Shown here: in pieces, positions 1-57,516 of the stretch
Numbering within the stretch: the stretch's first letter is position 1
How the letters are laid out: each line of letters begins with the position of its first letter
Virus record (IMG/VR): IMGVR_UViG_3300032770_000008
Strand: one strand, 5' to 3'
Length of the DNA: 57,516 bases
Origin: an uncultured virus (IMG/VR IMGVR_UViG_3300032770_000008)
Taxonomy: Duplodnaviria; Heunggongvirae; Uroviricota; Caudoviricetes
Translations under genes and position numbers: made by a program
The notes under the pieces: generated by a model
What the model saw: the letters and a program-made list of their open reading frames with translations, nothing else
Databases searched by the model: none
Told to the model about the DNA's origin: nothing

Positions 1-1
1 G

Positions 2-595
2 GCGTGGGCGCGGCAAGATCGCCACCTCCAGGCGTGGAGCGAGCACCAGCGCGACCGGCTGATCGCGCACCGGCGCGAGGTGTGGCGCGTGATCGCCGCC
101 GAGATCGCGCGGACGTACTCGACGATCCTGATCGAGGACGGCCGCAACGCGAACCAGACGATGCGCCTGCCGGAGATCGAGGGCTGGGAGCGGCCCGCGC
201 CCGAAGACGGCGATCCGTCGGACGGGCGCGACCAGCGGCGGACGAACCGCCTGGTCGCCCCCGGCGAGCTCCGCGACGCGATCGTCAAGGCGGCCCACAA
301 GACCGGCGCGAAGATCGAAGTCGAGCGCAGCGCGGGAACGACGAAGGAATGCGCGCGCTGCGGCCACACGCAGGAGCACGTCGACTTCCGCGCGCAGATC
401 ACGTATCGCTGCGAGGGCTGCGGGGCGATCGACGATCAGGACGCCAACGCGTGCCGGAACCTGCTCAAGCGACACGGGATCGCGGGCGGCCCGGTGCCGC
501 CGCGCGCGCCCAAGGTGCTCGCGCCGGCGAAGAGGCCGCCGGAGCTCGGCAATCACGGAGCGTCACACGCGGCAGAGACGTTCGCCGCGCCGTAG
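2..595 (+). CDS. cas12: Type V CRISPR effector, C-terminal part (Cas12m/V-U1-like, TnpB-derived RuvC + zinc finger); 5' end lies outside the window
   Basis: Frame is open from base 2: AWARQDRHLQAWSEHQRDRLIAHRREVWRVIAAEIARTYSTILIED (bridge helix + RuvC-II), APGELRDAI, TTKECARCG...YRCEGCG (zinc finger), DQDANACRNL (RuvC-III). Stop codon is 63 bp before a CRISPR array. Confidence 0.88.
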   Translation, partial: AWARQDRHLQAWSEHQRDRLIAHRREVWRVIAAEIARTYSTILIEDGRNANQTMRLPEIEGWERPAPEDGDPSDGRDQRRTNRLVAPGELRDAIVKAAHKTGAKIEVERSAGTTKECARCGHTQEHVDFRAQITYRCEGCGAIDDQDANACRNLLKRHGIAGGPVPPRAPKVLAPAKRPPELGNHGASHAAETFAAP

Positions 596-622
596 CGCGG
601 CAGGTGCTCGCGATCGGAGCTG

Positions 623-658
623 TATGATCGCGGCGTGACAACTGAATAGGATACTACT
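623..658 (+). promoter_or_regulatory. Short CRISPR leader / putative array promoter
   Basis: AT-richer patch with TATGAT (623-628) and TAGGAT (647-652); the latter ends 6 nt before repeat 1. Confidence 0.4.
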
Positions 659-1495
659 GTGATCGTGACTGCTCGGCAGGCTGACTGCCGAGACAAGGTG
701 ATGGCGTTCGCCGTGGAGGTCAACTTCCGCGAGTGATCGTGACTGCTCGGCAGGCTGACTGCCGAGACCGGCGAACTGCTCGGGCGCCGCGTACGCTGGC
801 GTTCGTGATCGTGACTGCTCGGCAGGCTGACTGCCGAGACGCATCGATGGTTCCGGTGTCGCGAAGCAGGAGCAAGGTGATCGTGACTGCTCGGCAGGCT
901 GACTGCCGAGACTCCAGTTTCGCGTTGCTGACGCCCGTGGCGACGAAGCCGTGATCGTGACTGCTCGGCAGGCTGACTGCCGAGACTATCCTGGCCGAAC
1001 GGGCGGCCCTCGTATCGATCCCGTGATCGTGACTGCTCGGCAGGCTGACTGCCGAGACAAACACCAAGCTGGCTAGAATTCGATTCTTAGGGGCGTGATC
1101 GTGACTGCTCGGCAGGCTGACTGCCGAGACTTCGGCGGCTTCGCGGCAAGGTCCCTGGCCGCTTTCGGTGATCGTGACTGCTCGGCAGGCTGACTGCCGA
1201 GACGGCGATCCATGTTAGCGCACGGTCGACGAGCCCAGGCGTGATCGTGACTGCTCGGCAGGCTGACTGCCGAGACGCAAGAACGGCTTGCCGCGCCGCG
1301 GGGTCTCGGCGGCGAGTGATCGTGACTGCTCGGCAGGCTGACTGCCGAGACCCCTGGGGACCCTCGAGCACAAGAACCGTGTCGAGTGATCGTGACTGCT
1401 CGGCAGGCTGACTGCCGAGACGCGTCTTGGAGGGGTAGGAATCCTCGTCGAGAGACATTGTGATCGTGACTGCTCGGCAGGCTGACTGCCGAGAC
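659..1495 (+). CRISPR. CRISPR array: 12 identical 36-bp repeats GTGATCGTGACTGCTCGGCAGGCTGACTGCCGAGAC with 11 unique spacers of 34-39 nt
   Basis: Repeats start at 659, 733, 805, 877, 951, 1023, 1095, 1168, 1241, 1316, 1386 and 1460. Each has the hairpin CTCGGCAG-GCTGA-CTGCCGAG. Orientation is inferred from the upstream effector, trailer-end decay and G-U compatible variants. Confidence 0.98.
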
Positions 1496-1710
1496 TTGCC
1501 AGGTCCGTCGCCCCCGTTCTCGGCGAGCTGACTGCCGAAACCGGCCGCCGGCCGTGCGTGTGGTGCTCATGATCGTACTTGTTCGGTGAGTTGATCGCCG
1601 AGACAGTGGGACCTTCCGCAGATCGTAGTTGCTCGGCGAACTGACTGCCGAGACGCAGAGTGGTCGATTGCACGTAAATCGCACTTGCTCGGCGTATTGA
1701 CTGCCGAGAC
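1496..1710 (+). CRISPR. Four diverged trailer repeats separated by short spacers
   Basis: Partial repeat at about 1516-1541; full-length variants at 1569-1604, 1619-1654 and 1675-1710; intervening segments about 20, 27, 14 and 20 nt. Confidence 0.9.
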
Positions 1711-1738
1711 CCGAGCTGGCGAACGTTTTTCGCTAGTC

Positions 1739-1984
1739 CTACGCGATCGCGTCCTGGCCGTGCAGCCAGAGCGATCGCACGTACTCGCTCGGCCAGCCGG
1801 CGAGGATCATCTCCCAGCACGCGCGTATCCGATCGTAGTACGCCTGCGCCGCATTCTCCTCGCGCGCCGTGCGGGGGCGCGACAGCCACGGTTCGGCGCG
1901 GTGCTCCACAATCGCGAGCTCATCGCTCGAGCGGAGCTCGATCCGATCGCGGCCGCGCAAGAGCGGGACGATGTCGATCGTCAC
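1739..1984 (-). CDS. Hypothetical protein (81 aa)
   Basis: GTG start overlaps the stop of the upstream gene (GTGA); protein-like composition. Confidence 0.6.
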   Translation of the reverse strand: MTIDIVPLLRGRDRIELRSSDELAIVEHRAEPWLSRPRTAREENAAQAYYDRIRACWEMILAGWPSEYVRSLWLHGQDAIA

Positions 1985-2553
1985 CGGGCCTCGACGAGCG
2001 CGACGCCGGCCGCGGCGAGCCGCTCGGCCTGCCTCGGGAAGTGCCGCGGGAACGCCGCGAGCATCGCCTCGGCCGTGTGATCGCCGGCGACGATGAAGCA
2101 CGAGTTGCAGTTGCTACGGGTATCGCCCTGCGTGCGATCCCACCACGACAAGATCGTGTAGAGCTCCTCGTCGAGCTTCTCGATCGAGCGCGCGAACTGT
2201 CCCTGCGGCAGCTCGTCGGAAGCGTACTCGAGCCTCTGGCGATCCTCCGCGCGCGGCACGAGTCCGACGCGCACGAGATGTCCCGTTCCGCGGTGCCGCC
2301 GCGGCGCGTAGCCACCGTCGAGCCGTAGCCGCTCGAGCGGCGAATCGTCGGCGTGCCGACCGCGCCGGTTAAACAGATAATGCCCAGCCTGGAGCCAGCA
2401 GCCGTGCCACCAGGAACGCGCATCGTCCGCGATCGGCGCGCCAGGCGGATGCTCGGACAGCCACCACGCCTCGAAGGTGTCCGAGACGCCCTCGCGCGCG
2501 GCAAACCACGCGCGCCGCGCGAGCTCGCGTTCCTGATCGAGCCTCGTCGTCAC
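1981..2553 (-). CDS. Hypothetical protein (190 aa)
   Basis: Long ORF in the minus-strand run; Trp-rich, natural composition. Confidence 0.7.
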   Translation of the reverse strand: MTTRLDQERELARRAWFAAREGVSDTFEAWWLSEHPPGAPIADDARSWWHGCWLQAGHYLFNRRGRHADDSPLERLRLDGGYAPRRHRGTGHLVRVGLVPRAEDRQRLEYASDELPQGQFARSIEKLDEELYTILSWWDRTQGDTRSNCNSCFIVAGDHTAEAMLAAFPRHFPRQAERLAAAGVALVEAR

Positions 2554-2557
2554 CGCG

Positions 2558-2872
2558 TCACCGCGAGTCCCCCGCGAACAAGATCTTGCCGTCCACGATC
2601 TCGATGTGCATCGCGCACCGATCGTGGTCTCCCGGGACCCGGCGGATGCTCGGTGAGATCGTCATCGTCGCGAAATCATCGCCGCTCCTCTCCCAGATCG
2701 CGCCGCTCGCCGGCGCCCACGCGGTCCCGTCGCGCGTGGGCGTGAACGGAATCGTGTGGTGGCAGTCCGCGTGGCCTTCGGGACAGTCGAACGTGAGGTA
2801 GCGATCGGCGCGCTCGCCGTAGTAGGTGCCCCAGCGCGGGTTGCAGTCGATGAGGCGCGTCATGCGCGGCAT
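2558..2872 (-). CDS. DUF6527-like Cys/His small protein
   Basis: FDCPEGH..CHH...WERSGDDFATMTISPSI...CAMHIEIVDG pattern; ATG coupled to upstream TGA. Confidence 0.65.
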   Translation of the reverse strand: MPRMTRLIDCNPRWGTYYGERADRYLTFDCPEGHADCHHTIPFTPTRDGTAWAPASGAIWERSGDDFATMTISPSIRRVPGDHDRCAMHIEIVDGKILFAGDSR

Positions 2873-3087
2873 CAGTTGCCCTCTCGGCGGATCTTCGCCT
2901 CGGCGGCGAGATCGAGGATCGACTTGCCGCCGACGCGCGCGCCGCAGTGCGAGCACTGTCCGTCGACGTCGAAGCTGTGACCCCGCGCGGCGACGCAGCC
3001 GAGCCAGCGATCGACGGCCTCTGTCTTCGACGGATCGCCGCCGGCGGAGGCGATCGTGATCGCGAGCAGGCGACGCAGCGCGGACAT
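2872..3087 (-). CDS. Small zinc-finger hypothetical protein
   Basis: C...GH...CSHC motif; coupled to radA stop. Confidence 0.6.
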   Translation of the reverse strand: MSALRRLLAITIASAGGDPSKTEAVDRWLGCVAARGHSFDVDGQCSHCGARVGGKSILDLAAEAKIRREGN

Positions 3088-3983
3088 CAGTGAAACGGCT
3101 CCTCGTCCCAGCCGTCTTCATCCATCGGCTCGAGGCCCTCCGATCCCATGACGAAGTAGCCGCGCGACGTGGTGGCACCGAAGCGATTCTTGGTCGCGCG
3201 CAAGATCCGTTCGGCGCCCGCGCGTCGCGCGCCGACCTCGAGATCGAGCACGACATCGACGAGATGCCCGAGCGTCGCGGGTCCCGCGAGCAGACCCTCC
3301 TTGTCGACGTGACCGATGAGCCAGGTCGTGATGCCCTCGCCCTTGGCGAACTCGACGATCCGGCGCACGCTCTCGCGCGACTGCGCCGGCGATCCGGGAT
3401 ATCCCTTGACGTCCGAGGCCACGAGCGTGTGGATCGAGTCGATCACGATGACGCGCGGCTTGAGCGCGCGGGCATGCGCGATGATCTTGTCGACGTCTGT
3501 CTCGGCGGCCGGGTAGATCTTCCGGCTCGTCGCGCCGACGCGGTGCGCGCGCGGCGCGATCTGCTCGATCGATTCTTCCCCCGTCGCATACAGCGCCCGG
3601 AGATCGAGACCGGCGAGCATCTGCATCGCGAGCGTCGACTTGCCGGCCCCGGCCTGCGCGCTGATCACGACGACCGATCCGATGACGAGCCCGCCTCCCA
3701 GGACCGCGTCGAGCGGCGCCAGATTCGTCGGATCCCGCGGGTGATCGATCACCGTGATCTCGGAGAGCGGGACGAGCTTGGGAGGCTCTTCTGCGACGGG
3801 ATCTTCGAGATCCTCGTCGCGCCGCGGCGCGGGGACGGCCACGAGCTTCGGCACTGGCGGCGCCGACTCCTCCCGGAGCTCGAGATCGAACGCCTGGCAG
3901 CGCGTGCAGCGCGCCTGCCATGCGGCATGCGCGTAGCCGCACGCGCGACAGACGTAGCGGCGAGCTCGCGCGACGTCGCTCAC
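3087..3983 (-). CDS. radA: RadA/Sms-like ATPase lacking the C-terminal Lon-like domain
   Basis: N-terminal C4 zinc finger (CRACG...CTRC), Walker A AGAGKST, TGEES, Walker B VIVIDSI, GHVDKEG.LAGP, KNRFG; only 298 aa. Confidence 0.9.
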   Translation of the reverse strand: MSDVARARRYVCRACGYAHAAWQARCTRCQAFDLELREESAPPVPKLVAVPAPRRDEDLEDPVAEEPPKLVPLSEITVIDHPRDPTNLAPLDAVLGGGLVIGSVVVISAQAGAGKSTLAMQMLAGLDLRALYATGEESIEQIAPRAHRVGATSRKIYPAAETDVDKIIAHARALKPRVIVIDSIHTLVASDVKGYPGSPAQSRESVRRIVEFAKGEGITTWLIGHVDKEGLLAGPATLGHLVDVVLDLEVGARRAGAERILRATKNRFGATTSRGYFVMGSEGLEPMDEDGWDEEPFH

Positions 3984-4558
3984 TCGTCCCCCGCGGGCGC
4001 CGTGAGATCGACGGTCTGATATCCGTCCGTCGCCGGCGAGCCGAGCGGCACGATGCGGATCATTTCCTTCTTGCGCCGATCCTTGTCGACCTGGACCTCA
4101 TAGAGCGGCCAGCGATTGAACCAGCGCCACCATCCGAACGGCACGAAGTCCGCGCCGGGCGGGCGCGTGCGCGGCGCGATCACCGCATCACGCACGGGAT
4201 CCGCGCCGAGGTGTTCGAGGATCTTGTCGAGCATCACGACGTGCTTCTCGGACGGCACGCGCTCGTCTCGTCGCGTCGCGTGTAGGACCCACCAGAGCTG
4301 GCCACCCTCCTTGTACATGGACGCCTGGATCTTCCAGCCATAGATCTCGACCGGCTCCCAGAGGAGTTTCCGCTCGTCGGGCGGCACGCGATCGATCTCT
4401 TCCTGGAGCCCGCTGCCGTCGCCGGTCCGAACCGCGCGCGCGAAGAGTTCGAGCAGCCGCATGAGCCCCGGGGGGAGCTCCTGGGCCATCTGATGACCGG
4501 CGGACAAGATCGTCATCTTGAGACGATCTGCCTTCTTCTTCCAGCCGAGCTCGATCAT
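3980..4558 (-). CDS. Hypothetical protein (192 aa)
   Basis: ATGA-coupled start MIELGWKKK; natural composition. Confidence 0.7.
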   Translation of the reverse strand: MIELGWKKKADRLKMTILSAGHQMAQELPPGLMRLLELFARAVRTGDGSGLQEEIDRVPPDERKLLWEPVEIYGWKIQASMYKEGGQLWWVLHATRRDERVPSEKHVVMLDKILEHLGADPVRDAVIAPRTRPPGADFVPFGWWRWFNRWPLYEVQVDKDRRKKEMIRIVPLGSPATDGYQTVDLTAPAGDE

Positions 4559-4947
4559 GGCGTGGCTCCGCGCGCCCAGGGTTCGAGATCCGGCACGCCC
4601 TCGATCACGACGTTGTGGTGCCAAATCGACGTCTCCGTCGGATGCTCGCCATCGTGCACGGTACCTGACGTGAGCACGTTGATCGACGGCACGACATTCC
4701 ACGCGCCCTCGCGCGTGGCCGGCTGGAGCGCCCACGTCTTGCCGCCGGGACCGTCGGCATCGTAGGTCCCGCGCGGATTCACTGGCACGGCCGCGCAGAG
4801 CGCCTCGCCGCCGGCGTCCGGGATCACCCGGAACCACAGGAGCCACCACGATCGCCCCGCGCCATCACCAGCGCGGTGCATCGTGCAATCGCCGACGTTG
4901 AGCGCGTCGACGTCGATCAAGCCGCGGTATTGGAGAATGCTAGCCAT
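4555..4947 (-). CDS. Hypothetical protein, DUF6527-like C-terminus
   Basis: TWAL...WNVVPSINV...WH; TAACCT -10 box 8 nt upstream of the ATG. Confidence 0.6.
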   Translation of the reverse strand: MASILQYRGLIDVDALNVGDCTMHRAGDGAGRSWWLLWFRVIPDAGGEALCAAVPVNPRGTYDADGPGGKTWALQPATREGAWNVVPSINVLTSGTVHDGEHPTETSIWHHNVVIEGVPDLEPWARGATP

Positions 4948-4978
4948 GGGGAAATAGGTTACTTCGGGCAGCTGACGA

Positions 4979-5728
4979 TCAACATCGGCGAAGAATCGAT
5001 CGTTGAAGCACCCCGTGGTAGCCGCGCGAGAGGATCGACCCCCCACCGGCTCCGCAGGTCACGCCGACCTTGTCGACGGTGACGAGCTCGCCCCGGCTCG
5101 GATCCCCGTGCGCGCACCAGCAGCGGTGGCGCCGATCTTCTTTTCTGTCGCAGTTGTTCGCGCGCGACATGACGTCCCACGATCCGCCGTGCGGGAGCAC
5201 GACGTTCAAATGCGGCTCGGAGCAATCGTCCCAATACCAGCACGCACCCGTCTTGTCGTCGTGCGTCCACGTCGAGTGGAAGCAGTCGCCCGGCGACATC
5301 GCGCGCTCCTCGACGATCGTCCGATCCGGAGCCTCGTAGAGCCGGCTATGAAACACCTGGAAGGCATGCGACGGCAGCCCTGCCGGCCGCGCGGCGCCGC
5401 ACGCGTCACAGTGATCCGGCCAGCACTGCGCCGGATGGTCGCTCGGATCGCCGCCGAGCTCGAAATCTTCGATGCGGTCGGAATCGGCGAGATGAATCAC
5501 ACCGTCGTGATAACCACGATCGCCGCACGCGCCATCGCCGTCCCAGAAAACGCGCAGAACGGCGCGCGTACCCACCTCGCGCAGGTAGCGAAGCGGGATA
5601 TTCTGATCGAGCGGATCGATAGGATCGTTGATGATCGAAGGCGCCGGCGGTGGAGCTGTGATCATGGGCGGGGACGCGGGCGAACGCGCGAGCGGCGCGC
5701 GTCGCGATCGGAGGACGACATCGGTCAT
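4979..5728 (-). CDS. Cys/His-rich phage-type protein, DUF6527-related
   Basis: WPDHCDACG; WDVMSRANNC...HRCWCAHG...TCGAGGGSI...YHGVL; ATGA-coupled start. Confidence 0.65.
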   Translation of the reverse strand: MTDVVLRSRRAPLARSPASPPMITAPPPAPSIINDPIDPLDQNIPLRYLREVGTRAVLRVFWDGDGACGDRGYHDGVIHLADSDRIEDFELGGDPSDHPAQCWPDHCDACGAARPAGLPSHAFQVFHSRLYEAPDRTIVEERAMSPGDCFHSTWTHDDKTGACWYWDDCSEPHLNVVLPHGGSWDVMSRANNCDRKEDRRHRCWCAHGDPSRGELVTVDKVGVTCGAGGGSILSRGYHGVLQRSILRRC

Positions 5729-6048
5729 CGTCCAGTACCCGAAAGAGCCGTCGCCGACAGCAGGTCCGGCTCGTCTGGTAGAGCAATCGCGGCGACGGAA
5801 CCACACGCCTCTGCCTGCCACGCGGTCACGAGAACCGAGCAGTCGATCACCGGTGCGCAGCGGCCATCCTTCATCCGGCCCCATCCCTCGGCGCACGGCG
5901 AGAGCGGCGATTCCGATCGGCCGAACACGCGCATCGCGAGCACGAGAGACAGCGCGCACGCGATCGTGAGCAGCCCCGTCGCGCCGAGAAGGAAGAAGAT
6001 CCACTCGCGTCGACGATCGCGCGGTTTGACGACCTCACGGCAGAGCAT
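5725..6048 (-). CDS. Membrane-anchored Cys-containing protein
   Basis: Hydrophobic segment WIFFLLGATGLLTIACALSLVLAM followed by four Cys. Confidence 0.5.
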   Translation of the reverse strand: MLCREVVKPRDRRREWIFFLLGATGLLTIACALSLVLAMRVFGRSESPLSPCAEGWGRMKDGRCAPVIDCSVLVTAWQAEACGSVAAIALPDEPDLLSATALSGTGR

Positions 6049-6337
6049 GCGGACACCTTCGCTCGAGCTGATCACCGATCCGTTCGAGCGCGCGCGCCTG
6101 GCGGTAGCTGAACGATTGACCGACGAGCCCCATGACGGTCGCCGCGACGCCGAGGCCGCCGACGATCGCGCCAATGATGAGCTGGCGACGCATCCGCCGG
6201 CGCATCGAATCTTCAGATCTCGCCTTGGGCAGCACGATCCCAGCCGCGCGCGCGGCCTCCTCCTGGTCGTGCAAGATCGCCTGCGCGCGCAAGAGTGTCT
6301 CGTGATCCTCGGGGGAGATCGACGGCAATTCCGGCAC
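6035..6337 (-). CDS. Single-TM membrane protein
   Basis: RRRMRRQ followed by LIIGAIVGGLGVAATVMGLVG. Confidence 0.6.
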   Translation of the reverse strand: MPELPSISPEDHETLLRAQAILHDQEEAARAAGIVLPKARSEDSMRRRMRRQLIIGAIVGGLGVAATVMGLVGQSFSYRQARALERIGDQLERRCPHALP

Positions 6338-6486
6338 GATCCAGATCTACCACTCGGCGGGGCAGATCTCTCCCTCTTGACGATCCAGGCGATCTCGTCG
6401 ATCCTACGATCTGCTTGAGCGGCGCCATGCCAAAGAACCGCTCGCCGGCACCCCGATGGACAAGCCTCCCGCCGGGTTAGCCGGTC

Positions 6487-6777
6487 TTATGCCGCGTTCG
6501 GCTCGCGGCTCGCGACGTCGTGCAGATACTCGAGATCGACGCCGGCGAGCTCGGCGTACCGCGTGATCTTCGTCCGATCGCCCGCGAGCGCCTCGGCGTA
6601 GTAGCCCGCCGCGAGCGCGACGTGCGCGAAGCGCGCGACGGCCGCCAGATCATCGAGATCCGCGAGTGCCACGCTCGCGAGCGACCGATCGCGGGGCGTG
6701 GCCGACGTGCGCACGAGCAAAAGCCCACTCGTGGTGAGGTTCGCCTCGATGTTCCGGCGACGCGTGACGATCAACAT
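6487..6777 (-). CDS. Hypothetical protein (96 aa)
   Basis: GAGG RBS; natural composition. Confidence 0.6.
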   Translation of the reverse strand: MLIVTRRRNIEANLTTSGLLLVRTSATPRDRSLASVALADLDDLAAVARFAHVALAAGYYAEALAGDRTKITRYAELAGVDLEYLHDVASREPNAA

Positions 6778-6781
6778 GCCC

Positions 6782-7267
6782 TCATCGTCGCAGGCGCGTC
6801 TGACGTCGCCGCGCGATCCCGAGGCCGATCCCGATGCCCAACCCCACGAGCAGGAGCGCGCCGCCGAAGCCGATACCAGAGCTCGGAGCCGCCGGCGCCG
6901 GCGCTACCTTCGCGCGCGCGGCATCGAACGCCCGGATGGCCTCCTCCTGCGACAAGCGATCGTCGAGCGCCAGCTGCTCGAGCGCGGCCTGCCAACCGAC
7001 CTGCGCGCCGGCCAAGAACACGGCGCCCTCGCGCCCTTCGCGCGCCTCCTTGAGACGCGGCAGGATCTCGTCGAGGAAGCGCTTGCGCCGGACCGCGCGC
7101 GCGACGGTGTCCTCGCCGGCGATCTCGGGGAACAGCGCCAGGCCCTGAACCAGATCAACGATCTGGTAACCCGGCCACTGCGCTCCGCCGCCACCTCGAT
7201 CGATCTTGACGAGCGGCAGGACGGCTGGAACGACGTTCTGATTGTTCGCGATCAGGGGGACGAGCAT
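6782..7267 (-). CDS. C-terminally anchored membrane protein, paralog 1
   Basis: Near-identical N-terminus to the adjacent gene; C-terminal TM plus basic tail. Confidence 0.8.
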   Translation of the reverse strand: MLVPLIANNQNVVPAVLPLVKIDRGGGGAQWPGYQIVDLVQGLALFPEIAGEDTVARAVRRKRFLDEILPRLKEAREGREGAVFLAGAQVGWQAALEQLALDDRLSQEEAIRAFDAARAKVAPAPAAPSSGIGFGGALLLVGLGIGIGLGIARRRQTRLRR

Positions 7268-7272
7268 CGGCC

Positions 7273-7719
7273 CTATCCCTTGCTTCGCGCGCGAAAGAGG
7301 AGCGCCACGATCGCGATCGCGCCGACGACCGCGAGCGCCGTACCGAGTCCCGACGGGCGCGCCGCCGCGGCGCGCGCCTCGGCCGCACGAGCTCGTGCCT
7401 CGGCAGACGCCGTCCGTGCCTCGAACTCCTCGAGCTGCGCGAACTGACCGACCTGGATACCGGCGAGGAAGGCCGCGGCGCGCTGGCGCTCGCGGGCGTC
7501 GCGGATCGCGGGCAGTGCTTCATCGAGCCAGCGCGCGCGGCGCACGGCGCGCGAGACAGCATCTTCGCCGGCGATCTCGGGGAAGAGCGCGATCGCGGCG
7601 GAGATGTCGACGATCTCGTAGCCGGGCCAGCGCCGACCACCGCCGCCTCGATCGATTTTCACGAGCGGCAGCGACGCCGGAACGACGTTCTGATTGTTCG
7701 CGATCAGCGGAAGAAGCAC
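7273..7719 (-). CDS. C-terminally anchored membrane protein, paralog 2
   Basis: PLIANNQNVVPA.LPLVKIDRGGGG..WPGY...ALFPEIAGED shared with paralog 1; TAGAAT 9 nt upstream. Confidence 0.8.
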   Translation of the reverse strand: MLLPLIANNQNVVPASLPLVKIDRGGGGRRWPGYEIVDISAAIALFPEIAGEDAVSRAVRRARWLDEALPAIRDARERQRAAAFLAGIQVGQFAQLEEFEARTASAEARARAAEARAAAARPSGLGTALAVVGAIAIVALLFRARSKG

Positions 7720-7757
7720 GTTTCGTCGATTCTACCGCCACCGCGGCAAGATCGCGA

Positions 7758-8531
7758 TCACGCGTCGCCCGGAGGAGCGGGCGCCTCGCACTTGCACAGA
7801 CTCATCATGATCACGCCGGGTTTCGTCGGATGCTCGACGTGCTTGTACAGATCGCCGCAGATCGGGCAGCGTTCGGGCACGCCCGGCGGTGAGATGAATC
7901 GGATCTTCGGTGATGCCTCGGGACGATTTCGCGTCATCGCGACCACGCGGGCCTCCTCCGGCGCGATCTCGAGCTTCGGCGGGGGGACCGCCTTCTTTCT
8001 CGCGACCGTCTCGGCCACTGCCGCCACATCGTCGCGCAAGCACCGCTCGGCGCCGTGCCGGTAGCCGGGGTCGGTCGGGTGTCCGCACGCGCATGGCCGC
8101 GCCTCGTCGGCGGCTCCGGTGGCGCGGATGATCCGCGGATTCGCAGGCGGTGGTGGCGGCAGGGGCAGAGGTCGCCGCTGCGCGCATCGCGCGGATCCGT
8201 GCTCGAAGTCCTCCGCACCCGGATTTCCGCACGCGCAGGGTCGCGCGACGATCGGAGCCTCTTCGACGCGCGCCGCCAATCGCCGCGTCGCCGCCGCGGT
8301 AAAAAAGTCGGCGTCGAAGGCGATCACGTCGACGATCCCGACCACACCGGAGCTCGATACGAGCATCCGCACGTCGACGCACTTCATGCGCCGGCGCTTC
8401 GTCGGATCCTCGATCCCCGAGATCCACAGGTCGTCGCCGAACCCGACCGGAACGCGATCGACCGACGCCAGATCGACGCGGACGGCTCGCGCCCCCGCCG
8501 CATCGAGAATCTCTTCGACGACGAGCCGCAT
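7758..8531 (-). CDS. Hypothetical protein with repeated C-x-C...H...C metal-binding motifs
   Basis: ARPCACG...HG..RC occurs twice, plus CPICG...CKC; TAAACT 7 nt upstream of the ATG. Confidence 0.65.
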   Translation of the reverse strand: MRLVVEEILDAAGARAVRVDLASVDRVPVGFGDDLWISGIEDPTKRRRMKCVDVRMLVSSSGVVGIVDVIAFDADFFTAAATRRLAARVEEAPIVARPCACGNPGAEDFEHGSARCAQRRPLPLPPPPPANPRIIRATGAADEARPCACGHPTDPGYRHGAERCLRDDVAAVAETVARKKAVPPPKLEIAPEEARVVAMTRNRPEASPKIRFISPPGVPERCPICGDLYKHVEHPTKPGVIMMSLCKCEAPAPPGDA

Positions 8532-8541
8532 GGCAAGAAGT

Positions 8542-9369
8542 TTACGCCGGAGTCGCGGCCGGCGCCGGTAACGCGAGACCCGGCTCCGGCAGATCGAGCA
8601 TGTCGGGCTTGACCGCCTTGAGCCGGACGACCCAGTCCACGATCGCGTTCCAGCTCTCGTTGAACATCCTCTGCTGCACCTCCGCGGCGCGCGCATTCAT
8701 GTCCGTCATCACGGTCGGATCGATCTTGCCGTCGAAGTCGCAGCGCACGTTGTAGTGATCGAGCTTGTTCACGTCGCGAAACTTCTTGAACAGGTAGAAG
8801 AAGGCTTCCGCGGGATAGAAGCGCCGGTGCGTCGGATCCTGAAACGCGCGGTTGTTGCGCAGGCACGGCACGACGACCGACATCCACGCTCCCGGCGCCA
8901 GGATGCGATGACACTCGTCGAAGAAGGCGAAGAAGAGATCCTTGGCGCCCGGCGTGCCGCATGAGACCTCGTTGCCCGAGGCGTCGACATAGATCATCGG
9001 CAGATGCTCGACGAAATGCGAGCAATTCAGCTCGACGACGGAGCTGTCCGCCCAGGGCCACGGGAAACGCGTGAGGTTGACCTCGTGCTTGATGCTCTTG
9101 CGTGCCTTCTCGAGCGCGGCCAGCTGCGTGAGCTCCTCGCCCGTGCGATCGGGCTTGTCGCGCAGCCTGGCGATCTCGCCGTCGAGGTAGACGCCGATGC
9201 CGGGGATGTCGACACCCTCGAAGCCCTCCTTGCAGCTCTGCCCGCACGCGAGATCGAGCTTGAGCTTGGGTGCGGGACGCGCGAGCTGCGGCTTGGGAGC
9301 CGCCGGGGATTTCTTGACCGTCTTGGCCGCGAGATCGCGGCGCTGCTTCTTCGCTTGCTTTCCGCTCAT
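8542..9369 (-). CDS. Class I SAM-dependent methyltransferase (sugar-associated type)
   Basis: LDLACG, HFVEHL, ECHRILAPG, DPTH motifs. Confidence 0.85.
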   Translation of the reverse strand: MSGKQAKKQRRDLAAKTVKKSPAAPKPQLARPAPKLKLDLACGQSCKEGFEGVDIPGIGVYLDGEIARLRDKPDRTGEELTQLAALEKARKSIKHEVNLTRFPWPWADSSVVELNCSHFVEHLPMIYVDASGNEVSCGTPGAKDLFFAFFDECHRILAPGAWMSVVVPCLRNNRAFQDPTHRRFYPAEAFFYLFKKFRDVNKLDHYNVRCDFDGKIDPTVMTDMNARAAEVQQRMFNESWNAIVDWVVRLKAVKPDMLDLPEPGLALPAPAATPA

Positions 9370-9379
9370 GAGGATTCTC

Positions 9380-10453
9380 CTAGAGACCGAGCCACGTGGG
9401 ATTGTCGAGGTACCAGCGCACGGTTTTCTCGAGCGACTGCTCGAGCATCATCGGGCGTTTCCAGCCGAGCTGCCCGATGAGCTCGTCTTTCATCGCGTAG
9501 CGGAGATCATGCCCGGGGCGGGAGGCGTGCCACGACACGAGCTCGCAGTGGAGCGGCTTGCCGACGAAGCCGGCGATCATCTGCGCGAGGTCGAGATTCG
9601 AGATTTCGCGCTCGCCGCAGACGTGGATCTTGCGCGGCATGTCTTCGACGATGAGAGTGCGCTCGCCGGCGGGGCGCGAGCTGGAAGCCCCAGCGTCGAG
9701 GCGCATCAAGAACGCGAGCGCGTGCGCGAACGTCCGGCAGTGCAGGTAGAACCTCGTGCCAGAGCGCGTCTGCGTCGGATCCGCGTGGATGGTCATCACC
9801 TCGCCGCGCAGCGCAGCGCGAATGCACTTCGGCACCATTTTTTCGAAATGTTGCCTCTCGCCTACGAGGTTCATCGTATTGACGATCGTGATGGGCAATC
9901 GGTACGTGTTCGCGTAGCTCAGCGCGACGCACTCGCCACTGGCCTTCGCGGCCGCGTAGGGATTCGCCGGCCGGAATGGCGCGTGCTCATCGAAGCCGGC
10001 GACGTCGTCGCCGAACGCGGCGGGGCCGTAGACCTCGTCGGTGCTCACGAGGAAAGCGCGACGCAGCGACGGAAGCGATCGCAGCCACCAGAGCAGGTGA
10101 TGCGTGCCGATCACGTTCGAATGGAAGAACGGTAGTGGATCGATGATCGAATTATCGACGTGCGTCTCCGCAGCCGCGTGGATCACGTAGTCGATCGCGC
10201 CGATCTCGCGCACGACTCCCTCCGGGATCGGCTGCGAGAGATCACAGCCGAGCACGCGGACGCGCCGATCGTCGTACGCCTGGATGTCGCGCAGGCGATC
10301 GAAGCCGGCTGACGCGTAGGTCATCTTGTCGAGCACGACGAGATCGGCGTCGGTGCTCTTGAGGAAATGCTCGACGAGGTGCGAACCGAGGAAGCCGCAG
10401 CCTCCCGTGATGAGAATGCGCATGCCGCCGTATGTACCCGAGACGTACGACAT
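9380..10453 (-). CDS. rfbB: dTDP/NDP-glucose 4,6-dehydratase
   Basis: ITGGCGFLG, DKMTYAS, HAAAETHVD, STDEVYG, PYAAAK, RPGHDLRYA; alternative start at 10423. Confidence 0.9.
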   Translation of the reverse strand: MSYVSGTYGGMRILITGGCGFLGSHLVEHFLKSTDADLVVLDKMTYASAGFDRLRDIQAYDDRRVRVLGCDLSQPIPEGVVREIGAIDYVIHAAAETHVDNSIIDPLPFFHSNVIGTHHLLWWLRSLPSLRRAFLVSTDEVYGPAAFGDDVAGFDEHAPFRPANPYAAAKASGECVALSYANTYRLPITIVNTMNLVGERQHFEKMVPKCIRAALRGEVMTIHADPTQTRSGTRFYLHCRTFAHALAFLMRLDAGASSSRPAGERTLIVEDMPRKIHVCGEREISNLDLAQMIAGFVGKPLHCELVSWHASRPGHDLRYAMKDELIGQLGWKRPMMLEQSLEKTVRWYLDNPTWLGL

Positions 10454-10460
10454 CGAGCGG

Positions 10461-10820
10461 CTAGTAGTTCCCCGCCTTGGTGATCGCGCCGACCAGCGCG
10501 GACGCCATCTCGTTCGCGAGCGCGTCCCGGTTGGTGAGCATCTTCTCGAACGCCGCGGCGGCGAGCTCGCGCATGCGCGCACGGATCTCGTCGGTCGCGA
10601 TCATCTCCCGCACGACCTCGCGTGCGAGGTCGAGAACCGCGCCCTCGAACGCGAGATGGATCTCGGTCTTGCCCTGGCTATAGCCGTAGGTGCCAGATTG
10701 CTTCGGCGCCACGAGCGCCGCGAGCGCGGCGCGGATCAGCTCTTCCTTCTTCTTGTCGTCGAGCGCCTTGTACATCGCCTCGACAACAAGGGCCTTCATG
10801 GTGGTGTCTTCGGTAGTCAC
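10461..10820 (-). CDS. Hypothetical helical protein (119 aa)
   Basis: GGAG RBS; fits gene packing. Confidence 0.7.
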   Translation of the reverse strand: MTTEDTTMKALVVEAMYKALDDKKKEELIRAALAALVAPKQSGTYGYSQGKTEIHLAFEGAVLDLAREVVREMIATDEIRARMRELAAAAFEKMLTNRDALANEMASALVGAITKAGNY

Positions 10821-10829
10821 ATCGCGCTC

Positions 10830-11663
10830 CTAGTAGACGATGTTTGAAGAGAAGTCTAAATGCCCCACCCTCACGCGAAGGTCCACGGCGAAGCGTTTCC
10901 CCGCGCGCTTGGCCTTCTCCGCGAAAAATAAATCCTGCGTGAAGCCCTGCACTCCCTTGCCCGGTACGATGTCATTCACCGTCACGAACCACGGCGGCTC
11001 GATCTGCTTGAACAGATCGAGTCGGTAGAGCGAACACCCCATGGCGATACCGTTGCACTCGACGACGCGATTGCCGGCGGCGAGCGACGCGCGGATGTCC
11101 CGCGGACGGAACTCGAGCTCGCCAGTCTGTCGGTAGTGCTCGGGATCGCCGTAGCACATGGGCTGCTGGATATCACCCTTCGTGAAGTAGATCCCGGAGA
11201 CACCGTCGAGTCCGAACTCCTCGATCGATTCGAGCAGTCGGATATGCGCGTCGGGCGGCTGGATGTTGTCCGACTCCATCGTCATGACGTACTTCCACGT
11301 CGACAGCTGCGGATCTTTCAAAATGTTCTGGATCGTCGTCGTGTACGCTTTGCCGACCTCGTCATTGATCACGTACAGAAACGCGCGCTTCTGATTCATC
11401 GGTGCGATCAGGTTCTGCCAGCTGTTGACCACCCGGTAGTGGAACTTGTCGTCGCGCGACGGCACGATGATGATCGTCGAGCTATCGCGATAGGTCGCGC
11501 CCGAATACTTCTTCACGCGCTCGAAGCCTAGGCCACTGAGCGCACCCTCGAGCGCCGCGGATCCCTCGATCCACTGCGGAGCTCCCACGGAGGGCACCGC
11601 GCCGCGAAGCATCGCCGGCGATCGCCGCGCACTCTTGGCCGCGCCGCGCGTCTTCTTCTTCAT
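10830..11663 (-). CDS. GT-A fold glycosyltransferase (family 2-like)
   Basis: YVMTMESDN, GVSGIYF, GIAMGCSL, PPWF, QDLFFAEKA...VDLRVRVGH; ATGA-coupled. Confidence 0.8.
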   Translation of the reverse strand: MKKKTRGAAKSARRSPAMLRGAVPSVGAPQWIEGSAALEGALSGLGFERVKKYSGATYRDSSTIIIVPSRDDKFHYRVVNSWQNLIAPMNQKRAFLYVINDEVGKAYTTTIQNILKDPQLSTWKYVMTMESDNIQPPDAHIRLLESIEEFGLDGVSGIYFTKGDIQQPMCYGDPEHYRQTGELEFRPRDIRASLAAGNRVVECNGIAMGCSLYRLDLFKQIEPPWFVTVNDIVPGKGVQGFTQDLFFAEKAKRAGKRFAVDLRVRVGHLDFSSNIVY

Positions 11664-11824
11664 CGCGTCTTCTTCCTCGCGGCCTCGGCCGCATCGGCGA
11701 CCCAGCCTCGGATCACGTGCTGGTACGGAATCGCCAGGCGCTTGCCCTCGTCGCGAGCTCGCCGCACGTCGGCCACGCGCAGTCGGATCGTGATGCGCTC
11801 CAGAGAGATCGGCTCGCGCGGCAT
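11660..11824 (-). CDS. CopG/BrnA-like ribbon-helix-helix protein
   Basis: ITIRL...RRA...IPYQHVIRGW pattern in 54 aa. Confidence 0.75.
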   Translation of the reverse strand: MPREPISLERITIRLRVADVRRARDEGKRLAIPYQHVIRGWVADAAEAARKKTR

Positions 11825-11829
11825 CGTTA

Positions 11830-11878
11830 TTGACGATGTACATCCGCCGCGCGTACGGTTGCAATCGCGCGATCGCAA
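11830..11878 (+). promoter_or_regulatory. Divergent promoter region with a 20-bp near-palindrome
   Basis: TTGACG(11830)-N18-TACGGT(11854); TTGCAATCGCGCGATCGCAA at 11859-11878. Confidence 0.45.
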
Positions 11879-11906
11879 ACAATCGACGCGAGGAGATCTC
11901 CCCCGA

Positions 11907-12188
11907 ATGCCGATCGTAAATTACAAGGGTCCCCCGGGCTACGTCGGCGTCCTCCAGCACCTCGTTGGCGAGAAGATCGAGAAGGCATTCGTCGACGGAT
12001 CGGGCGCGCTCTGGTTGGTCGTGGGTAGTGGCCACGCGTTCGTGATCGCAGCGTACAACGGCAACGCGGAGGCGCCGTTCTGGACGGTGTCTCCGCCCGA
12101 CGTCGAGCGTCAAATCGTCGAGCGTCGCCGCGAGCTCCAGAAGAAGATCCAGGAGCTCAAGAACCTCGCGCCGGGCGTGGACGTCTAG
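11907..12188 (+). CDS. Hypothetical protein (93 aa) with C-terminal coiled coil
   Basis: AGGAG RBS; fills the gap between minus-strand genes; convergent with 12195. Confidence 0.75.
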   Translation: MPIVNYKGPPGYVGVLQHLVGEKIEKAFVDGSGALWLVVGSGHAFVIAAYNGNAEAPFWTVSPPDVERQIVERRRELQKKIQELKNLAPGVDV

Positions 12189-12194
12189 GGATCC

Positions 12195-13073
12195 TCACGA
12201 GCTCACGAGCTGGAGGTACGGCTGGCCGCCGCCGTACGTAATGCCGTGTCCCGACGAGTACGTCTTCACGACATCCGTGACGTGGATCGTGTTGGGCAGC
12301 GCGCCGGAGAACGCTGACCGATAGTAGCCGTCACCCCAATACGTGCCGTTGTCGTCGCCGCCGATCGGCAAGACGCTTTGAAGCTGTCCGTCATCGCCGA
12401 AGATTGATTGCGTTCCCGTCGCGATGTTCCCGATCGAGAACGCCAGCGCGAGCATGTATTGGCCGGGCGTGAAGTTCATGACGCCGGTGACAGACTTCCA
12501 CGACGCGTAGGCGGTCGCGACCGTCTCCATCGTCTGGGTGTTCGAGCACAACGTCGCCAGCGATGCGGTCGAGTGACTAATCGTGTAGATCCCGAGCGCG
12601 ATCGTCATCTGGACAGTCGTGCTCGGCACCGATCCCTCGATCTGAAACTCTCCGCGCGACGCGTTGAGCGCGAGAGGAAGCGAGATCATCTGGAGGAAGA
12701 CGTCGAAGGGATAATTCGGACCTTGCGGCTGCTGTCGCTGTCCACCAGCTGCGGTGCCGCCCCACCGACTGTTGTGCCAAAACGAGACACTCGGCCCTGC
12801 CATCGTGATCGACTGACCGTTGGCGCCGAAGCTGATCCCGTTCGAGTTCGAGAACACGGCTTGTCCGCTCGTCACCTGCGTCGTGCCGGCGCTGATCGAC
12901 AAGATTCCCGCCGTGAACGCGCTCGCGATCGCCGATGCAGTAATGCGCGCCGCCGAATCCATGCCGAATGTGAATCCGCCGCTGTTCGATAAAGTGACCG
13001 ATCCCTGCGAGGCGATCGCGCCCGCCGCCGAGAGGTTCACGCCAAGGCGCGGGTTCTGGACGATGTTACCCAT
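12195..13073 (-). CDS. Fibre/spike-like protein, SNSN-repeat family
   Basis: Two ISAG..SG.VxFSNSNG.xFG repeats plus the shared C-terminal domain. Confidence 0.75.
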   Translation of the reverse strand: MGNIVQNPRLGVNLSAAGAIASQGSVTLSNSGGFTFGMDSAARITASAIASAFTAGILSISAGTTQVTSGQAVFSNSNGISFGANGQSITMAGPSVSFWHNSRWGGTAAGGQRQQPQGPNYPFDVFLQMISLPLALNASRGEFQIEGSVPSTTVQMTIALGIYTISHSTASLATLCSNTQTMETVATAYASWKSVTGVMNFTPGQYMLALAFSIGNIATGTQSIFGDDGQLQSVLPIGGDDNGTYWGDGYYRSAFSGALPNTIHVTDVVKTYSSGHGITYGGGQPYLQLVSS

Positions 13074-14009
13074 CTAGTAGGTTCCCACGAGCTCGAAGTA
13101 CGGCTGCCCGATGCTCGCGTTCGCCGAGAGCGTGGCCGTGAACGAGTTATACACTTCCGACGCGTTCACCTGTCCCGGGAACGCGCTCGTGCCGGCCGAG
13201 TAGTAGCCCTGACAGAAGTAGGGCAGATTGCCGCCGGACACCGATTGCGCGACGCCCGTCTGATTCGTCACGCTGCCGATCACCGACATGCTCGCCGTCG
13301 TGCCGGCGGCGCCATTGAGTGACGCCATGAAGCCGAACAGATAATCGCCGGGCGTGAGAACCCACGTGCTCAAGCCCACCGATTGCGATCGCAGTCCCGC
13401 GATCCCCGCGTAGACGCTCGACTGGCTGACATTCGTGCCCGTCGTCCACGAGATCGACGAGCTCGCCGAACTCGCGAGAGACGCGGAGGTCCCATTGATC
13501 GTGTAGACAGCGAACGAAATCGTGAGCGTCCCCTGTCCCGACGCGCTATCGGAGATCGCGACGAGAAAGTTCGCGAGCGTCGCACTGATCGGCTGCCACA
13601 CGATCGCTCGCTGGTACGAGAGATTCGACGTGGCCGACGCGCTGCCACTGCTCGATCCGAGCACCGCGATCGAATCGTAGTTGAGCCCGTTCTCGAAGAG
13701 CGAGATCCGAGCGAAGTCGGCCGTGATCGTTTGCCCATTCACCCCGAAACTAAAGCCGCCGGAATTCGAGAGCACGACCTGGCCGCTCGTCACCTGCGCC
13801 GATCCGGCGCTGATCGACTGGATGAAGTTCGCAAGGCGCGTCGTCGCGCTCGCCAGCGCCGTGATCGCGACGTCGAAGGCGTCGAGCCTACTGGCACCAA
13901 ACGTCACGTTGTTCGAATTCGAGAACACGACCGTACCGGATTGGGCGAATTGCGTACCTGCAGAAATCCAGATCCCGCACCGCGCGAAATCGACGGTCGG
14001 CCAGGCCAT
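13074..14009 (-). CDS. Fibre/spike-like protein, SNSN-repeat family
   Basis: Same repeats and head (YTING.SASLASS...TPGDY...QPYFELVGTY). Confidence 0.75.
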   Translation of the reverse strand: MAWPTVDFARCGIWISAGTQFAQSGTVVFSNSNNVTFGASRLDAFDVAITALASATTRLANFIQSISAGSAQVTSGQVVLSNSGGFSFGVNGQTITADFARISLFENGLNYDSIAVLGSSSGSASATSNLSYQRAIVWQPISATLANFLVAISDSASGQGTLTISFAVYTINGTSASLASSASSSISWTTGTNVSQSSVYAGIAGLRSQSVGLSTWVLTPGDYLFGFMASLNGAAGTTASMSVIGSVTNQTGVAQSVSGGNLPYFCQGYYSAGTSAFPGQVNASEVYNSFTATLSANASIGQPYFELVGTY

Positions 14010-14954
14010 CTAAAAGGTCCCCACGAAGACGATGTTCGGCACGCACGACAATCCCGGCGCCTCGTTGATAGAAGCGGCAAGATCTTGAACTCGAACGGAG
14101 ACGGGCAACACGGTCGTGCCGTGGCTATACGTACCCTGTGGCGGAAAATAGGGCACCGTCGAGAGGGTCCCAGGCATCGACACGACAGGTACGACAGCAG
14201 ATCCGTTGAACGACCACGAGCGCGACGCGGCCGCGGCAGTGTAGGACCCCAAGAAACCGATCAAATATTCGCCGGCGGGCATATTCCACGTGCCGAGCGC
14301 GATCGTCCGCGCACGCAGGCTGCTTTGTCCGCCCCACACGCTCGTCACGCTCGAGAACACGCCACCCGATCCGGTCGTCCACGACACACCGACGGACGCC
14401 GAGCTCGCGAGCGACGCGGTCGAGTGGTTCATCGTGTAGATCCCGAGTTGGAGCGTGTAACTCCCTCCACCAGACGCGTTGAGCATCGCGGCCGTTAGAA
14501 TCGCGCGCGTCGCTTGGATCGGATTGAAGATCGAGACACGATTGAAAAAGACGTTGCCGATCCCAGCGGGAAGCCCGTTGCTGACCATCGGCGGCACGAC
14601 GCCGCTAGACGCGCGGCCGTGGTTTTGCCACATGCTCACTTGGGGAGCCGCTGCCGTGATCGTCTGACCGCTCGCGCCCCACGCCACGGCGGAATTCGCG
14701 AGCACTGCTTGTCCCGTCGTGACGCGTGTCGTGCCAGCGCTGAGTGATTGGATCGCCGTCAAGATCGCCGTGACAGACGCGGTCGCCGTGATGATCAGTG
14801 ATCCTGCCGATCGTTGCGCCCCCCACGTGATCGTCGGGCTATTCGAGAACACCACCGGATTACCGGTACTCGCCGTGCTGCCGGATCCAGCGGCGATCGC
14901 GAGACCGAGCCGCGGGTTGGCAAACCCCGACGGACCGTCAAACCCGAACGACAC
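14010..14954 (-). CDS. Fibre/spike-like protein, SNSN-repeat family
   Basis: Same architecture; ends PNIVFVGTF. Confidence 0.75.
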   Translation of the reverse strand: MSFGFDGPSGFANPRLGLAIAAGSGSTASTGNPVVFSNSPTITWGAQRSAGSLIITATASVTAILTAIQSLSAGTTRVTTGQAVLANSAVAWGASGQTITAAAPQVSMWQNHGRASSGVVPPMVSNGLPAGIGNVFFNRVSIFNPIQATRAILTAAMLNASGGGSYTLQLGIYTMNHSTASLASSASVGVSWTTGSGGVFSSVTSVWGGQSSLRARTIALGTWNMPAGEYLIGFLGSYTAAAASRSWSFNGSAVVPVVSMPGTLSTVPYFPPQGTYSHGTTVLPVSVRVQDLAASINEAPGLSCVPNIVFVGTF

Positions 14955-14957
14955 GCG

Positions 14958-15830
14958 CTACGGCCCCGTGCCGATGAGTCGGAACTGCGGCTGGCCGAGC
15001 GGAGAAGATCCGGTCTGATTGATCGCGGACATGTGGATCGACGTCGGGAACGCGCCGGTGCCCGAAGCGAAGATACCGTCCGCGAAATACTGCGAGTAAT
15101 TTCCGCCGCCAACCGCCCCGGCGATCGACACGGCGGAGTTGCCGTACATCGTCATCGATCCCGTTGTGCCCGACGGACCGTTGATCGATCCCATGATCCC
15201 TATGAAATACTCACCGGGCGTCAGGTTCCACGTCGCGAGCGTCATCGATCGCCACCGCGTACCGCTGTTACCACCGTAGATCGAACCTGCCGTCGAGTTC
15301 GTCCCCGAGTTGAACGTGTAAGCAACCGAGGCCGAGCTAACACTCGACGCCGTCGATCCGGCGAACGTGTAGATCGCGGCCGAGAGCGTGAAGCTGCCGG
15401 CCGTCGATCCTGCAACCGTCAAGTGCGCGAGCAGGTCGAGTTCGGTCGCCGCGATCCCGAACTCGATCGAGAACCGACGGAGCGAGAGGTTGATCGATCC
15501 GCTCGACGGCACGAGCGAGAACGATCCGGCGACCTCGGCGTCTGGTCGATAGAACGAGACCGAGGGAAGCTTCGCCGTGATCGTCGCACCATTCGCACCG
15601 AAGCTGATCCCATTCGAGTTCGAGAACACGACACCACTCGCGCCACCCGAGGCGACTGCCGTGCCGGCCGAAATCTCATACGCCGCCGTGATCACACTCG
15701 AGCTCGCGCTCGCCGACATCCCAAAGATCATCCCGTTCGAATTCGAGAAGACGACCGTACCCGTCTGCGCGAGCTGCGTGCCGGCAGAGAGATTGACTCC
15801 GAGACGCTGGGAGGGAAATCCTTGACCCAT
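14958..15830 (-). CDS. Fibre/spike-like protein, SNSN-repeat family
   Basis: Same architecture; ends QPQFRLIGTGP. Confidence 0.75.
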   Translation of the reverse strand: MGQGFPSQRLGVNLSAGTQLAQTGTVVFSNSNGMIFGMSASASSSVITAAYEISAGTAVASGGASGVVFSNSNGISFGANGATITAKLPSVSFYRPDAEVAGSFSLVPSSGSINLSLRRFSIEFGIAATELDLLAHLTVAGSTAGSFTLSAAIYTFAGSTASSVSSASVAYTFNSGTNSTAGSIYGGNSGTRWRSMTLATWNLTPGEYFIGIMGSINGPSGTTGSMTMYGNSAVSIAGAVGGGNYSQYFADGIFASGTGAFPTSIHMSAINQTGSSPLGQPQFRLIGTGP

Positions 15831-16531
15831 TAGCTCGTCATCTCCTGTCCCGCGCCGTTGAATGCGACGTTGCCATTCGCCGAATAGACGACGATCGAAT
15901 CTCCCGCGGCGAGCACGGGCAGATCGGTGCGCATGTATGGATCAAATGGATCGACCGTGAGATCGCAGACGACGAGATACTGATCGAGCGGAGTCGATGT
16001 CGATTGTCCCGACGGGACGATCCAGATGCGGATCATGTCGTTCGACGCCGATCCAGCCTTCGTCACGTTGCACGCCTGCACGAGTCCGCCGAGCGTGGTC
16101 GTCCCGCCAGGTGACGTGAACAAGACTGTCGGCGTTGCCGCCGATGGCAAGATCCCGCCAAATGGAACATACGCTTCGTAGCTCGAGTCAGTGACCTGGA
16201 GGCCCGAGCCGTTGAACGCGATCGTGCCGTTCTGCGACTCGACCTGGAGAAAATCACCGGCCGCGAGCACGAAGGGCGCGTTCAAAACGTAGGGATCGGT
16301 CGCGTCGACGACCATGTCGCAGATCACGAGATACTGATCGGCCGCCGTCTGTCCATTCGGAATCACCCAGACGCGGATCGAATCATCCTGCGCGCTCGCT
16401 CCTTTGGTCGTCGTGCACGCGGCGAAGAGTGAGAGGATCGTCACCGTGGCACCTGGCGACGTGTAGAGCGTCGTCGGCGTAGTCGCCGCTGGTGCGATGC
16501 CTCCGAACGCTACGTAGGTCTCCGCTGCCAT
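15830..16531 (-). CDS. Structural protein with two tandem beta-sandwich repeats
   Basis: Internal duplication YV.FGGI.P...PT.L.TSPG...IR.W..P.GQ...DQYLV.CD...LAAGD...AFNG.G. Confidence 0.75.
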   Translation of the reverse strand: MAAETYVAFGGIAPAATTPTTLYTSPGATVTILSLFAACTTTKGASAQDDSIRVWVIPNGQTAADQYLVICDMVVDATDPYVLNAPFVLAAGDFLQVESQNGTIAFNGSGLQVTDSSYEAYVPFGGILPSAATPTVLFTSPGGTTTLGGLVQACNVTKAGSASNDMIRIWIVPSGQSTSTPLDQYLVVCDLTVDPFDPYMRTDLPVLAAGDSIVVYSANGNVAFNGAGQEMTS

Positions 16532-16535
16532 CGAT

Positions 16536-17162
16536 CTAGACTCCCGCCAGGAAGAGCGCGTAGGCGCGGTGGAGCACCGACTGCGTGACCACCGAGCTAC
16601 CGCTCATGCCGAACGATACGCCGTTGGAATTCGAAAACTCAATCGTCCCTGACGATCCCGTCTGCGATCCCGCCGCGATCGCGACACCGCCGCCGCCCGC
16701 GTTCACGCTCGCTGTGACCGTGTTGCCGTTGACCCCGAAGGTCACGTTGTTCGAGTTCGAGAAAACGACCGTCCCGCTCGTCGCCTGCGTGGTGCCTGCG
16801 GAGATCGCGGCGATGCCGGCGGAAGCGCCGGCGACCGATGCGGTGATCGTCGAGCCATTCATCCCGAACGTCACGCCGTTCGAGTTGGAAAATACGAGCT
16901 GCCCGTTGCTCGCGAGCGTGGTGCCCGCGGAGATCGCCGTAATGAGGCCGATCGTCCCGTTGGCGTCTGGAATGACGACGGTCTGCTGACCCGTCGCGTT
17001 CGACGCGGCCAGATAGATCGCGCTCGCCCCGGCCGGATCCTGCGCGAATACGATCGACTTCGAACCCGCATCGGATCCGATCTGGATCTGCTCGCCGAGG
17101 ATGGACAGCGTAGCCTGGTTGAGCTGTACGACGTCTTGTAGGTTCGACTGGGAAAACGGCAT
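16536..17162 (-). CDS. SNSN-repeat protein without the C-terminal head
   Basis: Three repeats; N-terminus duplicated from 17215-18537. Confidence 0.75.
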   Translation of the reverse strand: MPFSQSNLQDVVQLNQATLSILGEQIQIGSDAGSKSIVFAQDPAGASAIYLAASNATGQQTVVIPDANGTIGLITAISAGTTLASNGQLVFSNSNGVTFGMNGSTITASVAGASAGIAAISAGTTQATSGTVVFSNSNNVTFGVNGNTVTASVNAGGGGVAIAAGSQTGSSGTIEFSNSNGVSFGMSGSSVVTQSVLHRAYALFLAGV

Positions 17163-17214
17163 CTAGCGTCCTCCCAGCAGCCTACAGGCAGAGGCCGACA
17201 TCGCGGCTTGCTTC

Positions 17215-18537
17215 CTAGTACGTCCCGATGGCGATGAACCCAGGCTGCCGCTGCGGACCTAGGCCCGTGCGGGCATACCCCGTGTCGGTCACCACGATCG
17301 AATTCGGCAGCGAGGCCGTCGAGCTCACGCTCGTGCCGTCGAGCCAATACTTCGTTTCGACACCATCGTAGATCCCCACCACGCTGACGCCGTTGCGACC
17401 GAAATGGCGCCACGTGCCGTTATTCGTCGTCGACATCAGGAAAACCATCAGGTAGTCACCTGGAGACATCGCGAAGTTCGCGGGGATCGTACGGTACTGC
17501 GTACCGCTGGCGCCACCGTACTCCGAGCTCTGGTTCGTCGCCGATCCGCTCGTCCACGAGATCTGCCGCGTCGCCGAGCTCGCCAGCGACGCCGTCGAGT
17601 GATTGAGCGTGTAGATCCCAACCGAGATCGTAAGCGCGCCGGTCGAGTTGGTCGCGCCCGACAGCGCCATCAGAACCGCGAGCTCGGTGCACGACAGCGA
17701 CATCGGCATCGACAGCTTCTGGATCGAGAGCGACGCGTTCGAGATCGAGTTGTTCGTGTTCCACTCGGCCCATTGTGAAAAAGCTGTGATGTTGTTACCG
17801 CCAAACGATGCGGTCACCGTCGCGGATCCGGCCATCCCGAACGTGATGTTGTTCGAATTCGAGAAGATGACCGTGCCGCTCGTCGCCGTCTGCGTACCGG
17901 CCGCGATCGCGCCAGGTCCCGTCGATTGCGATCCGCTGATCGAGATCGTGGCCGAGTTGCCGGCGCCGGTCGCCTGCGACAGCGTGATGTTGCCGATGCC
18001 GGCGAACACGATCGTGCCGTTGGTGAGGCCCGTGTTACCGGACGTGTTGCCGCCGGTCGACACGCCGATCGAGGACACGACCGTCGCGCCGCCCGCGACG
18101 CTCGCCGTGACCGTCGCGCCGTTGGCACCGAACGTGACACCATTGGCGTTCGAGAACACGATCTGGTTGCCCGTCGCGTTCGTCGTACCGGCCGAGATCG
18201 ATCGGACGTAGTCGGCCGTCGCGGTGACCGTGTTGCCGTTGACGCCGAACGACAGACCGTTCGAATTCGAGAGCACGACGCCGCCGTTACTCGCGAGCGT
18301 GGTACCCGCCGAGATCGCCGTGATGAGCCCGATCGTCCCGTTGGCGTCCGGGATGACGATCGTCTCGGCACCGGTCGCATTCGACGCGGCCAGGTAGATC
18401 GCGCTCGCGCCCGCCGGATCCTGCGCGAACACGATGGATTTCGAGCCAGCGTCCGATCCGAGCTGGATCTGCTCGCCGAGGACGGACAGTGTGGCCTGGT
18501 TGAGCTGTACGACGTCCTGGAAGTTCGACTGCGCCAT
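17215..18537 (-). CDS. Long fibre/spike-like protein, SNSN-repeat family (440 aa)
   Basis: Three to four repeats plus head; ends QPGFIAIGTY. Confidence 0.78.
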   Translation of the reverse strand: MAQSNFQDVVQLNQATLSVLGEQIQLGSDAGSKSIVFAQDPAGASAIYLAASNATGAETIVIPDANGTIGLITAISAGTTLASNGGVVLSNSNGLSFGVNGNTVTATADYVRSISAGTTNATGNQIVFSNANGVTFGANGATVTASVAGGATVVSSIGVSTGGNTSGNTGLTNGTIVFAGIGNITLSQATGAGNSATISISGSQSTGPGAIAAGTQTATSGTVIFSNSNNITFGMAGSATVTASFGGNNITAFSQWAEWNTNNSISNASLSIQKLSMPMSLSCTELAVLMALSGATNSTGALTISVGIYTLNHSTASLASSATRQISWTSGSATNQSSEYGGASGTQYRTIPANFAMSPGDYLMVFLMSTTNNGTWRHFGRNGVSVVGIYDGVETKYWLDGTSVSSTASLPNSIVVTDTGYARTGLGPQRQPGFIAIGTY

Positions 18538-18582
18538 GGGGTATGCTGATTATCGTCCCCGGCCCCCGAACGCGCTAAGGAA

Positions 18583-19443
18583 CTAGGTCGTGCCCAGGAG
18601 CACGAAGCCGGGCTGCTGGGCGGCTTGCATGCCCGTGCGCGCGTAGTTCGTGTCGGTCGCGGCGATCGAGATGGGGAACGCGTTCGTCGTCGACAACGAG
18701 ACGCCGTCGAGGAAGTACGCCGTATCCGCGCCGGCAAACGATCCGACGATGTTGACGGCTTGCCGGCCGAACACACGCGCCGACCCATCGTTCTGCGTCG
18801 ACACCGCGATCGCAAACACGTAATCGCCGGGAGACAGCGTGATGGGCCAGTGGAACGACCGGTAGCGCGTGCCCGAGACGCCGCCCCACACCGAGCTCGC
18901 CGTCGTGTCCGATCCCGATGTCCACGAGAAACCGCCCGTCGCGCTCGAGAGCGATCCGGCCGTCTGCCCCGAGATCGAATACGCCGCGATCGAGATCGTG
19001 AAACCGCCGCTCGAGTTCGTGTGTCCCGCGAGATCGACGAGCACGACGCCCGAGCTGCCGGAGAGGCCCATCGGCAGCGACACCTTCTGGATGGACAGCA
19101 TCCCGTTGCTCGCCGAGTAGTGCGTCTCGAAACCGCCCCACTGCGAGAACACCGTGATCGACGAGGCCCCACCGACGCCCGCGGCAGCGGCCGTGATCAC
19201 CGATCCCGCGGCCATGCCGAACGAGATCCCGTTCGAGTTCGAGAACACGACGGTGCCTGAGGTCGCGGTCTCAGTGCCGGCGGCGATTCCGATCACCGGC
19301 GCGGAGGCATTCGCCGACGCCGTCACCGTGTTGCCGACGATGCCGAACGACACGTTGTTGGCATCCGCGAAGCTGATCCCGCGCCCCGACGCCCACGTCG
19401 TGCCGGCGGAGATCGTCTGGATGTGCGGCTCGAAGAGCGGCAT
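18583..19443 (-). CDS. Fibre/spike-like protein, SNSN-repeat family
   Basis: Two repeats plus head; ends QPGFVLLGTT. Confidence 0.75.
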   Translation of the reverse strand: MPLFEPHIQTISAGTTWASGRGISFADANNVSFGIVGNTVTASANASAPVIGIAAGTETATSGTVVFSNSNGISFGMAAGSVITAAAAGVGGASSITVFSQWGGFETHYSASNGMLSIQKVSLPMGLSGSSGVVLVDLAGHTNSSGGFTISIAAYSISGQTAGSLSSATGGFSWTSGSDTTASSVWGGVSGTRYRSFHWPITLSPGDYVFAIAVSTQNDGSARVFGRQAVNIVGSFAGADTAYFLDGVSLSTTNAFPISIAATDTNYARTGMQAAQQPGFVLLGTT

Positions 19444-19452
19444 CGGCCGCCT

Positions 19453-19953
19453 CTACGGCGTGAACTCCGTCACGAGCGCCGACCCCGTTGCGCCCGTCCA
19501 CACGCCCAGCACGTCGCCGACGTAGTTGACCGAATCTTCGTAGAACCCGCCCGGCACGATCGGTACCGAGAAGAGCGTCGGTGATGCCGGACCCGCCGAC
19601 GACAAGAGCACGAACAGCGTATCTGTCATCGACGCGTTCGCGATCGTGAAGCCGAGCCGGTTCGGGTTCGCGGCGAGCAACGTCGTCGACACCACCGTAC
19701 CGGCGATCGCGGTGACGGTCGTCGTCGTGCACTTGACCGGCGCTACGGGGATCGCCGGTTCGTCCGTCGCGAGCGTGACCGGGAGGGAATCAGCCGCGAG
19801 ACGCGGCCCGATCATCTCCTGCCCGGTGCCATCCGTCATCGTGATCGCCTCGCTCTCGAGAACGTCACCACCGTCGACGAACTCGTACGTCGCGAGCTTC
19901 TTCCCTGGATTCGTCGCCTGGTTGACGGCGACGAAGCTATTGGGGGCCGGCAT
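19453..19953 (-). CDS. Putative virion beta-sandwich protein
   Basis: LLAANPNRLGFTIANAS..TLFV motif typical of small phage structural beta proteins. Confidence 0.65.
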   Translation of the reverse strand: MPAPNSFVAVNQATNPGKKLATYEFVDGGDVLESEAITMTDGTGQEMIGPRLAADSLPVTLATDEPAIPVAPVKCTTTTVTAIAGTVVSTTLLAANPNRLGFTIANASMTDTLFVLLSSAGPASPTLFSVPIVPGGFYEDSVNYVGDVLGVWTGATGSALVTEFTP

Positions 19954-19987
19954 CGAAACCTAGTGTCTCACGCGCCCCCGAAACCCT

Positions 19988-20197
19988 CTAGGAAAGGACG
20001 CCCTTGGCGCGCAGACACGCGAGGAAGGCCGGGATCATCGGCCGTGGGATCACCGTACGATCGATCGCCGGACCCTCGATCACGAGGTCTCCCTCACCGG
20101 TCAGGCCCACACGTACGAGCGACTCGCCCGTGCCGCTCGACGCCCAATCACCATCGTACGTGACCGGCGCAGGCGCAGACGCAGACGCGTCGCTCAT
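19988..20197 (-). CDS. Hypothetical protein (69 aa)
   Basis: ATGA-coupled to the upstream gene. Confidence 0.55.
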   Translation of the reverse strand: MSDASASAPAPVTYDGDWASSGTGESLVRVGLTGEGDLVIEGPAIDRTVIPRPMIPAFLACLRAKGVLS

Positions 20198-20409
20198 GGG
20201 CGCTCGTCCACGATCGCGACGACGTCACCGACGCGGATCTGGTCGCCGCACGGCCGGAGCCAGATCACCTCACCGACGATCGGCGACGCGACGGGGATCT
20301 CCGTCTTCATCGATTCGAGCACGAGAAGTTGCGCGCCAGCCGCGATGCGCTGTCCGACGCTCGCCGCATGCGTCCACACGCTGCCTTCGATCGGCGATTC
20401 GATCTTCAT
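20194..20409 (-). CDS. Stand-alone biotin/lipoyl carrier domain protein (71 aa)
   Basis: IESPIEGSVW...VGQ.I..G..LLVLESMKTEIPVASP..G.V...GD.I..GDVV; the MK biotinylation motif is intact. Confidence 0.85.
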   Translation of the reverse strand: MKIESPIEGSVWTHAASVGQRIAAGAQLLVLESMKTEIPVASPIVGEVIWLRPCGDQIRVGDVVAIVDERP

Positions 20410-20411
20410 CT

Positions 20412-20873
20412 TTAGAACACCGATCCTCGCACGTACGCGCGCAAGATCGAGGTCGGCGCATCCCCAACGTTCTTGATCGCGGCGCGGAGCCAGCGTCCGT
20501 AGATCGTCGCGAAGAAGTGGCCATCGCGTGCCTGCTGCGTCGGATCGTACGATCGTCGCAGCGCGATCGCGTCGTAGTGAAGATCCGCGATGCTGTCGTC
20601 GGTGACCCATACGCCGTCGCGATCGACCTCATCGTTGGAGAAGGCGATCTCGAGCTCGAGCGATTGATCGCCAGCGATCGATCCGTAGAAGCGCGTGAAC
20701 GGCTGCGCGTCGCAGTAGCCGACGACGGAGGCGCCGGGCGCGATCGGCACGTCGAAGAGGTTCATTTCATCGAACGCGGGCATCCCGAGAAAACCAGGCC
20801 GCCGCGGTGGTCGCGGTTGGACCCACGCGAGAACAATGTTGCCGACGATCTTGGGGTAATGCGAAAACGGCAC
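20412..20873 (-). CDS. Hypothetical beta-rich protein (153 aa)
   Basis: C-terminal GRWLRAAIKN...LRAYV; tight gene packing. Confidence 0.65.
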   Translation of the reverse strand: MPFSHYPKIVGNIVLAWVQPRPPRRPGFLGMPAFDEMNLFDVPIAPGASVVGYCDAQPFTRFYGSIAGDQSLELEIAFSNDEVDRDGVWVTDDSIADLHYDAIALRRSYDPTQQARDGHFFATIYGRWLRAAIKNVGDAPTSILRAYVRGSVF

Positions 20874-20874
20874 G

Positions 20875-21171
20875 CTATTCCAGCGATTTCGGCGGCGACG
20901 AAGTGAGTGCGATCGCGATGATCACGGCGAACGTCCTACCGACCTGCGTGCAATGCCAGAATCCGCGCGCGACGACACGCGCGTCCCACGACGTACCGCA
21001 CGCGACGTCGTGCCAGCGCTTCTTGTCGAGCGAGACCCACAGCGTGTTCGTACCGACGTTTCGGAGCGCGATCTCGCGCGTCGGTTCCGGCAACTCGCAA
21101 AACTGAATCTTCGAAAGCGAGACGATCGCGTCAGGAAATCCGATGCCAGCATCCGCGGTCGTAACGTTCAC
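20875..21171 (-). CDS. Hypothetical beta-rich protein (98 aa)
   Basis: IALRNVGTNTLWVSLD; TAAGAT 6 nt upstream of the GTG. Confidence 0.6.
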   Translation of the reverse strand: MNVTTADAGIGFPDAIVSLSKIQFCELPEPTREIALRNVGTNTLWVSLDKKRWHDVACGTSWDARVVARGFWHCTQVGRTFAVIIAIALTSSPPKSLE

Positions 21172-21197
21172 GGCGCGATCTTATCGTGGACAGAACC

Positions 21198-22436
21198 TTA
21201 CGCCGCTCCCTTGGGCCACGCCTGTGCGAGTCCCTGCGCGATGAGCTTCTTGGCCATCGGCCCGGTCAGGAACGCCTCCGGGATGCGCGAGCTCGCCCAC
21301 GCGATCGCCTGCGCGAGCGTCGGCGCCGCCACGGGTGCCGGCGGCGCGCCAGCTACCGCGGCCGGTCGCGCGACCGCGGCCGCCGCCGCGACGAACGCAC
21401 CCTCGATCTTGCCGCCGATCGGCACACCGAGACCCGTGCAGGGATCCGGGCCGACTTGCGCGTGGTACTGCCCGTTGTCGCCCGCCGACACATCGGCGAA
21501 GCACGCCTCGTTGCCCCACAGCTTCGCCGGCAGCGCGCTCGATCCGAGCTTTTGGCCGAGTGCCGCGAAGAGTCCGGCGTAGAGCGGCGCGACCGCGCTC
21601 GTTCCACCGACCACCTGCGGCGATCCGCCGTAGTAGATCTGGTACCCCGTGTTCGGATCGGCGTTCGCCGCGACGTCGGGCACCATGCGGCCCGGCCCGC
21701 TCGGCGCGCCGCCGCTCTTCTGCCACGCCGGCATCGGGAACACAGTCGAGTAGCCCCCACCCGAGCCGTCGCCGCTGGCGCTTCCCGGCTGATCGTTCCA
21801 CACGCTTTCGCTCGAGCGCGTCTTGTTCGTGCCGCCGCAGCCGATGATCGACGGGCAGCTCGCGGGCACGTCGACGTTGGCCGCCGTCGGTCCGCCATCC
21901 GAGCTGTCGTTGTCGCCGGATGCCGCGAACACGATCATGCCGGCGGCGATGGCCTCGGACGCGGCGAGCTCCATGTCCTGCGCGGCGGCCGCGCCCCACT
22001 GCGCCTCGTCGGCACCCCACGAGATCGAGCACACGTCGCAGCCGTCTTTGAGCGCCGCGCGCACCGCGGGCGCGATGTCGTTCGCCCAATACACGCGGAT
22101 CGTGGCGGCTTTCCCGGTCGCGACGAAGTACGCCGCGGCCGCGACCTGGATGTCGAGCGCAACCTCGCCATCCGCGTCCCCGCCCGGGGCGTTCATCGTG
22201 CCGTCGACCGACACGTCCATGATCGACGGTACCGGCTGACCGATCGAGTTGAAGTACGCCTGCATGTCGGCGGGCGTCCAGCCGCCGCCGAGCTCGACGA
22301 TCGCGATCGTGCCCCCGCCGGGCGCGCCGGTCGGCCACTGATACGCCGCGCAGAGGTCGGGAACCGACCAGGGACCCGTGCCCGACGCGCGCGGCCGCGT
22401 CGACTTGGCCTTCTTGAAGTAGGGATGAGCTCTCAT
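21198..22436 (-). CDS. Sedolisin/kumamolisin-family (S53) serine-carboxyl peptidase, catalytic domain only
   Basis: IAIVELGGG, GEVALDIQ (Glu/Asp), SISWG, ASGD, R.VPDVAANADP, GGTSAVAP (Ser), DPCTGLGVP. Confidence 0.92.
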   Translation of the reverse strand: MRAHPYFKKAKSTRPRASGTGPWSVPDLCAAYQWPTGAPGGGTIAIVELGGGWTPADMQAYFNSIGQPVPSIMDVSVDGTMNAPGGDADGEVALDIQVAAAAYFVATGKAATIRVYWANDIAPAVRAALKDGCDVCSISWGADEAQWGAAAAQDMELAASEAIAAGMIVFAASGDNDSSDGGPTAANVDVPASCPSIIGCGGTNKTRSSESVWNDQPGSASGDGSGGGYSTVFPMPAWQKSGGAPSGPGRMVPDVAANADPNTGYQIYYGGSPQVVGGTSAVAPLYAGLFAALGQKLGSSALPAKLWGNEACFADVSAGDNGQYHAQVGPDPCTGLGVPIGGKIEGAFVAAAAAVARPAAVAGAPPAPVAAPTLAQAIAWASSRIPEAFLTGPMAKKLIAQGLAQAWPKGAA

Positions 22437-22467
22437 CGGGAGCGACGCTACTGCCGGGCTGTGACAC

Positions 22468-22797
22468 TCAGCGCACGGCGTCGATCAACGCACAGCGCAC
22501 GGCGATCACGCGGCGACCGGGCAACGAGCGGGCGAGGATCTTTTTGCGCTCGTCCCCGCACTCGAGGAGCGCCATCGGGCGCTCGCCCCATACGATCGGA
22601 CAATCACCGGCGGCCGTCTTGAGAGCATCTTCGGTGTCGAAAAATCCCGGCTTGAGCACGCACGGCGTGATTGACGCCGGCGGCGATGCTACCGATTCGT
22701 GCGGCGACGGCGTCTCCTTCGAGGCGGAACCCTTCTTTTCGGGCGTGGATTCGCGCGACGAGCACGCGACGAGGAGAACGAGCGCGATGACCTTCAT
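22468..22797 (-). CDS. Putative lipoprotein (109 aa)
   Basis: MKVIALVLLVAC lipobox; ATG coupled to upstream TGA. Confidence 0.7.
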   Translation of the reverse strand: MKVIALVLLVACSSRESTPEKKGSASKETPSPHESVASPPASITPCVLKPGFFDTEDALKTAAGDCPIVWGERPMALLECGDERKKILARSLPGRRVIAVRCALIDAVR

Positions 22798-24899
22798 CAG
22801 TGCCCCCAGCATTGGTAATCGAGATCGGGACAGTTGCCGGCCGATCCGCCGGTCAGACACGTGAACACGGGCGCGGTCGCGCTCGCCGTCGTCTGCTGGA
22901 TCGAATACTGCGTGGACCCGTGCGGGGTGAAGAAGCACTTGCTCGACGTCCCGAACCCCGTGCCGAACGTGAGCGTGAAGCTCGAGTTCGCGCCGAAGCT
23001 CGTAATCGTTCCCATGAAGTTGCTCGCGTCGCCCGAGAGCGTGCCGTGATTGACCGAGGGCGTCGCGGCGCTTGCGATCTGCGCCTTCGTGACGCCATTG
23101 AAGTCGCCGCCGCACAATGTGAGCGCTGCTTCGAGGCCGCCCGCGCCGATTCCCTCGAGCTTGCTGCCCTGATTTTCATCGAAATAGCTGTGATTGTCAT
23201 AGAACGTGCCGGCGCCAAAACCCTGCCCGAGATAGACATTTCCGTTCTGCGTGATGAGCGCGTAGTTCGTCTGCCCACTGGCCGCGTTGAATTCAGCGGC
23301 GATGTTGGTCAGCCCATTCGCGCCAGAAGCGCGCGACGCCGTCACCGTCGAATAGATGCCAAACGCCGTCGCCGCGCCGCCCGCCGTCGCGTAGGTGCCC
23401 GAGTTGTTGCTGTACTGGTTGATCGTGTTCGCGAGCGTAATGCCCGTGTTCACCTCTTCGAGATCGAGCACCGCGTCGGTGAAATGGCCGTTTGGATTGT
23501 GACCCGACACGAGTAAACCCTGGGACATCGTGACGTCGCGTGCGGAGTAGAAGTAGTCTTGTTTGACGACCGGGTACCAATTGCCCGTGTCGCGCAGGTG
23601 ATAGACGGCGAGGGTCTCGCCAGGATTCAACACCACGTCGTGCTTCGCGTCCGACGTCTCGAAGCAGAACGTGTTGATCGCCGTCGAACCGCCGCCGCCG
23701 CAGCTCGACTTGATCGTGATCGTGCCTGCGCCAGCGTTGAACAAGAGTCTGATTGGACCCTGCTCGCCCTGAATGCTTCCGGCGTAGACCATTCCATCAA
23801 TCGTCGCGTTCGACGACGTCGACGTCGATGCGTAGATGAGCGTGTTGTTTTGCGCGAGATCAGAGTTGCCGGCCTCGCCGCACGGAAACGCACCTGGATT
23901 GCACGTATACGGATCACCGCCCGTAGGGTTCCAGTTGCTCGTCGTCACGCCACTCGTAAGCGCGGTCGGCGTAATGTACGGGTAGATTTGCAGCTCCTGC
24001 GTGATTACCTGTTGGAAACGGCTCTTGCCGTCGACGAACCACGCCGTGATCGGGTTCGACACGGGCGAGATCGTCAGCAAGCGAAACTGCATGCACTCGT
24101 TGTTTCCGATGTACGAGTTGACCTTCACACCGACGCACGGACCGTCACCGCCACCACAATCGGCGTCCACCGCGCAGCTCGCGCCACCCGTCGTGCACGT
24201 GCCGATGCGGCCGACGCCCGAGGCGACGATACGATTGCCTGCGGAGGAGTTGGCGTCGATGTTCAAAATAGAGATCGTGGAGTCATCGGCCGTGCCGCCG
24301 TCGTTGCAAATCTTCACCACGCTCCCCACGGGAAGCGAGTTGTCTACCGCGTCGATCCCGCCGAGCCGCGTTCCCGCGTTGTCGCTGCCGATCACGGTGA
24401 TCATCGCGTTCGTCGACAAACAGCCCGGATCCCAATTGTCGAGTCGCGTATTCAGCGCCAGCTGACCGACGTTGCACTGCGTCTCGACCTCCTGGCCCGT
24501 GAACGTGACGCGCGTGCCGGTGTCTGTCATTGACGAGTTGCCGAGCGACTTCGTTCCGTTCCACACGGGAACCGTGCCGGGCGTGCCCGTGCCACTTATC
24601 GCCTGCGTGTCGACGTAGTGCTTGGTCGCGGCATCCTGATTCGCCGTCGGGTCGACGACGTTGATGATCTTGTGAGCGTTCGCCATATCGATCGTTCCGC
24701 CGGCGACCTGCACACCGCCGTTCGGCACGCTGATCGACTGCGCGCTCGTTCCCTCGACGATCAGCGTGTCGACTTTCGTCGGATCCGGCGTGGCGTGTGC
24801 GCGACGCACGCTGGACATGTCGACCGTGCAGACGAGCATTCCGACAAAAACGATCCCGATCACGCCAATGAGAAGTGCAAATCGTAAAGAGCGCATCAA
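22797..24899 (-). CDS. Large exported adhesin/fibre-like protein (700 aa)
   Basis: N-terminal signal/TM; DPTANQDAATKHYVD fibre motif; two similar beta domains (NWDPG/NWNPTG); Cys insert CTTGGASCAVDADC. Confidence 0.75.
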   Translation of the reverse strand: MMRSLRFALLIGVIGIVFVGMLVCTVDMSSVRRAHATPDPTKVDTLIVEGTSAQSISVPNGGVQVAGGTIDMANAHKIINVVDPTANQDAATKHYVDTQAISGTGTPGTVPVWNGTKSLGNSSMTDTGTRVTFTGQEVETQCNVGQLALNTRLDNWDPGCLSTNAMITVIGSDNAGTRLGGIDAVDNSLPVGSVVKICNDGGTADDSTISILNIDANSSAGNRIVASGVGRIGTCTTGGASCAVDADCGGGDGPCVGVKVNSYIGNNECMQFRLLTISPVSNPITAWFVDGKSRFQQVITQELQIYPYITPTALTSGVTTSNWNPTGGDPYTCNPGAFPCGEAGNSDLAQNNTLIYASTSTSSNATIDGMVYAGSIQGEQGPIRLLFNAGAGTITIKSSCGGGGSTAINTFCFETSDAKHDVVLNPGETLAVYHLRDTGNWYPVVKQDYFYSARDVTMSQGLLVSGHNPNGHFTDAVLDLEEVNTGITLANTINQYSNNSGTYATAGGAATAFGIYSTVTASRASGANGLTNIAAEFNAASGQTNYALITQNGNVYLGQGFGAGTFYDNHSYFDENQGSKLEGIGAGGLEAALTLCGGDFNGVTKAQIASAATPSVNHGTLSGDASNFMGTITSFGANSSFTLTFGTGFGTSSKCFFTPHGSTQYSIQQTTASATAPVFTCLTGGSAGNCPDLDYQCWGH

Positions 24900-24922
24900 A
24901 TCACCTCGAAGAGCATGAGAAA

Positions 24923-25024
24923 CTACTGCGCCTCAGCAAACCACGCGCCGAACGTCGCGTCGTAGCGCGCGACGACCGAGTCCCCCGCACTGAGCGTCAA
25001 TCCGCCGACCTGCTTGTTAGTCAC
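24923..25024 (-). pseudogene. Possible remnant of a fibre beta-domain C-terminus
   Basis: 33-codon ORF LTLSAGDSVVARYD..FGAWF resembles VVLNPGETLAVYH..TGNWY in the next gene; has GGAG RBS. Confidence 0.3.
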
Positions 25025-25061
25025 AGCGTCTCCTTTTCTGCTCGCACGTCGCAAGCGACCA

Positions 25062-25484
25062 TCAGCTCTTCTGCACGATGACGATGCCGATGATGTCACC
25101 GGGCGTCGGCGTCGCGTTGCACTGCACAACGAGCGTCGTGAGTGTGTAGGCGGCCGGCGGGCACTGGAAGAGGAGAAAGTCCGCCAGGACGAGGCCGGAA
25201 GCGATCGCGATGTAGTTCGTGTCCGCGCGCTCGGCCGGCAACGTCACGACGATCGTGTCCGTGTCACCCGGCTGAACGGTGTACTCGAAGCCGACGATGT
25301 TGCTCGTACCGCCGGCGATCGCTCTAAGCGGCCTCTCGCTCGTGCCGTCACCCGAGATCGTCGTCTGATCCGCGGAGACAATCCCTCCCGGCGGCTCTTT
25401 CTGGCCACCGGGCAGAACCGTCGTCTCGGTCGTCTGCGCGGCCGTGGAGGGCGGCGCGACTGTCAAGATCGCGGTGTCTGCCAC
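25062..25484 (-). CDS. Putative virion protein, GDG-motif family
   Basis: LPGGQKEPPGGIVSADQTTISGDGTSERPLRAI is nearly identical to the N-terminus of 42847-43440. Confidence 0.7.
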   Translation of the reverse strand: MADTAILTVAPPSTAAQTTETTVLPGGQKEPPGGIVSADQTTISGDGTSERPLRAIAGGTSNIVGFEYTVQPGDTDTIVVTLPAERADTNYIAIASGLVLADFLLFQCPPAAYTLTTLVVQCNATPTPGDIIGIVIVQKS

Positions 25485-25485
25485 G

Positions 25486-26229
25486 TTACGCCACCGGATG
25501 CGCGGCCGCCCACGCGAGCGCGCGGCCGAGGCCGGGATATTGCGCGAGCGCGCGCTCGCGCGCCGCGCGGATCTGCGCGACCGTCGGGACCGCTGATCCA
25601 GCGCTACCAGATCCTGAGCCCCCGGAGAAGAAGTCGAGCGTCGCCTGGATCGCACAGTTGATCGTGATCTGGCTCGATTGAACGGCGAGCGCGGCGAGCT
25701 GCGCCTCGAGATCGGTCGGATTCGCGAGGATCAGATCCTTCACGACCGTCAGCACGTCACCGGAGATCGTACTCCACGAGAGTTGGAGACCGAAGTTCGC
25801 TTTCTCGCAGCCGACGAAGTCACCGGTCCACTTTTGGACGCCGGCGCACGTCGCGGCGAACGCGATCGAGATCGCGGCGAGCACGAGCATCACGCGCGTG
25901 CGAATAAAGCCCGCCTGGGTTGCGCGCGTCGGCGTGACGTTGTCGTTCGCGGGCGCGGCGCCGAGCGCCAAATGCGCTTTCTTGAGCGATGTGCGATTCG
26001 TCGTGTAGCCGAGCGCGGCGAGCACCGCGGAGATGATACCGACGACCTGGATCACGACGGGCGGAGCGCCCACCAGGAGGCCCGAGCTCGGGAGTGCGCC
26101 GACGATGATCACGAGGAGCGTGACCCACGCCTCCGATGTCGCGTAGCCAGGGGTCGGCGCACTCGGTGTGGTTGCGGGTAGAGGCGCCGGCGCGGGCGCG
26201 GGTACAGGAGCGGGGGCAGGTGTGGCCAT
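25486..26229 (-). CDS. Multi-TM membrane protein with holin-like N-terminus
   Basis: PGYATSEAW followed by two TM helices, then a third hydrophobic segment ending in Cys; TAGGAT 7 nt upstream. Confidence 0.65.
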   Translation of the reverse strand: MATPAPAPVPAPAPAPLPATTPSAPTPGYATSEAWVTLLVIIVGALPSSGLLVGAPPVVIQVVGIISAVLAALGYTTNRTSLKKAHLALGAAPANDNVTPTRATQAGFIRTRVMLVLAAISIAFAATCAGVQKWTGDFVGCEKANFGLQLSWSTISGDVLTVVKDLILANPTDLEAQLAALAVQSSQITINCAIQATLDFFSGGSGSGSAGSAVPTVAQIRAARERALAQYPGLGRALAWAAAHPVA

Positions 26230-26270
26230 GGCCCCGATCCTACGCCCTCGCGCGAAAAGCCGCTAAGCCG

Positions 26271-27533
26271 CTACGATCCGTCACCGGACAAGTTGTAGAG
26301 CTGCGCCGTTCCCGATGATCCCGCGCCGGCTGCCCCACCAGTGCCGAACGAATTTCCGGCCGCTCCACCTGGCACGGTCGTGGTGCAGCCAGCGGCGCGA
26401 TGCGAGTAGATGAAGATCACCACACCACCACCACCACCACCGCCACCACTCGCGCCAGTACCACCCGCGAGAACTCCGTCAGCGCCGGCGCCGCCGCCGG
26501 ACGCGATGAGCAACGTGCCGGCACATTGGTTCGCGCTCACGAACGCGATCCCGCCGCCACCGCCACCTCCTCCTCCAGTACACGCACCACCAGCACAACC
26601 GCCACCACCGCCGCCCGTGCCGTAGAGATCCCACTGATTACCGTACGAGTCATAACGACCGCTCCAGCCACCAATCGCATCGAAATATCCGACGTTGACG
26701 GACGGATTAGCGATCGAACCCCCTGTGCCGCCCGTGCCGGCGCCGGTCGTGCCTCCGCCGCCGCCTTGTCCGAGGCCCGCCCCGGGTGAGCCCGCTGGGG
26801 AGGCGCTCTGCGCGGGCCACTGCGGGATCGCGCCGGGATTCGAGCTACCACCGTTTCCGGCGCCAGGACTCATCGCCCCCGCGCCGCCCGCGCCGTTGCA
26901 TGCCTGATAGTAGTGCGTGTTCAGGCCACCGCAGTGTCCTCCGAGCGCGCCTGAGCCAGGAAATCCGCCGTTCGTGATCGTCGCGCCCGCGCCGCCGCCC
27001 GTCAGCGTGCCGTACACCATCACGCGCCAGTTGTCCTCGCGCACGATCACGCCTGCGGCGACGGTCATGTTGAGCGGCGCGATGTCGCGTTGGAGCGTGT
27101 ACGTCGAACCCGACAACGTCGCGCCGCACACCGGCGTGGCGACGCCGTCGAAGTTGCACGTGCCGTCGCCGCCATCCGCGTAGTAGACCGAGCTGTTCGT
27201 TCCAGGGCTCGTCGCGATCGTTCCCGTCCCCGTGATCGGATTCGGCGTACACGTGAGCCCCGTGCCGCACGTGATGCTCGTGACGCCGGCAGGTCCGCCT
27301 GCGCCGATCTTCGTCCAGCTCGTATTGGTCGCGCCACTCTTGTAGTAGAGCGATGGCGAATCCGTCCGAACGAGGAGTTGGTTGAGCGGCGCCGACATGC
27401 CCGGCGCGATCGTCGGATCCGCGCTCGAGAACCAGTACAGGCCCACGCTCGGCTGAGGACCATCCGCGAGCACGTACGTAGCGATCGCGACGATGCCGAG
27501 CGCGATACCGAGTTGGAGAACCGTCTTCTTCAC
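26271..27533 (-). CDS. Exported glycine-rich fibre-like protein (420 aa)
   Basis: Signal peptide MKKTVLQLGIALGIVAIATYVLA; GDGGDG-like motif; long GGGGGG tracts. Confidence 0.75.
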   Translation of the reverse strand: MKKTVLQLGIALGIVAIATYVLADGPQPSVGLYWFSSADPTIAPGMSAPLNQLLVRTDSPSLYYKSGATNTSWTKIGAGGPAGVTSITCGTGLTCTPNPITGTGTIATSPGTNSSVYYADGGDGTCNFDGVATPVCGATLSGSTYTLQRDIAPLNMTVAAGVIVREDNWRVMVYGTLTGGGAGATITNGGFPGSGALGGHCGGLNTHYYQACNGAGGAGAMSPGAGNGGSSNPGAIPQWPAQSASPAGSPGAGLGQGGGGGTTGAGTGGTGGSIANPSVNVGYFDAIGGWSGRYDSYGNQWDLYGTGGGGGGCAGGACTGGGGGGGGGIAFVSANQCAGTLLIASGGGAGADGVLAGGTGASGGGGGGGGVVIFIYSHRAAGCTTTVPGGAAGNSFGTGGAAGAGSSGTAQLYNLSGDGS

Positions 27534-29029
27534 GATGACCTCCGCGCGAGTCTCGCCGCGTTTTCCATCTCGATCAGTTCCTTGACCGCCTCGCCGTGAC
27601 TCGTGCTGCGCAGCGCGGCCTGCGCATCGTCGATCGCGCGCCGAAGATCCTCGGCGCTGATCCCCCGCGGCTTCTTCCGTCCCTTCTCGATGTCACCCAG
27701 GATCGCGAGCGTCGACGCGCGCTCGACGACGCCTGCGATCATCGCGCCCGAGACGAAGTCGCGGAGTCGGAGTAGGAGGCCCTCACCAACATCGCGGATC
27801 ACGCGACCATCGTCGAAGATCTCGGCGATCGCACCGTCCGCGAGGTCGCCGTGCACGGGCCGGCCCCGGAGATGGATCGCGAAGATGGCGCGGCAATCCT
27901 CCCGCGTCGGGCGCGTGACCCGCACCTTGCGATCGATGCGACCGTCGCGCGTGACCGCCGGATCGAGCATGTCGGCGCGATTGGTGGCGAGCAGGACCAT
28001 CGCCGCGTTCTCGTCGAGACCGTCCATCTCCGCGAGGAACTGCGGGACGACCGTGGCGTTTAGCGTGTTGTTCGTGCCGCGATCGCGCGCGCCGAGGAGC
28101 GCGTCGCATTCGTCGAGAAACACGATCGCCGGGTACCCGCACACCGCGCGATGCTCGCGCGCGGCCGCGAACACCTGGCGCACGCGCTCTTCGGTCTTGC
28201 CGAAGATCCCGTGGAGGAGCTCGGGACCCTTCACGTAGATGAAGCCCGTCGACGCGGTCTCGCCGTGCGCGCGGGCGAGCGAGGTCGCGGCCGCCTTGGC
28301 GATGAGCGTCTTGCCTAGCCCCGACGCCCCCTCGAGCAGCACGCCCTTGCACGGCTGCTTGGCGTAGGCAGCGAACAGCTCGGGATGCGCGTGTGGCAGC
28401 TCGATCGCCTCGCGCAGCGCGGCCTTGGCCTCTTCTTGGCCGCCGATGTCGTCCCATGACACCGACACCTTCGGCCGGAACGCGTAGTCCGCGGGGGGCT
28501 TGCCGAGCGAGCCGATCACGAACGTGAGCGACGCGTCGAGGATCACGCGCTCGCCCTCCTGGTGATCGAACGAGCTCCGGTACGTCTTCTTCTCGGATAG
28601 GTATTCGGCCTCGATCATCCCGCGTTCTTTGTCGAATGCCTTGACCACCACGATCGTCCCGGTCGGCACGGCGTCGCGGATCACCTCCACGGCCGCCATC
28701 GTGTTGCGCGTCGTGAGCACGCGATCGCCGACGCGCGCCTCCTTGATCCGCTGGACATCGAGCGCGTTGCCAGGCCCGAACGAGAGGCTCATCCGATCCT
28801 CGCGGAGCTCGACAACCGTCGCCATCAGGAGCGGCTCCTTCTTGATCCCGGCGAGGAGCTCGTCGGCCTCGCGGACGCGCGCGCGGAGCTCCGCGAGCTC
28901 GCTGTAGCGCTCGTGGCGCGAGGGCGGATCGGGGGTGTCAAACCCCGGGCGCACATAATCGCGATCGTCGCTCGTCCCCTGGTGAACGACGCGGCCGGAA
29001 CGATCGAATACCTTGACGGAGACGGGCAT
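27530..29029 (-). CDS. arc: Proteasome-type AAA+ ATPase (ARC/Mpa/PAN-like)
   Basis: Coiled coil + OB-like N-region; WDDIGG, GASGLGKT, VKGPELL, FLDECDALL, VVPQFLAEMDG, ATNRADMLDPAV.R.GRID, DFVSGAMI. Confidence 0.85.
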   Translation of the reverse strand: MPVSVKVFDRSGRVVHQGTSDDRDYVRPGFDTPDPPSRHERYSELAELRARVREADELLAGIKKEPLLMATVVELREDRMSLSFGPGNALDVQRIKEARVGDRVLTTRNTMAAVEVIRDAVPTGTIVVVKAFDKERGMIEAEYLSEKKTYRSSFDHQEGERVILDASLTFVIGSLGKPPADYAFRPKVSVSWDDIGGQEEAKAALREAIELPHAHPELFAAYAKQPCKGVLLEGASGLGKTLIAKAAATSLARAHGETASTGFIYVKGPELLHGIFGKTEERVRQVFAAAREHRAVCGYPAIVFLDECDALLGARDRGTNNTLNATVVPQFLAEMDGLDENAAMVLLATNRADMLDPAVTRDGRIDRKVRVTRPTREDCRAIFAIHLRGRPVHGDLADGAIAEIFDDGRVIRDVGEGLLLRLRDFVSGAMIAGVVERASTLAILGDIEKGRKKPRGISAEDLRRAIDDAQAALRSTSHGEAVKELIEMENAARLARRSS

Positions 29030-29818
29030 CTATCCCGACGATACCATCCGGGACAGATCAGCCGCCACGGCGCGATCTCTCCGCAGAGCCGCGAGATCGG
29101 GCGTGTGCAGCGTTCGCCACCGCGATCCGTAACGCGCCACGCACGCCTCGCCGAGCTCCTTATCGCGCTTGATCAGACCGTGCGCCGCCGAGCTCGATCG
29201 CTCGAGCCACACGTGCAGCGCCGGCTGGAAGTCGATCCGACGGCCACCGTTCTCCAGCATCGCCCCGAGCACCGAATCTTCCGCGCCGATCCCATCGCAG
29301 CCATCCTCGAACCCGTTGACTTCCAGGAGCCACGCGAGCGGCAACGCGAACGTGCAGCCGAACAGCCATCCGCCGCCGCAGTCGCGGCGTCCCTCCGGGG
29401 CGAGCTCGCGCCGATGATCATCCTCGATCACGCCGTCTACGATCCGCGCGTACGATCCGGCGAGGACGCTCTGCCGATCGCCGTAGCCGAGACGGACCGC
29501 CTCGAGCCAGGTCGCGCCGAGCCAGCATCGATCATCGAGAAACGCGACGTAGTCCACACCGTCGGGGAACGCGACGATCGCCGCGTTCCCGGCACTGGCC
29601 TTCGCCCACGCACCGTCCGATCGTGGCGCGCGGATCAAGATCGCGCGCACGCCGCGCGGCACGTCGGCAGCGCCGAGCTCGGACAGCGATCGTGCGCGCG
29701 CGTCGACGACGACGAGATCGATCTCGTCGGAGGACCCCATTTGCTGCGCGAGCCCGGTCAGGAGCCAGGGCAGCTCGGGCTCCGCGCGAGCGGTCAGGTA
29801 CGCGATCCCTAGCCGCAC
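29030..29818 (-). CDS. GT-A glycosyltransferase
   Basis: AKASAGNAA, VAFLDDR, EVNGFEDGCDG...ED; paralog of 31130-32224. Confidence 0.8.
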   Translation of the reverse strand: MRLGIAYLTARAEPELPWLLTGLAQQMGSSDEIDLVVVDARARSLSELGAADVPRGVRAILIRAPRSDGAWAKASAGNAAIVAFPDGVDYVAFLDDRCWLGATWLEAVRLGYGDRQSVLAGSYARIVDGVIEDDHRRELAPEGRRDCGGGWLFGCTFALPLAWLLEVNGFEDGCDGIGAEDSVLGAMLENGGRRIDFQPALHVWLERSSSAAHGLIKRDKELGEACVARYGSRWRTLHTPDLAALRRDRAVAADLSRMVSSG

Positions 29819-29831
29819 GACGCGTCAGGTG

Positions 29832-30911
29832 TCAGGTACCGTCGCGATGCGCATGGATCTTCCACCACGGCGATCCGTGCCACGTTCCCGCCCAGATCGT
29901 CGGCCAGAGCGCGTGACGTCGCAAGATCACCGGCAGACTCAGCTGATCGCGCAGCGTCCACTTCTCGATCTCTTCCCACCACGCGCGCATCGCCGCCTCG
30001 ATCTTGGATCCGCGCGTCCGCGCGATCGCCCCGCCGGCGAACACGCCAGAGCGCGCGGGATGTCCCTCGTCACGGTAACTCGCGACCTGCTCTCTCACGC
30101 GAGGCAGTTCGTGCTTGCGACCGGACACCCCGGCGGATTCTTCGTAGATGCACTCGGTCGTCGCGCGATGCAGCGCGATCCCGTCCGGTCCAAGATCCGC
30201 AAGAGCTTCCTCGACGAAGCGTGCAGATGTGATCTCGCGGCTGCCATCGATCCAGATCGTGTATGCGTAGCGATCGAGCGACGGCGACAGCGGCCCGAGC
30301 ACCTTGTGGCGCTTCGCGGCGACGCGAGGGGGTTCGCGCGACGGCGCGACGTGAACCTCCCAATCGTCCCGATCGAGCAGGCGATCGTCGTCGGTGAAGA
30401 CGTGAAAGTCCACGCCCTCGATCGGCGGATGCGGGCGCAGCTGGTCGTATCCACCGTAGATCGCCGTATAGACGGCGACGCGGTCGACGAGATACACCGG
30501 CAATCGATACGGAACAGCAGGCTCGGGCCGCACCGCCTTCTGCGCTGGACCGACCTTGGCGATCGCGCTCGTCGTCGCGTGGAGAATCTCGCCCGAGCGC
30601 GTGTGCACCATCGTCGACACGAGCGACGCGCCGCCGGCGGCACTCGGTGCCGGCACCGGCGCGGCATCCCGCGTCGTCACTTTCGTCGCCGGAGGAGGTT
30701 GCGGCGGACTCACCCGCGCGGACGTCGACGAGACGATGCGATCGCCTGGGCGGACGTCGACTCCGGCCGCGATCGGCGGCGGCTGCGCGCGGGTCTCGGT
30801 CACGATGGATGGCGGGGGCTGCACGCGCGTCCCAGCAGCGATCGGCGGCGGCTGCGCGCGTGTCTCGGTCGCGATCGTGCGCTCGGGCTTGACGTCGATC
30901 GTGGACATCAC
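29832..30911 (-). CDS. DUF616-like glycosyltransferase with Pro/Thr-rich N-terminal extension
   Basis: VYTAIYGGYD, FTDD, IWIDGS, CIYEE, WWEEI...RDQLSLP. Confidence 0.8.
   Translation of the reverse strand: MMSTIDVKPERTIATETRAQPPPIAAGTRVQPPPSIVTETRAQPPPIAAGVDVRPGDRIVSSTSARVSPPQPPPATKVTTRDAAPVPAPSAAGGASLVSTMVHTRSGEILHATTSAIAKVGPAQKAVRPEPAVPYRLPVYLVDRVAVYTAIYGGYDQLRPHPPIEGVDFHVFTDDDRLLDRDDWEVHVAPSREPPRVAAKRHKVLGPLSPSLDRYAYTIWIDGSREITSARFVEEALADLGPDGIALHRATTECIYEESAGVSGRKHELPRVREQVASYRDEGHPARSGVFAGGAIARTRGSKIEAAMRAWWEEIEKWTLRDQLSLPVILRRHALWPTIWAGTWHGSPWWKIHAHRDGT
30769..30870. repeat. Intragenic direct repeat (TETRAQPPPIA x2)
   Basis: About 33-bp units at about 30769-30801 and 30838-30870, one mismatch. 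Confidence 0.8.
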
Positions 30912-31126
30912 GCTCCTCCCGGCACGTAGATCGGCGGCTGAGCAGCCACCGACTGCCGCGCCGCGAACGTACTGACGGTCGGCGTCGTCGTACCGATCTG
31001 TCCGAACGACGGCGTATCGGCGTAGGCGGAAACCGACGTGGACGGCAGCGCGATCGACGCGCCTTGATTGACTTGGGCGACCCCGAAGGCGGCCGTAACG
31101 AAGATCGATGGGAGCGTGATCAGCAT
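30908..31126 (-). CDS. Small hypothetical protein (72 aa)
   Basis: Fits the gap; stop overlaps the next start. Confidence 0.5.
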   Translation of the reverse strand: MLITLPSIFVTAAFGVAQVNQGASIALPSTSVSAYADTPSFGQIGTTTPTVSTFAARQSVAAQPPIYVPGGA

Positions 31127-31129
31127 CGG

Positions 31130-32224
31130 TCAGATCATATCGCGGATCGGTTGGCCATCGTACCAGTCCCGATAGTCGCCATTCGGATCTGGGATCGGAA
31201 ATGCCTCGCCGCGCGCGATCGCAGCGCGAAGCGCGCGCAGATCCGGCGTGAACTCCGTGCGCTGCCGTGAACCGAAGCGCGCGAGCGCCGCGTGCGATTT
31301 GTCGCGCGGAGACGCACCTTTGTCGATGCGACGAATCACCTCGTCGATCGCATCATGTTCGGCGGATTCTTCGATCGAGCGATCTTCAATCACCGCGAGA
31401 CCCGGATCGAACCGCAGCGGCTTACCGGAATTCTCGAGCATGCGGCCGAGCATCGTGTCCTCGCTCGAGAGCGAGTCGCAGCCCTCTTCGAGACCGTTGA
31501 TCTCGAGCAACCACTCGAGCGGCGCACCGTAGCAGCAACCGAACAACCACCCGCCGCCGCACGGCGCGAAGCCCCGCGCATGATGCAACCGCGCATCACG
31601 GCCGATCGAGACACCAGGTGCCGCGATCAAGCCGCCCTCGACGGCCAGCGCGACGCGTTTCTCGTAGGTCCCGCAGACGACGTATCCGCCGGTGATCGCC
31701 GCGCGAGCCCGCGCGAGCCACCCGGGCTGGAGCACGAGCCGATCATCGAGGAAGAAGATCCACGGTGTCTGACAGAGTGCGATCGCCGTATTCGACGCGG
31801 AGCTCTTCGCCCACCAGTGACCTCGCGTGATGCGATGCGGACCCTGCCAGATCGTCGGCTTGGGCGTAACACAACGCAAGCTCGCGAGGCGCGGCCACCG
31901 TGCGGCATCGAGCTGACGGCCGTGAAAATCGACGACGATTACATGAACGCGCTCATCCGAAATCTGCCACGAGAGCGAGTCGAGCATCCATTCGACGCGC
32001 GGATCCTTGCGCCCGCAGATATACGCGATCGTCAGCTCGGGAGCGATCACCTGCTTCGGAACTACGGCGGGGAGTCCAGTCGCGCGTCCACGCGCGACGA
32101 TCGGCGAAGACATATCGACACTTCGAACCGCCGTCTTCGCGACAGGCGCCATGCCCGAGGAGCGCCTTCCTGACACGACCGTCGATGAATCGAGCGAGAC
32201 GCGTGGCGGAGGTCGACGACTCAC
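31130..32224 (-). CDS. GT-A glycosyltransferase with low-complexity N-terminal extension
   Basis: VIVVD, AKSSASNTA, IFFLDDR, EINGLEEGCD...ED; GTGA-coupled start. Confidence 0.8.
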   Translation of the reverse strand: MSRRPPPRVSLDSSTVVSGRRSSGMAPVAKTAVRSVDMSSPIVARGRATGLPAVVPKQVIAPELTIAYICGRKDPRVEWMLDSLSWQISDERVHVIVVDFHGRQLDAARWPRLASLRCVTPKPTIWQGPHRITRGHWWAKSSASNTAIALCQTPWIFFLDDRLVLQPGWLARARAAITGGYVVCGTYEKRVALAVEGGLIAAPGVSIGRDARLHHARGFAPCGGGWLFGCCYGAPLEWLLEINGLEEGCDSLSSEDTMLGRMLENSGKPLRFDPGLAVIEDRSIEESAEHDAIDEVIRRIDKGASPRDKSHAALARFGSRQRTEFTPDLRALRAAIARGEAFPIPDPNGDYRDWYDGQPIRDMI

Positions 32225-32679
32225 GGCGCGCCTGCCTTCGACATCACGATCCATTCTTCGGGTAACGCGCCATCCGGCGGCGCTACCTCAGAGCGGCTCA
32301 CGTATCCAGCGCGCTCTGCGGCTCGGCGCGACGGGATGTTTTCAACACGAATCGCCGCAAACACTTCCTCGTCGGCGAAGCGAGCAAGCCCCTTGTAGAT
32401 CTCGCTACCGATTCCCTGGCCTCGTCGCGACAAATCAACGGCGAGAGAGATCCAGAGGCGGCCGTCGCGGCGCTGGAGCATCCCGTACCCGACGATCGGA
32501 TCACCGACCACGTAACAAATGAAATCGCGCCCCGACCGTGCCAGCACGCTCTCGAGCCACGCGCGTTGCTCTTCTTCCGTGATGGCGTCGCCGTCACGAA
32601 ACCACGCGCGTCCATCATTTCGGATTCGGCGGATGGCCTCCGCGTCATCAAGCGTCGCGAGCTCGCGCCAGATCGTCAC
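32221..32679 (-). CDS. GNAT N-acetyltransferase (PseH-like sugar acetyltransferase)
   Basis: IRRIRN...ITEEEQRAW, RRGQGIG, ENIPSRRAAERAGY. Confidence 0.82.
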   Translation of the reverse strand: MTIWRELATLDDAEAIRRIRNDGRAWFRDGDAITEEEQRAWLESVLARSGRDFICYVVGDPIVGYGMLQRRDGRLWISLAVDLSRRGQGIGSEIYKGLARFADEEVFAAIRVENIPSRRAAERAGYVSRSEVAPPDGALPEEWIVMSKAGAP

Positions 32680-33593
32680 CGTGCCTGCTCGCGGTGAAGT
32701 CGCGGCCAGATCGATCCGTCGATGAGCTCTCGAAACGTCGAGAGATCCCATTTGGCGATAAAGCGGTTGTCGTTGTCATCGAGCTCGCTACGTACCGTTG
32801 GATGGAAGAAGGTGAGTCCCGAGATATGCCCGAGCAGCGCGCCCTGCGAGATGAGATTCTTCTTGCCGGCTCGAAGTGCGCGGATCCCCCAATCACAATC
32901 ACCGTAATTCGTCCCCACGAACGATTCGTCGCAGCCGCCGATCACGTCGAAGAAATTCGGCGCCGCGCAGTACATCATGAGCGCGTGACCGTCGTCTGTC
33001 GTGAAGCTCGTCCGTGGGCTGTGCACGAGATCGCCATCGAACGAGAATCCGTGTTTGTCACACCACGCGCGCATCGCCGCGTTCGACAATACCTTCGCCT
33101 CGACCTCGGGTCGGATCCGATCCCAGAACGCCGGATCTTTGAAGGCCGCCGGACAAGGATTGCCCCAGTGATAGGGGAGATAACGCGGCGACGCGATCAC
33201 GTTGCCGCGGCCGTACTTCATTTCCGCAGCACGCACGTCCGTGACCAAGTTCCTGAGCCATCCACGTGCTGGCTTGACATCGTTGTGGAGGCACACGAAC
33301 AGGTCGTCGCCGCGTTGCTTGGCGATCTCCGTCGCCTGATTCATGAGATACGTCTGACTGCCGGAATCGCGACGAACCGCATCGACACCCGCAGGGAGAC
33401 GTGCGCGAAGATCCGCGTCGAGCTCTTCATCGTCGGTCCAATACACGATCGTCAACGTCGCAGCATCGCCATCGAGCTTCATCACGCGCTGGAGAATGGA
33501 CGCGCATTCGACGACCATGTCGTTGTAGCCAGGCAAGCCACGTCGAACGTAGTGGGTGACATAGATCCCGACCACGCTCACCTCCGCATCCAC
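32676..33593 (-). CDS. GT-A glycosyltransferase (family 2-like)
   Basis: VCLHNDV...GWL, IGGCDESF...YGDCDW, GH...T, RFIAKW. Confidence 0.8.
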   Translation of the reverse strand: MDAEVSVVGIYVTHYVRRGLPGYNDMVVECASILQRVMKLDGDAATLTIVYWTDDEELDADLRARLPAGVDAVRRDSGSQTYLMNQATEIAKQRGDDLFVCLHNDVKPARGWLRNLVTDVRAAEMKYGRGNVIASPRYLPYHWGNPCPAAFKDPAFWDRIRPEVEAKVLSNAAMRAWCDKHGFSFDGDLVHSPRTSFTTDDGHALMMYCAAPNFFDVIGGCDESFVGTNYGDCDWGIRALRAGKKNLISQGALLGHISGLTFFHPTVRSELDDNDNRFIAKWDLSTFRELIDGSIWPRLHREQAR

Positions 33594-34663
33594 GCGAGCG
33601 TCGCGTCCACAATCTGCTCGAGATCAAGATCGTTGAGCCATGCCCCACAGGGCAACGCGAGCTGACGGGCCGCGAAACGATCGAGACCTGGAAGCGAGCG
33701 TCGGAAGCGCGCCACGCACGAGTGCTCGTCGCAGCGCCGATGAACCTGCGACGTTTCGATCGCGCGCTCTCGCATGAACGCCTGGAAACCGGCGCGATCC
33801 GCGACCAGAATGGGAAAAAACCAATACGACGATCGCTCCGTCGCGAGCGGGGGCAGCTCCACGCGGTCGTTTCCCGAGCGCGCGATTTCGTTCGCGATCG
33901 CCGTCCACATCCGACGCGCATTCTGACGATGTAACTCAACGCCGTCGATCGCGACGGGCAAATTTGCACGACCGATCGCGGCTGCCAGATCGTTCATGTG
34001 GAATTTGAAACCTGCTTCGGCGATGTCTTGTCCCGCGCGGAAATCTACCTTCGATCTGCGATCGAGCCCGAACCAGCGCAGAAGCCGCGCGCGATCGAGC
34101 TGATCGGCAGGGACGACGATCGCGCCACCATCGCCGCACGTGAGGTGCTTGATCGCCTGGAACGAGAAGCACACGTAATCAGCGTCCCCACTCGAACCAA
34201 ACGCGTGCGCCGCATCTTCGACGATCGGAATGTTCGGCGCCGCGGCGCGAAGCGCTGCGTAATCGCATCGCGTACCAGCCCAATCGATCGCAACAATCGC
34301 GCGCGTCTCTAGCAGCAACGCGCTCCGCTCGACGCTCGCTGGATCGATGAGTCCCGTGGTCGGATCGACATCGGCCCACTCGATCGCGGCCCCCAGGTGC
34401 ACCAACGGCGCGATAGTCGCGAAACAAGTCATCGGCGATACGATCACAGTGTCGAGCGCGTCGAGGCCGATGAGGTGATACGCAAGATGAAGAGCGCTTG
34501 TTCCCGAGTTCAAGGTCAGAAGGTTCGAATCGCCAAGGGCTTCCTGCAAATCGCGCTCGAACGCCTCGACGACGGGTCCCTGCGCGATCTGACCGGAGCG
34601 CAGCACGTCCGCGACGGCCGTCACCGCCTCATCCGCCATGCGTACTTTGAATAGCGAGATCAC
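33578..34663 (-). CDS. DegT/DnrJ/EryC1/StrS PLP-dependent sugar aminotransferase
   Basis: NSGTSALHLA, EDAAHAFG, FSFQAIKHLTCGDGG, FKFHMNDLAAAIG. Confidence 0.93.
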   Translation of the reverse strand: MISLFKVRMADEAVTAVADVLRSGQIAQGPVVEAFERDLQEALGDSNLLTLNSGTSALHLAYHLIGLDALDTVIVSPMTCFATIAPLVHLGAAIEWADVDPTTGLIDPASVERSALLLETRAIVAIDWAGTRCDYAALRAAAPNIPIVEDAAHAFGSSGDADYVCFSFQAIKHLTCGDGGAIVVPADQLDRARLLRWFGLDRRSKVDFRAGQDIAEAGFKFHMNDLAAAIGRANLPVAIDGVELHRQNARRMWTAIANEIARSGNDRVELPPLATERSSYWFFPILVADRAGFQAFMRERAIETSQVHRRCDEHSCVARFRRSLPGLDRFAARQLALPCGAWLNDLDLEQIVDATLAWMRR

Positions 34664-34758
34664 GAACGGTCGCTCCGGCCATCAAAGGGCGCTTCGAGCT
34701 TCTCGACGAGATACGATCCGAGAAAGCCGAACCCACCCGTGACGAGGATCCTCTTCAT
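34660..34758 (-). pseudogene. N-terminal remnant of an NAD-dependent epimerase/dehydratase
   Basis: 32-aa ORF MKRILVTGGFGFLGSYLVEKL..., abutting the upstream stop and overlapping the downstream start. Confidence 0.7.
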
Positions 34759-35397
34759 TCAGCGCGTCCGCTGCATCACGACGCCCGTGCCGAGGCGATA
34801 CCGGTCAACGAACCCGAGTTCGAGCGCCCTGTCGTGCGCGCGCTTCACCGTTCCCGTCGACCAATCGAGGTCGTCGAGCGCCAAGAATCCGCCGACATCG
34901 ACTTTCGCCGCGAAGCGATCGACGTCGCGGATCGCCTGCTCGTTGTGATTGCCATCGATCGAGAGCAGCTGAATCGACGCGGGAGGCTCGACGTCGTCGG
35001 ACGGCGCCCGCCGGATGTCGCAGATGCCATCCACCTCGTGTTTCTTGAGTCGGGCGCGGAACACCTGGTACACGCGCTCGTGATCGACCTTGCTCCACCA
35101 CTCGATGTTTTTCTTCGTGTTGACCTCGGAGTCCGCCGCCATGCCGGCCACGGAAGCGGCCGACGACCACGGATCGATCGCGATGAAGCGCCCGGCGACG
35201 CCGTGCTCGACGCGCGCGACATGCTTCATCGCGAGCAGCATCGGGATCGCCGAGCCGCCCTGCCAGATACCAATCTCGACGACCATCCGGGGGCGCATCG
35301 CGAGCACGATCGACGCGAGCGTCTGTGCACGCGAGAGCGAGCACCAATCGCCACCCTCGGGTAAGCAGCGCTCGATCTCGGCCATCACATCTTTCAT
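34759..35397 (-). CDS. Class I SAM methyltransferase (Methyltransf_24-like)
   Basis: VEIGIWQGGS, IAIDPW, LLSIDGNH, GGFLALDD. Confidence 0.85.
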   Translation of the reverse strand: MKDVMAEIERCLPEGGDWCSLSRAQTLASIVLAMRPRMVVEIGIWQGGSAIPMLLAMKHVARVEHGVAGRFIAIDPWSSAASVAGMAADSEVNTKKNIEWWSKVDHERVYQVFRARLKKHEVDGICDIRRAPSDDVEPPASIQLLSIDGNHNEQAIRDVDRFAAKVDVGGFLALDDLDWSTGTVKRAHDRALELGFVDRYRLGTGVVMQRTR

Positions 35398-36884
35398 CGC
35401 GGTTTCCCTCCTTCGTCGAAGATCGTGTCACCGTACGCGACGATCTTTCCATGAAGCGCCGTCCACGCCGTCGCGAGACTCTTGGCGTCGCCCAAGCGGC
35501 GAAAGCGCTCGACGTCACGGCACGCCGCGAGCAGCTCGTCCGCTTCGAATGAGATCGCTGGCAGAGACGGCGGAGCAACAAGTGCTTCGGGAACCGCCGC
35601 GCGCGGAGCCTGTCGCATGACGCTCGTCGCGCGTGGCGCGCCGATCCGCACGTTGCCCGCGTCGACGGCGACGCGCCCGGGTAAGGCTCCCTGCGGACCA
35701 CGCCACGTGCCCGGATGCTTGCCCACGTCGATCTGCTCCTTCTTCGCAGCGGCGGCCTCTTCGGGAGTCGGCAGCACCACATCGATCTGCGCGAGGACAT
35801 GCTCGAGATCGGTCGTGCCGATCCACGAGGTCTCGTCCTCGATCCCATACGAAACGACGATCCGTCCCGATGCAGGATCGATCGCGAGACCCGCGGCGAA
35901 TTCGATCCCAACGCGCGGGTTCAGCTTGAAGGATTCCGATCGCGCGACGGCGACACCCTGACCATCCACCAAGATCCACGCGTGCCAGTAAAATTTGGCC
36001 GTTTCCGTCCGGCAGCCGTGCGCGAGACCGAGCCAGAGACCGCCGCGATCGGCGAACGCGCTCGCGGCGAAGCCGAGCGGCAGGCGCGGCGCGATCGCGT
36101 CGATCCGCACGAGTTGCGTCCCGCCGCGCAACTTGTATTCGATGAAGCCCAGACCTTCCTGGCGCGGGCCGCGCGCGTAGAGCTTGACGTCCATCGCGCC
36201 CGATTGCGCAGTGACCGAGGACGGAAATGTCGTGCGTGAGAGCGCGACCGGCGCCTCCACGCCGACAAGCACGTCGGCGTGCTTATCGACGAGGCGGCCG
36301 GCACGTCCGTGAATCCCGCCCGCGCCGACCGAGAAGAGCAGGCGAAGGTCGTCTGCCTCGGCATACGGCATCCAATTCTTCTGGTGCGTCTGCGACCACG
36401 ATCCGCGCAGCGGATCCGCGCGAACGATCTGATAGTTCTCGTCGAATGCGAGCGCGATCATCTCGATCTGCCCTCGCCTGTTGAGCTGCATCGCGTTGCC
36501 GACCGCGCAGAGCCCGTCGGCAGCTGTGCAAACCAGGCGGATGTCTTCGAAGCCGATCACCGACGCGCGCTCGGGACGGATGCCCGTCTTGTCGGTGATC
36601 TCGATGACGCGCGTCGGAATGATCTCCTGCCGCGACAGGATCTGCGCCTCGTCGAGCTCGACCATCACGTTGCGGTTGATGATGTAGGCGGATCGATTCG
36701 AGACCTGTGGCCGCGATCCGGGCATGTGGTAGTTCGCACATCGAATCGCCGCGAGCCATCGCCCATCCGGCGTGCGAACGATGCTGGGATTGAAGGGCCA
36801 ATGCTTATTGGGCCACGGATCGATCGCGATCCGCGCGTGCTGCCACGCGCCAACGTCAGCGGCAGGCGCCCGCGCCGCGCTCAC
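35394..36884 (-). CDS. Beta-propeller protein of the type associated with glycosyltransferases
   Basis: FNPSI, GFEDIRL, QKNWMP, LRGGTQL, IEFAAGL...VVSYG. Confidence 0.72.
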   Translation of the reverse strand: MSAARAPAADVGAWQHARIAIDPWPNKHWPFNPSIVRTPDGRWLAAIRCANYHMPGSRPQVSNRSAYIINRNVMVELDEAQILSRQEIIPTRVIEITDKTGIRPERASVIGFEDIRLVCTAADGLCAVGNAMQLNRRGQIEMIALAFDENYQIVRADPLRGSWSQTHQKNWMPYAEADDLRLLFSVGAGGIHGRAGRLVDKHADVLVGVEAPVALSRTTFPSSVTAQSGAMDVKLYARGPRQEGLGFIEYKLRGGTQLVRIDAIAPRLPLGFAASAFADRGGLWLGLAHGCRTETAKFYWHAWILVDGQGVAVARSESFKLNPRVGIEFAAGLAIDPASGRIVVSYGIEDETSWIGTTDLEHVLAQIDVVLPTPEEAAAAKKEQIDVGKHPGTWRGPQGALPGRVAVDAGNVRIGAPRATSVMRQAPRAAVPEALVAPPSLPAISFEADELLAACRDVERFRRLGDAKSLATAWTALHGKIVAYGDTIFDEGGKPR

Positions 36885-37108
36885 GTGTGCCTCTCGATCA
36901 CGGGGCGGAGGGCATCGGCACCGAGTAAGACGTAGATCGCGAAGAGCCGCACATCTTCGCGAATCGATCCATCCTCCTGTGTCGCCAGGAGCTCACGCAA
37001 CCGGCCTTCGATCGCGACGTAGGGAACGAGATGGGCGAGCTCCTCGGCGCGCGCGATGAGCTGTTCGCGCACACCAGGATCGAGCTCGAAGATCCGTTCT
37101 ACGCTCAC
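36881..37108 (-). CDS. Hypothetical protein (75 aa)
   Basis: GTGA coupling at both ends. Confidence 0.55.
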   Translation of the reverse strand: MSVERIFELDPGVREQLIARAEELAHLVPYVAIEGRLRELLATQEDGSIREDVRLFAIYVLLGADALRPVIERHT

Positions 37109-37554
37109 CGCAACTCCCACCACGCTCTCACGCCATCCGACACGAACACGCGACCACCGTACGCGGACAAAACGCCGAAGGAATGCTCGCCGCCGTTGAA
37201 GGCATGCAGCGTATCGGATCCCGACGGTACGTACATGAGCGTACTGCCCGCCTGCGCATTCAGGAAAATCGACACCAGGAGCGTACCGTTCGGAACCGAA
37301 GTAGCGAGCGGAAGATCGAACGACTGTGCCCCGCCACTCGAGAGATCCGTGACGTTCGTCTTGGCGGCCGCGAGCGCCGTTGTCCCGCCCATCGACGGCG
37401 ACGGCGTCAGAACGAGCGGCAGAAGATCGCTGCCGCCGCCAATCGCACGAAGCGCGCGATCGAGCGAACCATCTCCCGCGATCGTTGATCCGTCCGTCGT
37501 GACAAGCGTTGCGGCCGCGATTGGCGAGCTCGACGAGACCTGAACATCGGACAT
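37105..37554 (-). CDS. Putative virion protein, GDG-motif family
   Basis: TDGSTIAGDGSLDRALRAI; C-terminal LP.A.SVPNG...SDG..W fibre-tip-like domain. Confidence 0.72.
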   Translation of the reverse strand: MSDVQVSSSSPIAAATLVTTDGSTIAGDGSLDRALRAIGGGSDLLPLVLTPSPSMGGTTALAAAKTNVTDLSSGGAQSFDLPLATSVPNGTLLVSIFLNAQAGSTLMYVPSGSDTLHAFNGGEHSFGVLSAYGGRVFVSDGVRAWWELR

Positions 37555-38049
37555 CTAGAACGACTCCCACCAGGTGGAAACGCCATCCGACGTATACGTG
37601 TCTGATCCATACGCGCCACTGCCGCCAGAAAAATTGATCGTCGTGAGCACGCCGCGCACCGTATCGCCGCCCGTGCCGATGATCTGAAGCGAACTACCAT
37701 CCTGGCCGTTCTCATACACGAACTTGGCCTGCGTGCCGTTCGGTACCGAGCTCGCCGCCGGCAGCTGTACTTTCTGCGCGCCCCCGTTCGTGAGATCGAA
37801 AGGGCTCGTCTCGTTCGCGGCAAGCTGTCCCGTCGCGGCATGACCGAGCGTTATCACTGCCTGCACCGGAAATAGACCGCCACCACCCCCTACCGCGCGT
37901 AGCGGATTCTCTAGGGAACCGTCCCCCTCGATCGTCTCGCCGTCTGTGTTGACGAGGATCGGCGCCGGAACAATCTCGCCGCCACGAACGGCGATTTCCG
38001 TCCCCGCGTCGGTGCGAGGGGCGACCTGTGTCGCGACGATGTCGGTCAT
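37555..38049 (-). CDS. Putative virion protein, GDG-motif family (tandem paralog)
   Basis: TDGETIEGDGSLENPLRAV; LPAASSVPNG...SDGVSTWW. Confidence 0.72.
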   Translation of the reverse strand: MTDIVATQVAPRTDAGTEIAVRGGEIVPAPILVNTDGETIEGDGSLENPLRAVGGGGGLFPVQAVITLGHAATGQLAANETSPFDLTNGGAQKVQLPAASSVPNGTQAKFVYENGQDGSSLQIIGTGGDTVRGVLTTINFSGGSGAYGSDTYTSDGVSTWWESF

Positions 38050-38213
38050 CGCTTTCTCGGGCGGCGCGGAATACGGTGCCCGGCGGCGCGGGCCTTCGAG
38101 AGGTTGATCGCAGTCTCCTGCGCCTTGGCATCGGCCTTCGTGTCGTGCGTGCCAAGAACGCGCTTGCCGTCGCTCGACTTGAGTAGCCACTTACCCCGAA
38201 TCTTGACGATCAT
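38046..38213 (-). CDS. Small basic phage protein (55 aa, below the ORF-track cutoff)
   Basis: MIVKIRGKWLLKSSDGKRVLGTHDTKADAKAQETAINLSK...; ATGA coupling at both ends. Confidence 0.7.
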   Translation of the reverse strand: MIVKIRGKWLLKSSDGKRVLGTHDTKADAKAQETAINLSKARAAGHRIPRRPRKR

Positions 38214-38719
38214 GTGCCGATCCTACGCCCCGAGCGACGGATCGCGCCAATCCAGCGCGCGCGCGAGATCATCTGCATCGCAAATCGACAGGCTCTATGA
38301 TCCGAGCCGGCTCGACACGCCGAGACCATCCGGCCGCCACCGGCGTACGCCGTGAGGGCGCAGCGATCATCGCCGCGGCACAGGTCTCGCCATCGCCGGA
38401 GATGCTGCGCGCCTCGCAGGTAGCCGCCGACGAGATCGTGATCGATCCCGTCACACACGCGCTTGGGTTCGGGCGTCAGCACGCCACAGCTGACGCGATG
38501 TCCTGGCTCGCGCGTCTCGACGCTCGCGTCGTAACGACTTTCGTGCCACGCGATGCCGAGTAAGATTTCAGGCTCGACGCCGTAGAGGAGCCCAGCGAGC
38601 CTCGCCGCGCCGTAGTGCGCGCGCGCCGACGCGACATCGAGGTACGCCGGCGCCGTCTCGCGCAACCGCTCGGCGTCGGCGGGTGACGCGAAGAAAAGAG
38701 TGACGATCGCGATGATCAT
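38210..38719 (-). CDS. SLT-type lytic transglycosylase with signal peptide
   Basis: LLGIAWHESRY (catalytic Glu), GAQHLR, ALTAYAGG. Confidence 0.8.
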   Translation of the reverse strand: MIIAIVTLFFASPADAERLRETAPAYLDVASARAHYGAARLAGLLYGVEPEILLGIAWHESRYDASVETREPGHRVSCGVLTPEPKRVCDGIDHDLVGGYLRGAQHLRRWRDLCRGDDRCALTAYAGGGRMVSACRAGSDHRACRFAMQMISRARWIGAIRRSGRRIGT

Positions 38720-38910
38720 GCGTCCTCCAGCACGATCTTCGAGATCGGCCACGTCACACCCGTGGGCACGACGTTTGGACAAACATGATCCACGCGCCGC
38801 CCACAACCGCACGCGACGATCGCGCCGCAAGACCCGCAGTACGTCCGCGGATTGCAGCGCGAGCAGCCTCCGGTCGTCTCGACGCGCGCCCCGCAACAGT
38901 CGCAGGTCAC
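38716..38910 (-). CDS. Small Cys-rich zinc-binding protein
   Basis: CDCCG...CSRC...CGSCG...CGC...HVC. Confidence 0.5.
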   Translation of the reverse strand: MTCDCCGARVETTGGCSRCNPRTYCGSCGAIVACGCGRRVDHVCPNVVPTGVTWPISKIVLEDA

Positions 38911-38911
38911 G

Positions 38912-39817
38912 CTACGCCACCATCGTCGGGGCGACGTGGAATCCACACCACTCCGCGTTCTCGAGCCCGCGATAGAGCGGCGTCTGCTCTTTGAGCGCGG
39001 CGTTGTAATTCGCGGTCGGCTCGATCGCGGCGAGCGCGGACCGAAACTCCTGCCAGTTGATCGGCGCGCGCCCGAGATGCTTGGCCACCGCGCCGAGCCA
39101 GTGATTCATGATCGGCGGCCACGCGTGGTAGCTCTTCACGGCGGCCCAGTAATCCGGGCTCGTCGTCGACCACGCCGCCTTCGCGGCCGCAAGCCACGGT
39201 GCGATCTGTTTTTCCTTGTACGCGATCAGCGCGATACCGAGCTCGACGTTACGAGCGATCTGCGCCTCGGTGAGCGCTGCGATCTGATGCTGCGGATTGC
39301 GCTGCGATCCATCTGCCCATCCGCCGTCATCGGCCTTGTGCTGCCGGGGACCGGGCGACGGAATCGCGCACATCCCGACGACGAGCTCGGACGCGCTCGC
39401 GCCGAGCGCGCGGAAGTCGTCGGGATTGTAGATCTGGAAGAGTCCCACCTCGCGCGGAAAGCCGTCCGGTCCCGTCGCGGTGGCCTCGCCGACCGCGCAC
39501 ACGTTGCCACCGCTCTCGATCGAGAGCCACGCGATCGCGAACGACGGCGGTTTACCTGCGTTCGCCGCCGCGGCCGCGACCGGCGCGCGCCAGACCGCGA
39601 TCGAATTCGTGTTCTCGTCGATTTGGATCTTGGAATTGCCGTACGTCTGCATGATCGACCTCCTACCGCGCGGAGATACACCGGGAGCCTGACGCGCTCC
39701 AGGAAGACGACGAGCGCCCAGGGCACGACGCGGCGACAACGCGCGATGTACGACGAGTGCGACGCCGGCGGCGCCGAGCACACCGAGAAGGATCCGCGCC
39801 GACCCGCCGCGCGCCAC
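38912..39817 (-). CDS. Lysozyme-fold/lytic transglycosylase-like protein with possible N-terminal signal anchor
   Basis: AWLSIESGGN...EVGLFQI...NVELGI...SYHA; second start with GGAGGT RBS at 39652. Confidence 0.72.
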   Translation of the reverse strand: MARGGSARILLGVLGAAGVALVVHRALSPRRALGARRLPGARQAPGVSPRGRRSIMQTYGNSKIQIDENTNSIAVWRAPVAAAAANAGKPPSFAIAWLSIESGGNVCAVGEATATGPDGFPREVGLFQIYNPDDFRALGASASELVVGMCAIPSPGPRQHKADDGGWADGSQRNPQHQIAALTEAQIARNVELGIALIAYKEKQIAPWLAAAKAAWSTTSPDYWAAVKSYHAWPPIMNHWLGAVAKHLGRAPINWQEFRSALAAIEPTANYNAALKEQTPLYRGLENAEWCGFHVAPTMVA

Positions 39818-39821
39818 GCGC

Positions 39822-40655
39822 CTACTCCGTCGGCGCAGCCGGCGCGACAGCTTCATCGGCGGCCGGCGGCGCGGGCTTCTTGATACCCATCGCCTTCTCG
39901 GTCGCCTCGCGCAGATCGTCGGGCATGTCTGCCGGCAACGAGGGCGGCGGCAGCGGAGAACGCGCCTGAGGCGATGTCGCGCGCGGCGCGATCCGCGAGG
40001 GACGCTCGACCGCGCCGCGCGCCGAAGCGACTGCGATCGGGCGCGGTCCCTCGCTCTGCGCCTGCACGATCGGCGTCTTGCCGTGCATCGTCACGACCAC
40101 CGGCGGTGGCGCCGACGCGCGCTGCATCGGGACAGATCCGAGCGGGCGCCCCGGGCGCGCGACGTTCGGCGCCGGCGGCGCGATCACGAGCTCGAGCTCG
40201 GCGATCGCCGCCGTCACGAGCTCGGCCTCCCTCACGGCCTCCGGGTCGTCCACCTTCGCGACGAGGTCGTCGAGATACTTGGATGCGATCATCTTGAACA
40301 GCGCGAGCGCGCCGGCCGAAAGTTGCGGCGCGCGCGGCGCGGGCAGCGTGCGCACCACTTGCTGCGGCCGCTGCATCGGACCACCGCTCGTCACGACCGG
40401 GTTCTTACCTTGCATCGTGACATTCACCATCGGCAGCACGCTGTCGACTTCGGTGCCACGCGCCATCGGCGAGGACATCTCGGGCTGGTCCATTTCGATC
40501 TGCTGCGCGTTGGTCACGATGGGCTGCTTGCCCTGCATGGTGACCTGCACCGTCGGATGCGGACCACTCTTTTCGGTGAACGCCGAGGCGCTCTTCTCGC
40601 GAGACGACGTCGGTACCGCGATAGCGCTCGCCGGCAAGATGGAAACTTCCGCCAT
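39822..40655 (-). CDS. Pro-rich protein with three VTMxGKxPxV repeats
   Basis: VQVTMQGKQPIV, VNVTMQGKNPVV, VVVTMHGKTPIV. Confidence 0.75.
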   Translation of the reverse strand: MAEVSILPASAIAVPTSSREKSASAFTEKSGPHPTVQVTMQGKQPIVTNAQQIEMDQPEMSSPMARGTEVDSVLPMVNVTMQGKNPVVTSGGPMQRPQQVVRTLPAPRAPQLSAGALALFKMIASKYLDDLVAKVDDPEAVREAELVTAAIAELELVIAPPAPNVARPGRPLGSVPMQRASAPPPVVVTMHGKTPIVQAQSEGPRPIAVASARGAVERPSRIAPRATSPQARSPLPPPSLPADMPDDLREATEKAMGIKKPAPPAADEAVAPAAPTE

Positions 40656-40670
40656 TTGATGATCCTTTCG

Positions 40671-41591
40671 TTAGAGCGCGAGCTCGAAGATCGCGGCGAA
40701 CGACATCGGCGATCCAGACTGATTGTAGACGGCGAAGTACATCGCCCCATTCGGAACATCGAACGGCGTTGGCTGATTGCCGTTGATGAACAAATCTCCC
40801 ACGCCCTTCGCGCCTGCCGCGTCCTGAAAGAAGCGGAGATAGCCCGCAGTGACGATCGGGGGGATTCCTGACGTCGAACCGACGACGTATGCTTTCTGGG
40901 CGAACTTCGGCACGGTGAAGATCGCACTCTCGTTCGCGTTCGCGATCTGGCCGACGTACACCGTGCGGCGCGGAATCGCGAACACGGGCATGCCCGGGCC
41001 GACGAAGGCGGCGAGATAGTACGCCGCGCTCGTTCCCGTGATGCCGCCGTTGTCTTCCGACTGCGTGACGAGCGCGCGGACGCGCAAGTACGAGGCGACG
41101 ACCGAGATCGTCATGCCGTTGACGAAATCAGCCACCGCCGCCGCGCGTGCTCCCTTGACGCCCCACTCGATCAACACCTCGAGCGGGGGCCACGCCACCG
41201 GGCTCCCCGTGCCCGGGAAGTTGTTGTCGCCGACCTCGACGTTGGTCATCTCGCCAGAGAGGTTCTGCGAGTCGAGCGGCAGATCGGCGAACGCGATCGG
41301 AATCACTCGCGGCGGCGCGAGCGTCACGATCATCTGGCACGCGTCGAGGTCGTCGCCCTCGACGACGATCATATCGACACCCGCCTCCTGTACATCTTCG
41401 GCGCTCGCGTCGTAGACGAGGATCGAGCTCTTACCGAGCGCGCAACCGCGCGCGAGCCGGCCGAACGGTGATCCGCCCTCGCGATCTTCGCCGGGGTTCG
41501 GCGGCAGCGTCCGACCGGGAACTCGCGGCCGGCCGTCCATCGGACCGGGCCGGATCTCCGGCACGTAGTTCGGGAAGAAGCGATCTCTCAC
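40671..41591 (-). CDS. Beta-rich putative minor capsid/vertex protein
   Basis: Alternating beta-strand pattern over about 250 aa ending FAAIFELAL; GTGA-coupled start. Function is inferred. Confidence 0.55.
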   Translation of the reverse strand: MRDRFFPNYVPEIRPGPMDGRPRVPGRTLPPNPGEDREGGSPFGRLARGCALGKSSILVYDASAEDVQEAGVDMIVVEGDDLDACQMIVTLAPPRVIPIAFADLPLDSQNLSGEMTNVEVGDNNFPGTGSPVAWPPLEVLIEWGVKGARAAAVADFVNGMTISVVASYLRVRALVTQSEDNGGITGTSAAYYLAAFVGPGMPVFAIPRRTVYVGQIANANESAIFTVPKFAQKAYVVGSTSGIPPIVTAGYLRFFQDAAGAKGVGDLFINGNQPTPFDVPNGAMYFAVYNQSGSPMSFAAIFELAL

Positions 41592-42835
41592 GGGCCGATC
41601 CCCGGCATCGGCGGACGGCGACGCGCACGCGATCGGCCGCTGCCTCCGCCGCCTCCCTTGCTTCCGTGCATCGTGAAGTAGAGGATCGCGCCGCCAGCGA
41701 CGATCGCCGCGCCGATCGGGAGCAATGACTTCCAATCGCGTCCCCGCGCGGCATGCACCGGAGCGGGGGACGGCGGAGGCGTCCACGCCGGCGCCGCCGG
41801 CGCCGCGGACGGCGCTTGATCGGGCACCGCGTCCGGCGAAACACCGGCATCGCGCGCTGGCGGTGGCGGAACCTGTTCGGGCGGGATCATTGGCGGCTCG
41901 GGCAGCGCCGCGGCATCGACGACGGTCGGCTCACCGCCGAAGCCGTCGGAGATCGCATCCGGCCAGATCGGGGCATCCCGGTTGTACGCCGCGTAGTACG
42001 CGCCCGCCGCGCCCGCCGCGAGGTTCTGATGATACCACTCCATGAGCGCCTCGTACGAGGGGAAGGCGTAGTCCTCCACCTCACCACTCGGCAATTGCAC
42101 GACGCCGAAGAAGCGTGCCTCGTGCTCGCGCTCCGCGCGCTCGAGCGCGCGCTGCCGCGCCTGCGCGCGGACTGCCGCCAGACGCTCCGGTGGGATCGTC
42201 GGATGCACCGGGCGCGCGCGGCCGTGCGCGTCACCCGCGCGCTGCGCGGCACGACCCGTCTGGAGGACGCTCACCCATTCCGATCCGCGCGTCGGAGACT
42301 TGACGGCCGCGGTACCACGCTCGGGACGTGCGAGATCGTCGTGCGCCGGGCGCGCCGTCTCGCTCGCGTGGACCGGATGAGAGCGATCGAACGCCGGCGG
42401 CTGCGGCGGCGGCAAGCCGGCCGCAGCGTGCACGTCGGTAGCTGCCGCGTGCATGACTTGGGGCGATGCGGTCGGTGGCTGCTTGTGCAGCCCCGCCGTG
42501 ATCGCGGAATCGAAGATGTCCCCGGCAGCCGCCGCGGCACGCTCGTGGTGTTGCTTCGTCGCAGCGTCCGGCGCAGTAGCCGCGGCGTCGAGATGCGCGC
42601 CCATCGCCGCGCCGGCGAGCGCTGCGTCCGATAGATCCTTGGCGACGTCGGGATGGTTGTACGTCAGATGAAGTCGGCCCGCGGCATCTTCGGCCTTGAC
42701 CTTGGCGTAGGTATCCATCCACGTCTTCATCATCGCGCGATCGTGGGGATCGTTCGGATCGAGCTTCGTGCCGGGTTTGTAGCCGGTCGAGGCCCAGAAC
42801 CGCGCATCGGTCTCTTTCGTGAGGACGTCGGACAT
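41588..42835 (-). CDS. Membrane-anchored putative virion protein with repeated FDK/W-type domain
   Basis: DARFWASTGYKPG; FFGVV...EWY...YYAAYNR..PIWP; C-terminal TM plus basic tail. Confidence 0.72.
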   Translation of the reverse strand: MSDVLTKETDARFWASTGYKPGTKLDPNDPHDRAMMKTWMDTYAKVKAEDAAGRLHLTYNHPDVAKDLSDAALAGAAMGAHLDAAATAPDAATKQHHERAAAAAGDIFDSAITAGLHKQPPTASPQVMHAAATDVHAAAGLPPPQPPAFDRSHPVHASETARPAHDDLARPERGTAAVKSPTRGSEWVSVLQTGRAAQRAGDAHGRARPVHPTIPPERLAAVRAQARQRALERAEREHEARFFGVVQLPSGEVEDYAFPSYEALMEWYHQNLAAGAAGAYYAAYNRDAPIWPDAISDGFGGEPTVVDAAALPEPPMIPPEQVPPPPARDAGVSPDAVPDQAPSAAPAAPAWTPPPSPAPVHAARGRDWKSLLPIGAAIVAGGAILYFTMHGSKGGGGGSGRSRARRRPPMPGIGP

Positions 42836-42846
42836 CGTCATCTCCC

Positions 42847-43440
42847 TCAGTGCGTGATCGGCGGACCACCGATCAGGCGAAGATCCGTCGGATTCAGAAA
42901 CGTACCGACGAGCGTACTCGTCTGTCCGCCCGTTGGAGCCGTCACCGTCAGCTTCCCGTTGTGCGCCTGACTCACGTACATGACGTCTCCCGCGCTCGGC
43001 GTGGCACCATCGTCGCGCACGGCGCGCCATTGCGCGGTCGTGAGTGTCACGATGCCGTCTTCTTGCACGGTGATCGGCGTGAACGGAGTGGGGCCGCCGC
43101 CGTTGAGCGCGATACCGATCACGACACTCGCCGCGTTGCACGCCTGCACGGGTCGACTCGTCGACGGCATGCCGCCGATACCCGCCGTCTGGAGCACGTT
43201 TCCCGGGATCAGCACCTCCGTACCGATCTGGTTCACCGGAATCTGACCGATGAACGTGCGACCCTCCACCCCCGGCGTCGCTCCGATCGCGTGCAGCGGA
43301 TTTTCCGCCGTGCCGTCGCCGCCGATCGTCGTACCGTCCGCCGACACGATGCCGCCGGGCGGCTCGCGCGTCCCTCCAGGCAGTAGCGCCGTCTCCGACG
43401 TACCCACCGGACCCTGATTCAACAACGACATGTCGGCCAT
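42847..43440 (-). CDS. Putative virion protein, GDG-motif family with cement-protein-like C-terminus
   Basis: ADGTTIGGDGTAENPLHAI; VIGIA...GDVMYVS...GKLT.TAP...VG. Confidence 0.72.
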   Translation of the reverse strand: MADMSLLNQGPVGTSETALLPGGTREPPGGIVSADGTTIGGDGTAENPLHAIGATPGVEGRTFIGQIPVNQIGTEVLIPGNVLQTAGIGGMPSTSRPVQACNAASVVIGIALNGGGPTPFTPITVQEDGIVTLTTAQWRAVRDDGATPSAGDVMYVSQAHNGKLTVTAPTGGQTSTLVGTFLNPTDLRLIGGPPITH

Positions 43441-43442
43441 GG

Positions 43443-44339
43443 CTAGCTCACTCCGTTCGGGGCGCCATTCGGCGCGTGGTTCTGCTGCTGCTGTCCTTGT
43501 GCCGGCTCGTCGGGTGGAGGACCCGCCGCGGCCCGCATGATCGAGTAGAAGAGCTCGACCTGATCTTTATTGAGCAGCGACATCATCGCCTGTCCCTGCT
43601 CCATCGTGAGGCTATCGCCGAATTTCACGATGAGCTGCGCGAGCTGATTGCCGTCCGCCGGCTTACCGCCACCGCGTCGCGCCGCGATCTCGTGCATGAC
43701 GAGATCGAGAACTTGAAAAAACTTCTGGCTGCCCTGCTCCTTGAGCGTCTCCTTGCGCGCGAGATTGCGCAGGTGGAACTCGCGCTCGAGCCGGCTCGAG
43801 CGCGCCTCCTCGACCTCGTGGATGAGCTTGAAATTCTGCTCGCGGAGTTGCGTGTTCTCATCGGCGAGCATCTTGTTCTGCTGCGCGAGCGTGCGGTACG
43901 AGCCCTCGAAGATCTGCGCGTTGATGCGCATCGCCTGCTCGAAGCCACGGATCACGACAGCGTGCCCGTCGACGCGATCGCCACCACCGACGACGTCGAG
44001 CGCCTGCATCGCGACGTACGCGGGCTCGAGTGCGAAGTGATGTGACATCCGCGAGCCGGAATGCTGGAGCGTACGCAGAACGTAGCGGTAGCGCCCCTTG
44101 CTCTGCGCGTTGACGTGATCGGTCGCGATCTGGAGGATCTCGGTGGCCCACTGCTCTTGCTGCACGAACTCGTCGAAGCGCTCGGGATGATCTTTACGCT
44201 GCCACGATCCGATCTCCTCTTCGGCATAGCCCTGGGGCGGCGCGAAGAAGAGTCGAATGCTCACGCACTGCGCGTTCTCCTTGCGACCGCACTCGGTCAC
44301 GAGGAACCCGAGAATCTTGGTCTGAATTTCTTCGGTCAC
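43443..44339 (-). CDS. Coiled-coil hypothetical protein (298 aa)
   Basis: Heptad region LAQQNKMLADENTQLREQNFKL; GAGAAT 7 nt upstream of the GTG. Confidence 0.7.
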   Translation of the reverse strand: MTEEIQTKILGFLVTECGRKENAQCVSIRLFFAPPQGYAEEEIGSWQRKDHPERFDEFVQQEQWATEILQIATDHVNAQSKGRYRYVLRTLQHSGSRMSHHFALEPAYVAMQALDVVGGGDRVDGHAVVIRGFEQAMRINAQIFEGSYRTLAQQNKMLADENTQLREQNFKLIHEVEEARSSRLEREFHLRNLARKETLKEQGSQKFFQVLDLVMHEIAARRGGGKPADGNQLAQLIVKFGDSLTMEQGQAMMSLLNKDQVELFYSIMRAAAGPPPDEPAQGQQQQNHAPNGAPNGVS

Positions 44340-44379
44340 TGGGGCGATTCTCTCACGCGGGATGGGGATCGCGCCAAGA

Positions 44380-45033
44380 TCACGACCTAGACCGCGTATT
44401 GTGGAGGACACTGTAGAGCGCCGCGATGCCGGTGACGCCGAGCGCGAAAAAGACACCGATCTTGAGCACACCCAGCCAGCTCGCCGCCTCCGATCCACGA
44501 CCTTCGGCGCCCTGCTGCCAAACGGTCTTGGGCAGCGCAGTCGGTTCGGGGCTCTTGAGCGCGATCCCATGCGCGCGCGCGAGCTCGCGAAGCTGCCGGA
44601 GTCGATCTTCCCAGTTCTCGTACGCGGACCATTCGGTGGCGGCCCTCACCCACCACGACGCAGCTTGCTTTTCGGCGAAGTCCTTCCATTCGGTAAGTAG
44701 GGGTGTCACGAATGCCGAGAGCCACTGCGCGACCGCTGGCGATGGATGCGCGATCGCCTGTCCCGCGAGATCGCTCGTGACCGCTTGGAAGTCGGTCGTG
44801 AGGATCGTGATCGCGCGCTCCTTATCCGCGGTCGAATGAAACCACTCGCCCCCGACCACGACGAGCGGGCGGCGGCGATCCACCGCCGCCGTGCCGAATC
44901 CCTGGAAGATCTGCCGCGCGCTCCGCCGGACGGCCATTCCCTTCAAGACCGTCGGCAAGAACGGACCCGCGGCCGCGCCGATCGCGTAGTCCCGCGCCGC
45001 GATCGCGAAGAGCTGTCCGTACGCGCCACGCAT
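44380..45033 (-). CDS. Membrane protein, MRGxY-leader family
   Basis: MRGAYGQ...YAIGAA; C-terminal TM. Confidence 0.75.
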   Translation of the reverse strand: MRGAYGQLFAIAARDYAIGAAAGPFLPTVLKGMAVRRSARQIFQGFGTAAVDRRRPLVVVGGEWFHSTADKERAITILTTDFQAVTSDLAGQAIAHPSPAVAQWLSAFVTPLLTEWKDFAEKQAASWWVRAATEWSAYENWEDRLRQLRELARAHGIALKSPEPTALPKTVWQQGAEGRGSEAASWLGVLKIGVFFALGVTGIAALYSVLHNTRSRS

Positions 45034-45037
45034 CGTG

Positions 45038-45487
45038 CTACGGGATATCCTTACCCGTGAGCTGCGCGAGTCGCGCGCGCGCGGCGTCGCGCGCGACCGC
45101 CGCCGTCTTGGCAGTCGCCGCATTCTCGGGTGTCGGCGCCGCCGCGAGCGCGGCCTGCGCGCGCGCGAACTGGATGTTGGCCGTCATATAGGCGGTCGCG
45201 ATATCGACGAGCGCCTGCTGCTTCGGCGTCTTGACGCTCCGCTTGGCCGCGTCGAGCTGCGCGTCGGCCTGGGCGCCCGCCGCGGCCGAGGCATTCGCGT
45301 GATCAGCGGCGGCCGGCGGATCCAGCGGAGCTACTTGTTGCGCCTGATCGTGATGCCACAGCGCGCGCCAGTGGAGCTGGAGCGTCTGCCAGACGGAGAG
45401 ACCAACCGGATCTTGCCCGTGGCCGCGCTCGTAGAGCGCGAGGGCGAGCGCAGCCACGACCGGGATCAGCACGAGCACGGGCAGCAT
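45038..45487 (-). CDS. N-terminally anchored Ala-rich protein
   Basis: MLPVLVLIPVVAALALALY followed by helical Ala-rich region. Confidence 0.7.
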   Translation of the reverse strand: MLPVLVLIPVVAALALALYERGHGQDPVGLSVWQTLQLHWRALWHHDQAQQVAPLDPPAAADHANASAAAGAQADAQLDAAKRSVKTPKQQALVDIATAYMTANIQFARAQAALAAAPTPENAATAKTAAVARDAARARLAQLTGKDIP

Positions 45488-45490
45488 CGA

Positions 45491-46201
45491 TCATTTCTCC
45501 TTGGTGACGGCGAAGTGATACGCGAGCACGCCGACGAGGGCGACGCCGCCGATCATGAGGGCGAGCGGTCCAAACAGTTCCTTTACGACGTTCGCGGCAC
45601 CCTGCCCGAACTTTTTTGCCGCGTCCTCCAGCGTATGGGGAAGCTGCTCCACGGCGTACTCGACGCTGTCGACGATCATCGACCACTTGCTCGGCAATTC
45701 CTCCGTCGCAGCGACCTGAATCGAGATCGCGTTCGCCGCGCGCCAAAATTCGTCGTTGAACGGATAGAGCGCCGTGGGTGGCGCCACCGTCGCGATCGCT
45801 TCCACGTGCTCGAGCGCGCGGTGCCCGCGCTCGAGCACGGCCTCGCGCCCTGTCGCTTCCACGTGCCGGCCCCCAACCAAATATTTTCCCGCGATCTGTC
45901 GCCAAAACATCGCGAGACGCACGACATCGGAGTTCACGGTTCGAGGAATCTTGAGCAAGTATCCCGAGGGCGCGCTCGACGGCAGCGTCCCGGGCGGAAG
46001 GTTCGCGTAGCCGACCGTCTTGATCCAATTCGGCGGCGCGGTCCAATCAAAACCACGCTTCTTGGCGAAATAATCGCGCTGCGCGGCCCACATGTCGTCG
46101 GCGCGCGTGCCAGGCAGTGTGTTGAACGAGATGCCATCGGCCGTCTCGACGACGAGCGGCGGCACGCCCGCGCCGACGAGCGGCCGGTAATAGCCCCTCA
46201 T
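45491..46201 (-). CDS. Membrane protein, MRGYY-leader family
   Basis: MRGYYRPLVGAG; C-terminal TM plus KEK. Confidence 0.78.
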   Translation of the reverse strand: MRGYYRPLVGAGVPPLVVETADGISFNTLPGTRADDMWAAQRDYFAKKRGFDWTAPPNWIKTVGYANLPPGTLPSSAPSGYLLKIPRTVNSDVVRLAMFWRQIAGKYLVGGRHVEATGREAVLERGHRALEHVEAIATVAPPTALYPFNDEFWRAANAISIQVAATEELPSKWSMIVDSVEYAVEQLPHTLEDAAKKFGQGAANVVKELFGPLALMIGGVALVGVLAYHFAVTKEK

Positions 46202-46566
46202 CGGAGCATCTTCTTCGCGCTAGCGAAGAGCGCCGTCGCGCGCGTCTCCGCCTTGCGCGCGCGAAGCGCCATCACGATGGCGAGCACGATCCCGCCTCCG
46301 GCTACAACGCCACCGGTCGAGAGCCAGCCGCCGGGCGATCCGCCTCCGCCGCCGCCGCGCCGCTGGGGCACGGCAGCCGGCGGATCGCCGCCGCCACCCG
46401 AGCTCGGCGTGATCGCGTCGTGACGCTTGGTGAGGTTCGGCCAGTTCGGGAACATCTTGTCGAGCGCCGCGCGATCGACCTCGTCGGACGTGAAGCCGAC
46501 GACGATCTTCGGAGCGGTCGCGCGAAGCGCGATCGGAATCGGTCGATGTCCGTAGTAGCCGCGCAT
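46198..46566 (-). CDS. Membrane protein, MRGYY-leader family
   Basis: MRGYYGHR...IVVGF; TM plus basic tail. Confidence 0.75.
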   Translation of the reverse strand: MRGYYGHRPIPIALRATAPKIVVGFTSDEVDRAALDKMFPNWPNLTKRHDAITPSSGGGGDPPAAVPQRRGGGGGGSPGGWLSTGGVVAGGGIVLAIVMALRARKAETRATALFASAKKMLR

Positions 46567-46570
46567 CGTG

Positions 46571-46774
46571 TTACCTCATCGCCTTCTCGTACCGCTGCAC
46601 GATCTTCGATCCGATCCAAACCGCCGCTCCGATCGACACGATCGGCAACATCACCTGACGGGCACGCGTCCAGAAGCCAGCGCTCGGCGGCGCGAACGCC
46701 GGATCGAGTGGTGGTGTACCGGGCGGCCGCTCGGCGCCGATGATCCCGAAGTAGTAGCGGTGTCCGTCGTGCAC
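46571..46774 (-). CDS. Small membrane protein
   Basis: RYYFGIIGAE, Pro-rich linker, TM, basic tail. Confidence 0.65.
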   Translation of the reverse strand: MHDGHRYYFGIIGAERPPGTPPLDPAFAPPSAGFWTRARQVMLPIVSIGAAVWIGSKIVQRYEKAMR

Positions 46775-46775
46775 G

Positions 46776-46958
46776 TCAGAATTTCTTCGCGATCTTTCGG
46801 GCGAACTTTCGAACGCCCGGCAGGAACGCGTACGCGAGCGCGCCGGCGCCGCCGATGAACAACGCGATATGCCACCACGGGCGGCTCGGCGGCGCGACTT
46901 GAAGGGTCACGGCCGCCGGCGCCGGCGCCGCGCCGACGATCTGCCGCCAGTCGCTCAT
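46776..46958 (-). CDS. Small membrane protein
   Basis: WRQIVGAA, Pro-rich linker, TM, basic tail. Confidence 0.68.
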   Translation of the reverse strand: MSDWRQIVGAAPAPAAVTLQVAPPSRPWWHIALFIGGAGALAYAFLPGVRKFARKIAKKF

Positions 46959-47173
46959 CGACGACCTCGGCGCTTCTTCGACGGCCAGAGGAAATAGACG
47001 GCACCGGCGACAGCACCGATCGAGATCACCGGATGCGCTCGAACGGTATCCGTCACGCGCGCCGTGATCCGATGGAAGAAGGACGGCTGCGGCACCGCCA
47101 TCACCGGCGGAGGAGCCGGCGGAGGGGCATCCGCGCCGAGAAGGGGAACCGCGTAACCGTACATGCCGCGCAT
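46955..47173 (-). CDS. Small membrane protein, MRGxY-leader family
   Basis: MRGMYGYAVPLLGAD, Pro-rich linker, TM, KKRRGRR; AAGGA RBS. Confidence 0.72.
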   Translation of the reverse strand: MRGMYGYAVPLLGADAPPPAPPPVMAVPQPSFFHRITARVTDTVRAHPVISIGAVAGAVYFLWPSKKRRGRR

Positions 47174-47235
47174 CGAGATCTTCCTTTCGTGTCGATAAAA
47201 CGGGCCGGCCGCAAGATGCGACCCTCCCCGAGAAC

Positions 47236-48933
47236 TTAGGTCTTCACCTTGCCGATCGCCTCGTTGAGCGGTCCAGGCCACGTCGCGTCGCTCTTGTCGA
47301 AGTACGCCGCGTACACGAAGCCGCTCGGATCTTTCGTCTCGCCGCCGAACCAGTCGTCGGCATCATCGCTCGTGGCGAAACCCTGCGAGAACCACTTCCC
47401 GCCCGTCGCGAGCATCACCGCGACGACCGGATCGTCCTTGCCGGCCGCGAGATCGTGTGCCTGCTTGCGAATCACCGCGAGCATCGGCGCCGACGCGCCG
47501 ACGGAGATCTGGTCACCGCCGGGCAACGCCTCCGGCGGCTTCTCGCCGGGAAGGGCCGGCGGCGAGGACGCCTTCGCCTGCTCGGTGAGATCGATCGCCT
47601 TCTTCGCGAGCTCGAGCTTCTGCCGGGCATCTTTGGCAGCGTCCGCCTGCGCGGCCGTCACCATCGCAGCTTCAGCGGCGCGGCGCGCGTGCCCGCGCCA
47701 CCACGCGTAGCCACCGAGGGACGCGGCAACGAAGAGGACCAGCGGCAGAGCACCGGACGTGATCGCCGCGGTCGCGTCATCCGCGAGGCCGAAGATGCTC
47801 GAGTCGTCGCCGGCACTCGCCGACGGATCGTCCATCTCGATCGCGGCCTTGTCCTGCGGCGTCCACTGCGAGGTCGACATGTCGGCGACCGGCTTGCCCT
47901 GGTTCTGCGCGATTCCCGTCACCTGCTTGAGCACGCCCTGCGTCCACTGCGCGGCCGGATCTCCTTGGGACGCGCTCTGATGCACGGCGTGGATCTGCGC
48001 CTGCGCCGATTTGTCGCCGGCTTGTGCGCGATGAAGTGTATTGAGGACGTGGTACGCGACCATCGTCTGCGCCGCCGTCTTGTGCGCGACGTCGACGGTG
48101 GCAGCCATCTTCGGATCGGTCGCGGCCTGTGCCTTGGCCTGCGCGACGGTCGCCTTGGCCTGATCTTTCTTCGGCCCGGCATTCGCGAGCGACGCTGTCA
48201 CGAGCTTGCCGGCGATCGCACCAGCCGCGGGACCACCGATCGCGGTCGCGCCGATCGAGGCCGCGGTCGCGACGATCGGCTCGATCGGCTTAAGCGCGTT
48301 ACCGATCGTGTTCACGACGCCGGTCACCGCGTTACCGATATCGTCGAAGAAGTTGCCGCACATGACGGACTGGTGGTGATCGAGCATCGCTCCCATGAGC
48401 ACGACGCCCGCCTCGTCGAGCGCCTCTTCCGCACAACCGACCGCGGCGTGCGCGGCCTCGGCGGCGTGCAGATCGCGGTGGAGCTCGCGGACCTTGGTCA
48501 TCGCGACCTGGATGAGCGGAGCGACGTCGATCGAGCCGCGATAACAGCGACCATCGACGCAGATCGACGCGTGCAGCCGGTGGTTCTTGTCGAGCTCGAG
48601 CGACACGGACATGCCGCCCGAACCGGCAGAAACGAGCGGCGCGATTTCGGCGAGCAATCCCGGAACGCGGTAGATCCCGCGATCGTTGTAGATGCCCCGA
48701 CCCGAGACCTGCGCCGACGGAGCGACACCGAGATCCTCGATCTCGAGATCGTACGGATACGGATAAGGCGGATAGTCCCACCAGGGACCATAACCACCGC
48801 CCCAGCCGCCCCAGCCGCCGAAGTAGCGACGACCGCCGCGACCGCCCCAGCCGTGACCGCCGCCGCCGCCGCCGTGGCGACCCACGACGGGCGGTGCCGA
48901 CTGCATCGAGCTCCAAGGATCCGCCGAGTTCAT
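47236..48933 (-). CDS. Large modular putative virion protein (565 aa), possibly processed
   Basis: Gly/Trp/Tyr-rich N-terminus, amphipathic FFDDIGNAV.. segment, TM, C-terminal FDK-W domain; modules separated by VVG/VSG/VG motifs. Confidence 0.78.
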   Translation of the reverse strand: MNSADPWSSMQSAPPVVGRHGGGGGGHGWGGRGGRRYFGGWGGWGGGYGPWWDYPPYPYPYDLEIEDLGVAPSAQVSGRGIYNDRGIYRVPGLLAEIAPLVSAGSGGMSVSLELDKNHRLHASICVDGRCYRGSIDVAPLIQVAMTKVRELHRDLHAAEAAHAAVGCAEEALDEAGVVLMGAMLDHHQSVMCGNFFDDIGNAVTGVVNTIGNALKPIEPIVATAASIGATAIGGPAAGAIAGKLVTASLANAGPKKDQAKATVAQAKAQAATDPKMAATVDVAHKTAAQTMVAYHVLNTLHRAQAGDKSAQAQIHAVHQSASQGDPAAQWTQGVLKQVTGIAQNQGKPVADMSTSQWTPQDKAAIEMDDPSASAGDDSSIFGLADDATAAITSGALPLVLFVAASLGGYAWWRGHARRAAEAAMVTAAQADAAKDARQKLELAKKAIDLTEQAKASSPPALPGEKPPEALPGGDQISVGASAPMLAVIRKQAHDLAAGKDDPVVAVMLATGGKWFSQGFATSDDADDWFGGETKDPSGFVYAAYFDKSDATWPGPLNEAIGKVKT

Positions 48934-48974
48934 GATTTCTCCGATTCTACAGGTCGCGCTCTGATCGCGCTCAT

Positions 48975-50405
48975 CTAGCGCCGCTCATACGATCCGGTAC
49001 GCGACAGGCCGCGCAGTCCCGCGCCGCCGCCGCGCCCCGAGGCCGCCGGGCCATAATGAATCTCGGCCCACGGACCAGACACCTGCGCGGACACGTTCGC
49101 CGCGCCCGACGCCGCGAAGTCCGACTGGCTCACGCCCGGACCGGGGCCGGCGCTCGGATCCCACGCGCCGCCGTAACCGTAGCCCGGGATGTCGTCTGGA
49201 ATCGCCGGCGGGTAATACGGCGGGTAGTAGTAGGGCGCGGGCACGGACGGAGGCGGAGGCGGAGGCACATAGCGATCGCGCCACGCCTCGCGACGACGAA
49301 ACAGGGGACGACGCTCGTAGTAACCACGCATGGGGTGATCTCCTCGCAGAAGGGTCCAGGTGCCGGAAACGTGGTGGCTGCGACGCAGGCGCTCTTCGAG
49401 TCGGCCGCGCGCGAGCTCGACGCGGCGAAGGATCTCGGGCACGCGCTCGACGGTTCGCCGACCTTCCCACGCGTAGGCATACTCTTGCTCGTCATCGGTA
49501 AGATCACGCGCGTGGAGCACCGGCACGTGGGCGTCGTAGAGCCCGCGGTTGATCGCGTCGAACAAGTTCACCGAAATCACCGATCCTTGCGGCGGATCGT
49601 TCCGATCGCTGAGCGTGAGGGCCTCCAGCGCCGCGCCGCCTTGAATCGATCGCAAGAACACGCCGGCCCCACGGAGCGCCTCGACGAGATCGTAGAGCGC
49701 GACATCCGCGCCGACGCGCGCGCCGATCGTGGATCGATGCTCGGCAATCGGCGATCGATCGCTCCACGCCGCATCGCCCTTGTCGAAGATCGCGACGTAG
49801 ATATACGACGCGGGCGCCGACGTCCAACGTGCGAACCAATCGAGCAATTCCGATCGTGATCGTGCCGGCACGGTCGACCACGTGGGTTCCGGATCGAGAC
49901 TCGTGAGCACGACACCAAGCAAGCGCGCGACAGACGCGTCGGCGAGATCGGCTGCGCGCCCCGGCGCGAGATCGACGTACGCAGCGTCCGCACCGAGAAT
50001 CCGAACAGGGTGCGTCCAATCCAAGCCCCACGACCGACCATAATCGCCACCGCCCCCACGATCGATGAGCAGCGGCGTCGACGATGCCAGGCGCGCCTTC
50101 TCGGGACCCGTGAGAATCCGACGCAGGCCAACCCACGTTGACGGTGCATCACCGATCGCGATCTCGTCACTCGGCGCGCCCTGCGCCCAGGACGCGCTCG
50201 TCTTGTCGAACGTCGCGAGGTACGAGTTACGAAGATCGCCCTGCGCGTCGCGAAGCCATGCCGCGAGCAAGCGTGCCGATCGGAATGGGCGCGAGCTCCA
50301 TCGCGCGGGGGCGCCTCGATCCGGATCGGGCGCGAGCAGCGCGACACCGATGAAATCGCCATAGGTCGCGGCCGCGCGGCCGTATGCCTCATCGCGCAAG
50401 CTCAT
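48975..50405 (-). CDS. Modular protein with two FDK-W domains and an internal MRGYY module
   Basis: YLATFDKTSASW and YVAIFDKGDAAW; in-frame ATG at 49331 with GAGGAG RBS. Confidence 0.72.
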   Translation of the reverse strand: MSLRDEAYGRAAATYGDFIGVALLAPDPDRGAPARWSSRPFRSARLLAAWLRDAQGDLRNSYLATFDKTSASWAQGAPSDEIAIGDAPSTWVGLRRILTGPEKARLASSTPLLIDRGGGGDYGRSWGLDWTHPVRILGADAAYVDLAPGRAADLADASVARLLGVVLTSLDPEPTWSTVPARSRSELLDWFARWTSAPASYIYVAIFDKGDAAWSDRSPIAEHRSTIGARVGADVALYDLVEALRGAGVFLRSIQGGAALEALTLSDRNDPPQGSVISVNLFDAINRGLYDAHVPVLHARDLTDDEQEYAYAWEGRRTVERVPEILRRVELARGRLEERLRRSHHVSGTWTLLRGDHPMRGYYERRPLFRRREAWRDRYVPPPPPPSVPAPYYYPPYYPPAIPDDIPGYGYGGAWDPSAGPGPGVSQSDFAASGAANVSAQVSGPWAEIHYGPAASGRGGGAGLRGLSRTGSYERR

Positions 50406-50614
50406 TCGAGACCCTCCAGCGAGGCAGCGAGATCGCAGATCCGCTTGCGCGCTTCGGCCGGCGACAAACCGATCGAAAGCAGCGCGCGGAAGCCACGCCC
50501 GACATGCGAGAGTGCGAGCTCGACCGGCGTCATGCGAGCGCCGACCAACGGCACCGCACCGCGGTCATAGCTGCCGTCGCGCGCGAGGCCACGCTGTCCG
50601 GCCCCGCGGCTCAC
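50402..50614 (-). CDS. Hypothetical protein (70 aa)
   Basis: GTGA/ATGA coupling at both ends. Confidence 0.5.
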   Translation of the reverse strand: MSRGAGQRGLARDGSYDRGAVPLVGARMTPVELALSHVGRGFRALLSIGLSPAEARKRICDLAASLEGLE

Positions 50615-51015
50615 CGACCGCCCACCTTCTCGGCGATGAGACCGAGTGCGCCCCACAGCGCCGCGTGCCCCCAATCGGTCGCGCCCTCCGTCACGCGCGC
50701 GAGCTCGTCACGCTGCCCGTAATTCCAGCTCTGCGTGTGAAGCAGCTCGCGATCGATCTGCGCACCGAGGAACTCGGTGAGCGTGCCGATCGCGGCATAC
50801 GTCGCGCCGCGACCGATCGCCGACCAGCTCTCGAGCTTGGGGATCGCGTACGAGAGCGCGAGGCCTCCGATCGCGTAAATCGGCAGGAACGGCACGTGCG
50901 CTCCCTTGAATGCCGACGAGTAGCGCGGTCCGAAGAGGACGTTCTCGGCGGCCCAGCCGGCGACGCCGAACGCGGCACCTTTGCCGATGGTGGATTTGAG
51001 ATCGGTCTTGCTCAT
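50611..51015 (-). CDS. Integral membrane protein, CmpB/DUF975-like
   Basis: GWAAE, PFLPIYAIGG, TEFLG...SWNY pattern; GGAG RBS. Confidence 0.65.
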   Translation of the reverse strand: MSKTDLKSTIGKGAAFGVAGWAAENVLFGPRYSSAFKGAHVPFLPIYAIGGLALSYAIPKLESWSAIGRGATYAAIGTLTEFLGAQIDRELLHTQSWNYGQRDELARVTEGATDWGHAALWGALGLIAEKVGGR

Positions 51016-51368
51016 CCGGTTGTCTCCTTGGTCGCTGCTGACGGCGGCGGGGACGCGACGAGCCCCTCCGGCATTCGAGTGAAGAGCCCCGCGTCCGAGT
51101 ACAGCTGCGAGAGCCGCGGCGCGCCGTCCTTCCACCACTGGCGCGCGCCACACTTCGGGCACGTATGCGCCTCTTCGTCGCCGACGTTCCACGCCCCGAG
51201 GTGCTTCCACTTCGCGCCGCACAGATCACACGTATGCCCGTGGAAGTCCCACGCGAGCGCCGCGAGAACGCCAAGCGCGATCGCAGCCGCGCCATAACCG
51301 ACAACCTTCCCGAAGAAAGATCCTTGGCGAGGCGGTGTCGGCGGAAGTGGTGAGAGGCTACGCACCAT
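51012..51368 (-). CDS. Membrane-anchored zinc-finger protein
   Basis: TM followed by HTCDLCG...H...HTCPKCG. Confidence 0.65.
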   Translation of the reverse strand: MVRSLSPLPPTPPRQGSFFGKVVGYGAAAIALGVLAALAWDFHGHTCDLCGAKWKHLGAWNVGDEEAHTCPKCGARQWWKDGAPRLSQLYSDAGLFTRMPEGLVASPPPSAATKETTG

Positions 51369-51444
51369 CAGGCGATCTCCCCGTAGCAAACGCGCGCACC
51401 CGGGCGCTGCGCGACGACGTGCACGGCGCGTGTTGCGCGAGCGC

Positions 51445-51738
51445 TCACCGGCGCCTCCACGCGCTACGCTCGCTGTCCTCGACGAGCTCGTTCCACGACG
51501 CCTTCCCATCCGTCGCGTGTCGCTTGATGATCGGATTCTTGAAACCGGCGCGACGAAGTGCTGCGGCCGCGCGGCGCGCTCCCTCGAGCGTCTTGGTCTC
51601 CTTCTCGAAATCGGCCGGCGTCGCGTACACCAGGAACTTGCCCCAGCGCACCTTGTCGTACTTGCGTACGAGGAAGCCACCCGTCGCGGCGAGATAGCGC
51701 CGAATGTCCGACTGGAGCTGCTTGCGCGATGTCCCCAT
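51445..51738 (-). CDS. Basic hypothetical protein (97 aa)
   Basis: Start abuts the upstream stop. Confidence 0.6.
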   Translation of the reverse strand: MGTSRKQLQSDIRRYLAATGGFLVRKYDKVRWGKFLVYATPADFEKETKTLEGARRAAAALRRAGFKNPIIKRHATDGKASWNELVEDSERSAWRRR

Positions 51739-52833
51739 CTAGAACACCCCGTTGGTCCGCGCGAACGCCGCCGTCGTGTGCGGATAGCGCTTCCGATCTT
51801 CTCGGTTCTCGAGCCACCGCGCCGCGCCCTCGAGCCCGGCGACCTGCGCGAGCCCGAGCAGTCCCGAGAGCGTGATCGTCCGCGGTCCCTCCTCACCGGG
51901 GAGCTGGATCGGCCGACCGACGTGCTCGGACGCGATTCCAGACTCCGCGAGGTGCGCGCACGCATCCGCGAGATCGCGATCGAGCGCCGCGCGCTGCGCA
52001 TCAGGCGATGCCGCGACGGCAGCCGGATCAAAACCGAGCTCGGCGAGACGCTCGCGGCGATGCCGATACTGTCCGACGTGACGACTCGATTCGAACGTCG
52101 GCGCCTCGCGCGCGAGCCGACCGCACAAGTCATCCCAGCGCGCCAGATCGACGCCCTCGATCGGCGCGCGACGCTGCGTCGCCAGATCCGGAATCTCTCG
52201 ACCGACCAGTGGCATCACCCGCTGCGTCGCGAGATGTGAGTTCGAGGGCAACGGCTCGGGCGCTGGACCCCGAGTACCGTCGCGCTCCTGCTCGAGCAGC
52301 GCCACGAATTTCTCCGGCGCCTCGTCGATCATCTGTCGCATCTCCGCATCGGAGAACGTCGACGGTTCCATGACGTCCTCTGCGGATGCCGCGGGAACAG
52401 GTGCGATCGCGCGCGGCCGATTTCGCAGAAAGTGCTCGCGCAGTCGCCACGCCTGCACCTCGGCCTGCCGCTGGTGCACGACCGGCTCGACGAAGACGCG
52501 CACGATGTCATTCGCTACGTCCAAGCGGCCACGCGCCTCGGCCTCGGCGATCGCGCACATGATCACGAACGGCGGGATCTCGCGGCCCGCGCTCGCGAGA
52601 TCCGCGAGCACGACGAGTGGCGACGGCGGAGGCGGGGGACCATACGCGTACGGTGGCGGGGCGTAGTAGTCCGCGTAATACGCGCCGTCGCACGACGGAA
52701 GGTGCGAACGTCGCACCGGCCAGACGCGGTGATGCTGCACGTGCCGCGGCGCCGCATAGCCGACGCGCGCGGGTGCGCGATCGCGGCCCGCGAGAACGAG
52801 CAACGCGACGACGGCGAGCGGGATGAGCCACAT
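51739..52833 (-). CDS. N-terminally anchored protein (364 aa), possible degenerate lysozyme-like C-terminal domain
   Basis: MWLIPLAVVALLVLAG; C-terminal E...VGQY...LAELG...TLSGLLG..QVAG..GA..W. The fold call is weak. Confidence 0.6.
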   Translation of the reverse strand: MWLIPLAVVALLVLAGRDRAPARVGYAAPRHVQHHRVWPVRRSHLPSCDGAYYADYYAPPPYAYGPPPPPSPLVVLADLASAGREIPPFVIMCAIAEAEARGRLDVANDIVRVFVEPVVHQRQAEVQAWRLREHFLRNRPRAIAPVPAASAEDVMEPSTFSDAEMRQMIDEAPEKFVALLEQERDGTRGPAPEPLPSNSHLATQRVMPLVGREIPDLATQRRAPIEGVDLARWDDLCGRLAREAPTFESSRHVGQYRHRRERLAELGFDPAAVAASPDAQRAALDRDLADACAHLAESGIASEHVGRPIQLPGEEGPRTITLSGLLGLAQVAGLEGAARWLENREDRKRYPHTTAAFARTNGVF

Positions 52834-52874
52834 AGTTAACGAGCCTCGATCATACGCGTCGACTTTCGATCCAG

Positions 52875-54260
52875 CTAAACTCGGTTGGAGAAGTTGGCGC
52901 CCATGCCCAGAAGTTTCGACGGATCCTCGATCCAGCCGTCCTCGGTCCACTGCGAGAACTTGGTCGGTCGCGCCGTGCGCACCGCGCAGTGAACCATCAG
53001 GACACCCTCCGCCGGCACCATGTGTGCCGGCAAGATGCCGAGCTTGATCACGACGTCGCGCGGGATCATCTGGTACTTGACGACCGGCTCCGCGGGCGCG
53101 CCAGCCGCGATGAGCTCGGACGTGCGCCAGGCGACGAGGTTATCGCAGTTGTGCACGAGCACGTCAGACTCAGGAAGCCAGAAGCGGCCGGAGTCCGTCG
53201 TGATATCGCCGCAGAGCTCGACGCCCGCGGCCGCGATCGATCGAACACGCGCGAATTTCTTGTCACGGCGCTCGGCGTAGCCCTCGCGCGTCTTCACGCG
53301 CGGAATCACGCGGTAGATCGGATTCTCACCGAGCCCTCCGTGATCATCCACGCGACGGATCGACACGCTGATCCCGAGCATCCGGTGCAGGATCCGCAGC
53401 TGTAGTGCGAGCTGCCGCGACGTCGTCGAGTAAACGAGCGACGACTCCGAGTTTCCCGTCTCGGCACGACCCGCGTCGGCGGCAAGTCCTTCGATCACGA
53501 CGCGCACGCTCTCGTCCGACGCGAAGCGCAGCGACGCGAGGTGTTTCTCGGGAGCGGTGTGGCCACACTTCGCGAAGAAATCCGCGATCAGACGATCGTT
53601 GATCGCGATGTCTTGGGCCACGCGCGGCACCGAGCTTCCCTGCACGAGGTCGTCGCCGATTCGCACCTCGCTTGCACGGATCTCCTCGACGCGGCCGTCG
53701 ACGTCGCGGAACACACGATGCTCCGACGAGCAGCGCAGCGTGCAGCCGTTCGAGAGCCCGAGCGCAAGGATCTCCTTCTCGCCCGTGACGACGGCTTCCT
53801 GCACCGTCGTCCACGCTCCGTCACCGAGGATCCGATCGCCGGGACGAAGATGTGCGAACGCGACCGTCTGGTAGTCGTCGCGCAGAACGAGCGTCGACAA
53901 CGGCAGACAGTCCCCGCAGCCTCGCTCGAGCACGGTGTAGACATCGCGCCAATCTTCGTGACCCGGCTCGTCCTCCTTGTAGTAGACGCCCGAGAGGTAG
54001 AGCGGCGGGATGGGCGCGCCGAGGCCCTTCTCCGCGCGGCGGAGCGCGCGACGGATGTGCCACAGGTTCACGGCGATCATCGCCTCGAGCGCGAGCACGA
54101 TCGGCGCGACGTGACGATCACCGGCGGAAAAATTCTCGTCGCCATCGTCTTCGGGAAGCGTGATGTGAAGCAGCGGCGTCAGCTTCGATCGCGGAGAACG
54201 CGCGCTCCACGATCGATCACCCGGCAACGGCGCTCCCAGGCGAACCTGTTGGACCATCAT
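52875..54260 (-). CDS. Transglutaminase-like Cys protease/transferase, intein-interrupted
   Basis: Exteins join as EDWRD...RGCGD|CDNLVAWRTSEL...MVHCAV...IEDPSKLLGM (Cys-His-Asp order); spliced product about 207 aa. Confidence 0.8.
   Translation of the reverse strand: MMVQQVRLGAPLPGDRSWSARSPRSKLTPLLHITLPEDDGDENFSAGDRHVAPIVLALEAMIAVNLWHIRRALRRAEKGLGAPIPPLYLSGVYYKEDEPGHEDWRDVYTVLERGCGDCLPLSTLVLRDDYQTVAFAHLRPGDRILGDGAWTTVQEAVVTGEKEILALGLSNGCTLRCSSEHRVFRDVDGRVEEIRASEVRIGDDLVQGSSVPRVAQDIAINDRLIADFFAKCGHTAPEKHLASLRFASDESVRVVIEGLAADAGRAETGNSESSLVYSTTSRQLALQLRILHRMLGISVSIRRVDDHGGLGENPIYRVIPRVKTREGYAERRDKKFARVRSIAAAGVELCGDITTDSGRFWLPESDVLVHNCDNLVAWRTSELIAAGAPAEPVVKYQMIPRDVVIKLGILPAHMVPAEGVLMVHCAVRTARPTKFSQWTEDGWIEDPSKLLGMGANFSNRV
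53148..53909 (-). mobile_element. Intein (254 aa) with partial LAGLIDADG homing endonuclease
   Basis: Starts CLPLST; block B CSSEHRVF; block F CGDITT; ends VLVHN before the +1 Cys. Retains EGLAADAG and YSTTSRQLA.QL..L..MLGI. Confidence 0.92.
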
Positions 54261-54529
54261 CAGGCGGCTCCTTTCGGCGGCGGCTCTTCGCTCGCGCGCT
54301 CGAGCACGCTCGACCACCACGCATCGAACCTTTCGGCTTGCGCCGCGATCCACGATTCGCTGCACGCGGCCTTCGTCGACGCGAATGCCGCGGTGTCCGT
54401 GCGCTCGTCCCACCAGCGACTGAACGCATCCCAGCTCACGCCCTCGGGCTCGAGGAGCAAGTAGCCGCGCGACTCCTGCCAGGATTCGAACGCGAGCTGC
54501 TTCACGGTACGCTGGAGGATCGTCGCCAT
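54260..54529 (-). CDS. Small protein with repeated FxxWW motifs
   Basis: FESW, FSRWW, ESW, FDAWW; stop overlaps the next start. Confidence 0.65.
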   Translation of the reverse strand: MATILQRTVKQLAFESWQESRGYLLLEPEGVSWDAFSRWWDERTDTAAFASTKAACSESWIAAQAERFDAWWSSVLERASEEPPPKGAA

Positions 54530-54536
54530 CTGATCC

Positions 54537-55127
54537 TTACGGCGTGGCCGTCACGACCGGCATCGTCGGGCTGACGAGCATGGCCGTCGTCGACTTCGCG
54601 ACACCGACGCGCGTGACCTGATTCCCTCCCGCGGGCGGCGTCGTCGTCAGCGTTCCCGCCGAGGCTCCGACGTAATACGACGCACCCGGTGTCAGACCGC
54701 CGACTTGACCGGTCACCGAATCCCACACCGAGGTGGCGAGGAGCAAGAACGTCAGGAGCGCGTACTCGACGATGTCACCGATCGGTGCCGTGTTCGATAC
54801 GAGTCCGATCGCGGACGCGTGCACGATCGTGTCGTTTTTGGCCGGCTGCGCGACGCCGTTGGAATCGATGTAGAAGGGCATACCCGGCGTGAGATTCGCT
54901 CCGGCGACGATCGCCGGCACGCCTTGCGTCTGACCGATCACGCCGATCACGGCGAGCGGACTGTTCTGTCCGTCGCCGACGATCGTCTGCGGATTCGAGA
55001 TCACACCGGTGAACGTCGGGCTCACCTGCTGGCCACCCTCGTCCGCGCGCGATCCCTCGACGATGACCTCGGTCGACGCGACCTGCGCGCCAGGTGACTG
55101 ACCTCCGCGAACGGTGACATCCGACAT
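54537..55127 (-). CDS. Putative virion protein, GDG-motif family with cement-protein-like C-terminus
   Basis: QTIVGDGQNSPLAVI; GLTPGASYYV...GTLTTTPP...RVGVA; GAGGAGG RBS. Confidence 0.75.
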   Translation of the reverse strand: MSDVTVRGGQSPGAQVASTEVIVEGSRADEGGQQVSPTFTGVISNPQTIVGDGQNSPLAVIGVIGQTQGVPAIVAGANLTPGMPFYIDSNGVAQPAKNDTIVHASAIGLVSNTAPIGDIVEYALLTFLLLATSVWDSVTGQVGGLTPGASYYVGASAGTLTTTPPAGGNQVTRVGVAKSTTAMLVSPTMPVVTATP

Positions 55128-55702
55128 CAGGTTCCTCCTCTTCGTGCAACGTCGACGGCAATCGTGATCCGCGGCGCCTGCCCGTCGTAGCGCGGCACGC
55201 GGTGGTTCATTTCTCCGGGAAACAAGACGAGCCGACCCGCCTTCGGCAAAACGGCGATCTCGCCATCGCGCACGATCGACGCATCGCCAGGCAAGGGGCG
55301 TGGCACGCGCTCGAAGATCGTCGGGACCAATGGATCTCCCGCGCGAACGTAGAAGCAACCCGACACGCGCGCGAGTCCATGCGCGTGTCGAAGATGCTCG
55401 CTGCCAGCGCGATTCACCATCGCCCAGCCGACCGGCGCGTGGCCGGCGAGAAAATCACGCGCGATCCGCGCGCGAAACAGCGCGCCGGGACCCGCGTCGA
55501 GAAAAGACTCGGCGCTCTTCCAACCGCCGACGTTCTTGGAGCCGATGCTCCGCTCGCGGCGCGATCGCATGAGGATCTCGGTGGCAAGATCGTCGACCAG
55601 ATCGAGGCACACGTCGTCGAACACGATGGGTCCCTCGCGCCGACACAGATCGACGAGGGACGCCAGCGAGGGCACCGACAAGGAGACGGCGGTCGCCACC
55701 AC
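55127..55702 (-). CDS. Putative 2OG-Fe(II) oxygenase
   Basis: GGWKS, WAMVN, HAH...VSGCFYV, G.LVLFP..MNHRV, RITIA. Confidence 0.8.
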   Translation of the reverse strand: MVATAVSLSVPSLASLVDLCRREGPIVFDDVCLDLVDDLATEILMRSRRERSIGSKNVGGWKSAESFLDAGPGALFRARIARDFLAGHAPVGWAMVNRAGSEHLRHAHGLARVSGCFYVRAGDPLVPTIFERVPRPLPGDASIVRDGEIAVLPKAGRLVLFPGEMNHRVPRYDGQAPRITIAVDVARRGGT

Positions 55703-55704
55703 GC

Positions 55705-56034
55705 CTAGTGATCCTCCGCCAACGTCTGCGCATTTTCGCCGTTCGCCTGCGTGCGCAACCGCTCGACGATCGCGGGCAATCCCTCGGTGTGCGTCGCGAT
55801 CTGCTGGAGCGCCGCGAGCATCTCCTGATGTTGCCGGCGCCGAGCCTCCCCATCGCGCGTGATCGCCGCGATGAGGCGATGCACCGCCTCGGCAAGATCC
55901 TGGATATGCCGCGGCTCGAGAAGACCATGATCGCTCGCGATCGCTTCGATCGAGCGTCCTGGACCGTCTGCCGGCACGGCGGCCGCGGTCGCGACACCGC
56001 GCGCCGGCGTGCGCTTGCGCGCGCGCGACGTCAC
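55705..56034 (-). CDS. Coiled-coil hypothetical protein
   Basis: GTGA-coupled start; helical composition. Confidence 0.55.
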   Translation of the reverse strand: MTSRARKRTPARGVATAAAVPADGPGRSIEAIASDHGLLEPRHIQDLAEAVHRLIAAITRDGEARRRQHQEMLAALQQIATHTEGLPAIVERLRTQANGENAQTLAEDH

Positions 56035-56630
56035 AGCTTCCCCGCGAGCCACTTGATCCCCTCCCACAGGGCCGGCATGCCGACGACCGCGCCGACGATC
56101 TTGGTGATGCGCTTGCGGCGCTCGCTGCGCGCGCGGATCACGTCGCGCTCCTTGGCCTTATCGAGCTCGACCTGGGCGCGCTTCTTCGCCTCTTCGATCT
56201 CGACCGCGGAGAGCTCCTTCGCCTTCTCGACCTCGATCTTGGCCTCCTCGCGTGCCTTGTCGACGTCCACCTTCGCGGTGAACGTGACGTGCTCGCGCGC
56301 GGCGCCCTGCTTGATGACCGATACGAGCTCGGGGAGCACCTCGAGCTGTCCCTCGATCCGTCCGACCGCCACGCGCGTCTGGGTTACAGCCTCGACGAGC
56401 CGATCGTGCTTCACTTCGAGTCGATCGAGGCGCTCACCGGTCGTTCGCTTCTCGCGACGCACGCGCTGGAGCTCCTCGCCCTCGTAATTCCCGGTAATCG
56501 GATCATCGAACTCCTCCGAGAGATCGTCGACCTGCGAGCTCGCGCGCTCGCGCCGGCTCCGATCCGACTCGAGCTCGCGCTCGGTCGGTCGTTGCAGGCG
56601 GGGCGGGCGGGGCGTCTTCTCATCGGGCAT
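56031..56630 (-). CDS. Coiled-coil protein with C-terminal membrane anchor
   Basis: DDPITG motif, VE(I/V/L)(E/D)KAK repeats, hydrophobic C-terminus. Confidence 0.7.
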   Translation of the reverse strand: MPDEKTPRPPRLQRPTERELESDRSRRERASSQVDDLSEEFDDPITGNYEGEELQRVRREKRTTGERLDRLEVKHDRLVEAVTQTRVAVGRIEGQLEVLPELVSVIKQGAAREHVTFTAKVDVDKAREEAKIEVEKAKELSAVEIEEAKKRAQVELDKAKERDVIRARSERRKRITKIVGAVVGMPALWEGIKWLAGKL

Positions 56631-56654
56631 GAGGTACTGCTCGTCGCAGGAAAA

Positions 56655-57290
56655 TTACTTCGTCGACGTCTCCTCGGCGCGGCGGCTCGATCCGCCAACC
56701 ACCGACGCGTAGAAGGCCACGCCGTCCGGATCCGCGCCGATGTACTCCACGATCATTTCGATCTTCTCCCTCGCCTCCGACCAGCTAACGAACCCATCGA
56801 TCGCGTTGGTCGCGAACATGTCGCCGGGAACGCCACCCGGCTGACTGAATTGCGTCCTACCGTCGACGAGCACGTCGTGAATCAACCAGTCCGACGCGCC
56901 GTACGTCGTGCCGGCCGCGGAGACAAAGACGCGCTCGGGCAGCATCGCCTGGAACGCGCGGGGTGTGAAGCCGCGTTTCTCCGCATCCGCGCGCGCATCG
57001 TCGCTCGAGATCGAAATCTTCTCGCCCCGGTGGCAGCGCAAACCGTGCGAGTTCATCGGCACTACGTCGCGAAAGCCGTAGCGCACCCCGGCGAGCTCGT
57101 CGACGTAGAGATCGAGCAGCGTCCCGAACGCCTCCGGCGGCAGCTCGAGTTGAAGACGCAGCTTCTCGACCTCACCGACTCGGATCTTCTTGAGGAAGGC
57201 TCCGACGCGCGCGATGGCACCGGTGTAATCCGCGTCGGTGATCTCGCGGTGTGCGAGGCGCGCGATCAGATAATCGTCGATCTTCGTCAT
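56655..57290 (-). CDS. Protein with C-terminal capsid-like beta-barrel domain (paralog of the upstream gene)
   Basis: PERVFV...SDWLIHDVLVDGRTQF...VPGDMF...IEMIVEYIG....AFYASVVG; start chosen from GGAAGG RBS downstream of the terminator. Confidence 0.65.
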   Translation of the reverse strand: MTKIDDYLIARLAHREITDADYTGAIARVGAFLKKIRVGEVEKLRLQLELPPEAFGTLLDLYVDELAGVRYGFRDVVPMNSHGLRCHRGEKISISSDDARADAEKRGFTPRAFQAMLPERVFVSAAGTTYGASDWLIHDVLVDGRTQFSQPGGVPGDMFATNAIDGFVSWSEAREKIEMIVEYIGADPDGVAFYASVVGGSSRRAEETSTK

Positions 57291-57363
57291 CTTCGTTTCG
57301 ACCTTCCTTTTCCTTCGCGCCCCTCTGTCGGCCTCGACCGACGCGCTGTCTGCCAGGAGGAGC

Positions 57364-57387
57364 AAAACGGCCGCCCGACGGGCGGCC
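57364..57387 (-). terminator. Intrinsic terminator after the putative capsid gene
   Basis: Perfect 8-bp stem GGCCGCCC-GTC-GGGCGGCC followed by GTTTT on the minus strand, 16 nt after the stop. Confidence 0.75.
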
Positions 57388-57403
57388 TTCTCTCACTACG
57401 TCC

Positions 57404-57514
57404 CTAGATCGCCGCCGTTCCCACGATCGAACCGTAGAACGGCAGACCGTGCTCCGCCGGACCCACGTAGGTCACGACCATGACCACGTCCATCGCCGTC
57501 TGGGCCGTCTCGAA
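57404..57514 (-). CDS. C-terminus of a putative major capsid-like protein (partial)
   Basis: FETAQTAMDVVMVVTYVGPAEHGLPFYGSIVGTAAI* aligns with the C-terminus of 56655-57290 and is followed by a terminator. Confidence 0.55.
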   Translation of the reverse strand, partial: FETAQTAMDVVMVVTYVGPAEHGLPFYGSIVGTAAI

Positions 57515-57516
57515 CG

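What the first reader, a model, noticed from the sequence alone, without database searches (positions are those of the whole stretch)
2..1495. Virus-borne minimal type V system: Cas12m-like effector directly abutting its own array
Seen: RuvC-II (IED), C4 zinc finger and RuvC-III (DQDANA), with the array 63 bp after the stop and no cas1/cas2/cas4 anywhere downstream. Knowledge: the W..QDRHL..W..H.RD.LI..RR..WR..AA helix and a GTG...hairpin...AGAC 36-mer recall Cas12m (V-U1), which binds DNA and silences rather than cuts. RuvC-II here keeps the canonical Glu, so the protein could be a cleavage-competent relative. Inference: the virus uses it against competing elements or host genes and borrows the host adaptation machinery.
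Basis: partly seen in the sequence, partly recalled or inferred. Interest (0 to 1): 0.75.

Follow-up and report, generated by a model that had tools for sequence, protein, structure and literature searches.

The report
Phage-borne Cas12m CRISPR locus
The window opens inside the gene for a small RNA-guided DNA-binding CRISPR protein (Cas12m) that is followed at once by its own guide array on what is probably a large phage; this is a real but already described kind of system.

Summary
Window 2-595 encodes the last 197 residues of a 655-aa protein (P0001). 63 nt after its stop lie 12 identical 36-nt repeats with 11 unique spacers (659-1495), then four decayed repeats (1506-1710). The full protein matches solved Cas12m structures by sequence (TfCas12m, 23vw_A, E 3.9e-59; MmCas12m2 1e-25; TnpB only 0.28) and by predicted fold (8hhl_A, Foldseek E 4e-30). 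It is therefore a type V-M effector, not an IS605 TnpB. Its RuvC triad is D332/E503/D605. None of the 125 window ORFs scanned is Cas1, Cas2 or Cas4. The element is probably a tailed phage: it has fibre-like paralogs with viral look-alikes, a related contig carries a tail-spike gene, and most ORFs are orphans. No capsid, portal or terminase gene lies in the window. The suggestion that the enzyme cuts DNA is weak: published D-E-D Cas12m enzymes, including the closest solved relative, bind but do not cut. Virus- and plasmid-borne V-M loci are already in print, and a GenBank phage carries the same layout. No spacer target was found. One detail I did not find in the papers read: a leader motif, TGACAACTGAAT, lies exactly 11 nt before repeat 1 in all 7 loci compared.

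The parts
2..595 (+). 3' end of cas12m: the last 197 codons plus the TAG stop of a 655-aa protein (P0001)
   Evidence: Open frame. It is 100% identical to the C-terminus of P0001 from the window's own 119,516-bp contig. P0001 matches Cas12m chains in the PDB, and its model matches the Cas12m2 and GoCas12m structures.
134..136 (+). RuvC-II glutamate codon (E503 of P0001)
   Evidence: Aligns with the E of the LEEF motif in 23vw_A and with the D of LVDD in MmCas12m2. This column is E in 34, G in 5 and A in 1 of 40 relatives.
350..421 (+). C4 zinc finger of the TNB domain (C575, C578, C595, C598)
   Evidence: Pfam PF07282 Cas12f1-like_TNB, E 6.4e-10 on the fragment. C575, C578 and C595 are invariant and C598 nearly invariant in alignment A1.
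440..442 (+). RuvC-III aspartate codon (D605, in DQDANA)
   Evidence: D603 and D605 are present in 40 of 40 relatives. They align with DQDYNA of 23vw_A.
596..658 (+). 63-nt leader with a hairpin (609-632) and the conserved motif TGACAACTGAAT (636-647), which ends 11 nt before repeat 1
   Evidence: The motif and its 11-nt spacing are shared by 7 of 7 loci aligned: window, L001, L027, L028, L029, L035 and L038. The consensus scan found no sigma-70 promoter or terminator.
659..1495 (+). CRISPR array: 12 identical 36-nt repeats and 11 unique spacers of 34-39 nt
   Evidence: The repeat RNA folds into a 13-nt 5' tail, an 8-bp stem with a 5-nt loop, and a 3' AC: -15.9 kcal/mol, z -3.4. The stem covaries across 13 related repeats.
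1506..1710 (+). Trailer: four decayed repeats with shortened spacers (10, 27, 14, 20 nt)
   Evidence: The covariance model of the repeats scores three of them at 21.8-23.6 bits, against 34.7 bits for the intact copies.
1739..57365 (-). Context: a long, nearly one-stranded block of mostly orphan genes that converges on the array. It includes seven fibre-like paralogs (12195-19443), a 700-aa fibre-motif protein (22797-24899), lysozyme-like ORFs (38210-39856), sugar-modification genes and a RadA-like ATPase (3087-3983).
   Evidence: The nearest ESM Atlas clusters to the 440-aa paralog are 87-97% viral.

Best explanation
This is a type V-M (Cas12m) CRISPR locus carried by a probable large tailed phage or prophage. 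Transcription on the + strand runs from the leader into the array. By analogy with characterised Cas12m enzymes, the protein trims the transcript itself into crRNAs: a 5' repeat-derived handle whose 3' hairpin it grips, followed by a guide. The 655-aa effector then binds PAM-flanked complementary double-stranded DNA tightly without cutting it. That blocks transcription or replication of the target, most likely a competing phage or plasmid and possibly a host gene. New spacers, if any are still acquired, must come through an adaptation module encoded elsewhere. Shown here: family membership, the array, the repeat fold, and the absence of adaptation genes in the window. Inferred: the RNA processing, binding without cutting, the targets, and the viral carrier.
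For: Family. P0001 against PDB sequences gave 23vw_A 'DNA-binding protein Cas12m' at E 3.9e-59 over residues 13-614, MmCas12m2 at 1e-25, GoCas12m (8pm4) at 2.9e-25 and UnCas12m4a at 1.4e-18; TnpB chains scored 0.28. The AlphaFold model (pLDDT 83, pTM 0.67) is closest to 8hhl_A (E 4.2e-30, TM 0.60/0.65) and 8pm4_A (6.4e-28). Cas12f comes next at E 2.8e-11 and TM 0.38.

Array. Twelve perfect repeats start 63 nt after the stop. In 13 related repeats the 6-bp core stem is paired in 98.7% of cells, with changes on both sides at 5 of 6 pairs; the covariation score is 0.778 against 0.222 in shuffles, reached by 0 of 500. Of 45 related loci, 20 have an array starting no more than 231 nt after the protein match.

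Binding rather than cutting. 23vw_A is identical, over the stretches printed, to the TfCas12m sequence in the supplement of PMC11013384. That paper reports no dsDNA cleavage by D-E-D, H-D-D or N-D-D variants, and TfCas12m interfered only at the ori. Converting H-D-D to D-E-D did not restore cutting in Cas12m2 (PMC10442227, passage). Within the window's own clade the triad has repeatedly been lost: N-G-D in 12 and N-E-D in 5 of 142 sequences. One N-G-D member, L001, still carries a 20-repeat array.

Carrier. The nearest ESM Atlas clusters to the fibre-like paralog score 0.98, 0.92 and 0.91 and are 87-97% viral. L026 has a Cas12m 56% identical to this one and shares five more genes with the window; it carries a tail-spike hit, phrog_4636 at 1.4e-14. 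Relatives occur on 5 IMG/VR contigs and in GenBank phage KX853510.1.
Against: No protospacer was found, so neither the targets nor a PAM are known.

The D-E-D triad is kept in 104 of 142 family members. That argues for selection on metal binding or on some catalysis, and this protein has not been assayed.

No capsid, portal or terminase gene was recognised in 57.5 kb. tblastn of two fibre-like proteins against 50,697 phage records found nothing. The window shares almost nothing with the five IMG/VR contigs that carry relatives.

V-M systems are described as strongly enriched on plasmids (PMC11656645, passage).

No promoter was detected by the consensus scan.

In this clade the repeat lacks the second (pseudoknot) stem seen in characterised Cas12m crRNAs: stem I is paired in only 56% of cells overall and is unpaired in the window's repeat.
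Confidence: 0.75

Rival explanations
1. One reading: a cleavage-competent Cas12m relative. With an intact D-E-D RuvC site the effector cuts or nicks target DNA instead of only sitting on it.
For: The triad is D332/E503/D605. D-E-D is conserved in 104 of 142 relatives. Omura et al. (PMC10442227, passage) proposed that the D-E-D clades 3 and 4 might hydrolyse DNA. The 2026 preprint on MvCas12m also suggests nuclease activity from the same residues.
Against: Four D-E-D Cas12m variants were tested and none cleaved dsDNA. Purified MsCas12m (D-E-D) cut neither DNA nor RNA, in cis or in trans. TfCas12m, the closest solved relative, interfered only at the ori (PMC11013384). Its PDB entry is titled 'DNA-binding protein'. 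Catalytic residues were lost repeatedly in array-bearing members of the same clade.
Confidence: 0.12
2. The locus is not on a virus. The contig is a plasmid, or a bacterial chromosome in which the Cas12m locus lies beside rather than inside a prophage or orphan-gene island.
For: No virion hallmark gene lies in the window. V-M is described as strongly enriched in plasmids (PMC11656645). Close relatives lie on contigs of 128-461 kb. cas12m and the array are on the opposite strand from the rest of the window and sit at its edge.
Against: None of the 125 ORFs scanned matched a Tra, Mob, Rep or partition family or a housekeeping family. The minus-strand genes run to within 29 nt of the last decayed repeat, so there is no room for an attachment site or integrase there. 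Other evidence against: the fibre-like paralogs with viral look-alikes, the related contig L026 with a tail-spike hit, and the phage-type, orphan-rich flanks of the large-contig relatives, which include PAPS reductase, RNA ligase, Lar and a phrog_1967 helicase.
Confidence: 0.18
3. A self-regulating system: the guides act on the element's own genes as a programmable repressor rather than on competitors.
For: Other reports of this scan describe phage Cas12m arrays with perfect matches to the phage's own genome (these are unchecked leads). A binding-only effector makes self-targeting tolerable.
Against: None of the 11 spacers, nor 3 remnants from the decayed zone, matches the rest of the window. 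The best hits are 13 of 36 and 17 of 38 nt, at E 0.12 or worse. Outside the array only one weak repeat-like hairpin was found (39474-39510, 22 bits), and it is probably chance.
Confidence: 0.06
4. An IS200/IS605-type TnpB with an omegaRNA, so a transposon rather than a CRISPR system.
For: Pfam, PHROGs and source annotations label the family 'transposase'. There are weak NCBIfam TnpB hits.
Against: The NCBIfam TnpB hit scores 41.4 bits against a cut-off of 100. PDB TnpB chains score E 0.28 against 1e-59 for Cas12m. TM-scores to TnpB structures are 0.31-0.34. The protein is 655 aa and is followed by a true array with 11 different spacers, not a single guide at a transposon end. No TnpA was found in the window.
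Confidence: 0.01

Closest known systems
TfCas12m (Thermanaerosceptrum fracticalcis; PDB 23vw; Bigelyte et al. 2024, PMC11013384)
   Same: It is the best sequence match among solved structures: E 3.9e-59 over residues 13-614. It has the D-E-D triad (D306/E459/D550), a single crRNA from an adjacent array, and no adaptation genes.
   Different: It is 567 aa and bacterial, against 655 aa here. P0001 has extra length, including a conserved Pro/acid-rich loop after RuvC-II (506-532, pLDDT below 50) and a 40-residue C-terminal tail. The function of P0001 has not been assayed.
MmCas12m2 and GoCas12m (PDB 8hhl/8hio, 8pm4)
   Same: The same bilobed fold: Foldseek E 4e-30 and 6e-28, TM about 0.6. Both use 36-nt repeat-derived handles ending in a 3' hairpin and silence targets by binding.
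   Different: Both have an H-D-D triad, and sequence identity in the structural alignment is only 21-23%. Stem I of the crRNA (described for PmCas12m) is not formed by the window's repeat.
MvCas12m of myxophage MV-1 (bioRxiv 10.64898/2026.09.14.751636; passages read)
   Same: Phage-encoded Cas12m with D-E-D residues, an adjacent array, no cas1/cas2/cas4, no tracrRNA and no spacer targets found.
   Different: It is 610 aa with 8 spacers, against 655 aa with 11 spacers here, and it comes from a temperate phage in a MAG.
Virus Rctr197k, GenBank KX853510.1 (Caudoviricetes, 197 kb)
   Same: An intact 622-aa Cas12m (23vw_A E 9.9e-85) is followed 34 nt later by about 20 repeats of 36 nt with the same tail-hairpin-GAC design, decaying distally. 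A TTGACAAC motif lies just upstream of repeat 1.
   Different: Only 28.8% identical to P0001 and on a different branch of the tree. It is annotated only as 'similar to transposase' plus 'CRISPR'.
IMG/VR contig G001 (locus L001)
   Same: It is the nearest viral-catalogue relative (51% identity). It has an array of about 20 repeats 135 nt downstream, the same leader motif at the same 11-nt distance, and a phage replication module upstream.
   Different: Its triad is N-G-D. Some spacers are only 14-25 nt. It shares almost no other genes with the window.

Membership tests
CRISPR-Cas type V-M (Cas12m) | Full-length sequence similarity to characterised Cas12m effectors, clearly above that to TnpB, Cas12f or other Cas12 subtypes | tested here: met
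   Cas12m chains score E 3.9e-59 to 1.4e-18. The next hits are Fanzor at 3.8e-4, Cas12f at 0.14-0.6 and TnpB at 0.28.
CRISPR-Cas type V-M (Cas12m) | Cas12m fold: compact bilobed protein with WED/REC lobes and a RuvC domain interrupted by a zinc-finger TNB domain | tested here: met
   The model has pLDDT 83. The top four Foldseek hits are all Cas12m structures at E 4e-30 to 8e-24. PF07282 matches residues 548-612. The CxxC...CxxC motif is present. Individual domains were not delimited.
CRISPR-Cas type V-M (Cas12m) | Adjacent CRISPR array with roughly 36-nt repeats bearing a 3' hairpin, on the same strand as the gene; crRNA only, no tracrRNA | tested here: met
   Array. Fold. Covariation. No reverse-strand copy of the repeat (anti-repeat) with 3 or fewer mismatches in 25 nt occurs anywhere in the window. 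Upstream DNA is unseen, so absence of a tracrRNA is shown only for the window.
CRISPR-Cas type V-M (Cas12m) | No adaptation module (cas1, cas2, cas4) in the locus | tested here: met
   No such family matched 125 window ORFs or 125 flanking ORFs of 7 related loci. The region upstream of cas12m is not available here.
CRISPR-Cas type V-M (Cas12m) | RNA-guided, PAM-dependent dsDNA binding without target cleavage | not testable with these tools
   Rests on published assays of orthologs (PMC11013384, PMC10442227). No protospacer was found, so no PAM can be inferred.
CRISPR-Cas type V-M (Cas12m) | RuvC triad of one of the described Cas12m clades (clades 3 and 4: DED, NED, DND) | tested here: met
   The triad is D332/E503/D605. 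The clade definitions come from a passage of PMC10442227. Placement in a named clade was not tested, because no reference sequences of those clades were held.
IS200/IS605 TnpB | Reaches the curated TnpB family scores, is about 400 aa, and has a single omegaRNA at a transposon end, often with TnpA nearby | tested here: not met
   NCBIfam scores: NF040570 41.4 bits against a cut-off of 100, IS607_TnpB 33.6 against 350, IS200_TnpB 25.4 against 425. The protein is 655 aa, is followed by a multi-spacer array, and no TnpA was found in the window.
Cas12f (type V-F) | Effector of 400-550 aa similar to Cas12f/Cas14, dependent on a tracrRNA | tested here: not met
   PDB Cas12f chains score E 0.14-0.64. 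TM-scores are 0.31-0.38. No anti-repeat occurs in the window.

The most novel reading that the evidence does not exclude
The window belongs to a Cas12m clade that lives mainly on large soil and wetland phages. Its arrays carry a dedicated, strictly positioned leader element: TGACAACTGAAT exactly 11 nt before repeat 1, preceded by a hairpin. That element would serve as the docking site through which a host Cas1-Cas2, or an unknown phage factor, adds spacers in trans. The conserved D-E-D site would be kept for a catalytic task other than target cutting, such as guide maturation or nicking. If so, this would be a phage-adapted V-M variant with its own acquisition logic.
Probability: 0.12. Interest if true: 0.6.

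Novelty: new member of a known kind. Interest (0 to 1): 0.3.

Why it matters
The locus adds one more natural, compact (655-aa) D-E-D Cas12m with an 11-spacer array on a probable large phage. Together with its relatives it suggests that non-cutting CRISPR systems are a recurring weapon of phages against rival mobile DNA.

The practical value is modest: another ortholog for CRISPRi and base-editor scaffolds.

The conserved leader motif with fixed spacing gives a concrete handle on an open question for V-M systems, namely how arrays that lack cas1 and cas2 are transcribed and how they gain spacers.

Tried and rejected
Own genome: none is held. The contig's upstream 62 kb could not be reached.

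Searches for the window's own record or close relatives:
- The exact repeat in viral contigs gave 0 hits.
- Single-protein locus searches in viral, metagenome and genome collections found no relative.
- The alignment-based scan of genome contigs also found none, so no named host genome was found.

Spacer targets:
- The 11 spacers and 3 remnants from the decayed zone against the window and 5 IMG/VR contigs gave only 12-14-nt exact runs and one 17-nt match with a mismatch.
- The array against 50,697 phage records gave no match at E up to 1.
- Against 72,556 plasmids it gave 8 weak hits, best E 2e-4, some spanning repeat-spacer borders; I judged these noise.
- Against all fetched loci the best was 19 of 20 aligned nt of spacer 2 in L026, E 0.004.
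- The first 24 nt of 4 of the 11 spacers, searched exactly in viral contigs, gave 0 hits each. The other 7 were not scanned.
- 213 spacers from relatives gave no credible match in the window (part of that output was cut).

Other checks:
- Rfam on 1-2500 gave only a sub-threshold fluoride-riboswitch hit.
- The promoter and terminator scan of 400-2100 found none.
- Viral hallmarks: a PHROGs rescan of 28 large ORFs at E up to 1 gave nothing usable. tblastn of two fibre-like proteins against phages found nothing. The Atlas hit for the 40674-41786 ORF scored only 0.86, which is a lead only.
- Named Cas12m references (Tf, Mm, Un) were not among the 239 stored proteins, so the tree carries no named clade labels.
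- A search for 'Cas12m4a' in the paper library returned 0 papers.
- Sequencing runs: no RNA holder is listed. Contigs of run X1 skip 801 nt of the array between identical repeats, most likely an assembly collapse and not evidence of a short-array variant.
- Earlier scan notes for this genome or look-alikes of P0001: none.
Full report
WHAT IS THERE

The + strand is open in frame 2 from base 2 to a TAG at 593-595. A word-indexed protein search returned a 655-aa protein, P0001. It is 100% identical over the fragment and comes from the window's own contig of 119,516 bp. The missing N-terminus could therefore be read even though the upstream DNA could not: no genome is held.

Sixty-three nt after the stop, twelve identical 36-nt repeats (GTGATCGTGACTGCTCGGCAGGCTGACTGCCGAGAC) alternate with eleven different spacers of 34-39 nt, at 659-1495. 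Four progressively decayed repeats with shortened spacers follow, to 1710. A 25-nt part of the repeat occurs 13 times in the window against 0.00 expected. The decay at the far end and the AT-richer 63-nt stretch next to the gene place the leader on the cas12m side. The array is therefore read on the same strand as the gene.

WHAT THE PROTEIN IS

By sequence. Against all PDB chain sequences, P0001 matches 23vw_A ('CRISPR-associated DNA-binding protein Cas12m') at E 3.9e-59 over residues 13-614. It also matches MmCas12m2 (8hio/8hhl, 1e-25), GoCas12m (8pm4, 2.9e-25) and UnCas12m4a (23vu, 1.4e-18). Cas12f chains score 0.14-0.6 and TnpB 0.28.

By fold. An AlphaFold2 model built on a 40-sequence alignment has mean pLDDT 83 and pTM 0.67. 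It is closest to Cas12m2 and GoCas12m (Foldseek E 4.2e-30 and 6.4e-28, TM about 0.6). Cas12f follows at E 2.8e-11 or weaker (TM up to 0.38), and TnpB at TM 0.31-0.34.

By curated models. NCBIfam's TnpB models are hit far below their cut-offs: 41 bits against 100.

The protein is a Cas12m.

THE ACTIVE SITE

The alignments place RuvC-I at D332 (AIDLGWR; MmCas12m2 has H there). They place RuvC-II at E503 (LIED; Mm has D) and RuvC-III at D605 (DQDANA). The choice of D605 rather than D603 rests on my recollection of the D-x-N-A register in TnpB and Cas12f. The triad is therefore canonical D-E-D.

Among 40 close relatives the three columns read D 32 / N 8, then E 34 / G 5 / A 1, then D 40. I also built a 142-sequence set. 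It holds proteins of at least 560 aa from P0002-P0094, every fourth of P0095-P0235, 26 ORFs from fetched loci, P0001 and the Rctr197k protein; shorter proteins and the other representatives were left out. In that set the triads are DED 104, NGD 12, NED 5, NDD 4, DAD 3, DKD 2, HDD 2, NAD 2 and eight singletons.

DOES D-E-D MEAN IT CUTS?

The literature says probably not. 23vw_A is identical, over the stretches printed, to TfCas12m in the supplement of Bigelyte et al. 2024 (PMC11013384), which lists it as D306/E459/D550. I read passages of the main text and parts of the supplement. They report the following:
- Eight variants were tested: four D-E-D, two H-D-D and two N-D-D. None cleaved dsDNA.
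- Six bound DNA in a PAM-dependent way.
- Purified MsCas12m (D-E-D) cut neither DNA nor RNA.
- TfCas12m interfered with a plasmid only when aimed at the ori.

Omura et al. 2023 (PMC10442227, passages) note that converting H-D-D to D-E-D did not restore cutting in Cas12m2, while leaving open that clades 3 and 4 might hydrolyse DNA.

In my tree the window's protein sits, with P0004 as sister (support 1.00), inside a large mostly D-E-D clade that has lost catalytic residues several times. One N-G-D member, L001 on an IMG/VR contig, keeps a 20-repeat array.

Against this, the wide retention of D-E-D argues that the site is under selection for something, perhaps metal-mediated strand binding. I put cutting at about 0.12.

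THE crRNA

The repeat folds into a 13-nt 5' tail, an 8-bp stem with a 5-nt loop, and a 3' AC: -15.9 kcal/mol, z -3.4. Repeats taken from 12 related loci align to it without gaps and all end in GAC.

The six core pairs of the stem are paired in 98.7% of cells, with changes on both sides at 5 of 6 pairs. The covariation score is 0.778 against 0.222 in shuffles (0 of 500 reach it) and at most 0.30 when the partners are slid.

The second stem described for PmCas12m (preprint 10.64898/2026.03.26.714355, passage) is paired in only 56% of cells. It is absent from the window's repeat and its nearest relatives, where the main stem is simply longer. No opposite-strand copy of the repeat exists in the window. 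Rfam has nothing for the region.

THE LAYOUT IS THE FAMILY NORM

Of 45 related loci (L001 plus 44 metagenome loci):
- 20 have an array starting no more than 231 nt after the end of the protein match.
- 4 have repeats 350-950 nt away.
- 9 with at least 1 kb of downstream DNA show none by my strict detector (an exact 16-mer in at least 3 copies).
- 12 end too close to the gene to tell.

None of 125 flanking ORFs in seven of these loci hits Cas1, Cas2 or Cas4 at E up to 1e-5. The same holds for the window's 125 ORFs. The lack of an adaptation module is typical of V-U/V-M systems (PMC11013384, introduction).

A CONSERVED LEADER

This detail was not mentioned in the papers I read. In all seven loci aligned (window, L001, L027, L028, L029, L035, L038; Cas12m identity to P0001 44-56%) the leader holds TGACAAC(T/A)GAAT ending exactly 11 nt before repeat 1. 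In the window it lies at 636-647. It is preceded in most loci by a hairpin whose sequence differs between loci; in the window the hairpin is at 609-632. The distant Rctr197k leader also has TTGACAAC just upstream of its array.

The motif could be a -35 element: it reads TTGACA in two loci, and 17 nt downstream lies a weak -10 formed by the leader-repeat junction. It could instead be a docking site for spacer integration. The consensus scan called no promoter, so both readings are inference.

IS THE CARRIER A VIRUS?

For a virus:
- Nearly all genes run on the minus strand, tightly packed, up to 29 nt from the last decayed repeat. Few of them match any family.
- Seven paralogs at 12195-19443 share repeats of the form ISAGTT..SG.VVFSNSNG.SFG. 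For the 440-aa member the three nearest ESM Atlas clusters score 0.98, 0.92 and 0.91 and are 87-97% viral, mostly Uroviricota; the structural neighbours are also mostly viral.
- The 700-aa ORF has a weak tail-fibre hit (phrog_11338, 4.9e-4).
- L026 is a 43.9-kb contig with a Cas12m 56% identical to this one. It shares five more genes with the window: AAA ATPase 54%, RadA-like 40%, a membrane protein 47%, the 236-aa ORF 44%, and the fibre C-terminus 40%. Its 705-aa ORF hits tail spike phrog_4636 at 1.4e-14.
- Flanks of relatives on contigs of 128-461 kb are also orphan-rich and carry phage-type genes.

Against a virus:
- No capsid, portal or terminase gene was recognised.
- There were no tblastn hits in 50,697 phage records for two fibre-like proteins.
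- The window shares little with the five IMG/VR contigs that carry relatives.

I estimate about 0.8 that the locus is on a phage or prophage.

TARGETS

No protospacer was found in the window, the fetched viral contigs, the phage records, the plasmids or IMG/VR. Only 4 of the 11 spacers were scanned in IMG/VR, and only as exact 24-mers. The targets, the PAM and any self-targeting on the unseen 62 kb remain open.

HOW NEW IS IT?

- Cas12m silencing is established (PMC10442227, PMC11013384).
- A 2024 review states that V-M is strongly enriched on plasmids and encoded by some prophages (PMC11656645, passage).
- Bigelyte's Table S2 already includes a D-E-D Cas12m from an IMG/VR record.
- A September 2026 preprint describes a myxophage Cas12m with the same minimal layout and claims the first phage case.
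- GenBank phage KX853510.1 carries an intact 622-aa Cas12m (23vw_A E 9.9e-85) followed 34 nt later by an annotated CRISPR; the gene is labelled only 'similar to transposase'.
- In my tree the viral-catalogue rows fall at four or more separate places, so viruses have acquired Cas12m repeatedly.
- This scan's own notes list many phage Cas12m arrays (unchecked leads). One describes a 461-kb element with two nested systems. That fits what I saw in L027: two Cas12-like genes and two repeat families.

VERDICT

The finding is a genuine new member of a known kind. Its only slightly unusual features are the conserved, strictly spaced leader motif and the single-hairpin repeat.

Noticed in passing
window 596-658; L001, L027, L028, L029, L035, L038 leaders: TGACAAC(T/A)GAAT ends exactly 11 nt before the first repeat in all 7 loci compared. 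In most it is preceded by a hairpin of varying sequence. It may be the array's -35 element or an integration docking site.
   Followed up: partly
window 12195-19443 (-): Seven tandem paralogs (208-440 aa, 28-73% identical to one another) carry repeats of the form ISAGTT..SG.VVFSNSNG.SFG and a shared C-terminal domain. Their nearest Atlas clusters are viral. They are probably a battery of alternative fibre or receptor-binding proteins.
   Followed up: partly
window 52875-54413 (-): This 512-aa ORF looks to me like a Cys-protease or transglutaminase-like protein interrupted by an intein. That rests on my own reading of its end motifs and on one weak NCBIfam intein hit, E 4.2e-4.
   Followed up: no
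window 39474-39510 (-): The covariance model of Cas12m repeats finds one extra repeat-like hairpin ending in GAC (22 bits, rough E 0.003) inside the lysozyme-like ORF. It resembles the repeats of other Cas12m loci more than the window's own and is probably chance.
   Followed up: partly
window 8542-12113 and 29030-35397 (-): Two sugar-modification blocks: a dTDP-glucose 4,6-dehydratase-like gene, a DegT/PseC-type aminotransferase, two paralogous glycosyltransferase-like genes (37.5% identical), a TOD1/MUCI70-like gene, methyltransferases and a GNAT (32224-32751). They suggest glycan decoration of virions or DNA.
   Followed up: no
window 27530-29029 (-); L026 12237-13685: An AAA ATPase most similar to the Pup-proteasome ATPase model (TIGR03689, E 4.6e-76, below its cut-off). 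It is 54% identical to a gene that lies directly after cas12m in L026, where no array was seen.
   Followed up: no
L001 (IMG/VR contig G001) 10001-13403: This viral Cas12m has an N-G-D triad yet carries about 20 repeats. Several spacers are only 14-25 nt, and one 24-nt spacer recurs within the array.
   Followed up: partly
L035/L037 spacer 1 against L004 1181-1201 (IMG/VR contig G004): The first spacer of this Cas12m array has a 21-nt exact match (E 3.9e-6) in a viral contig that itself encodes a distant Cas12m-like gene. It may be a real inter-element target.
   Followed up: no
L027 (461-kb contig) 3-1679 and 1988-8086: A second Cas12-like gene and a second repeat family (GGCACAATCGATGCGAGACCTCGCGGTGGTCTCGAC) lie just upstream of the cas12m homologous to the window's. 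The element therefore has two V-M-like systems side by side.
   Followed up: partly
window 6782-7267 and 7273-7719 (-): Two adjacent small orphan genes are 69% identical over 99 residues: a recent tandem duplication.
   Followed up: no
P0001 residues 506-532: A loop directly after RuvC-II is predicted disordered (pLDDT below 50). Its sequence (GWERPAPEDGDPSDGR.QRR) is nonetheless nearly invariant across the clade, so it may be a lid or a nucleic-acid contact.
   Followed up: no

Follow-up and report, generated by a model that had tools for sequence, protein, structure and literature searches.

The window, i.e., the whole stretch of 57,516 nucleotides that was analysed, opens within a cas12m gene, which is followed on the same strand by a short leader, a block of identical CRISPR repeats and a trailer of four diverged repeat units (Table 1). 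Repeats (R) and guides (S) are numbered in array order, such that R12 is the last canonical repeat and S12 the guide that follows it.

Table 1. Features of the array region, with positions counted from the first letter of the window.
Feature	Position	Strand	Remarks
cas12m, 3' end (197 codons)	2-595	+	ORF open at window start; Pfam PF07282 match, E=6.4e-10
Leader (63 nt)	596-658	+	From cas12m to the first repeat; locally A+T-richer
Main array	659-1495	+	Twelve identical 36-nt repeats; 11 spacers of 34-39 nt
S12 guide	1496-1515	+	3' of a perfect repeat; 10 nt in register, 20-23 nt to the retained part of R13
R13	1516-1541 (1506-1541 in register)	+	5'-truncated, most damaged repeat; last ~26 nt repeat-like
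S13 guide (27 nt)	1542-1568	+	Behind the damaged handle R13
R14	1569-1604	+	25/36 identity; 8/8 pairs; hairpin -10.8 kcal/mol
S14 guide (14 nt)	1605-1618	+	Shorter than the 17-bp Cas12m2 heteroduplex, longer than its 12-bp intermediate (PMC10442227)
R15	1619-1654	+	Best-kept variant; 28/36 overall, 21/24 in the last 24 nt; 7/8 pairs
S15 guide (20 nt)	1655-1674	+	Identical to positions 10-29 (D-arm) of class II tRNA genes
R16	1675-1710	+	Final repeat unit; 25/36 identity; 7/8 pairs
9-bp hairpin	1715-1737		Present in the minimum-energy fold; flanked by the array end and by the stop codon (1739-1741) of a convergent minus-strand ORF

The canonical repeat forms a hairpin of 8 bp around a 5-nt loop, with the dinucleotide AC behind it (-15.9 kcal/mol). 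Since each repeat ends with this hairpin and AC tail, the crRNA would be read from the plus strand, with its handle 5' of the guide. The same arrangement is characteristic of other tracrRNA-free Cas12 systems. The guides of the trailer are thereby joined to their handles as R12+S12, R13+S13, R14+S14 and R15+S15, while R16 faces the non-array DNA that opens the hairpin at 1715-1737. This hairpin may mark the end of the transcript; an intrinsic terminator was not called by the scan at the array end, where a T run is absent. The promoter and terminator scan of positions 500-2100 as a whole returned neither, and no sigma-70-type consensus was seen, a result that says little for an element of 66% G+C. 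An Rfam search of positions 500-2000 yielded just a sub-threshold fluoride-riboswitch match (15.2 bits, compared with a gathering score of 34). The stretch 1655-1710 was considered as a decayed tRNA gene and ruled out, as the D-arm stretch alone matches and the anticodon and T arm are absent.

Elsewhere in the 57.5-kb window there is no further repeat-like or anti-repeat copy, and no tracrRNA-like copy either. Since the window is otherwise devoid of repeat-like sequence, the four units are true homologues of the repeat rather than chance matches. One run of DNA reads contained an assembler's collapse of the identical repeats, in which position 657 is joined to 1459; the trailer was identical in that run, and variants of it were absent.

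The full-length effector (P0001, 655 amino acids), found by sequence identity, is encoded on a contig of 119,516 bp. Its residues 13-614 match the Cas12m entry 23vw_A of the PDB with E=3.9e-59 and its residues 28-613 match Cas12m2 (8hio_A) with E=1e-25; the C-terminal 197 residues, which are those encoded at positions 2-595 of the window, carry a zinc-ribbon end of the TnpB/Cas12 type. Judged by these matches, the effector upstream of the array is Cas12m, and the system belongs to type V-M. To our knowledge, Cas12m has no association with transposases, and tnsB, tnsC and tniQ are not among the 30 window ORFs searched with Pfam or the 25 searched with PHROGs. The genes cas1, cas2 and cas4 are likewise not found among the 30 ORFs downstream (the DNA upstream of cas12m lies outside the window), and the loci of types V-U1 to V-U5 are described in the available text of PMC11013384 as typically devoid of acquisition genes. 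Phage hallmark genes do not occur in the window, where 20 of 25 ORFs have no PHROG and 24 of 30 no Pfam family. The carrier is probably a phage or another large mobile element, the term "phage" being owed solely to the viral relatives of the effector.

Several properties of Cas12m bear directly on how the trailer is to be read. Members that have been tested, with D-E-D, H-D-D or N-D-D triads, are reported to bind DNA beside T- or C-rich PAMs without cutting it (PMC11013384). The triad of P0001 is an intact D-E-D, and because of this non-cleavage by P0001 is read across from its relatives. According to the structural account in PMC10442227, Cas12m2 forms a guide-target duplex of 17 bp through an intermediate of 12 bp; in its repeat, nucleotides 1-7 are disordered, recognition involves a 6-bp stem and the adjoining G:A pair, and the final repeat base, C(-1), is read through His269 and Arg270. 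The corresponding residues of P0001, H281 and R282, align with H269/R270 and are both invariant in 32 relatives. Given a 17-bp requirement, guides of 20 and 27 nt would be functionally full length, and S14 alone falls short. Moreover, since the tested Cas12m proteins bind without cutting, all guides of the array are presumably non-cleaving, and the short ones would not constitute a separate class. The original prediction had envisaged a bank of non-cleaving guides set apart from the defence spacers; with an effector of this family and its 17-bp pairing, that distinction loses its basis.

The anatomy of the trailer as first described is borne out in every detail. Twelve perfect repeats are followed by four variants, which are separated by 10 nt (20 nt with the start of R13 set at 1516), 27, 14 and 20 nt. 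The 3' motif GCCGAGAC is present in R14, R15 and R16, whereas R13 carries GCCGAAAC. In R14 the arms TTCGGTGA/TCGCCGAG combine an AG/CT to GA/TC compensatory swap with two G-U pairs and leave all 8 pairs intact; with G-U pairs counted, R13, R15 and R16 retain 6, 7 and 7 pairs, respectively. The G before the stem and the 6-bp stem core are found in R14-R16, i.e., in three of the four units, and the AC tail in all four; recognition of this G and of the AC tail is base-specific in Cas12m2. R13 is the outlier: it shares 22 of 36 positions with the canonical repeat and ends in GAAAC, yet folded alone it does not form the repeat hairpin, and a T replaces the G before its stem.

The claim that these changes are non-random stands in the raw counts and loses significance once shared ancestry and transition bias are considered. 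The last 10 nt of the four units carry 3 of 44 changes (P=8e-5), a figure in which shared changes are counted repeatedly; when shared states are collapsed to one each, 3 of 20 independent changes lie in this segment (P=0.15). The retention of 8/8 pairs in R14 despite six stem changes has P=0.002 under random substitutions and P=0.10 if transitions only are allowed, and transitions make up 10 of the 11 differences between R14 and the canonical repeat. Compared with its sister units, R14 has regained one pair that they lack and has turned a G-U pair into a G-C pair. For R13, R15 and R16 pair retention is not significant (P=0.35-0.90), and the changed pairs are the two on the loop side, outside the covarying 6-bp stem of the family. 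The retention of the hairpin and the sparing of the 3' end are thus statistically weak, and the sequence by itself does not prove selection on the trailer units.

Derived states at columns 9, 10, 11, 20 and 21 are common to the variants, and R15 and R16 are alike at 30 of 36 positions; the variants thus form a repeat subtype of their own rather than four separate decays of the canonical repeat. A covariance model of the family repeat was built from 34 repeats in the arrays of 11 relatives, with the window sequence excluded. It assigns 18.7 bits to R16 (the best score in the window), 16.9 bits to R15 and 14.2 bits to each of the 12 canonical repeats, scores that are to be read in the light of an unrelated window site which also reaches 16.9 bits in this weak model. 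R13 scores 9.7 bits, which is at noise level, and R14 goes unreported at E values up to 10. As R16 and R15 outscore the canonical repeat, the trailer type appears to be nearer the family form than the main repeat; R14, the unit stressed by the earlier reading, is the least typical according to the model. As candidate crRNAs, the trailer units accordingly fare unevenly: the pre-stem G, the AC tail, the stem core and the scores of R15 and R16 argue for the proposal, the poor scores of R13 and R14 against it.

An alignment search with Cas12m retrieved at least 20 loci on viral contigs, with 25-51% identity. Among the carriers are complete genomes, of 192 kb and 90 kb, that bear terminal repeats, and in most viral relatives the array lies directly behind the cas12m gene. 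Plasmid-borne Cas12m proteins are more distant and only ~26-32% identical to P0001. The available text of a 2026 preprint claims its own case as the first phage Cas12m (10.64898/2026.09.14.751636). Other routes to relatives were unproductive, and a sister array with the repeat of this locus did not come to light: the exact repeat core had 0 matches in viral_contigs; a degenerate repeat pattern gave 62 single matches in metagenome_contigs, of which 0 were array-like and one locus held two weak matches 369 nt apart; the Cas12m alignment returned 173 pattern matches in genome_contigs (GTDB genomes) and no relative; and the array matched five records among GenBank phages, the best with E=1 and nothing usable.

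Short spacers recur throughout the arrays of these relatives. Interior spacers of less than 30 nt account for 17 of 137 across 11 arrays, and 7 of the 11 arrays hold at least one; they are mostly array-internal and often adjoin near-perfect repeats. The array of the closest relative (L063) is particularly rich in them, with 9 of 21 spacers measuring 14-25 nt, most of which are flanked by near-perfect repeats. In this array, a spacer of 24 nt occurs three times, in copies that differ slightly through point changes and match their own array only, and a 35-nt spacer is repeated as a 25-nt copy from which the PAM-distal end is missing. Owing to short spacers of the L063 type, short cannot be equated with dead in the Cas12m family. 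A further relative (L079) has, at the end of its array, a short spacer and a 5'-damaged repeat that resembles R13.

Repeats also vary within arrays while the stem is kept, as CCCGAC/GTCGGG next to CGCGAT/ATCGCG in L081 and GGGAT/ATCCC next to TGGAT/ATCCA in L064 illustrate, and in the MsCas12m plasmid array, where spacers measure 29-41 nt, all 8 repeats deviate from the array consensus. Across the 34 repeats of the 11 arrays, the 6-bp family stem is paired in 81.4% of cells and shows double changes in all six pairs; its covariation score of 0.525 compares with 0.193 in shuffles, of which 0 of 500 reached it, and with at most 0.17 when the partners are slid. With short spacers and variant repeats scattered in this manner through the arrays of relatives, the notion that the trailer is a special bank is not upheld.

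The search for targets was largely negative. PAM-flanked matches in promoters of the contig or of candidate hosts had been proposed as the signature of regulatory guides, and for none of the 16 guides is there a target, PAM-flanked or otherwise, in the 57.5-kb window, outside of which the cas12m promoter lies. The first 14-17 nt of S13, S14 and S15 have no window match at up to 2 mismatches, and the 10 in-register nucleotides of S12 match at 32 window sites at this threshold, compared with 43 for a reversed control. In viral_contigs, the S12 20-mer and the first 22 nt of S13 gave 0 matches each, and S12, S13 and S14 found no target anywhere searched. The 24-mer taken from main spacer 6 had 0 matches, and hence no PAM was derived.

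S15 is the exception. Exact copies of its 20-mer occur in two contigs each of the viral and the genome set, with one record common to both, and every site falls on the D-arm (positions 10-29) of a class II tRNA, with the match invariably starting at position 10. One lies in the tRNA-Tyr of a phage whose genome is complete at 45.6 kb, another in a tRNA with a long arm that belongs to a phage tRNA cluster (contig with 34% G+C), and a third in the tRNA-Ser region of a bacterial MAG. In the phylum of the MAG bacterium, the first 17 nt of S15 are present in 5 of 401 genomes (in tRNA-Ser genes), and a reversed control in 0. The other 15 guides of the window come no closer than 3 mismatches to any of 71 tRNAs, and 79 spacers of relatives have 0 matches to the same 71. 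The window itself contains 0 tRNA genes, and S15 thus stems from a tRNA gene elsewhere, that of a host or of a rival phage. The guide has the sense of the tRNA and would therefore pair with the template DNA strand rather than with the tRNA. The 5' flank of the tRNA matches reads GTG in 6 of 7 cases and TTG in 1 of 7, the latter at the tRNA-Tyr of the 45.6-kb phage, and most of the sites would stay unbound if the PAM of P0001 is TTN, as in two solved relatives. The match fits an ordinary old spacer with a highly conserved target and a regulatory guide alike.

A self-directed guide was encountered in a relative. The first full-length spacer of L081/L082 matches its own genome at 36 of 36 positions, in two assemblies, one of which is a complete 90-kb genome. 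The site is intergenic and lies behind the large terminase gene; 10 nt separate its end from the start codon of a gene of 392 aa with a likeness to genes for tail fibres or head decoration. The array sequence thus demonstrates that self-directed guides can occur in phage Cas12m arrays, and it renders RNA-guided regulation by phage Cas12m plausible in principle. The guide concerned belongs to the ordinary, leader-proximal kind of spacer rather than to the short distal kind. When 12 short spacers were compared with their own contigs (four relatives, one of them 100% complete), 11 had no match at up to 2 mismatches; the last spacer of G004, which measures 9-13 nt, has 16 own-contig matches at up to 2 mismatches, none of them exact, and its reversed control has 2. 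The suggestion of an RNA-guided regulator therefore draws some substance from the conserved tRNA match of S15 and from the L081/L082 spacer, and none from the window, in which all guides are without a target. That the trailer forms a separate bank of non-cleaving regulators is possible but unsupported.

The reading that we prefer, and to which we grant about an even chance of being correct, takes the four units for the leader-distal part of a V-M array on a large mobile element, a part that is old, worn by deletions and in some units probably still usable. It builds on the anatomy of the locus, on the identity of the effector as Cas12m, on the identity of S15 with tRNA genes and on the recurrence of the same pattern in relatives. 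We infer the following order of events. The trailer units would go back to an older subtype of the repeat, from which the block of twelve identical repeats differs as a younger, derived form. With no known acquisition genes in the system, the old units would not be renewed and would be subject to drift and deletions. Cas12m needs only approximately the last 24 nt of the repeat (the stem, the preceding G and the AC tail) together with a guide of ~17 nt, and because this requirement is so short, deletions in which a spacer loses its far end and the following repeat its beginning would be tolerated. The outcome would be short units whose handles can still be recognised. Transcription, processing and loading are likewise inferred for every unit: R12+S12 and R15+S15 probably still give rise to loadable crRNAs, R14 with its 14-nt S14 perhaps does so, and R13 is probably dead. 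A live unit would act like the rest of the array, i.e., Cas12m would bind PAM-adjacent DNA and block transcription or replication without cutting.

The strongest competitor, less probable than wear with residual function but to be taken seriously, is pure neutral decay, according to which all four units are dead remnants without a functional guide and the likeness of their handles merely reflects the short time since copying. Degenerate distal repeats are common in CRISPR arrays, and the lack of significance in the pair retention of R13, R15 and R16, in R14 under transitions only and in the collapsed 3'-end counts is in keeping with such decay, as are the noise-level score of R13, the failure of the family model to report R14 and the lack of targets for S12-S14. 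It is at odds, however, with the better fit of R15 and R16 than of the canonical repeat to the family model, with the AC tail in four and the pre-stem G in three of four units, and with the pair regained and the G-C pair formed in R14. Nor does it sit easily with the relatives, whose short spacers lie beside near-perfect repeats and have been duplicated with point changes (L063).

Two regulatory readings go further. The first, which we deem unlikely, holds that, in a non-acquiring array, the short units represent minimal Cas12m guides shaped by selection, and that at least one of them (R15+S15) would send the non-cutting phage Cas12m to the D-arm DNA of class II tRNA genes (Ser, Tyr, Leu type) in the host or in rival phages and stop their transcription. 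Owing to a target that hardly evolves, such a guide would be retained in the old part of the array.

The second, distinctly unlikely, is that of a dedicated regulatory bank similar to CreR/CreA, which guides Cas12m to promoters or RNA genes, either of the element or of its host, for instance in the silencing of host class II tRNA by S15 or in the autorepression of cas12m. S15, as a stretch of tRNA gene conserved in bacteria and phages, speaks for a bank of this kind, as does the perfect self-match of L081/L082 upstream of a structural gene next to the terminase gene. Precedents are the CreR RNAs, whose degenerate repeats are reported to repress cas promoters in types I-B, I-E and V-A (10.1101/2023.03.10.532045), and the spacers of huge phages directed against host genes for transcription and translation, with one case described alongside an inactive Cas14 (PMC7162821). 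Against a bank stand the 16 guides without a target in the window, with a match of any kind for one of the four trailer guides, and the 11 of 12 short spacers of relatives that lack an own-contig match; the self-targeting spacer of L081/L082 is full-length and leader-proximal rather than short and distal. A binding-only effector, moreover, has no need of short guides to avoid cutting, and the V-A CreR genes described in 10.1101/2023.03.10.532045 sit upstream of cas12a and not at the far end of an array.

A homing guide of the CAST type, with an atypical repeat and a short tRNA spacer that direct insertion of the element next to a tRNA gene, is very improbable: the form does recall the delocalized crRNA of V-K and I-F CASTs, in which a partly matching repeat and a short spacer-like part are reported to guide homing near tRNA genes or glmS (PMC11656645), S15 does match a tRNA gene, and Cas12m, like the V-K effector Cas12k, binds without cutting (PMC11013384), but the window contains neither an adjoining tRNA gene nor transposition genes, with no Tn7-like, Mu-like or integrase family among its 30 ORFs (Pfam) or 25 ORFs (PHROGs), and the S15 match lies inside the tRNA gene, in the D-arm, and not beside it.

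If the preferred reading of a worn but partly usable array end is true, the locus shows how an array decays under an effector that requires a short handle and a guide of ~17 nt: the dispensable parts would be lost first, and natural minimal crRNA units would be left. Such units would be useful for the design of compact Cas12m guides and for the interpretation of other worn arrays. Weightier leads, if confirmed, are the Cas12m guide that equals a segment of a tRNA gene and the perfect self-spacer of a relative on the leader of a structural gene; jointly, they would open natural gene regulation by a phage-borne, binding-only CRISPR effector to direct testing. Should the tRNA-silencing reading be true, the locus would exemplify RNA-guided control of the tRNA supply in infection.

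Among known systems, CreR/CreA of types I-B, I-E and V-A resembles the trailer in its degenerate repeats with a retained handle and in its short effective pairing. As described in 10.1101/2023.03.10.532045, CreR and CreA are stand-alone mini-arrays next to cas promoters, with a demonstrated partial, PAM-flanked match in the promoter, whereas the units at 1496-1710 are contiguous with the array and have no solitary copy in the window. The logic of partial pairing does not apply here, since the effector presumably does not cut. The Cracr arrays of phages are, like the trailer, multiplexed, array-resembling sets of degenerate-repeat units on a phage; according to the available account, Cracr phages have no effector of their own, mimic the CreR/CreA of the host and silence host cas genes (10.1101/2024.10.29.618823). 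In contrast, the units described here follow the element's own cas12m and share its repeat.

The degenerate terminal repeat of CRISPR arrays is comparable in its leader-distal position and in a divergence that rises with the distance from the uniform block. Yet, there are four such units here rather than one, their spacers measure 10-27 nt, and two of them (R15 and R16) surpass the main repeat when judged against the family consensus. In the portions of the Cas12m literature available to us, no description of short-spacer units in V-M arrays was found. With the V-M arrays of MmCas12m2, GoCas12m and MsCas12m, which are carried by plasmids and prophages, the locus shares the effector family, the 36-nt repeat with 3' hairpin and AC tail, the position of the array right behind the gene, the lack of a detectable tracrRNA-like copy and heterogeneous repeats. 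It differs from them in its location on a probable phage or other large element and in its combination of a perfectly uniform block with a tail of short spacers of 10-27 nt.

A spacer that matches the genome of its own carrier is found in the Cas12m array of one viral relative (L081/L082), where full-length spacer 1 agrees with the phage genome over the entire 36 nt in both assemblies. The site is intergenic, lies behind the large terminase gene and is flanked on its 5' side by CACCCC, and only 10 nt separate its end from the ATG of a 392-aa gene similar to tail-fibre or head-decoration genes. This self-match makes the spacer a candidate natural self-regulator, one that would act through a binding-only effector.

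A near self-match occurs in the Cas12m array of a complete 192-kb phage (G004), spacer 4 of which nearly matches the phage's own genome (L096:2475, plus strand), with one mismatch within nt 1-16 and a match that runs on to about nt 33. This spacer may be directed at a related phage, the carrier escaping through the seed mismatch. In the array of the closest relative (L063:6957-8380), 9 of the 21 spacers measure 14-25 nt. The same array harbours three slightly differing copies of one 24-nt spacer (at 7347, 7994 and 8253), as well as a 35-nt spacer that reappears as a 25-nt copy; no target was found in the relative's own 95-kb contig or in viral_contigs.

Neighbouring repeats are nearly all unlike in three Cas12m arrays of relatives, L064:6019-7003, L075:6848-9291 and L118:5412-5951 (variant units: 11/15, 29/35 and 8/8, respectively). 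The differences fall chiefly within the loop; the stem and the GAC/AAC tail are preserved, and the stems include compensatory changes. Scored with a weak family-wide repeat model, the window's trailer repeats R15 and R16 reach 16.9 and 18.7 bits, compared to 14.2 bits for the 12 identical repeats (659-1495). Since R15 and R16 (1619-1710) fit this model better, the comparison of sequences suggests that the uniform block represents a derived repeat form, which spread recently.

In the only public run containing DNA of the window, the assembler's contig links position 657 directly to 1459. This join is an assembly artefact in which the 12 identical repeats have been collapsed together with the spacers between them; its reading as a deletion variant was rejected.

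Downstream of the array (1739-57516), almost all likely genes occupy the minus strand and converge with cas12m, and 24 of the 30 ORFs tested lack a Pfam family. Methyl- and glycosyltransferases are recognisable there in addition to the products listed in the table; capsid, terminase, integrase and tRNA genes were not found in this region.

Recognisable genes of the window and self-match sites of L081/L082 spacer 1 in stretches of relatives' sequence
Feature	Position	Located in	Strand	Match
RadA/KaiC-like ATPase	3087-3983	window		
Sugar epimerase	9380-10582	window		
Subtilase	21198-22436	window		
AAA ATPase	27530-29029	window		
Self-match site	L115:2988-3023 = G005:42988-43023		-	36/36
Self-match site, second assembly	G410:35875-35910		-	36/36

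Cas12m relatives are encoded by at least 20 IMG/VR contigs (L063-L082), including complete genomes of 90 kb and 192 kb with terminal repeats. A preprint of September 2026 terms its own case the first bacteriophage Cas12m (10.64898/2026.09.14.751636).

Follow-up and report, generated by a model that had tools for sequence, protein, structure and literature searches.

The window analysed here is a stretch of 57,516 nucleotides from a contig of an uncultured virus (119,516 bases, or 119.5 kb; 67% GC, bacterial-type). Its far end carries a series of minus-strand genes for capsid-like proteins, an intein-split enzyme and multiple, mostly small, membrane proteins (Table 1). The best explanation for this region is a morphogenesis module of a tailless virus, probably membrane-containing, with a single jelly-roll capsid. 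This virus and its relatives apparently have no tail. None of the 46 window proteins scanned (30, then 16 more) matches terminase or HK97 proteins, and neither terminase (PF03237) nor A32 packaging ATPase (PF04665) is found in G001 or G002, the A32 result covering one MAG and a related virus record of 194 kb; about half of the contig lies outside the window.

Table 1. Features of the predicted morphogenesis module; arrows mark putative cut sites.
Position	Strand	Feature	Motifs and remarks
44380..45033	-	C-anchored helical membrane protein	RGAY 45019-45030; family border VVVG↓GEWFH 44848-44862
45491..46201	-	236-aa C-anchored orphan	RGYY 46187-46198; PLVG↓AG
46198..46566	-	122-aa membrane protein	RGYY 46552-46563; IVVG↓F; TM; basic tail
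46571..46774	-	67-aa membrane protein	HRYY..GIIG↓AE; GTG start
46776..46958	-	60-aa membrane protein	WRQIVG↓AAP; without RGxY
46955..47173	-	72-aa membrane protein	RGMY 47159-47170; PLLG↓AD; TM; basic tail
47236..48933	-	Large membrane protein	PVVG↓RHGGG 48877-48891; QVSG↓RGIYNDRGIY 48670-48711; ISVG↓A 47494-47508 before repeated domain
48975..50405	-	Copies of a repeated domain of ~75 aa	RILG↓AD 49986-50003; TIG↓ARVG↓AD 49704-49730; C-terminal TGSYERR
48975..49331	-	Probable nested in-frame start	MRGYYERR; own AGGAG site
50402..50614	-	Small gene	MSRGAG...PLVG↓AR; GTG start overlaps upstream stop
51739..52833	-	N-anchored membrane protein, conserved beside enzyme	ARVG↓Y 52756-52770 in post-anchor linker
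52875..54260	-	Transglutaminase-fold Cys enzyme (predicted), intein-split	Cys 53145-53147; His 52989-52991; Asp 52923-52925; 26-aa N-extension with VRLG↓A
53148..53909	-	Intein, immediately before predicted catalytic Cys	C...HN|C
56655..57290	-	Single jelly-roll capsid-like paralogue	Helical N-part; fold via homologue L002
57404..57514	-	Main single jelly-roll capsid-like protein	C-terminal 36 aa; rest past window end

A sequence-only reading of this stretch had proposed that otherwise dissimilar membrane proteins share a single MRGYY...G leader followed by a TM segment and a basic tail. The peptides it quoted are all present on the minus strand at the gene starts to which it assigned them, the one at 46774 being a GTG start. 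In all six N-terminal examples, the first φφG (two hydrophobic residues and Gly) is at residue 9-24 and is followed by a hydrophobic segment and then by net-basic residues. The dissimilarity is incomplete, however: the products of 46955-47173 and 46571-46774 are weakly alike (32% over 56 aa, E 0.003), and those of 47236-48933 and 48975-50405 have one repeated domain in common, although the code as such is common to unrelated membrane, basic and capsid proteins. The protein of 44380-45033 has 427 homologues and that of 51739-52833 belongs to a family with 34 members in 34 loci, whereas homologue searches with 45491-46201 return only the protein itself; the latter is not a member of the 44380-45033 family. 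The internal MRGYYERR is present as described and, judging from the AGGAG Shine-Dalgarno site, which only 6 of 217 internal ATGs equal in score, the ATG at 49331 is probably a real nested start, but no φφG lies close behind it.

The leader motifs are real and occur beyond chance, but they are two mutually separable signals, RGxY(G) and hydrophobic-Gly, rather than one leader. The signal is considered bipartite because RGxY also occurs at C-termini, with seven such copies lacking a Gly site behind them, and because the Gly sites of the distant clade are not accompanied by RGxY, which is absent from that clade. The anticipated N-terminal enrichment over shuffled controls is clear, with RG.Y found in 4 of the 14 genes of 44380-52833 (mean 0.04-0.09 and maximum 3 in 2000 shuffles), in 22 of 290 de-duplicated genes from related loci (shuffles 0.75-0.94) and in 39 of 124 Met-started homologues of 44380-45033 (shuffles 1.0); none of the 47 minus-strand genes in positions 1-37000 of the window has it. 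Of the six N-terminal examples, four carry the tag, whereas the protein starting at 46774 has HRYY and the one at 46958 has WRQIVG, the W-x-x-I-V-G form usual in capsid N-extensions. RGxY ranks first among 25,262 patterns and is carried by members of 21 of 154 protein families, in either orientation relative to the TM segment. Synonymous codons beneath it vary, including those for Gly (GGC 12, GGA 7, GGG 7, GGT 6), which excludes a DNA-level origin and places the signal at the protein level. A hydrophobic-Gly outside TM segments follows within 25 aa in 19 of 26 proteins with N-terminal RGxY compared to 100 of 278 other proteins (Fisher p 5e-4). The N-terminal tag is found in only 10 of 38 long loci. 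In an enzyme tree of 35 rows, built on the N-terminal 95 aa and with good support for 7 of 29 branches, its presence takes 4 changes, and no single tagged clade emerges.

The second signal is mostly Val-Gly and, by sequence statistics, takes the form (small)-x-Val/Ile-Gly at the border between leader and conserved part. Within 44380-52833 and outside predicted TM segments, [VIL][VILM]G[AS] occurs 7 times against 1.6 expected (0 of 300 shuffles), and plain φφG 13 times against 7.4 in the same region (10 of 300). Of 135 homologues of 44380-45033 found with a profile built without the motif, 109 have hydrophobic-Gly within -4 to +1 of the position where the domain starts, 95 of them exactly at -1 (random windows 12% and 8%), so that the proposed sharp border between variable and conserved sequence is borne out; the leaders ahead of it span 9-612 aa and are unalignable. 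The border that this family keeps is the VVVG↓G at aa 61 rather than the originally proposed YAIG↓AA, which lies at aa 19. The Gly is preceded by Val at 85, Ile at 16, Leu at 6 and Met at 2 of the 109 sites, and one position further upstream the residue varies; the suggested fixed Ala after Gly is found at just 40 sites, so this position is free. Ala-Gly or Ser-Gly variants account only for a minority of the remaining rows. This logo appears protease-like; nevertheless, because the homologues are related, one conserved structural Val-Gly would yield the same count. Gly motifs lie at module borders in three families but not as a general rule, given that the generic conserved-block-start test is null (29 of 116 against 26.4 expected) and positive in one family only (12 of 21 against 4.9). 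The φφG motif precedes the repeated ~75-aa domain in 14 of 32 cases (4.1 expected), and the linker motif of the 51739-52833 family is found in 15 of 23 members (5.4 expected, the pattern having been picked post hoc). Some VIG/LLG copies are merely the first strand of a conserved domain. The hydrophobic moment just past the site is about 0.2, which gives no support for exposure by cutting of an amphipathic helix like that of adenovirus pVI.

These mixed results bear on the possibility that the motifs have no common function and reflect copied gene starts, a Gly/Val-rich composition at 67% GC and one structural Val-Gly per family. The null border test, the paralogy of one small-gene pair and the lack of φφG enrichment in the distant clade when whole proteins are counted (99 against 97.8) fit this explanation. 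It appears very improbable all the same, considering that the motifs are strongly enriched while composition-preserving shuffles and reversed motifs are null, that synonymous sites vary, and that the tag is spread over many families in both orientations.

The capsid proteins extend the pattern. Their fold was read from a model of the L002 homologue, to which the piece at 57404-57514 is 83% identical (30 of 36 residues). The best VIA match of this model is SPV1 (Z 8.0, rmsd 3.6, 118 aligned, structural identity 8%), with a Z within 1 of those of plant satellite and halovirus capsids; the SPV1 TM-score of 0.68 is the highest among the 50 BFVD matches listed. The sequence-only reading had expected the Gly motif at the capsid N-terminus, and in relatives it is indeed there, the N-terminus of the window's own major capsid protein being past the window end. 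In the N-extensions, φφG occurs 55 times against 9.9 in the close clade and 17 against 2.6 in the distant clade (5- to 6-fold), whereas the reversed motif is depleted. These extensions contain tandem WQxIVG, with Gln flanking the repeats; tandem WVD[IL]VG repeats reach up to about 7 copies, and such repeats suit avidity docking as much as redundant cutting.

Val-Gly and RGxY could serve as short linear motifs for binding to the inner face of jelly-roll capsomers without ever being cut, with the tagged proteins forming a sub-capsomer 'cement' as in SPV1 and the enzyme aimed at, e.g., the cell wall or host proteins. The tandem amplification of both repeats, the presence of RGxY at either terminus and the resemblance of the capsid's own last strand, Y.SIVG.A, to the W/Y-x-x-I-V-G form all fit docking alone, as does the location of SPV1 sub-capsomer proteins between shell and membrane (PMC8459092); in addition, the top named enzyme folds are cell-wall endoisopeptidases. 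This explanation is possible but on balance unlikely, since conservation starts abruptly at Val-Gly after unalignable leaders, and the enzyme gene, which leads the module, lies within the capsid operon, some copies including that of the window carrying a Gly site in their own N-extension.

The product of 52875-54260 is assigned to the transglutaminase-like superfamily on the basis of its modelled fold and a Cys-His-Asp triad placed on the core of that fold. C93, H145 and D157 are invariant, in this order, in 24 intein-less homologues, and all three catalytic motifs are present in 65 of 72 family members. At least 9 of the 72, counting the window copy, have an intein at the same site; in the window, the Intein_splicing and LAGLIDADG_3 Pfam matches are weak and below cut-off. 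The enzyme model has a pLDDT of 84, and its fold matches, although weak (Z 4-6.8, at most 6.8 in VIA; Foldseek E at least 0.016), are dominated by the transglutaminase-like superfamily, a name that its ESM Atlas neighbours also bear. The proteases PeiP, PeiW and LapG are among the nearest folds, with PeiP and PeiW being the top named ones among the matches listed; the enzyme has no Pfam matches, and none that would link it to LapG or PeiP/PeiW. The protease I7 is of the Ulp1 (clan CE) type, a fold in which His precedes Cys. The Cys-His-Asp order and the transglutaminase-like top matches led to rejection of an adenain/I7-like identity; no adenain, Ulp1 or I7 entries are among the fold matches listed, which by itself does not exclude that family. 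Thus, the parallel with adenovirus and poxvirus cysteine proteases suggested earlier holds insofar as a conserved Cys-His-Asp enzyme leads the module, but given its fold the enzyme is apparently an analogue, not a homologue, of the Ulp1-type proteases. The predicted complex of the cognate enzyme and leader of locus L002 scored 0.00 and was counted neither for nor against any reading.

The family sharing this fold takes in cross-linkers and acyltransferases besides proteases, transglutaminases, TgpA and N-acyltransferases being among its members. Ligation instead of hydrolysis, through an acyl-Cys at the Gly site (transpeptidation) or through Gln in RGQYG/WQQIVG (transglutamination), would attach tagged proteins to the capsid or to one another by covalent bonds. 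In homologues, the third residue of N-terminal RGxY is most often Gln (16 of 48), and Gln flanks the capsid repeats, but neither motif has an invariant Gln or Lys and the window's own tags carry Ala, Tyr or Met at this position; ligation thus seems doubtful. A bolder version, which we likewise consider improbable, is a sortase-like transpeptidase that reads RGxY, cleaves behind Val-Gly and attaches membrane and core proteins covalently to the capsid in a large undescribed group of single jelly-roll bacterial viruses without a recognisable packaging ATPase. Cutting after Val-Gly by another protease, either a host enzyme or the subtilase encoded at 21198-22436 (a Peptidase_S8 match above cut-off in the same genome), is the least probable alternative, because the subtilase gene is ~22 kb from the module whereas the transglutaminase-fold gene is part of the operon and encodes a conserved Cys.

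The reading that we favour, at about an even chance, assigns the loading of proteins onto the shell to RGxY and cutting after Val-Gly to the enzyme. Membrane proteins and basic core proteins would dock on the shell during its assembly by means of RGxY and the Gly-site repeats, after which the transglutaminase-fold enzyme would cut after Gly, stripping leaders and capsid N-extensions and splitting the large precursors into modules. In its favour we count the border test, RGxY enrichment, the capsid N-extensions, enzyme conservation, the intein at the Cys and the precedents; against it, the null block-start test, the missing whole-protein enrichment in the distant clade, kinship of the homologues, tandem repeats, the seven Gly-less C-terminal RGxY copies, the 10 of 38 long loci, weak fold matches and the enzyme-based choice of loci.

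Such an address-plus-cut design would resemble the T4 capsid targeting sequence and vaccinia A17/I7, with an unrelated protease fold. T4 (gp21), phiKZ and SPN3US likewise have a short N-terminal signal on unrelated proteins and a protease with its own propeptide; the T4 sequence keeps targeting and processing residues apart, and phiKZ propeptides hold redundant sites (PMC9026906, PMC7411985). A separable N-terminal signal of the T4 type is seen here at the sequence level. However, T4-type systems belong to tailed viruses with HK97-type heads and pair soluble cargo with a serine protease that cuts after Glu, whereas the window combines a single jelly roll, membrane cargo, a site ending in Gly and a predicted transglutaminase-fold Cys enzyme, so that a Glu-specific prohead protease of a tailed phage does not fit. 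In vaccinia, D13, a jelly-roll scaffold, binds the N-terminus of the membrane protein A17, which is cut after Gly at AG↓X, and the core proteins are cleaved at this motif too (PMC4213562); the window differs in the Val/Ile-Gly with a free next residue, the separate RGxY tag and the prokaryotic host. In adenovirus, a single Cys protease, AVP, processes minor capsid proteins as well as basic core proteins at short motifs containing Gly (PMC3386624), but its consensus, (M/I/L)XGX↓G or (M/I/L)XGG↓X, its fold and the double jelly-roll capsid all differ; neither this consensus nor AG↓X describes the 109 sites, and the predicted fold is not that of clan CE. LapG, a BTLCP, and PeiP/PeiW are transglutaminase-fold Cys-His-Asp proteases, and LapG cleaves off an N-terminal leader at a conserved position (PMC3032545); unlike the window enzyme, LapG is periplasmic, LapD-regulated and cuts Ala↓Ala in adhesins, and PeiP/PeiW cut pseudomurein. 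SPV1 (Portogloboviridae) shares the single jelly roll, as judged from the homologue model, and has an inner membrane, sub-capsomer proteins, a nucleoprotein core and mini-CRISPR arrays (PMC8459092). It is, however, a Sulfolobales virus with a circular genome of about 20 kb and no protease mentioned in its profile, and the present contig does not fit that family in genome or host.

If the load-and-cut reading is true, address-plus-cut maturation would have arisen a third time, beside the tailed-phage serine proteases and the Ulp1-type proteases of eukaryotic jelly-roll viruses, on a transglutaminase fold and in prokaryotic single jelly-roll viruses. It bears on how membrane and core proteins are sorted into particles of tailless viruses without an evident packaging motor, and offers exact, testable cut sites together with a loading tag of 4-5 residues. 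These viruses have no isolated phage representative: searches of 50,697 phage records returned no matches, nor did viral-contig searches with single proteins, the enzyme alignment or the window DNA pattern. No description of the group or the tag was found in the literature searched, which excludes most subscription journals; the main text of a 2026 myxobacterial virus preprint, whose six new groups are tailed, has no mention of jelly, transglut or protease, and a term search of PMC5894146 gave neither protease nor myxobacteria.

The host is most likely a member of the Myxococcota. Relatives are located in Kofleriaceae, Polyangiaceae and Myxococcota MAGs, with one in Casimicrobiaceae and one on an archaeal MAG contig. 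Because 85 of the 86 loci analysed were picked via the enzyme, co-occurrence of enzyme and tag is largely built in; the one locus retrieved by the capsid alone has the enzyme nearby and Gly sites within the capsid leader.

An N-terminal RGxY(G) tag recurs in the minus-strand region 44380-52833, where the RG.Y pattern opens 4 of the 14 genes (0.04-0.09 in shuffles); it opens none of the 47 genes at window positions 1-37000 and none of the 35 opposite-strand genes of the relatives. Among the de-duplicated genes of close relatives, 22 of 290 carry the tag (0.75-0.94 expected, maximum 6), and when patterns within the first 40 residues are counted without bias, RG.Y ranks first of 25,262, being present in 21 of 154 families versus 2.7, with IGA and IVG among the next-ranked patterns. 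The proposal of the sequence-only reading that otherwise dissimilar proteins have this tag in common is borne out in part. The synonymous codons under RGxY vary and, therefore, the signal is at the protein level. The N-terminal tag is confined to 10 of the 38 long loci and is absent from all 154 distant-clade genes. In four related loci (L019, L033, L011 and L048) and in many homologues of 44380-45033, RGxY is replaced by RG-x-R-F/W (e.g., MSARGARF), which suggests that some genomes may use tag dialects. A Shine-Dalgarno site lies ahead of the ATG of MRGYYERR, the internal copy. Genes in the window and its relatives were called by a codon-based script, so that some starts are possibly wrong.

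The second signal is a hydrophobic residue followed by Gly (phi-Gly), mostly Val-Gly. In the family of 44380-45033, 21 of 26 members have an aligned Gly where the domain begins. For a motif-blind border test, a profile beginning after the Gly was run against 1.84 billion proteins, and the best 150 of 427 matches were analysed; 15 rows were dropped (2 training sequences, 11 late-starting matches and 2 with leaders shorter than 8 aa). In the remaining 135 homologues, all of them mutually kin and at least 2 already included in the earlier 26-member alignment, phi-Gly lies within -4..+1 of the domain start in 109 (12% and 8% in random windows) and exactly at -1 in 95, behind leaders of 9-612 aa. 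The logo of the 109 sites is (A/T/V/P)-x-V-G, followed by A (40), G (15), I (13), N (12) or L (11), and 39 of the 124 Met-started homologues open with RG.Y (shuffles 1.0). The extended motif phi-phi-G also precedes 14 of 32 copies of a repeated domain of about 75 aa (versus 4.1), and the motif is present in the linker of the 51739 family in 15 of 23 members (versus 5.4; pattern chosen post hoc). The notion that Gly motifs punctuate module borders accordingly survives for these families but does not hold generally: taken across all families, block starts carry the motif in 29 of 116 cases versus 26.4. In whole proteins of the distant clade, phi-phi-G is not enriched (99 versus 97.8). Motifs without any shared function appear very unlikely.

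Of 26 proteins with N-terminal RGxY, 19 have a non-transmembrane phi-Gly in the next 25 residues, compared with 100 of 278 other proteins; tag and Gly site are therefore coupled yet separable, unlike the single leader with a Gly end envisaged earlier. In the 47236 gene, QVSG|RGIYNDRGIY places the tag directly behind the Gly site, and seven proteins from about 4-5 independent families have a C-terminal RGxY with no Gly site behind it. Such tags would fit docking without cutting, an alternative that we regard as rather unlikely.

The capsid-like gene 56655-57290 and the truncated gene end at 57404-57514 are members of one family, which comprises 68 proteins from 50 loci; the truncated piece is identical at 30 of 36 positions to the member from the related locus L002, whose domain is modelled as a beta-sandwich (pLDDT 88). 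The top solved-structure match is SPV1 (Z 8.0, rmsd 3.6, 118 aligned), with satellite, HHIV-2 and HCIV-1 capsid proteins at most 1 Z behind, and no other of the 50 BFVD matches listed reaches the TM-score of SPV1 VP4. These fold matches, with middling scores, support a predicted single jelly-roll capsid. Its N-terminus had been expected to bear the motif, and in relatives it does: phi-phi-G occurs 55 times versus 9.9 expected in the N-extensions of 26 close-clade sequences and 17 versus 2.6 in 11 distant-clade ones, frequently as tandem W-x-x-I-V-G, and the reversed motif is depleted. In L086, a locus of a 194-kb virus record that was retrieved via the capsid alone, the capsid leader contains IIG, FVG and LMG and the enzyme is encoded 3.4 kb downstream; terminase and A32 gave no match in this record.

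The Cys, His and Asp of the enzyme (52875-54260) are invariant in the alignment of intein-less homologues. Of 72 called members, 65 have all three catalytic motifs and 6 of the remainder are short fragments; an intein immediately precedes the Cys in the window enzyme and at least 8 other members. The model (pLDDT 84) matches transglutaminase-like proteins (3kd4, Z 6.8; PeiP and PeiW, Z 6.0; LapG, Z 4.7), with zero Foldseek matches at E <0.001. The window enzyme and those of L003 and L026 have N-extensions with a hydrophobic-Gly site. In six relatives (L027, L028, L029, L032, L034 and L035), the enzyme is about 320 aa long and contains a duplicated domain, whose first copy lacks the catalytic Cys where visible. 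In three others, the small gene immediately preceding the enzyme gene (L002:1529-1672, L003:2314-2691 and L008:3843-4001) ends in RG[EHT]YR-stop and abuts or overlaps the called enzyme start.

The observations thus comprise two protein-level motifs and their positions, two predicted folds and a conserved triad. The favoured reading, to which we give about an even chance, is that tagged proteins would dock on the assembling shell of a particle that may contain a membrane, and that the transglutaminase-fold enzyme would cut after the Gly. The predicted fold is compatible with either cutting or ligating and does not decide between them; ligation is improbable in our estimate. Cutting by another protease seems very unlikely. 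The genome does encode a second protease, a subtilase seemingly without a long prodomain.

In ASFV, virion maturation involves cleavage after Gly motifs by a Cys protease; vaccinia I7 is a protease of the Ulp1/clan CE type. As predicted from sequence, loading and cutting would be most similar in working to the T4 CTS, in which targeting residues are distinct from processing residues; redundant sites occur in related giant phages (PMC9026906 and PMC7411985). Vaccinia A17/I7 (PMC4213562) and adenovirus AVP (PMC3386624) also resemble the system; it is a member of none of the three, from which it differs in enzyme fold, motif and capsid. Eukaryotic jelly-roll viruses employ Ulp1-family proteases (PMC11161782), the passages on PRD1 in PMC3185693 mention no protease, and LapG shows that a transglutaminase-like fold can remove an N-terminal leader (PMC3032545). 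A literature search for this virus group or tag system found no description; new here are the separation of address from putative cut site, the test of borders with a motif-blind profile and the association with a single jelly-roll capsid.

Features of the window with their coordinates and strands
Feature	Coordinates	Strand	Remarks
TnpB/Cas12f-like gene, C-terminal part	2-595	+	Pfam Cas12f1-like_TNB above cut-off
CRISPR-like array	659-1710		directly behind TnpB/Cas12f-like gene
RadA/Sms-like ATPase with zinc ribbon	3087-3983	-	resemblance; Pfam AAA/ATPase match
Sugar-modification cluster	8542-12113, 29030-36884	-	NAD epimerase, DegT aminotransferase, glycosyltransferases, methyltransferases
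Seven paralogous Ser/Thr/Gly-rich fibre- or spike-like genes	12195-19443	-	common 'ISAGT...VVFSNSN' repeats
Subtilase	21198-22436	-	Peptidase_S8
Proteasome-type AAA ATPase	27530-29029	-	resemblance; Pfam AAA/ATPase match

The window is one part of a 119,516-base contig, has a GC content of 62-70% and contains minus-strand genes throughout from 37 kb to its end. A Pfam and PHROGs scan of 30 window proteins named almost none, and 50,697 phage records gave zero matches to the enzyme or capsid-like protein. The array consists of 12 identical 36-nt repeats with 70-75-nt spacing, followed by about 4 degenerate copies; with the adjacent gene, it is a predicted virus-borne compact type V-like locus. 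The fibre- or spike-like genes have no relatives among the fetched loci, and the sugar-modification cluster possibly serves virion glycosylation. With 24 aligned intein-less homologues of the enzyme as the query, 78 metagenome and 7 genome loci were retrieved, including Kofleriaceae, Polyangiaceae and Myxococcota MAGs, whose labels are the sole basis of host assignment. Gene order is conserved in these relatives: capsid-like gene(s), enzyme, N-anchored protein, large membrane protein and C-anchored helical proteins. Two related distant-clade proviruses, L082 and L083, lie on one 548-kb Myxococcota MAG contig, and the left flank of L082 contains genes that, by eye, resemble a nucleotidyltransferase/JAB-type defence locus.
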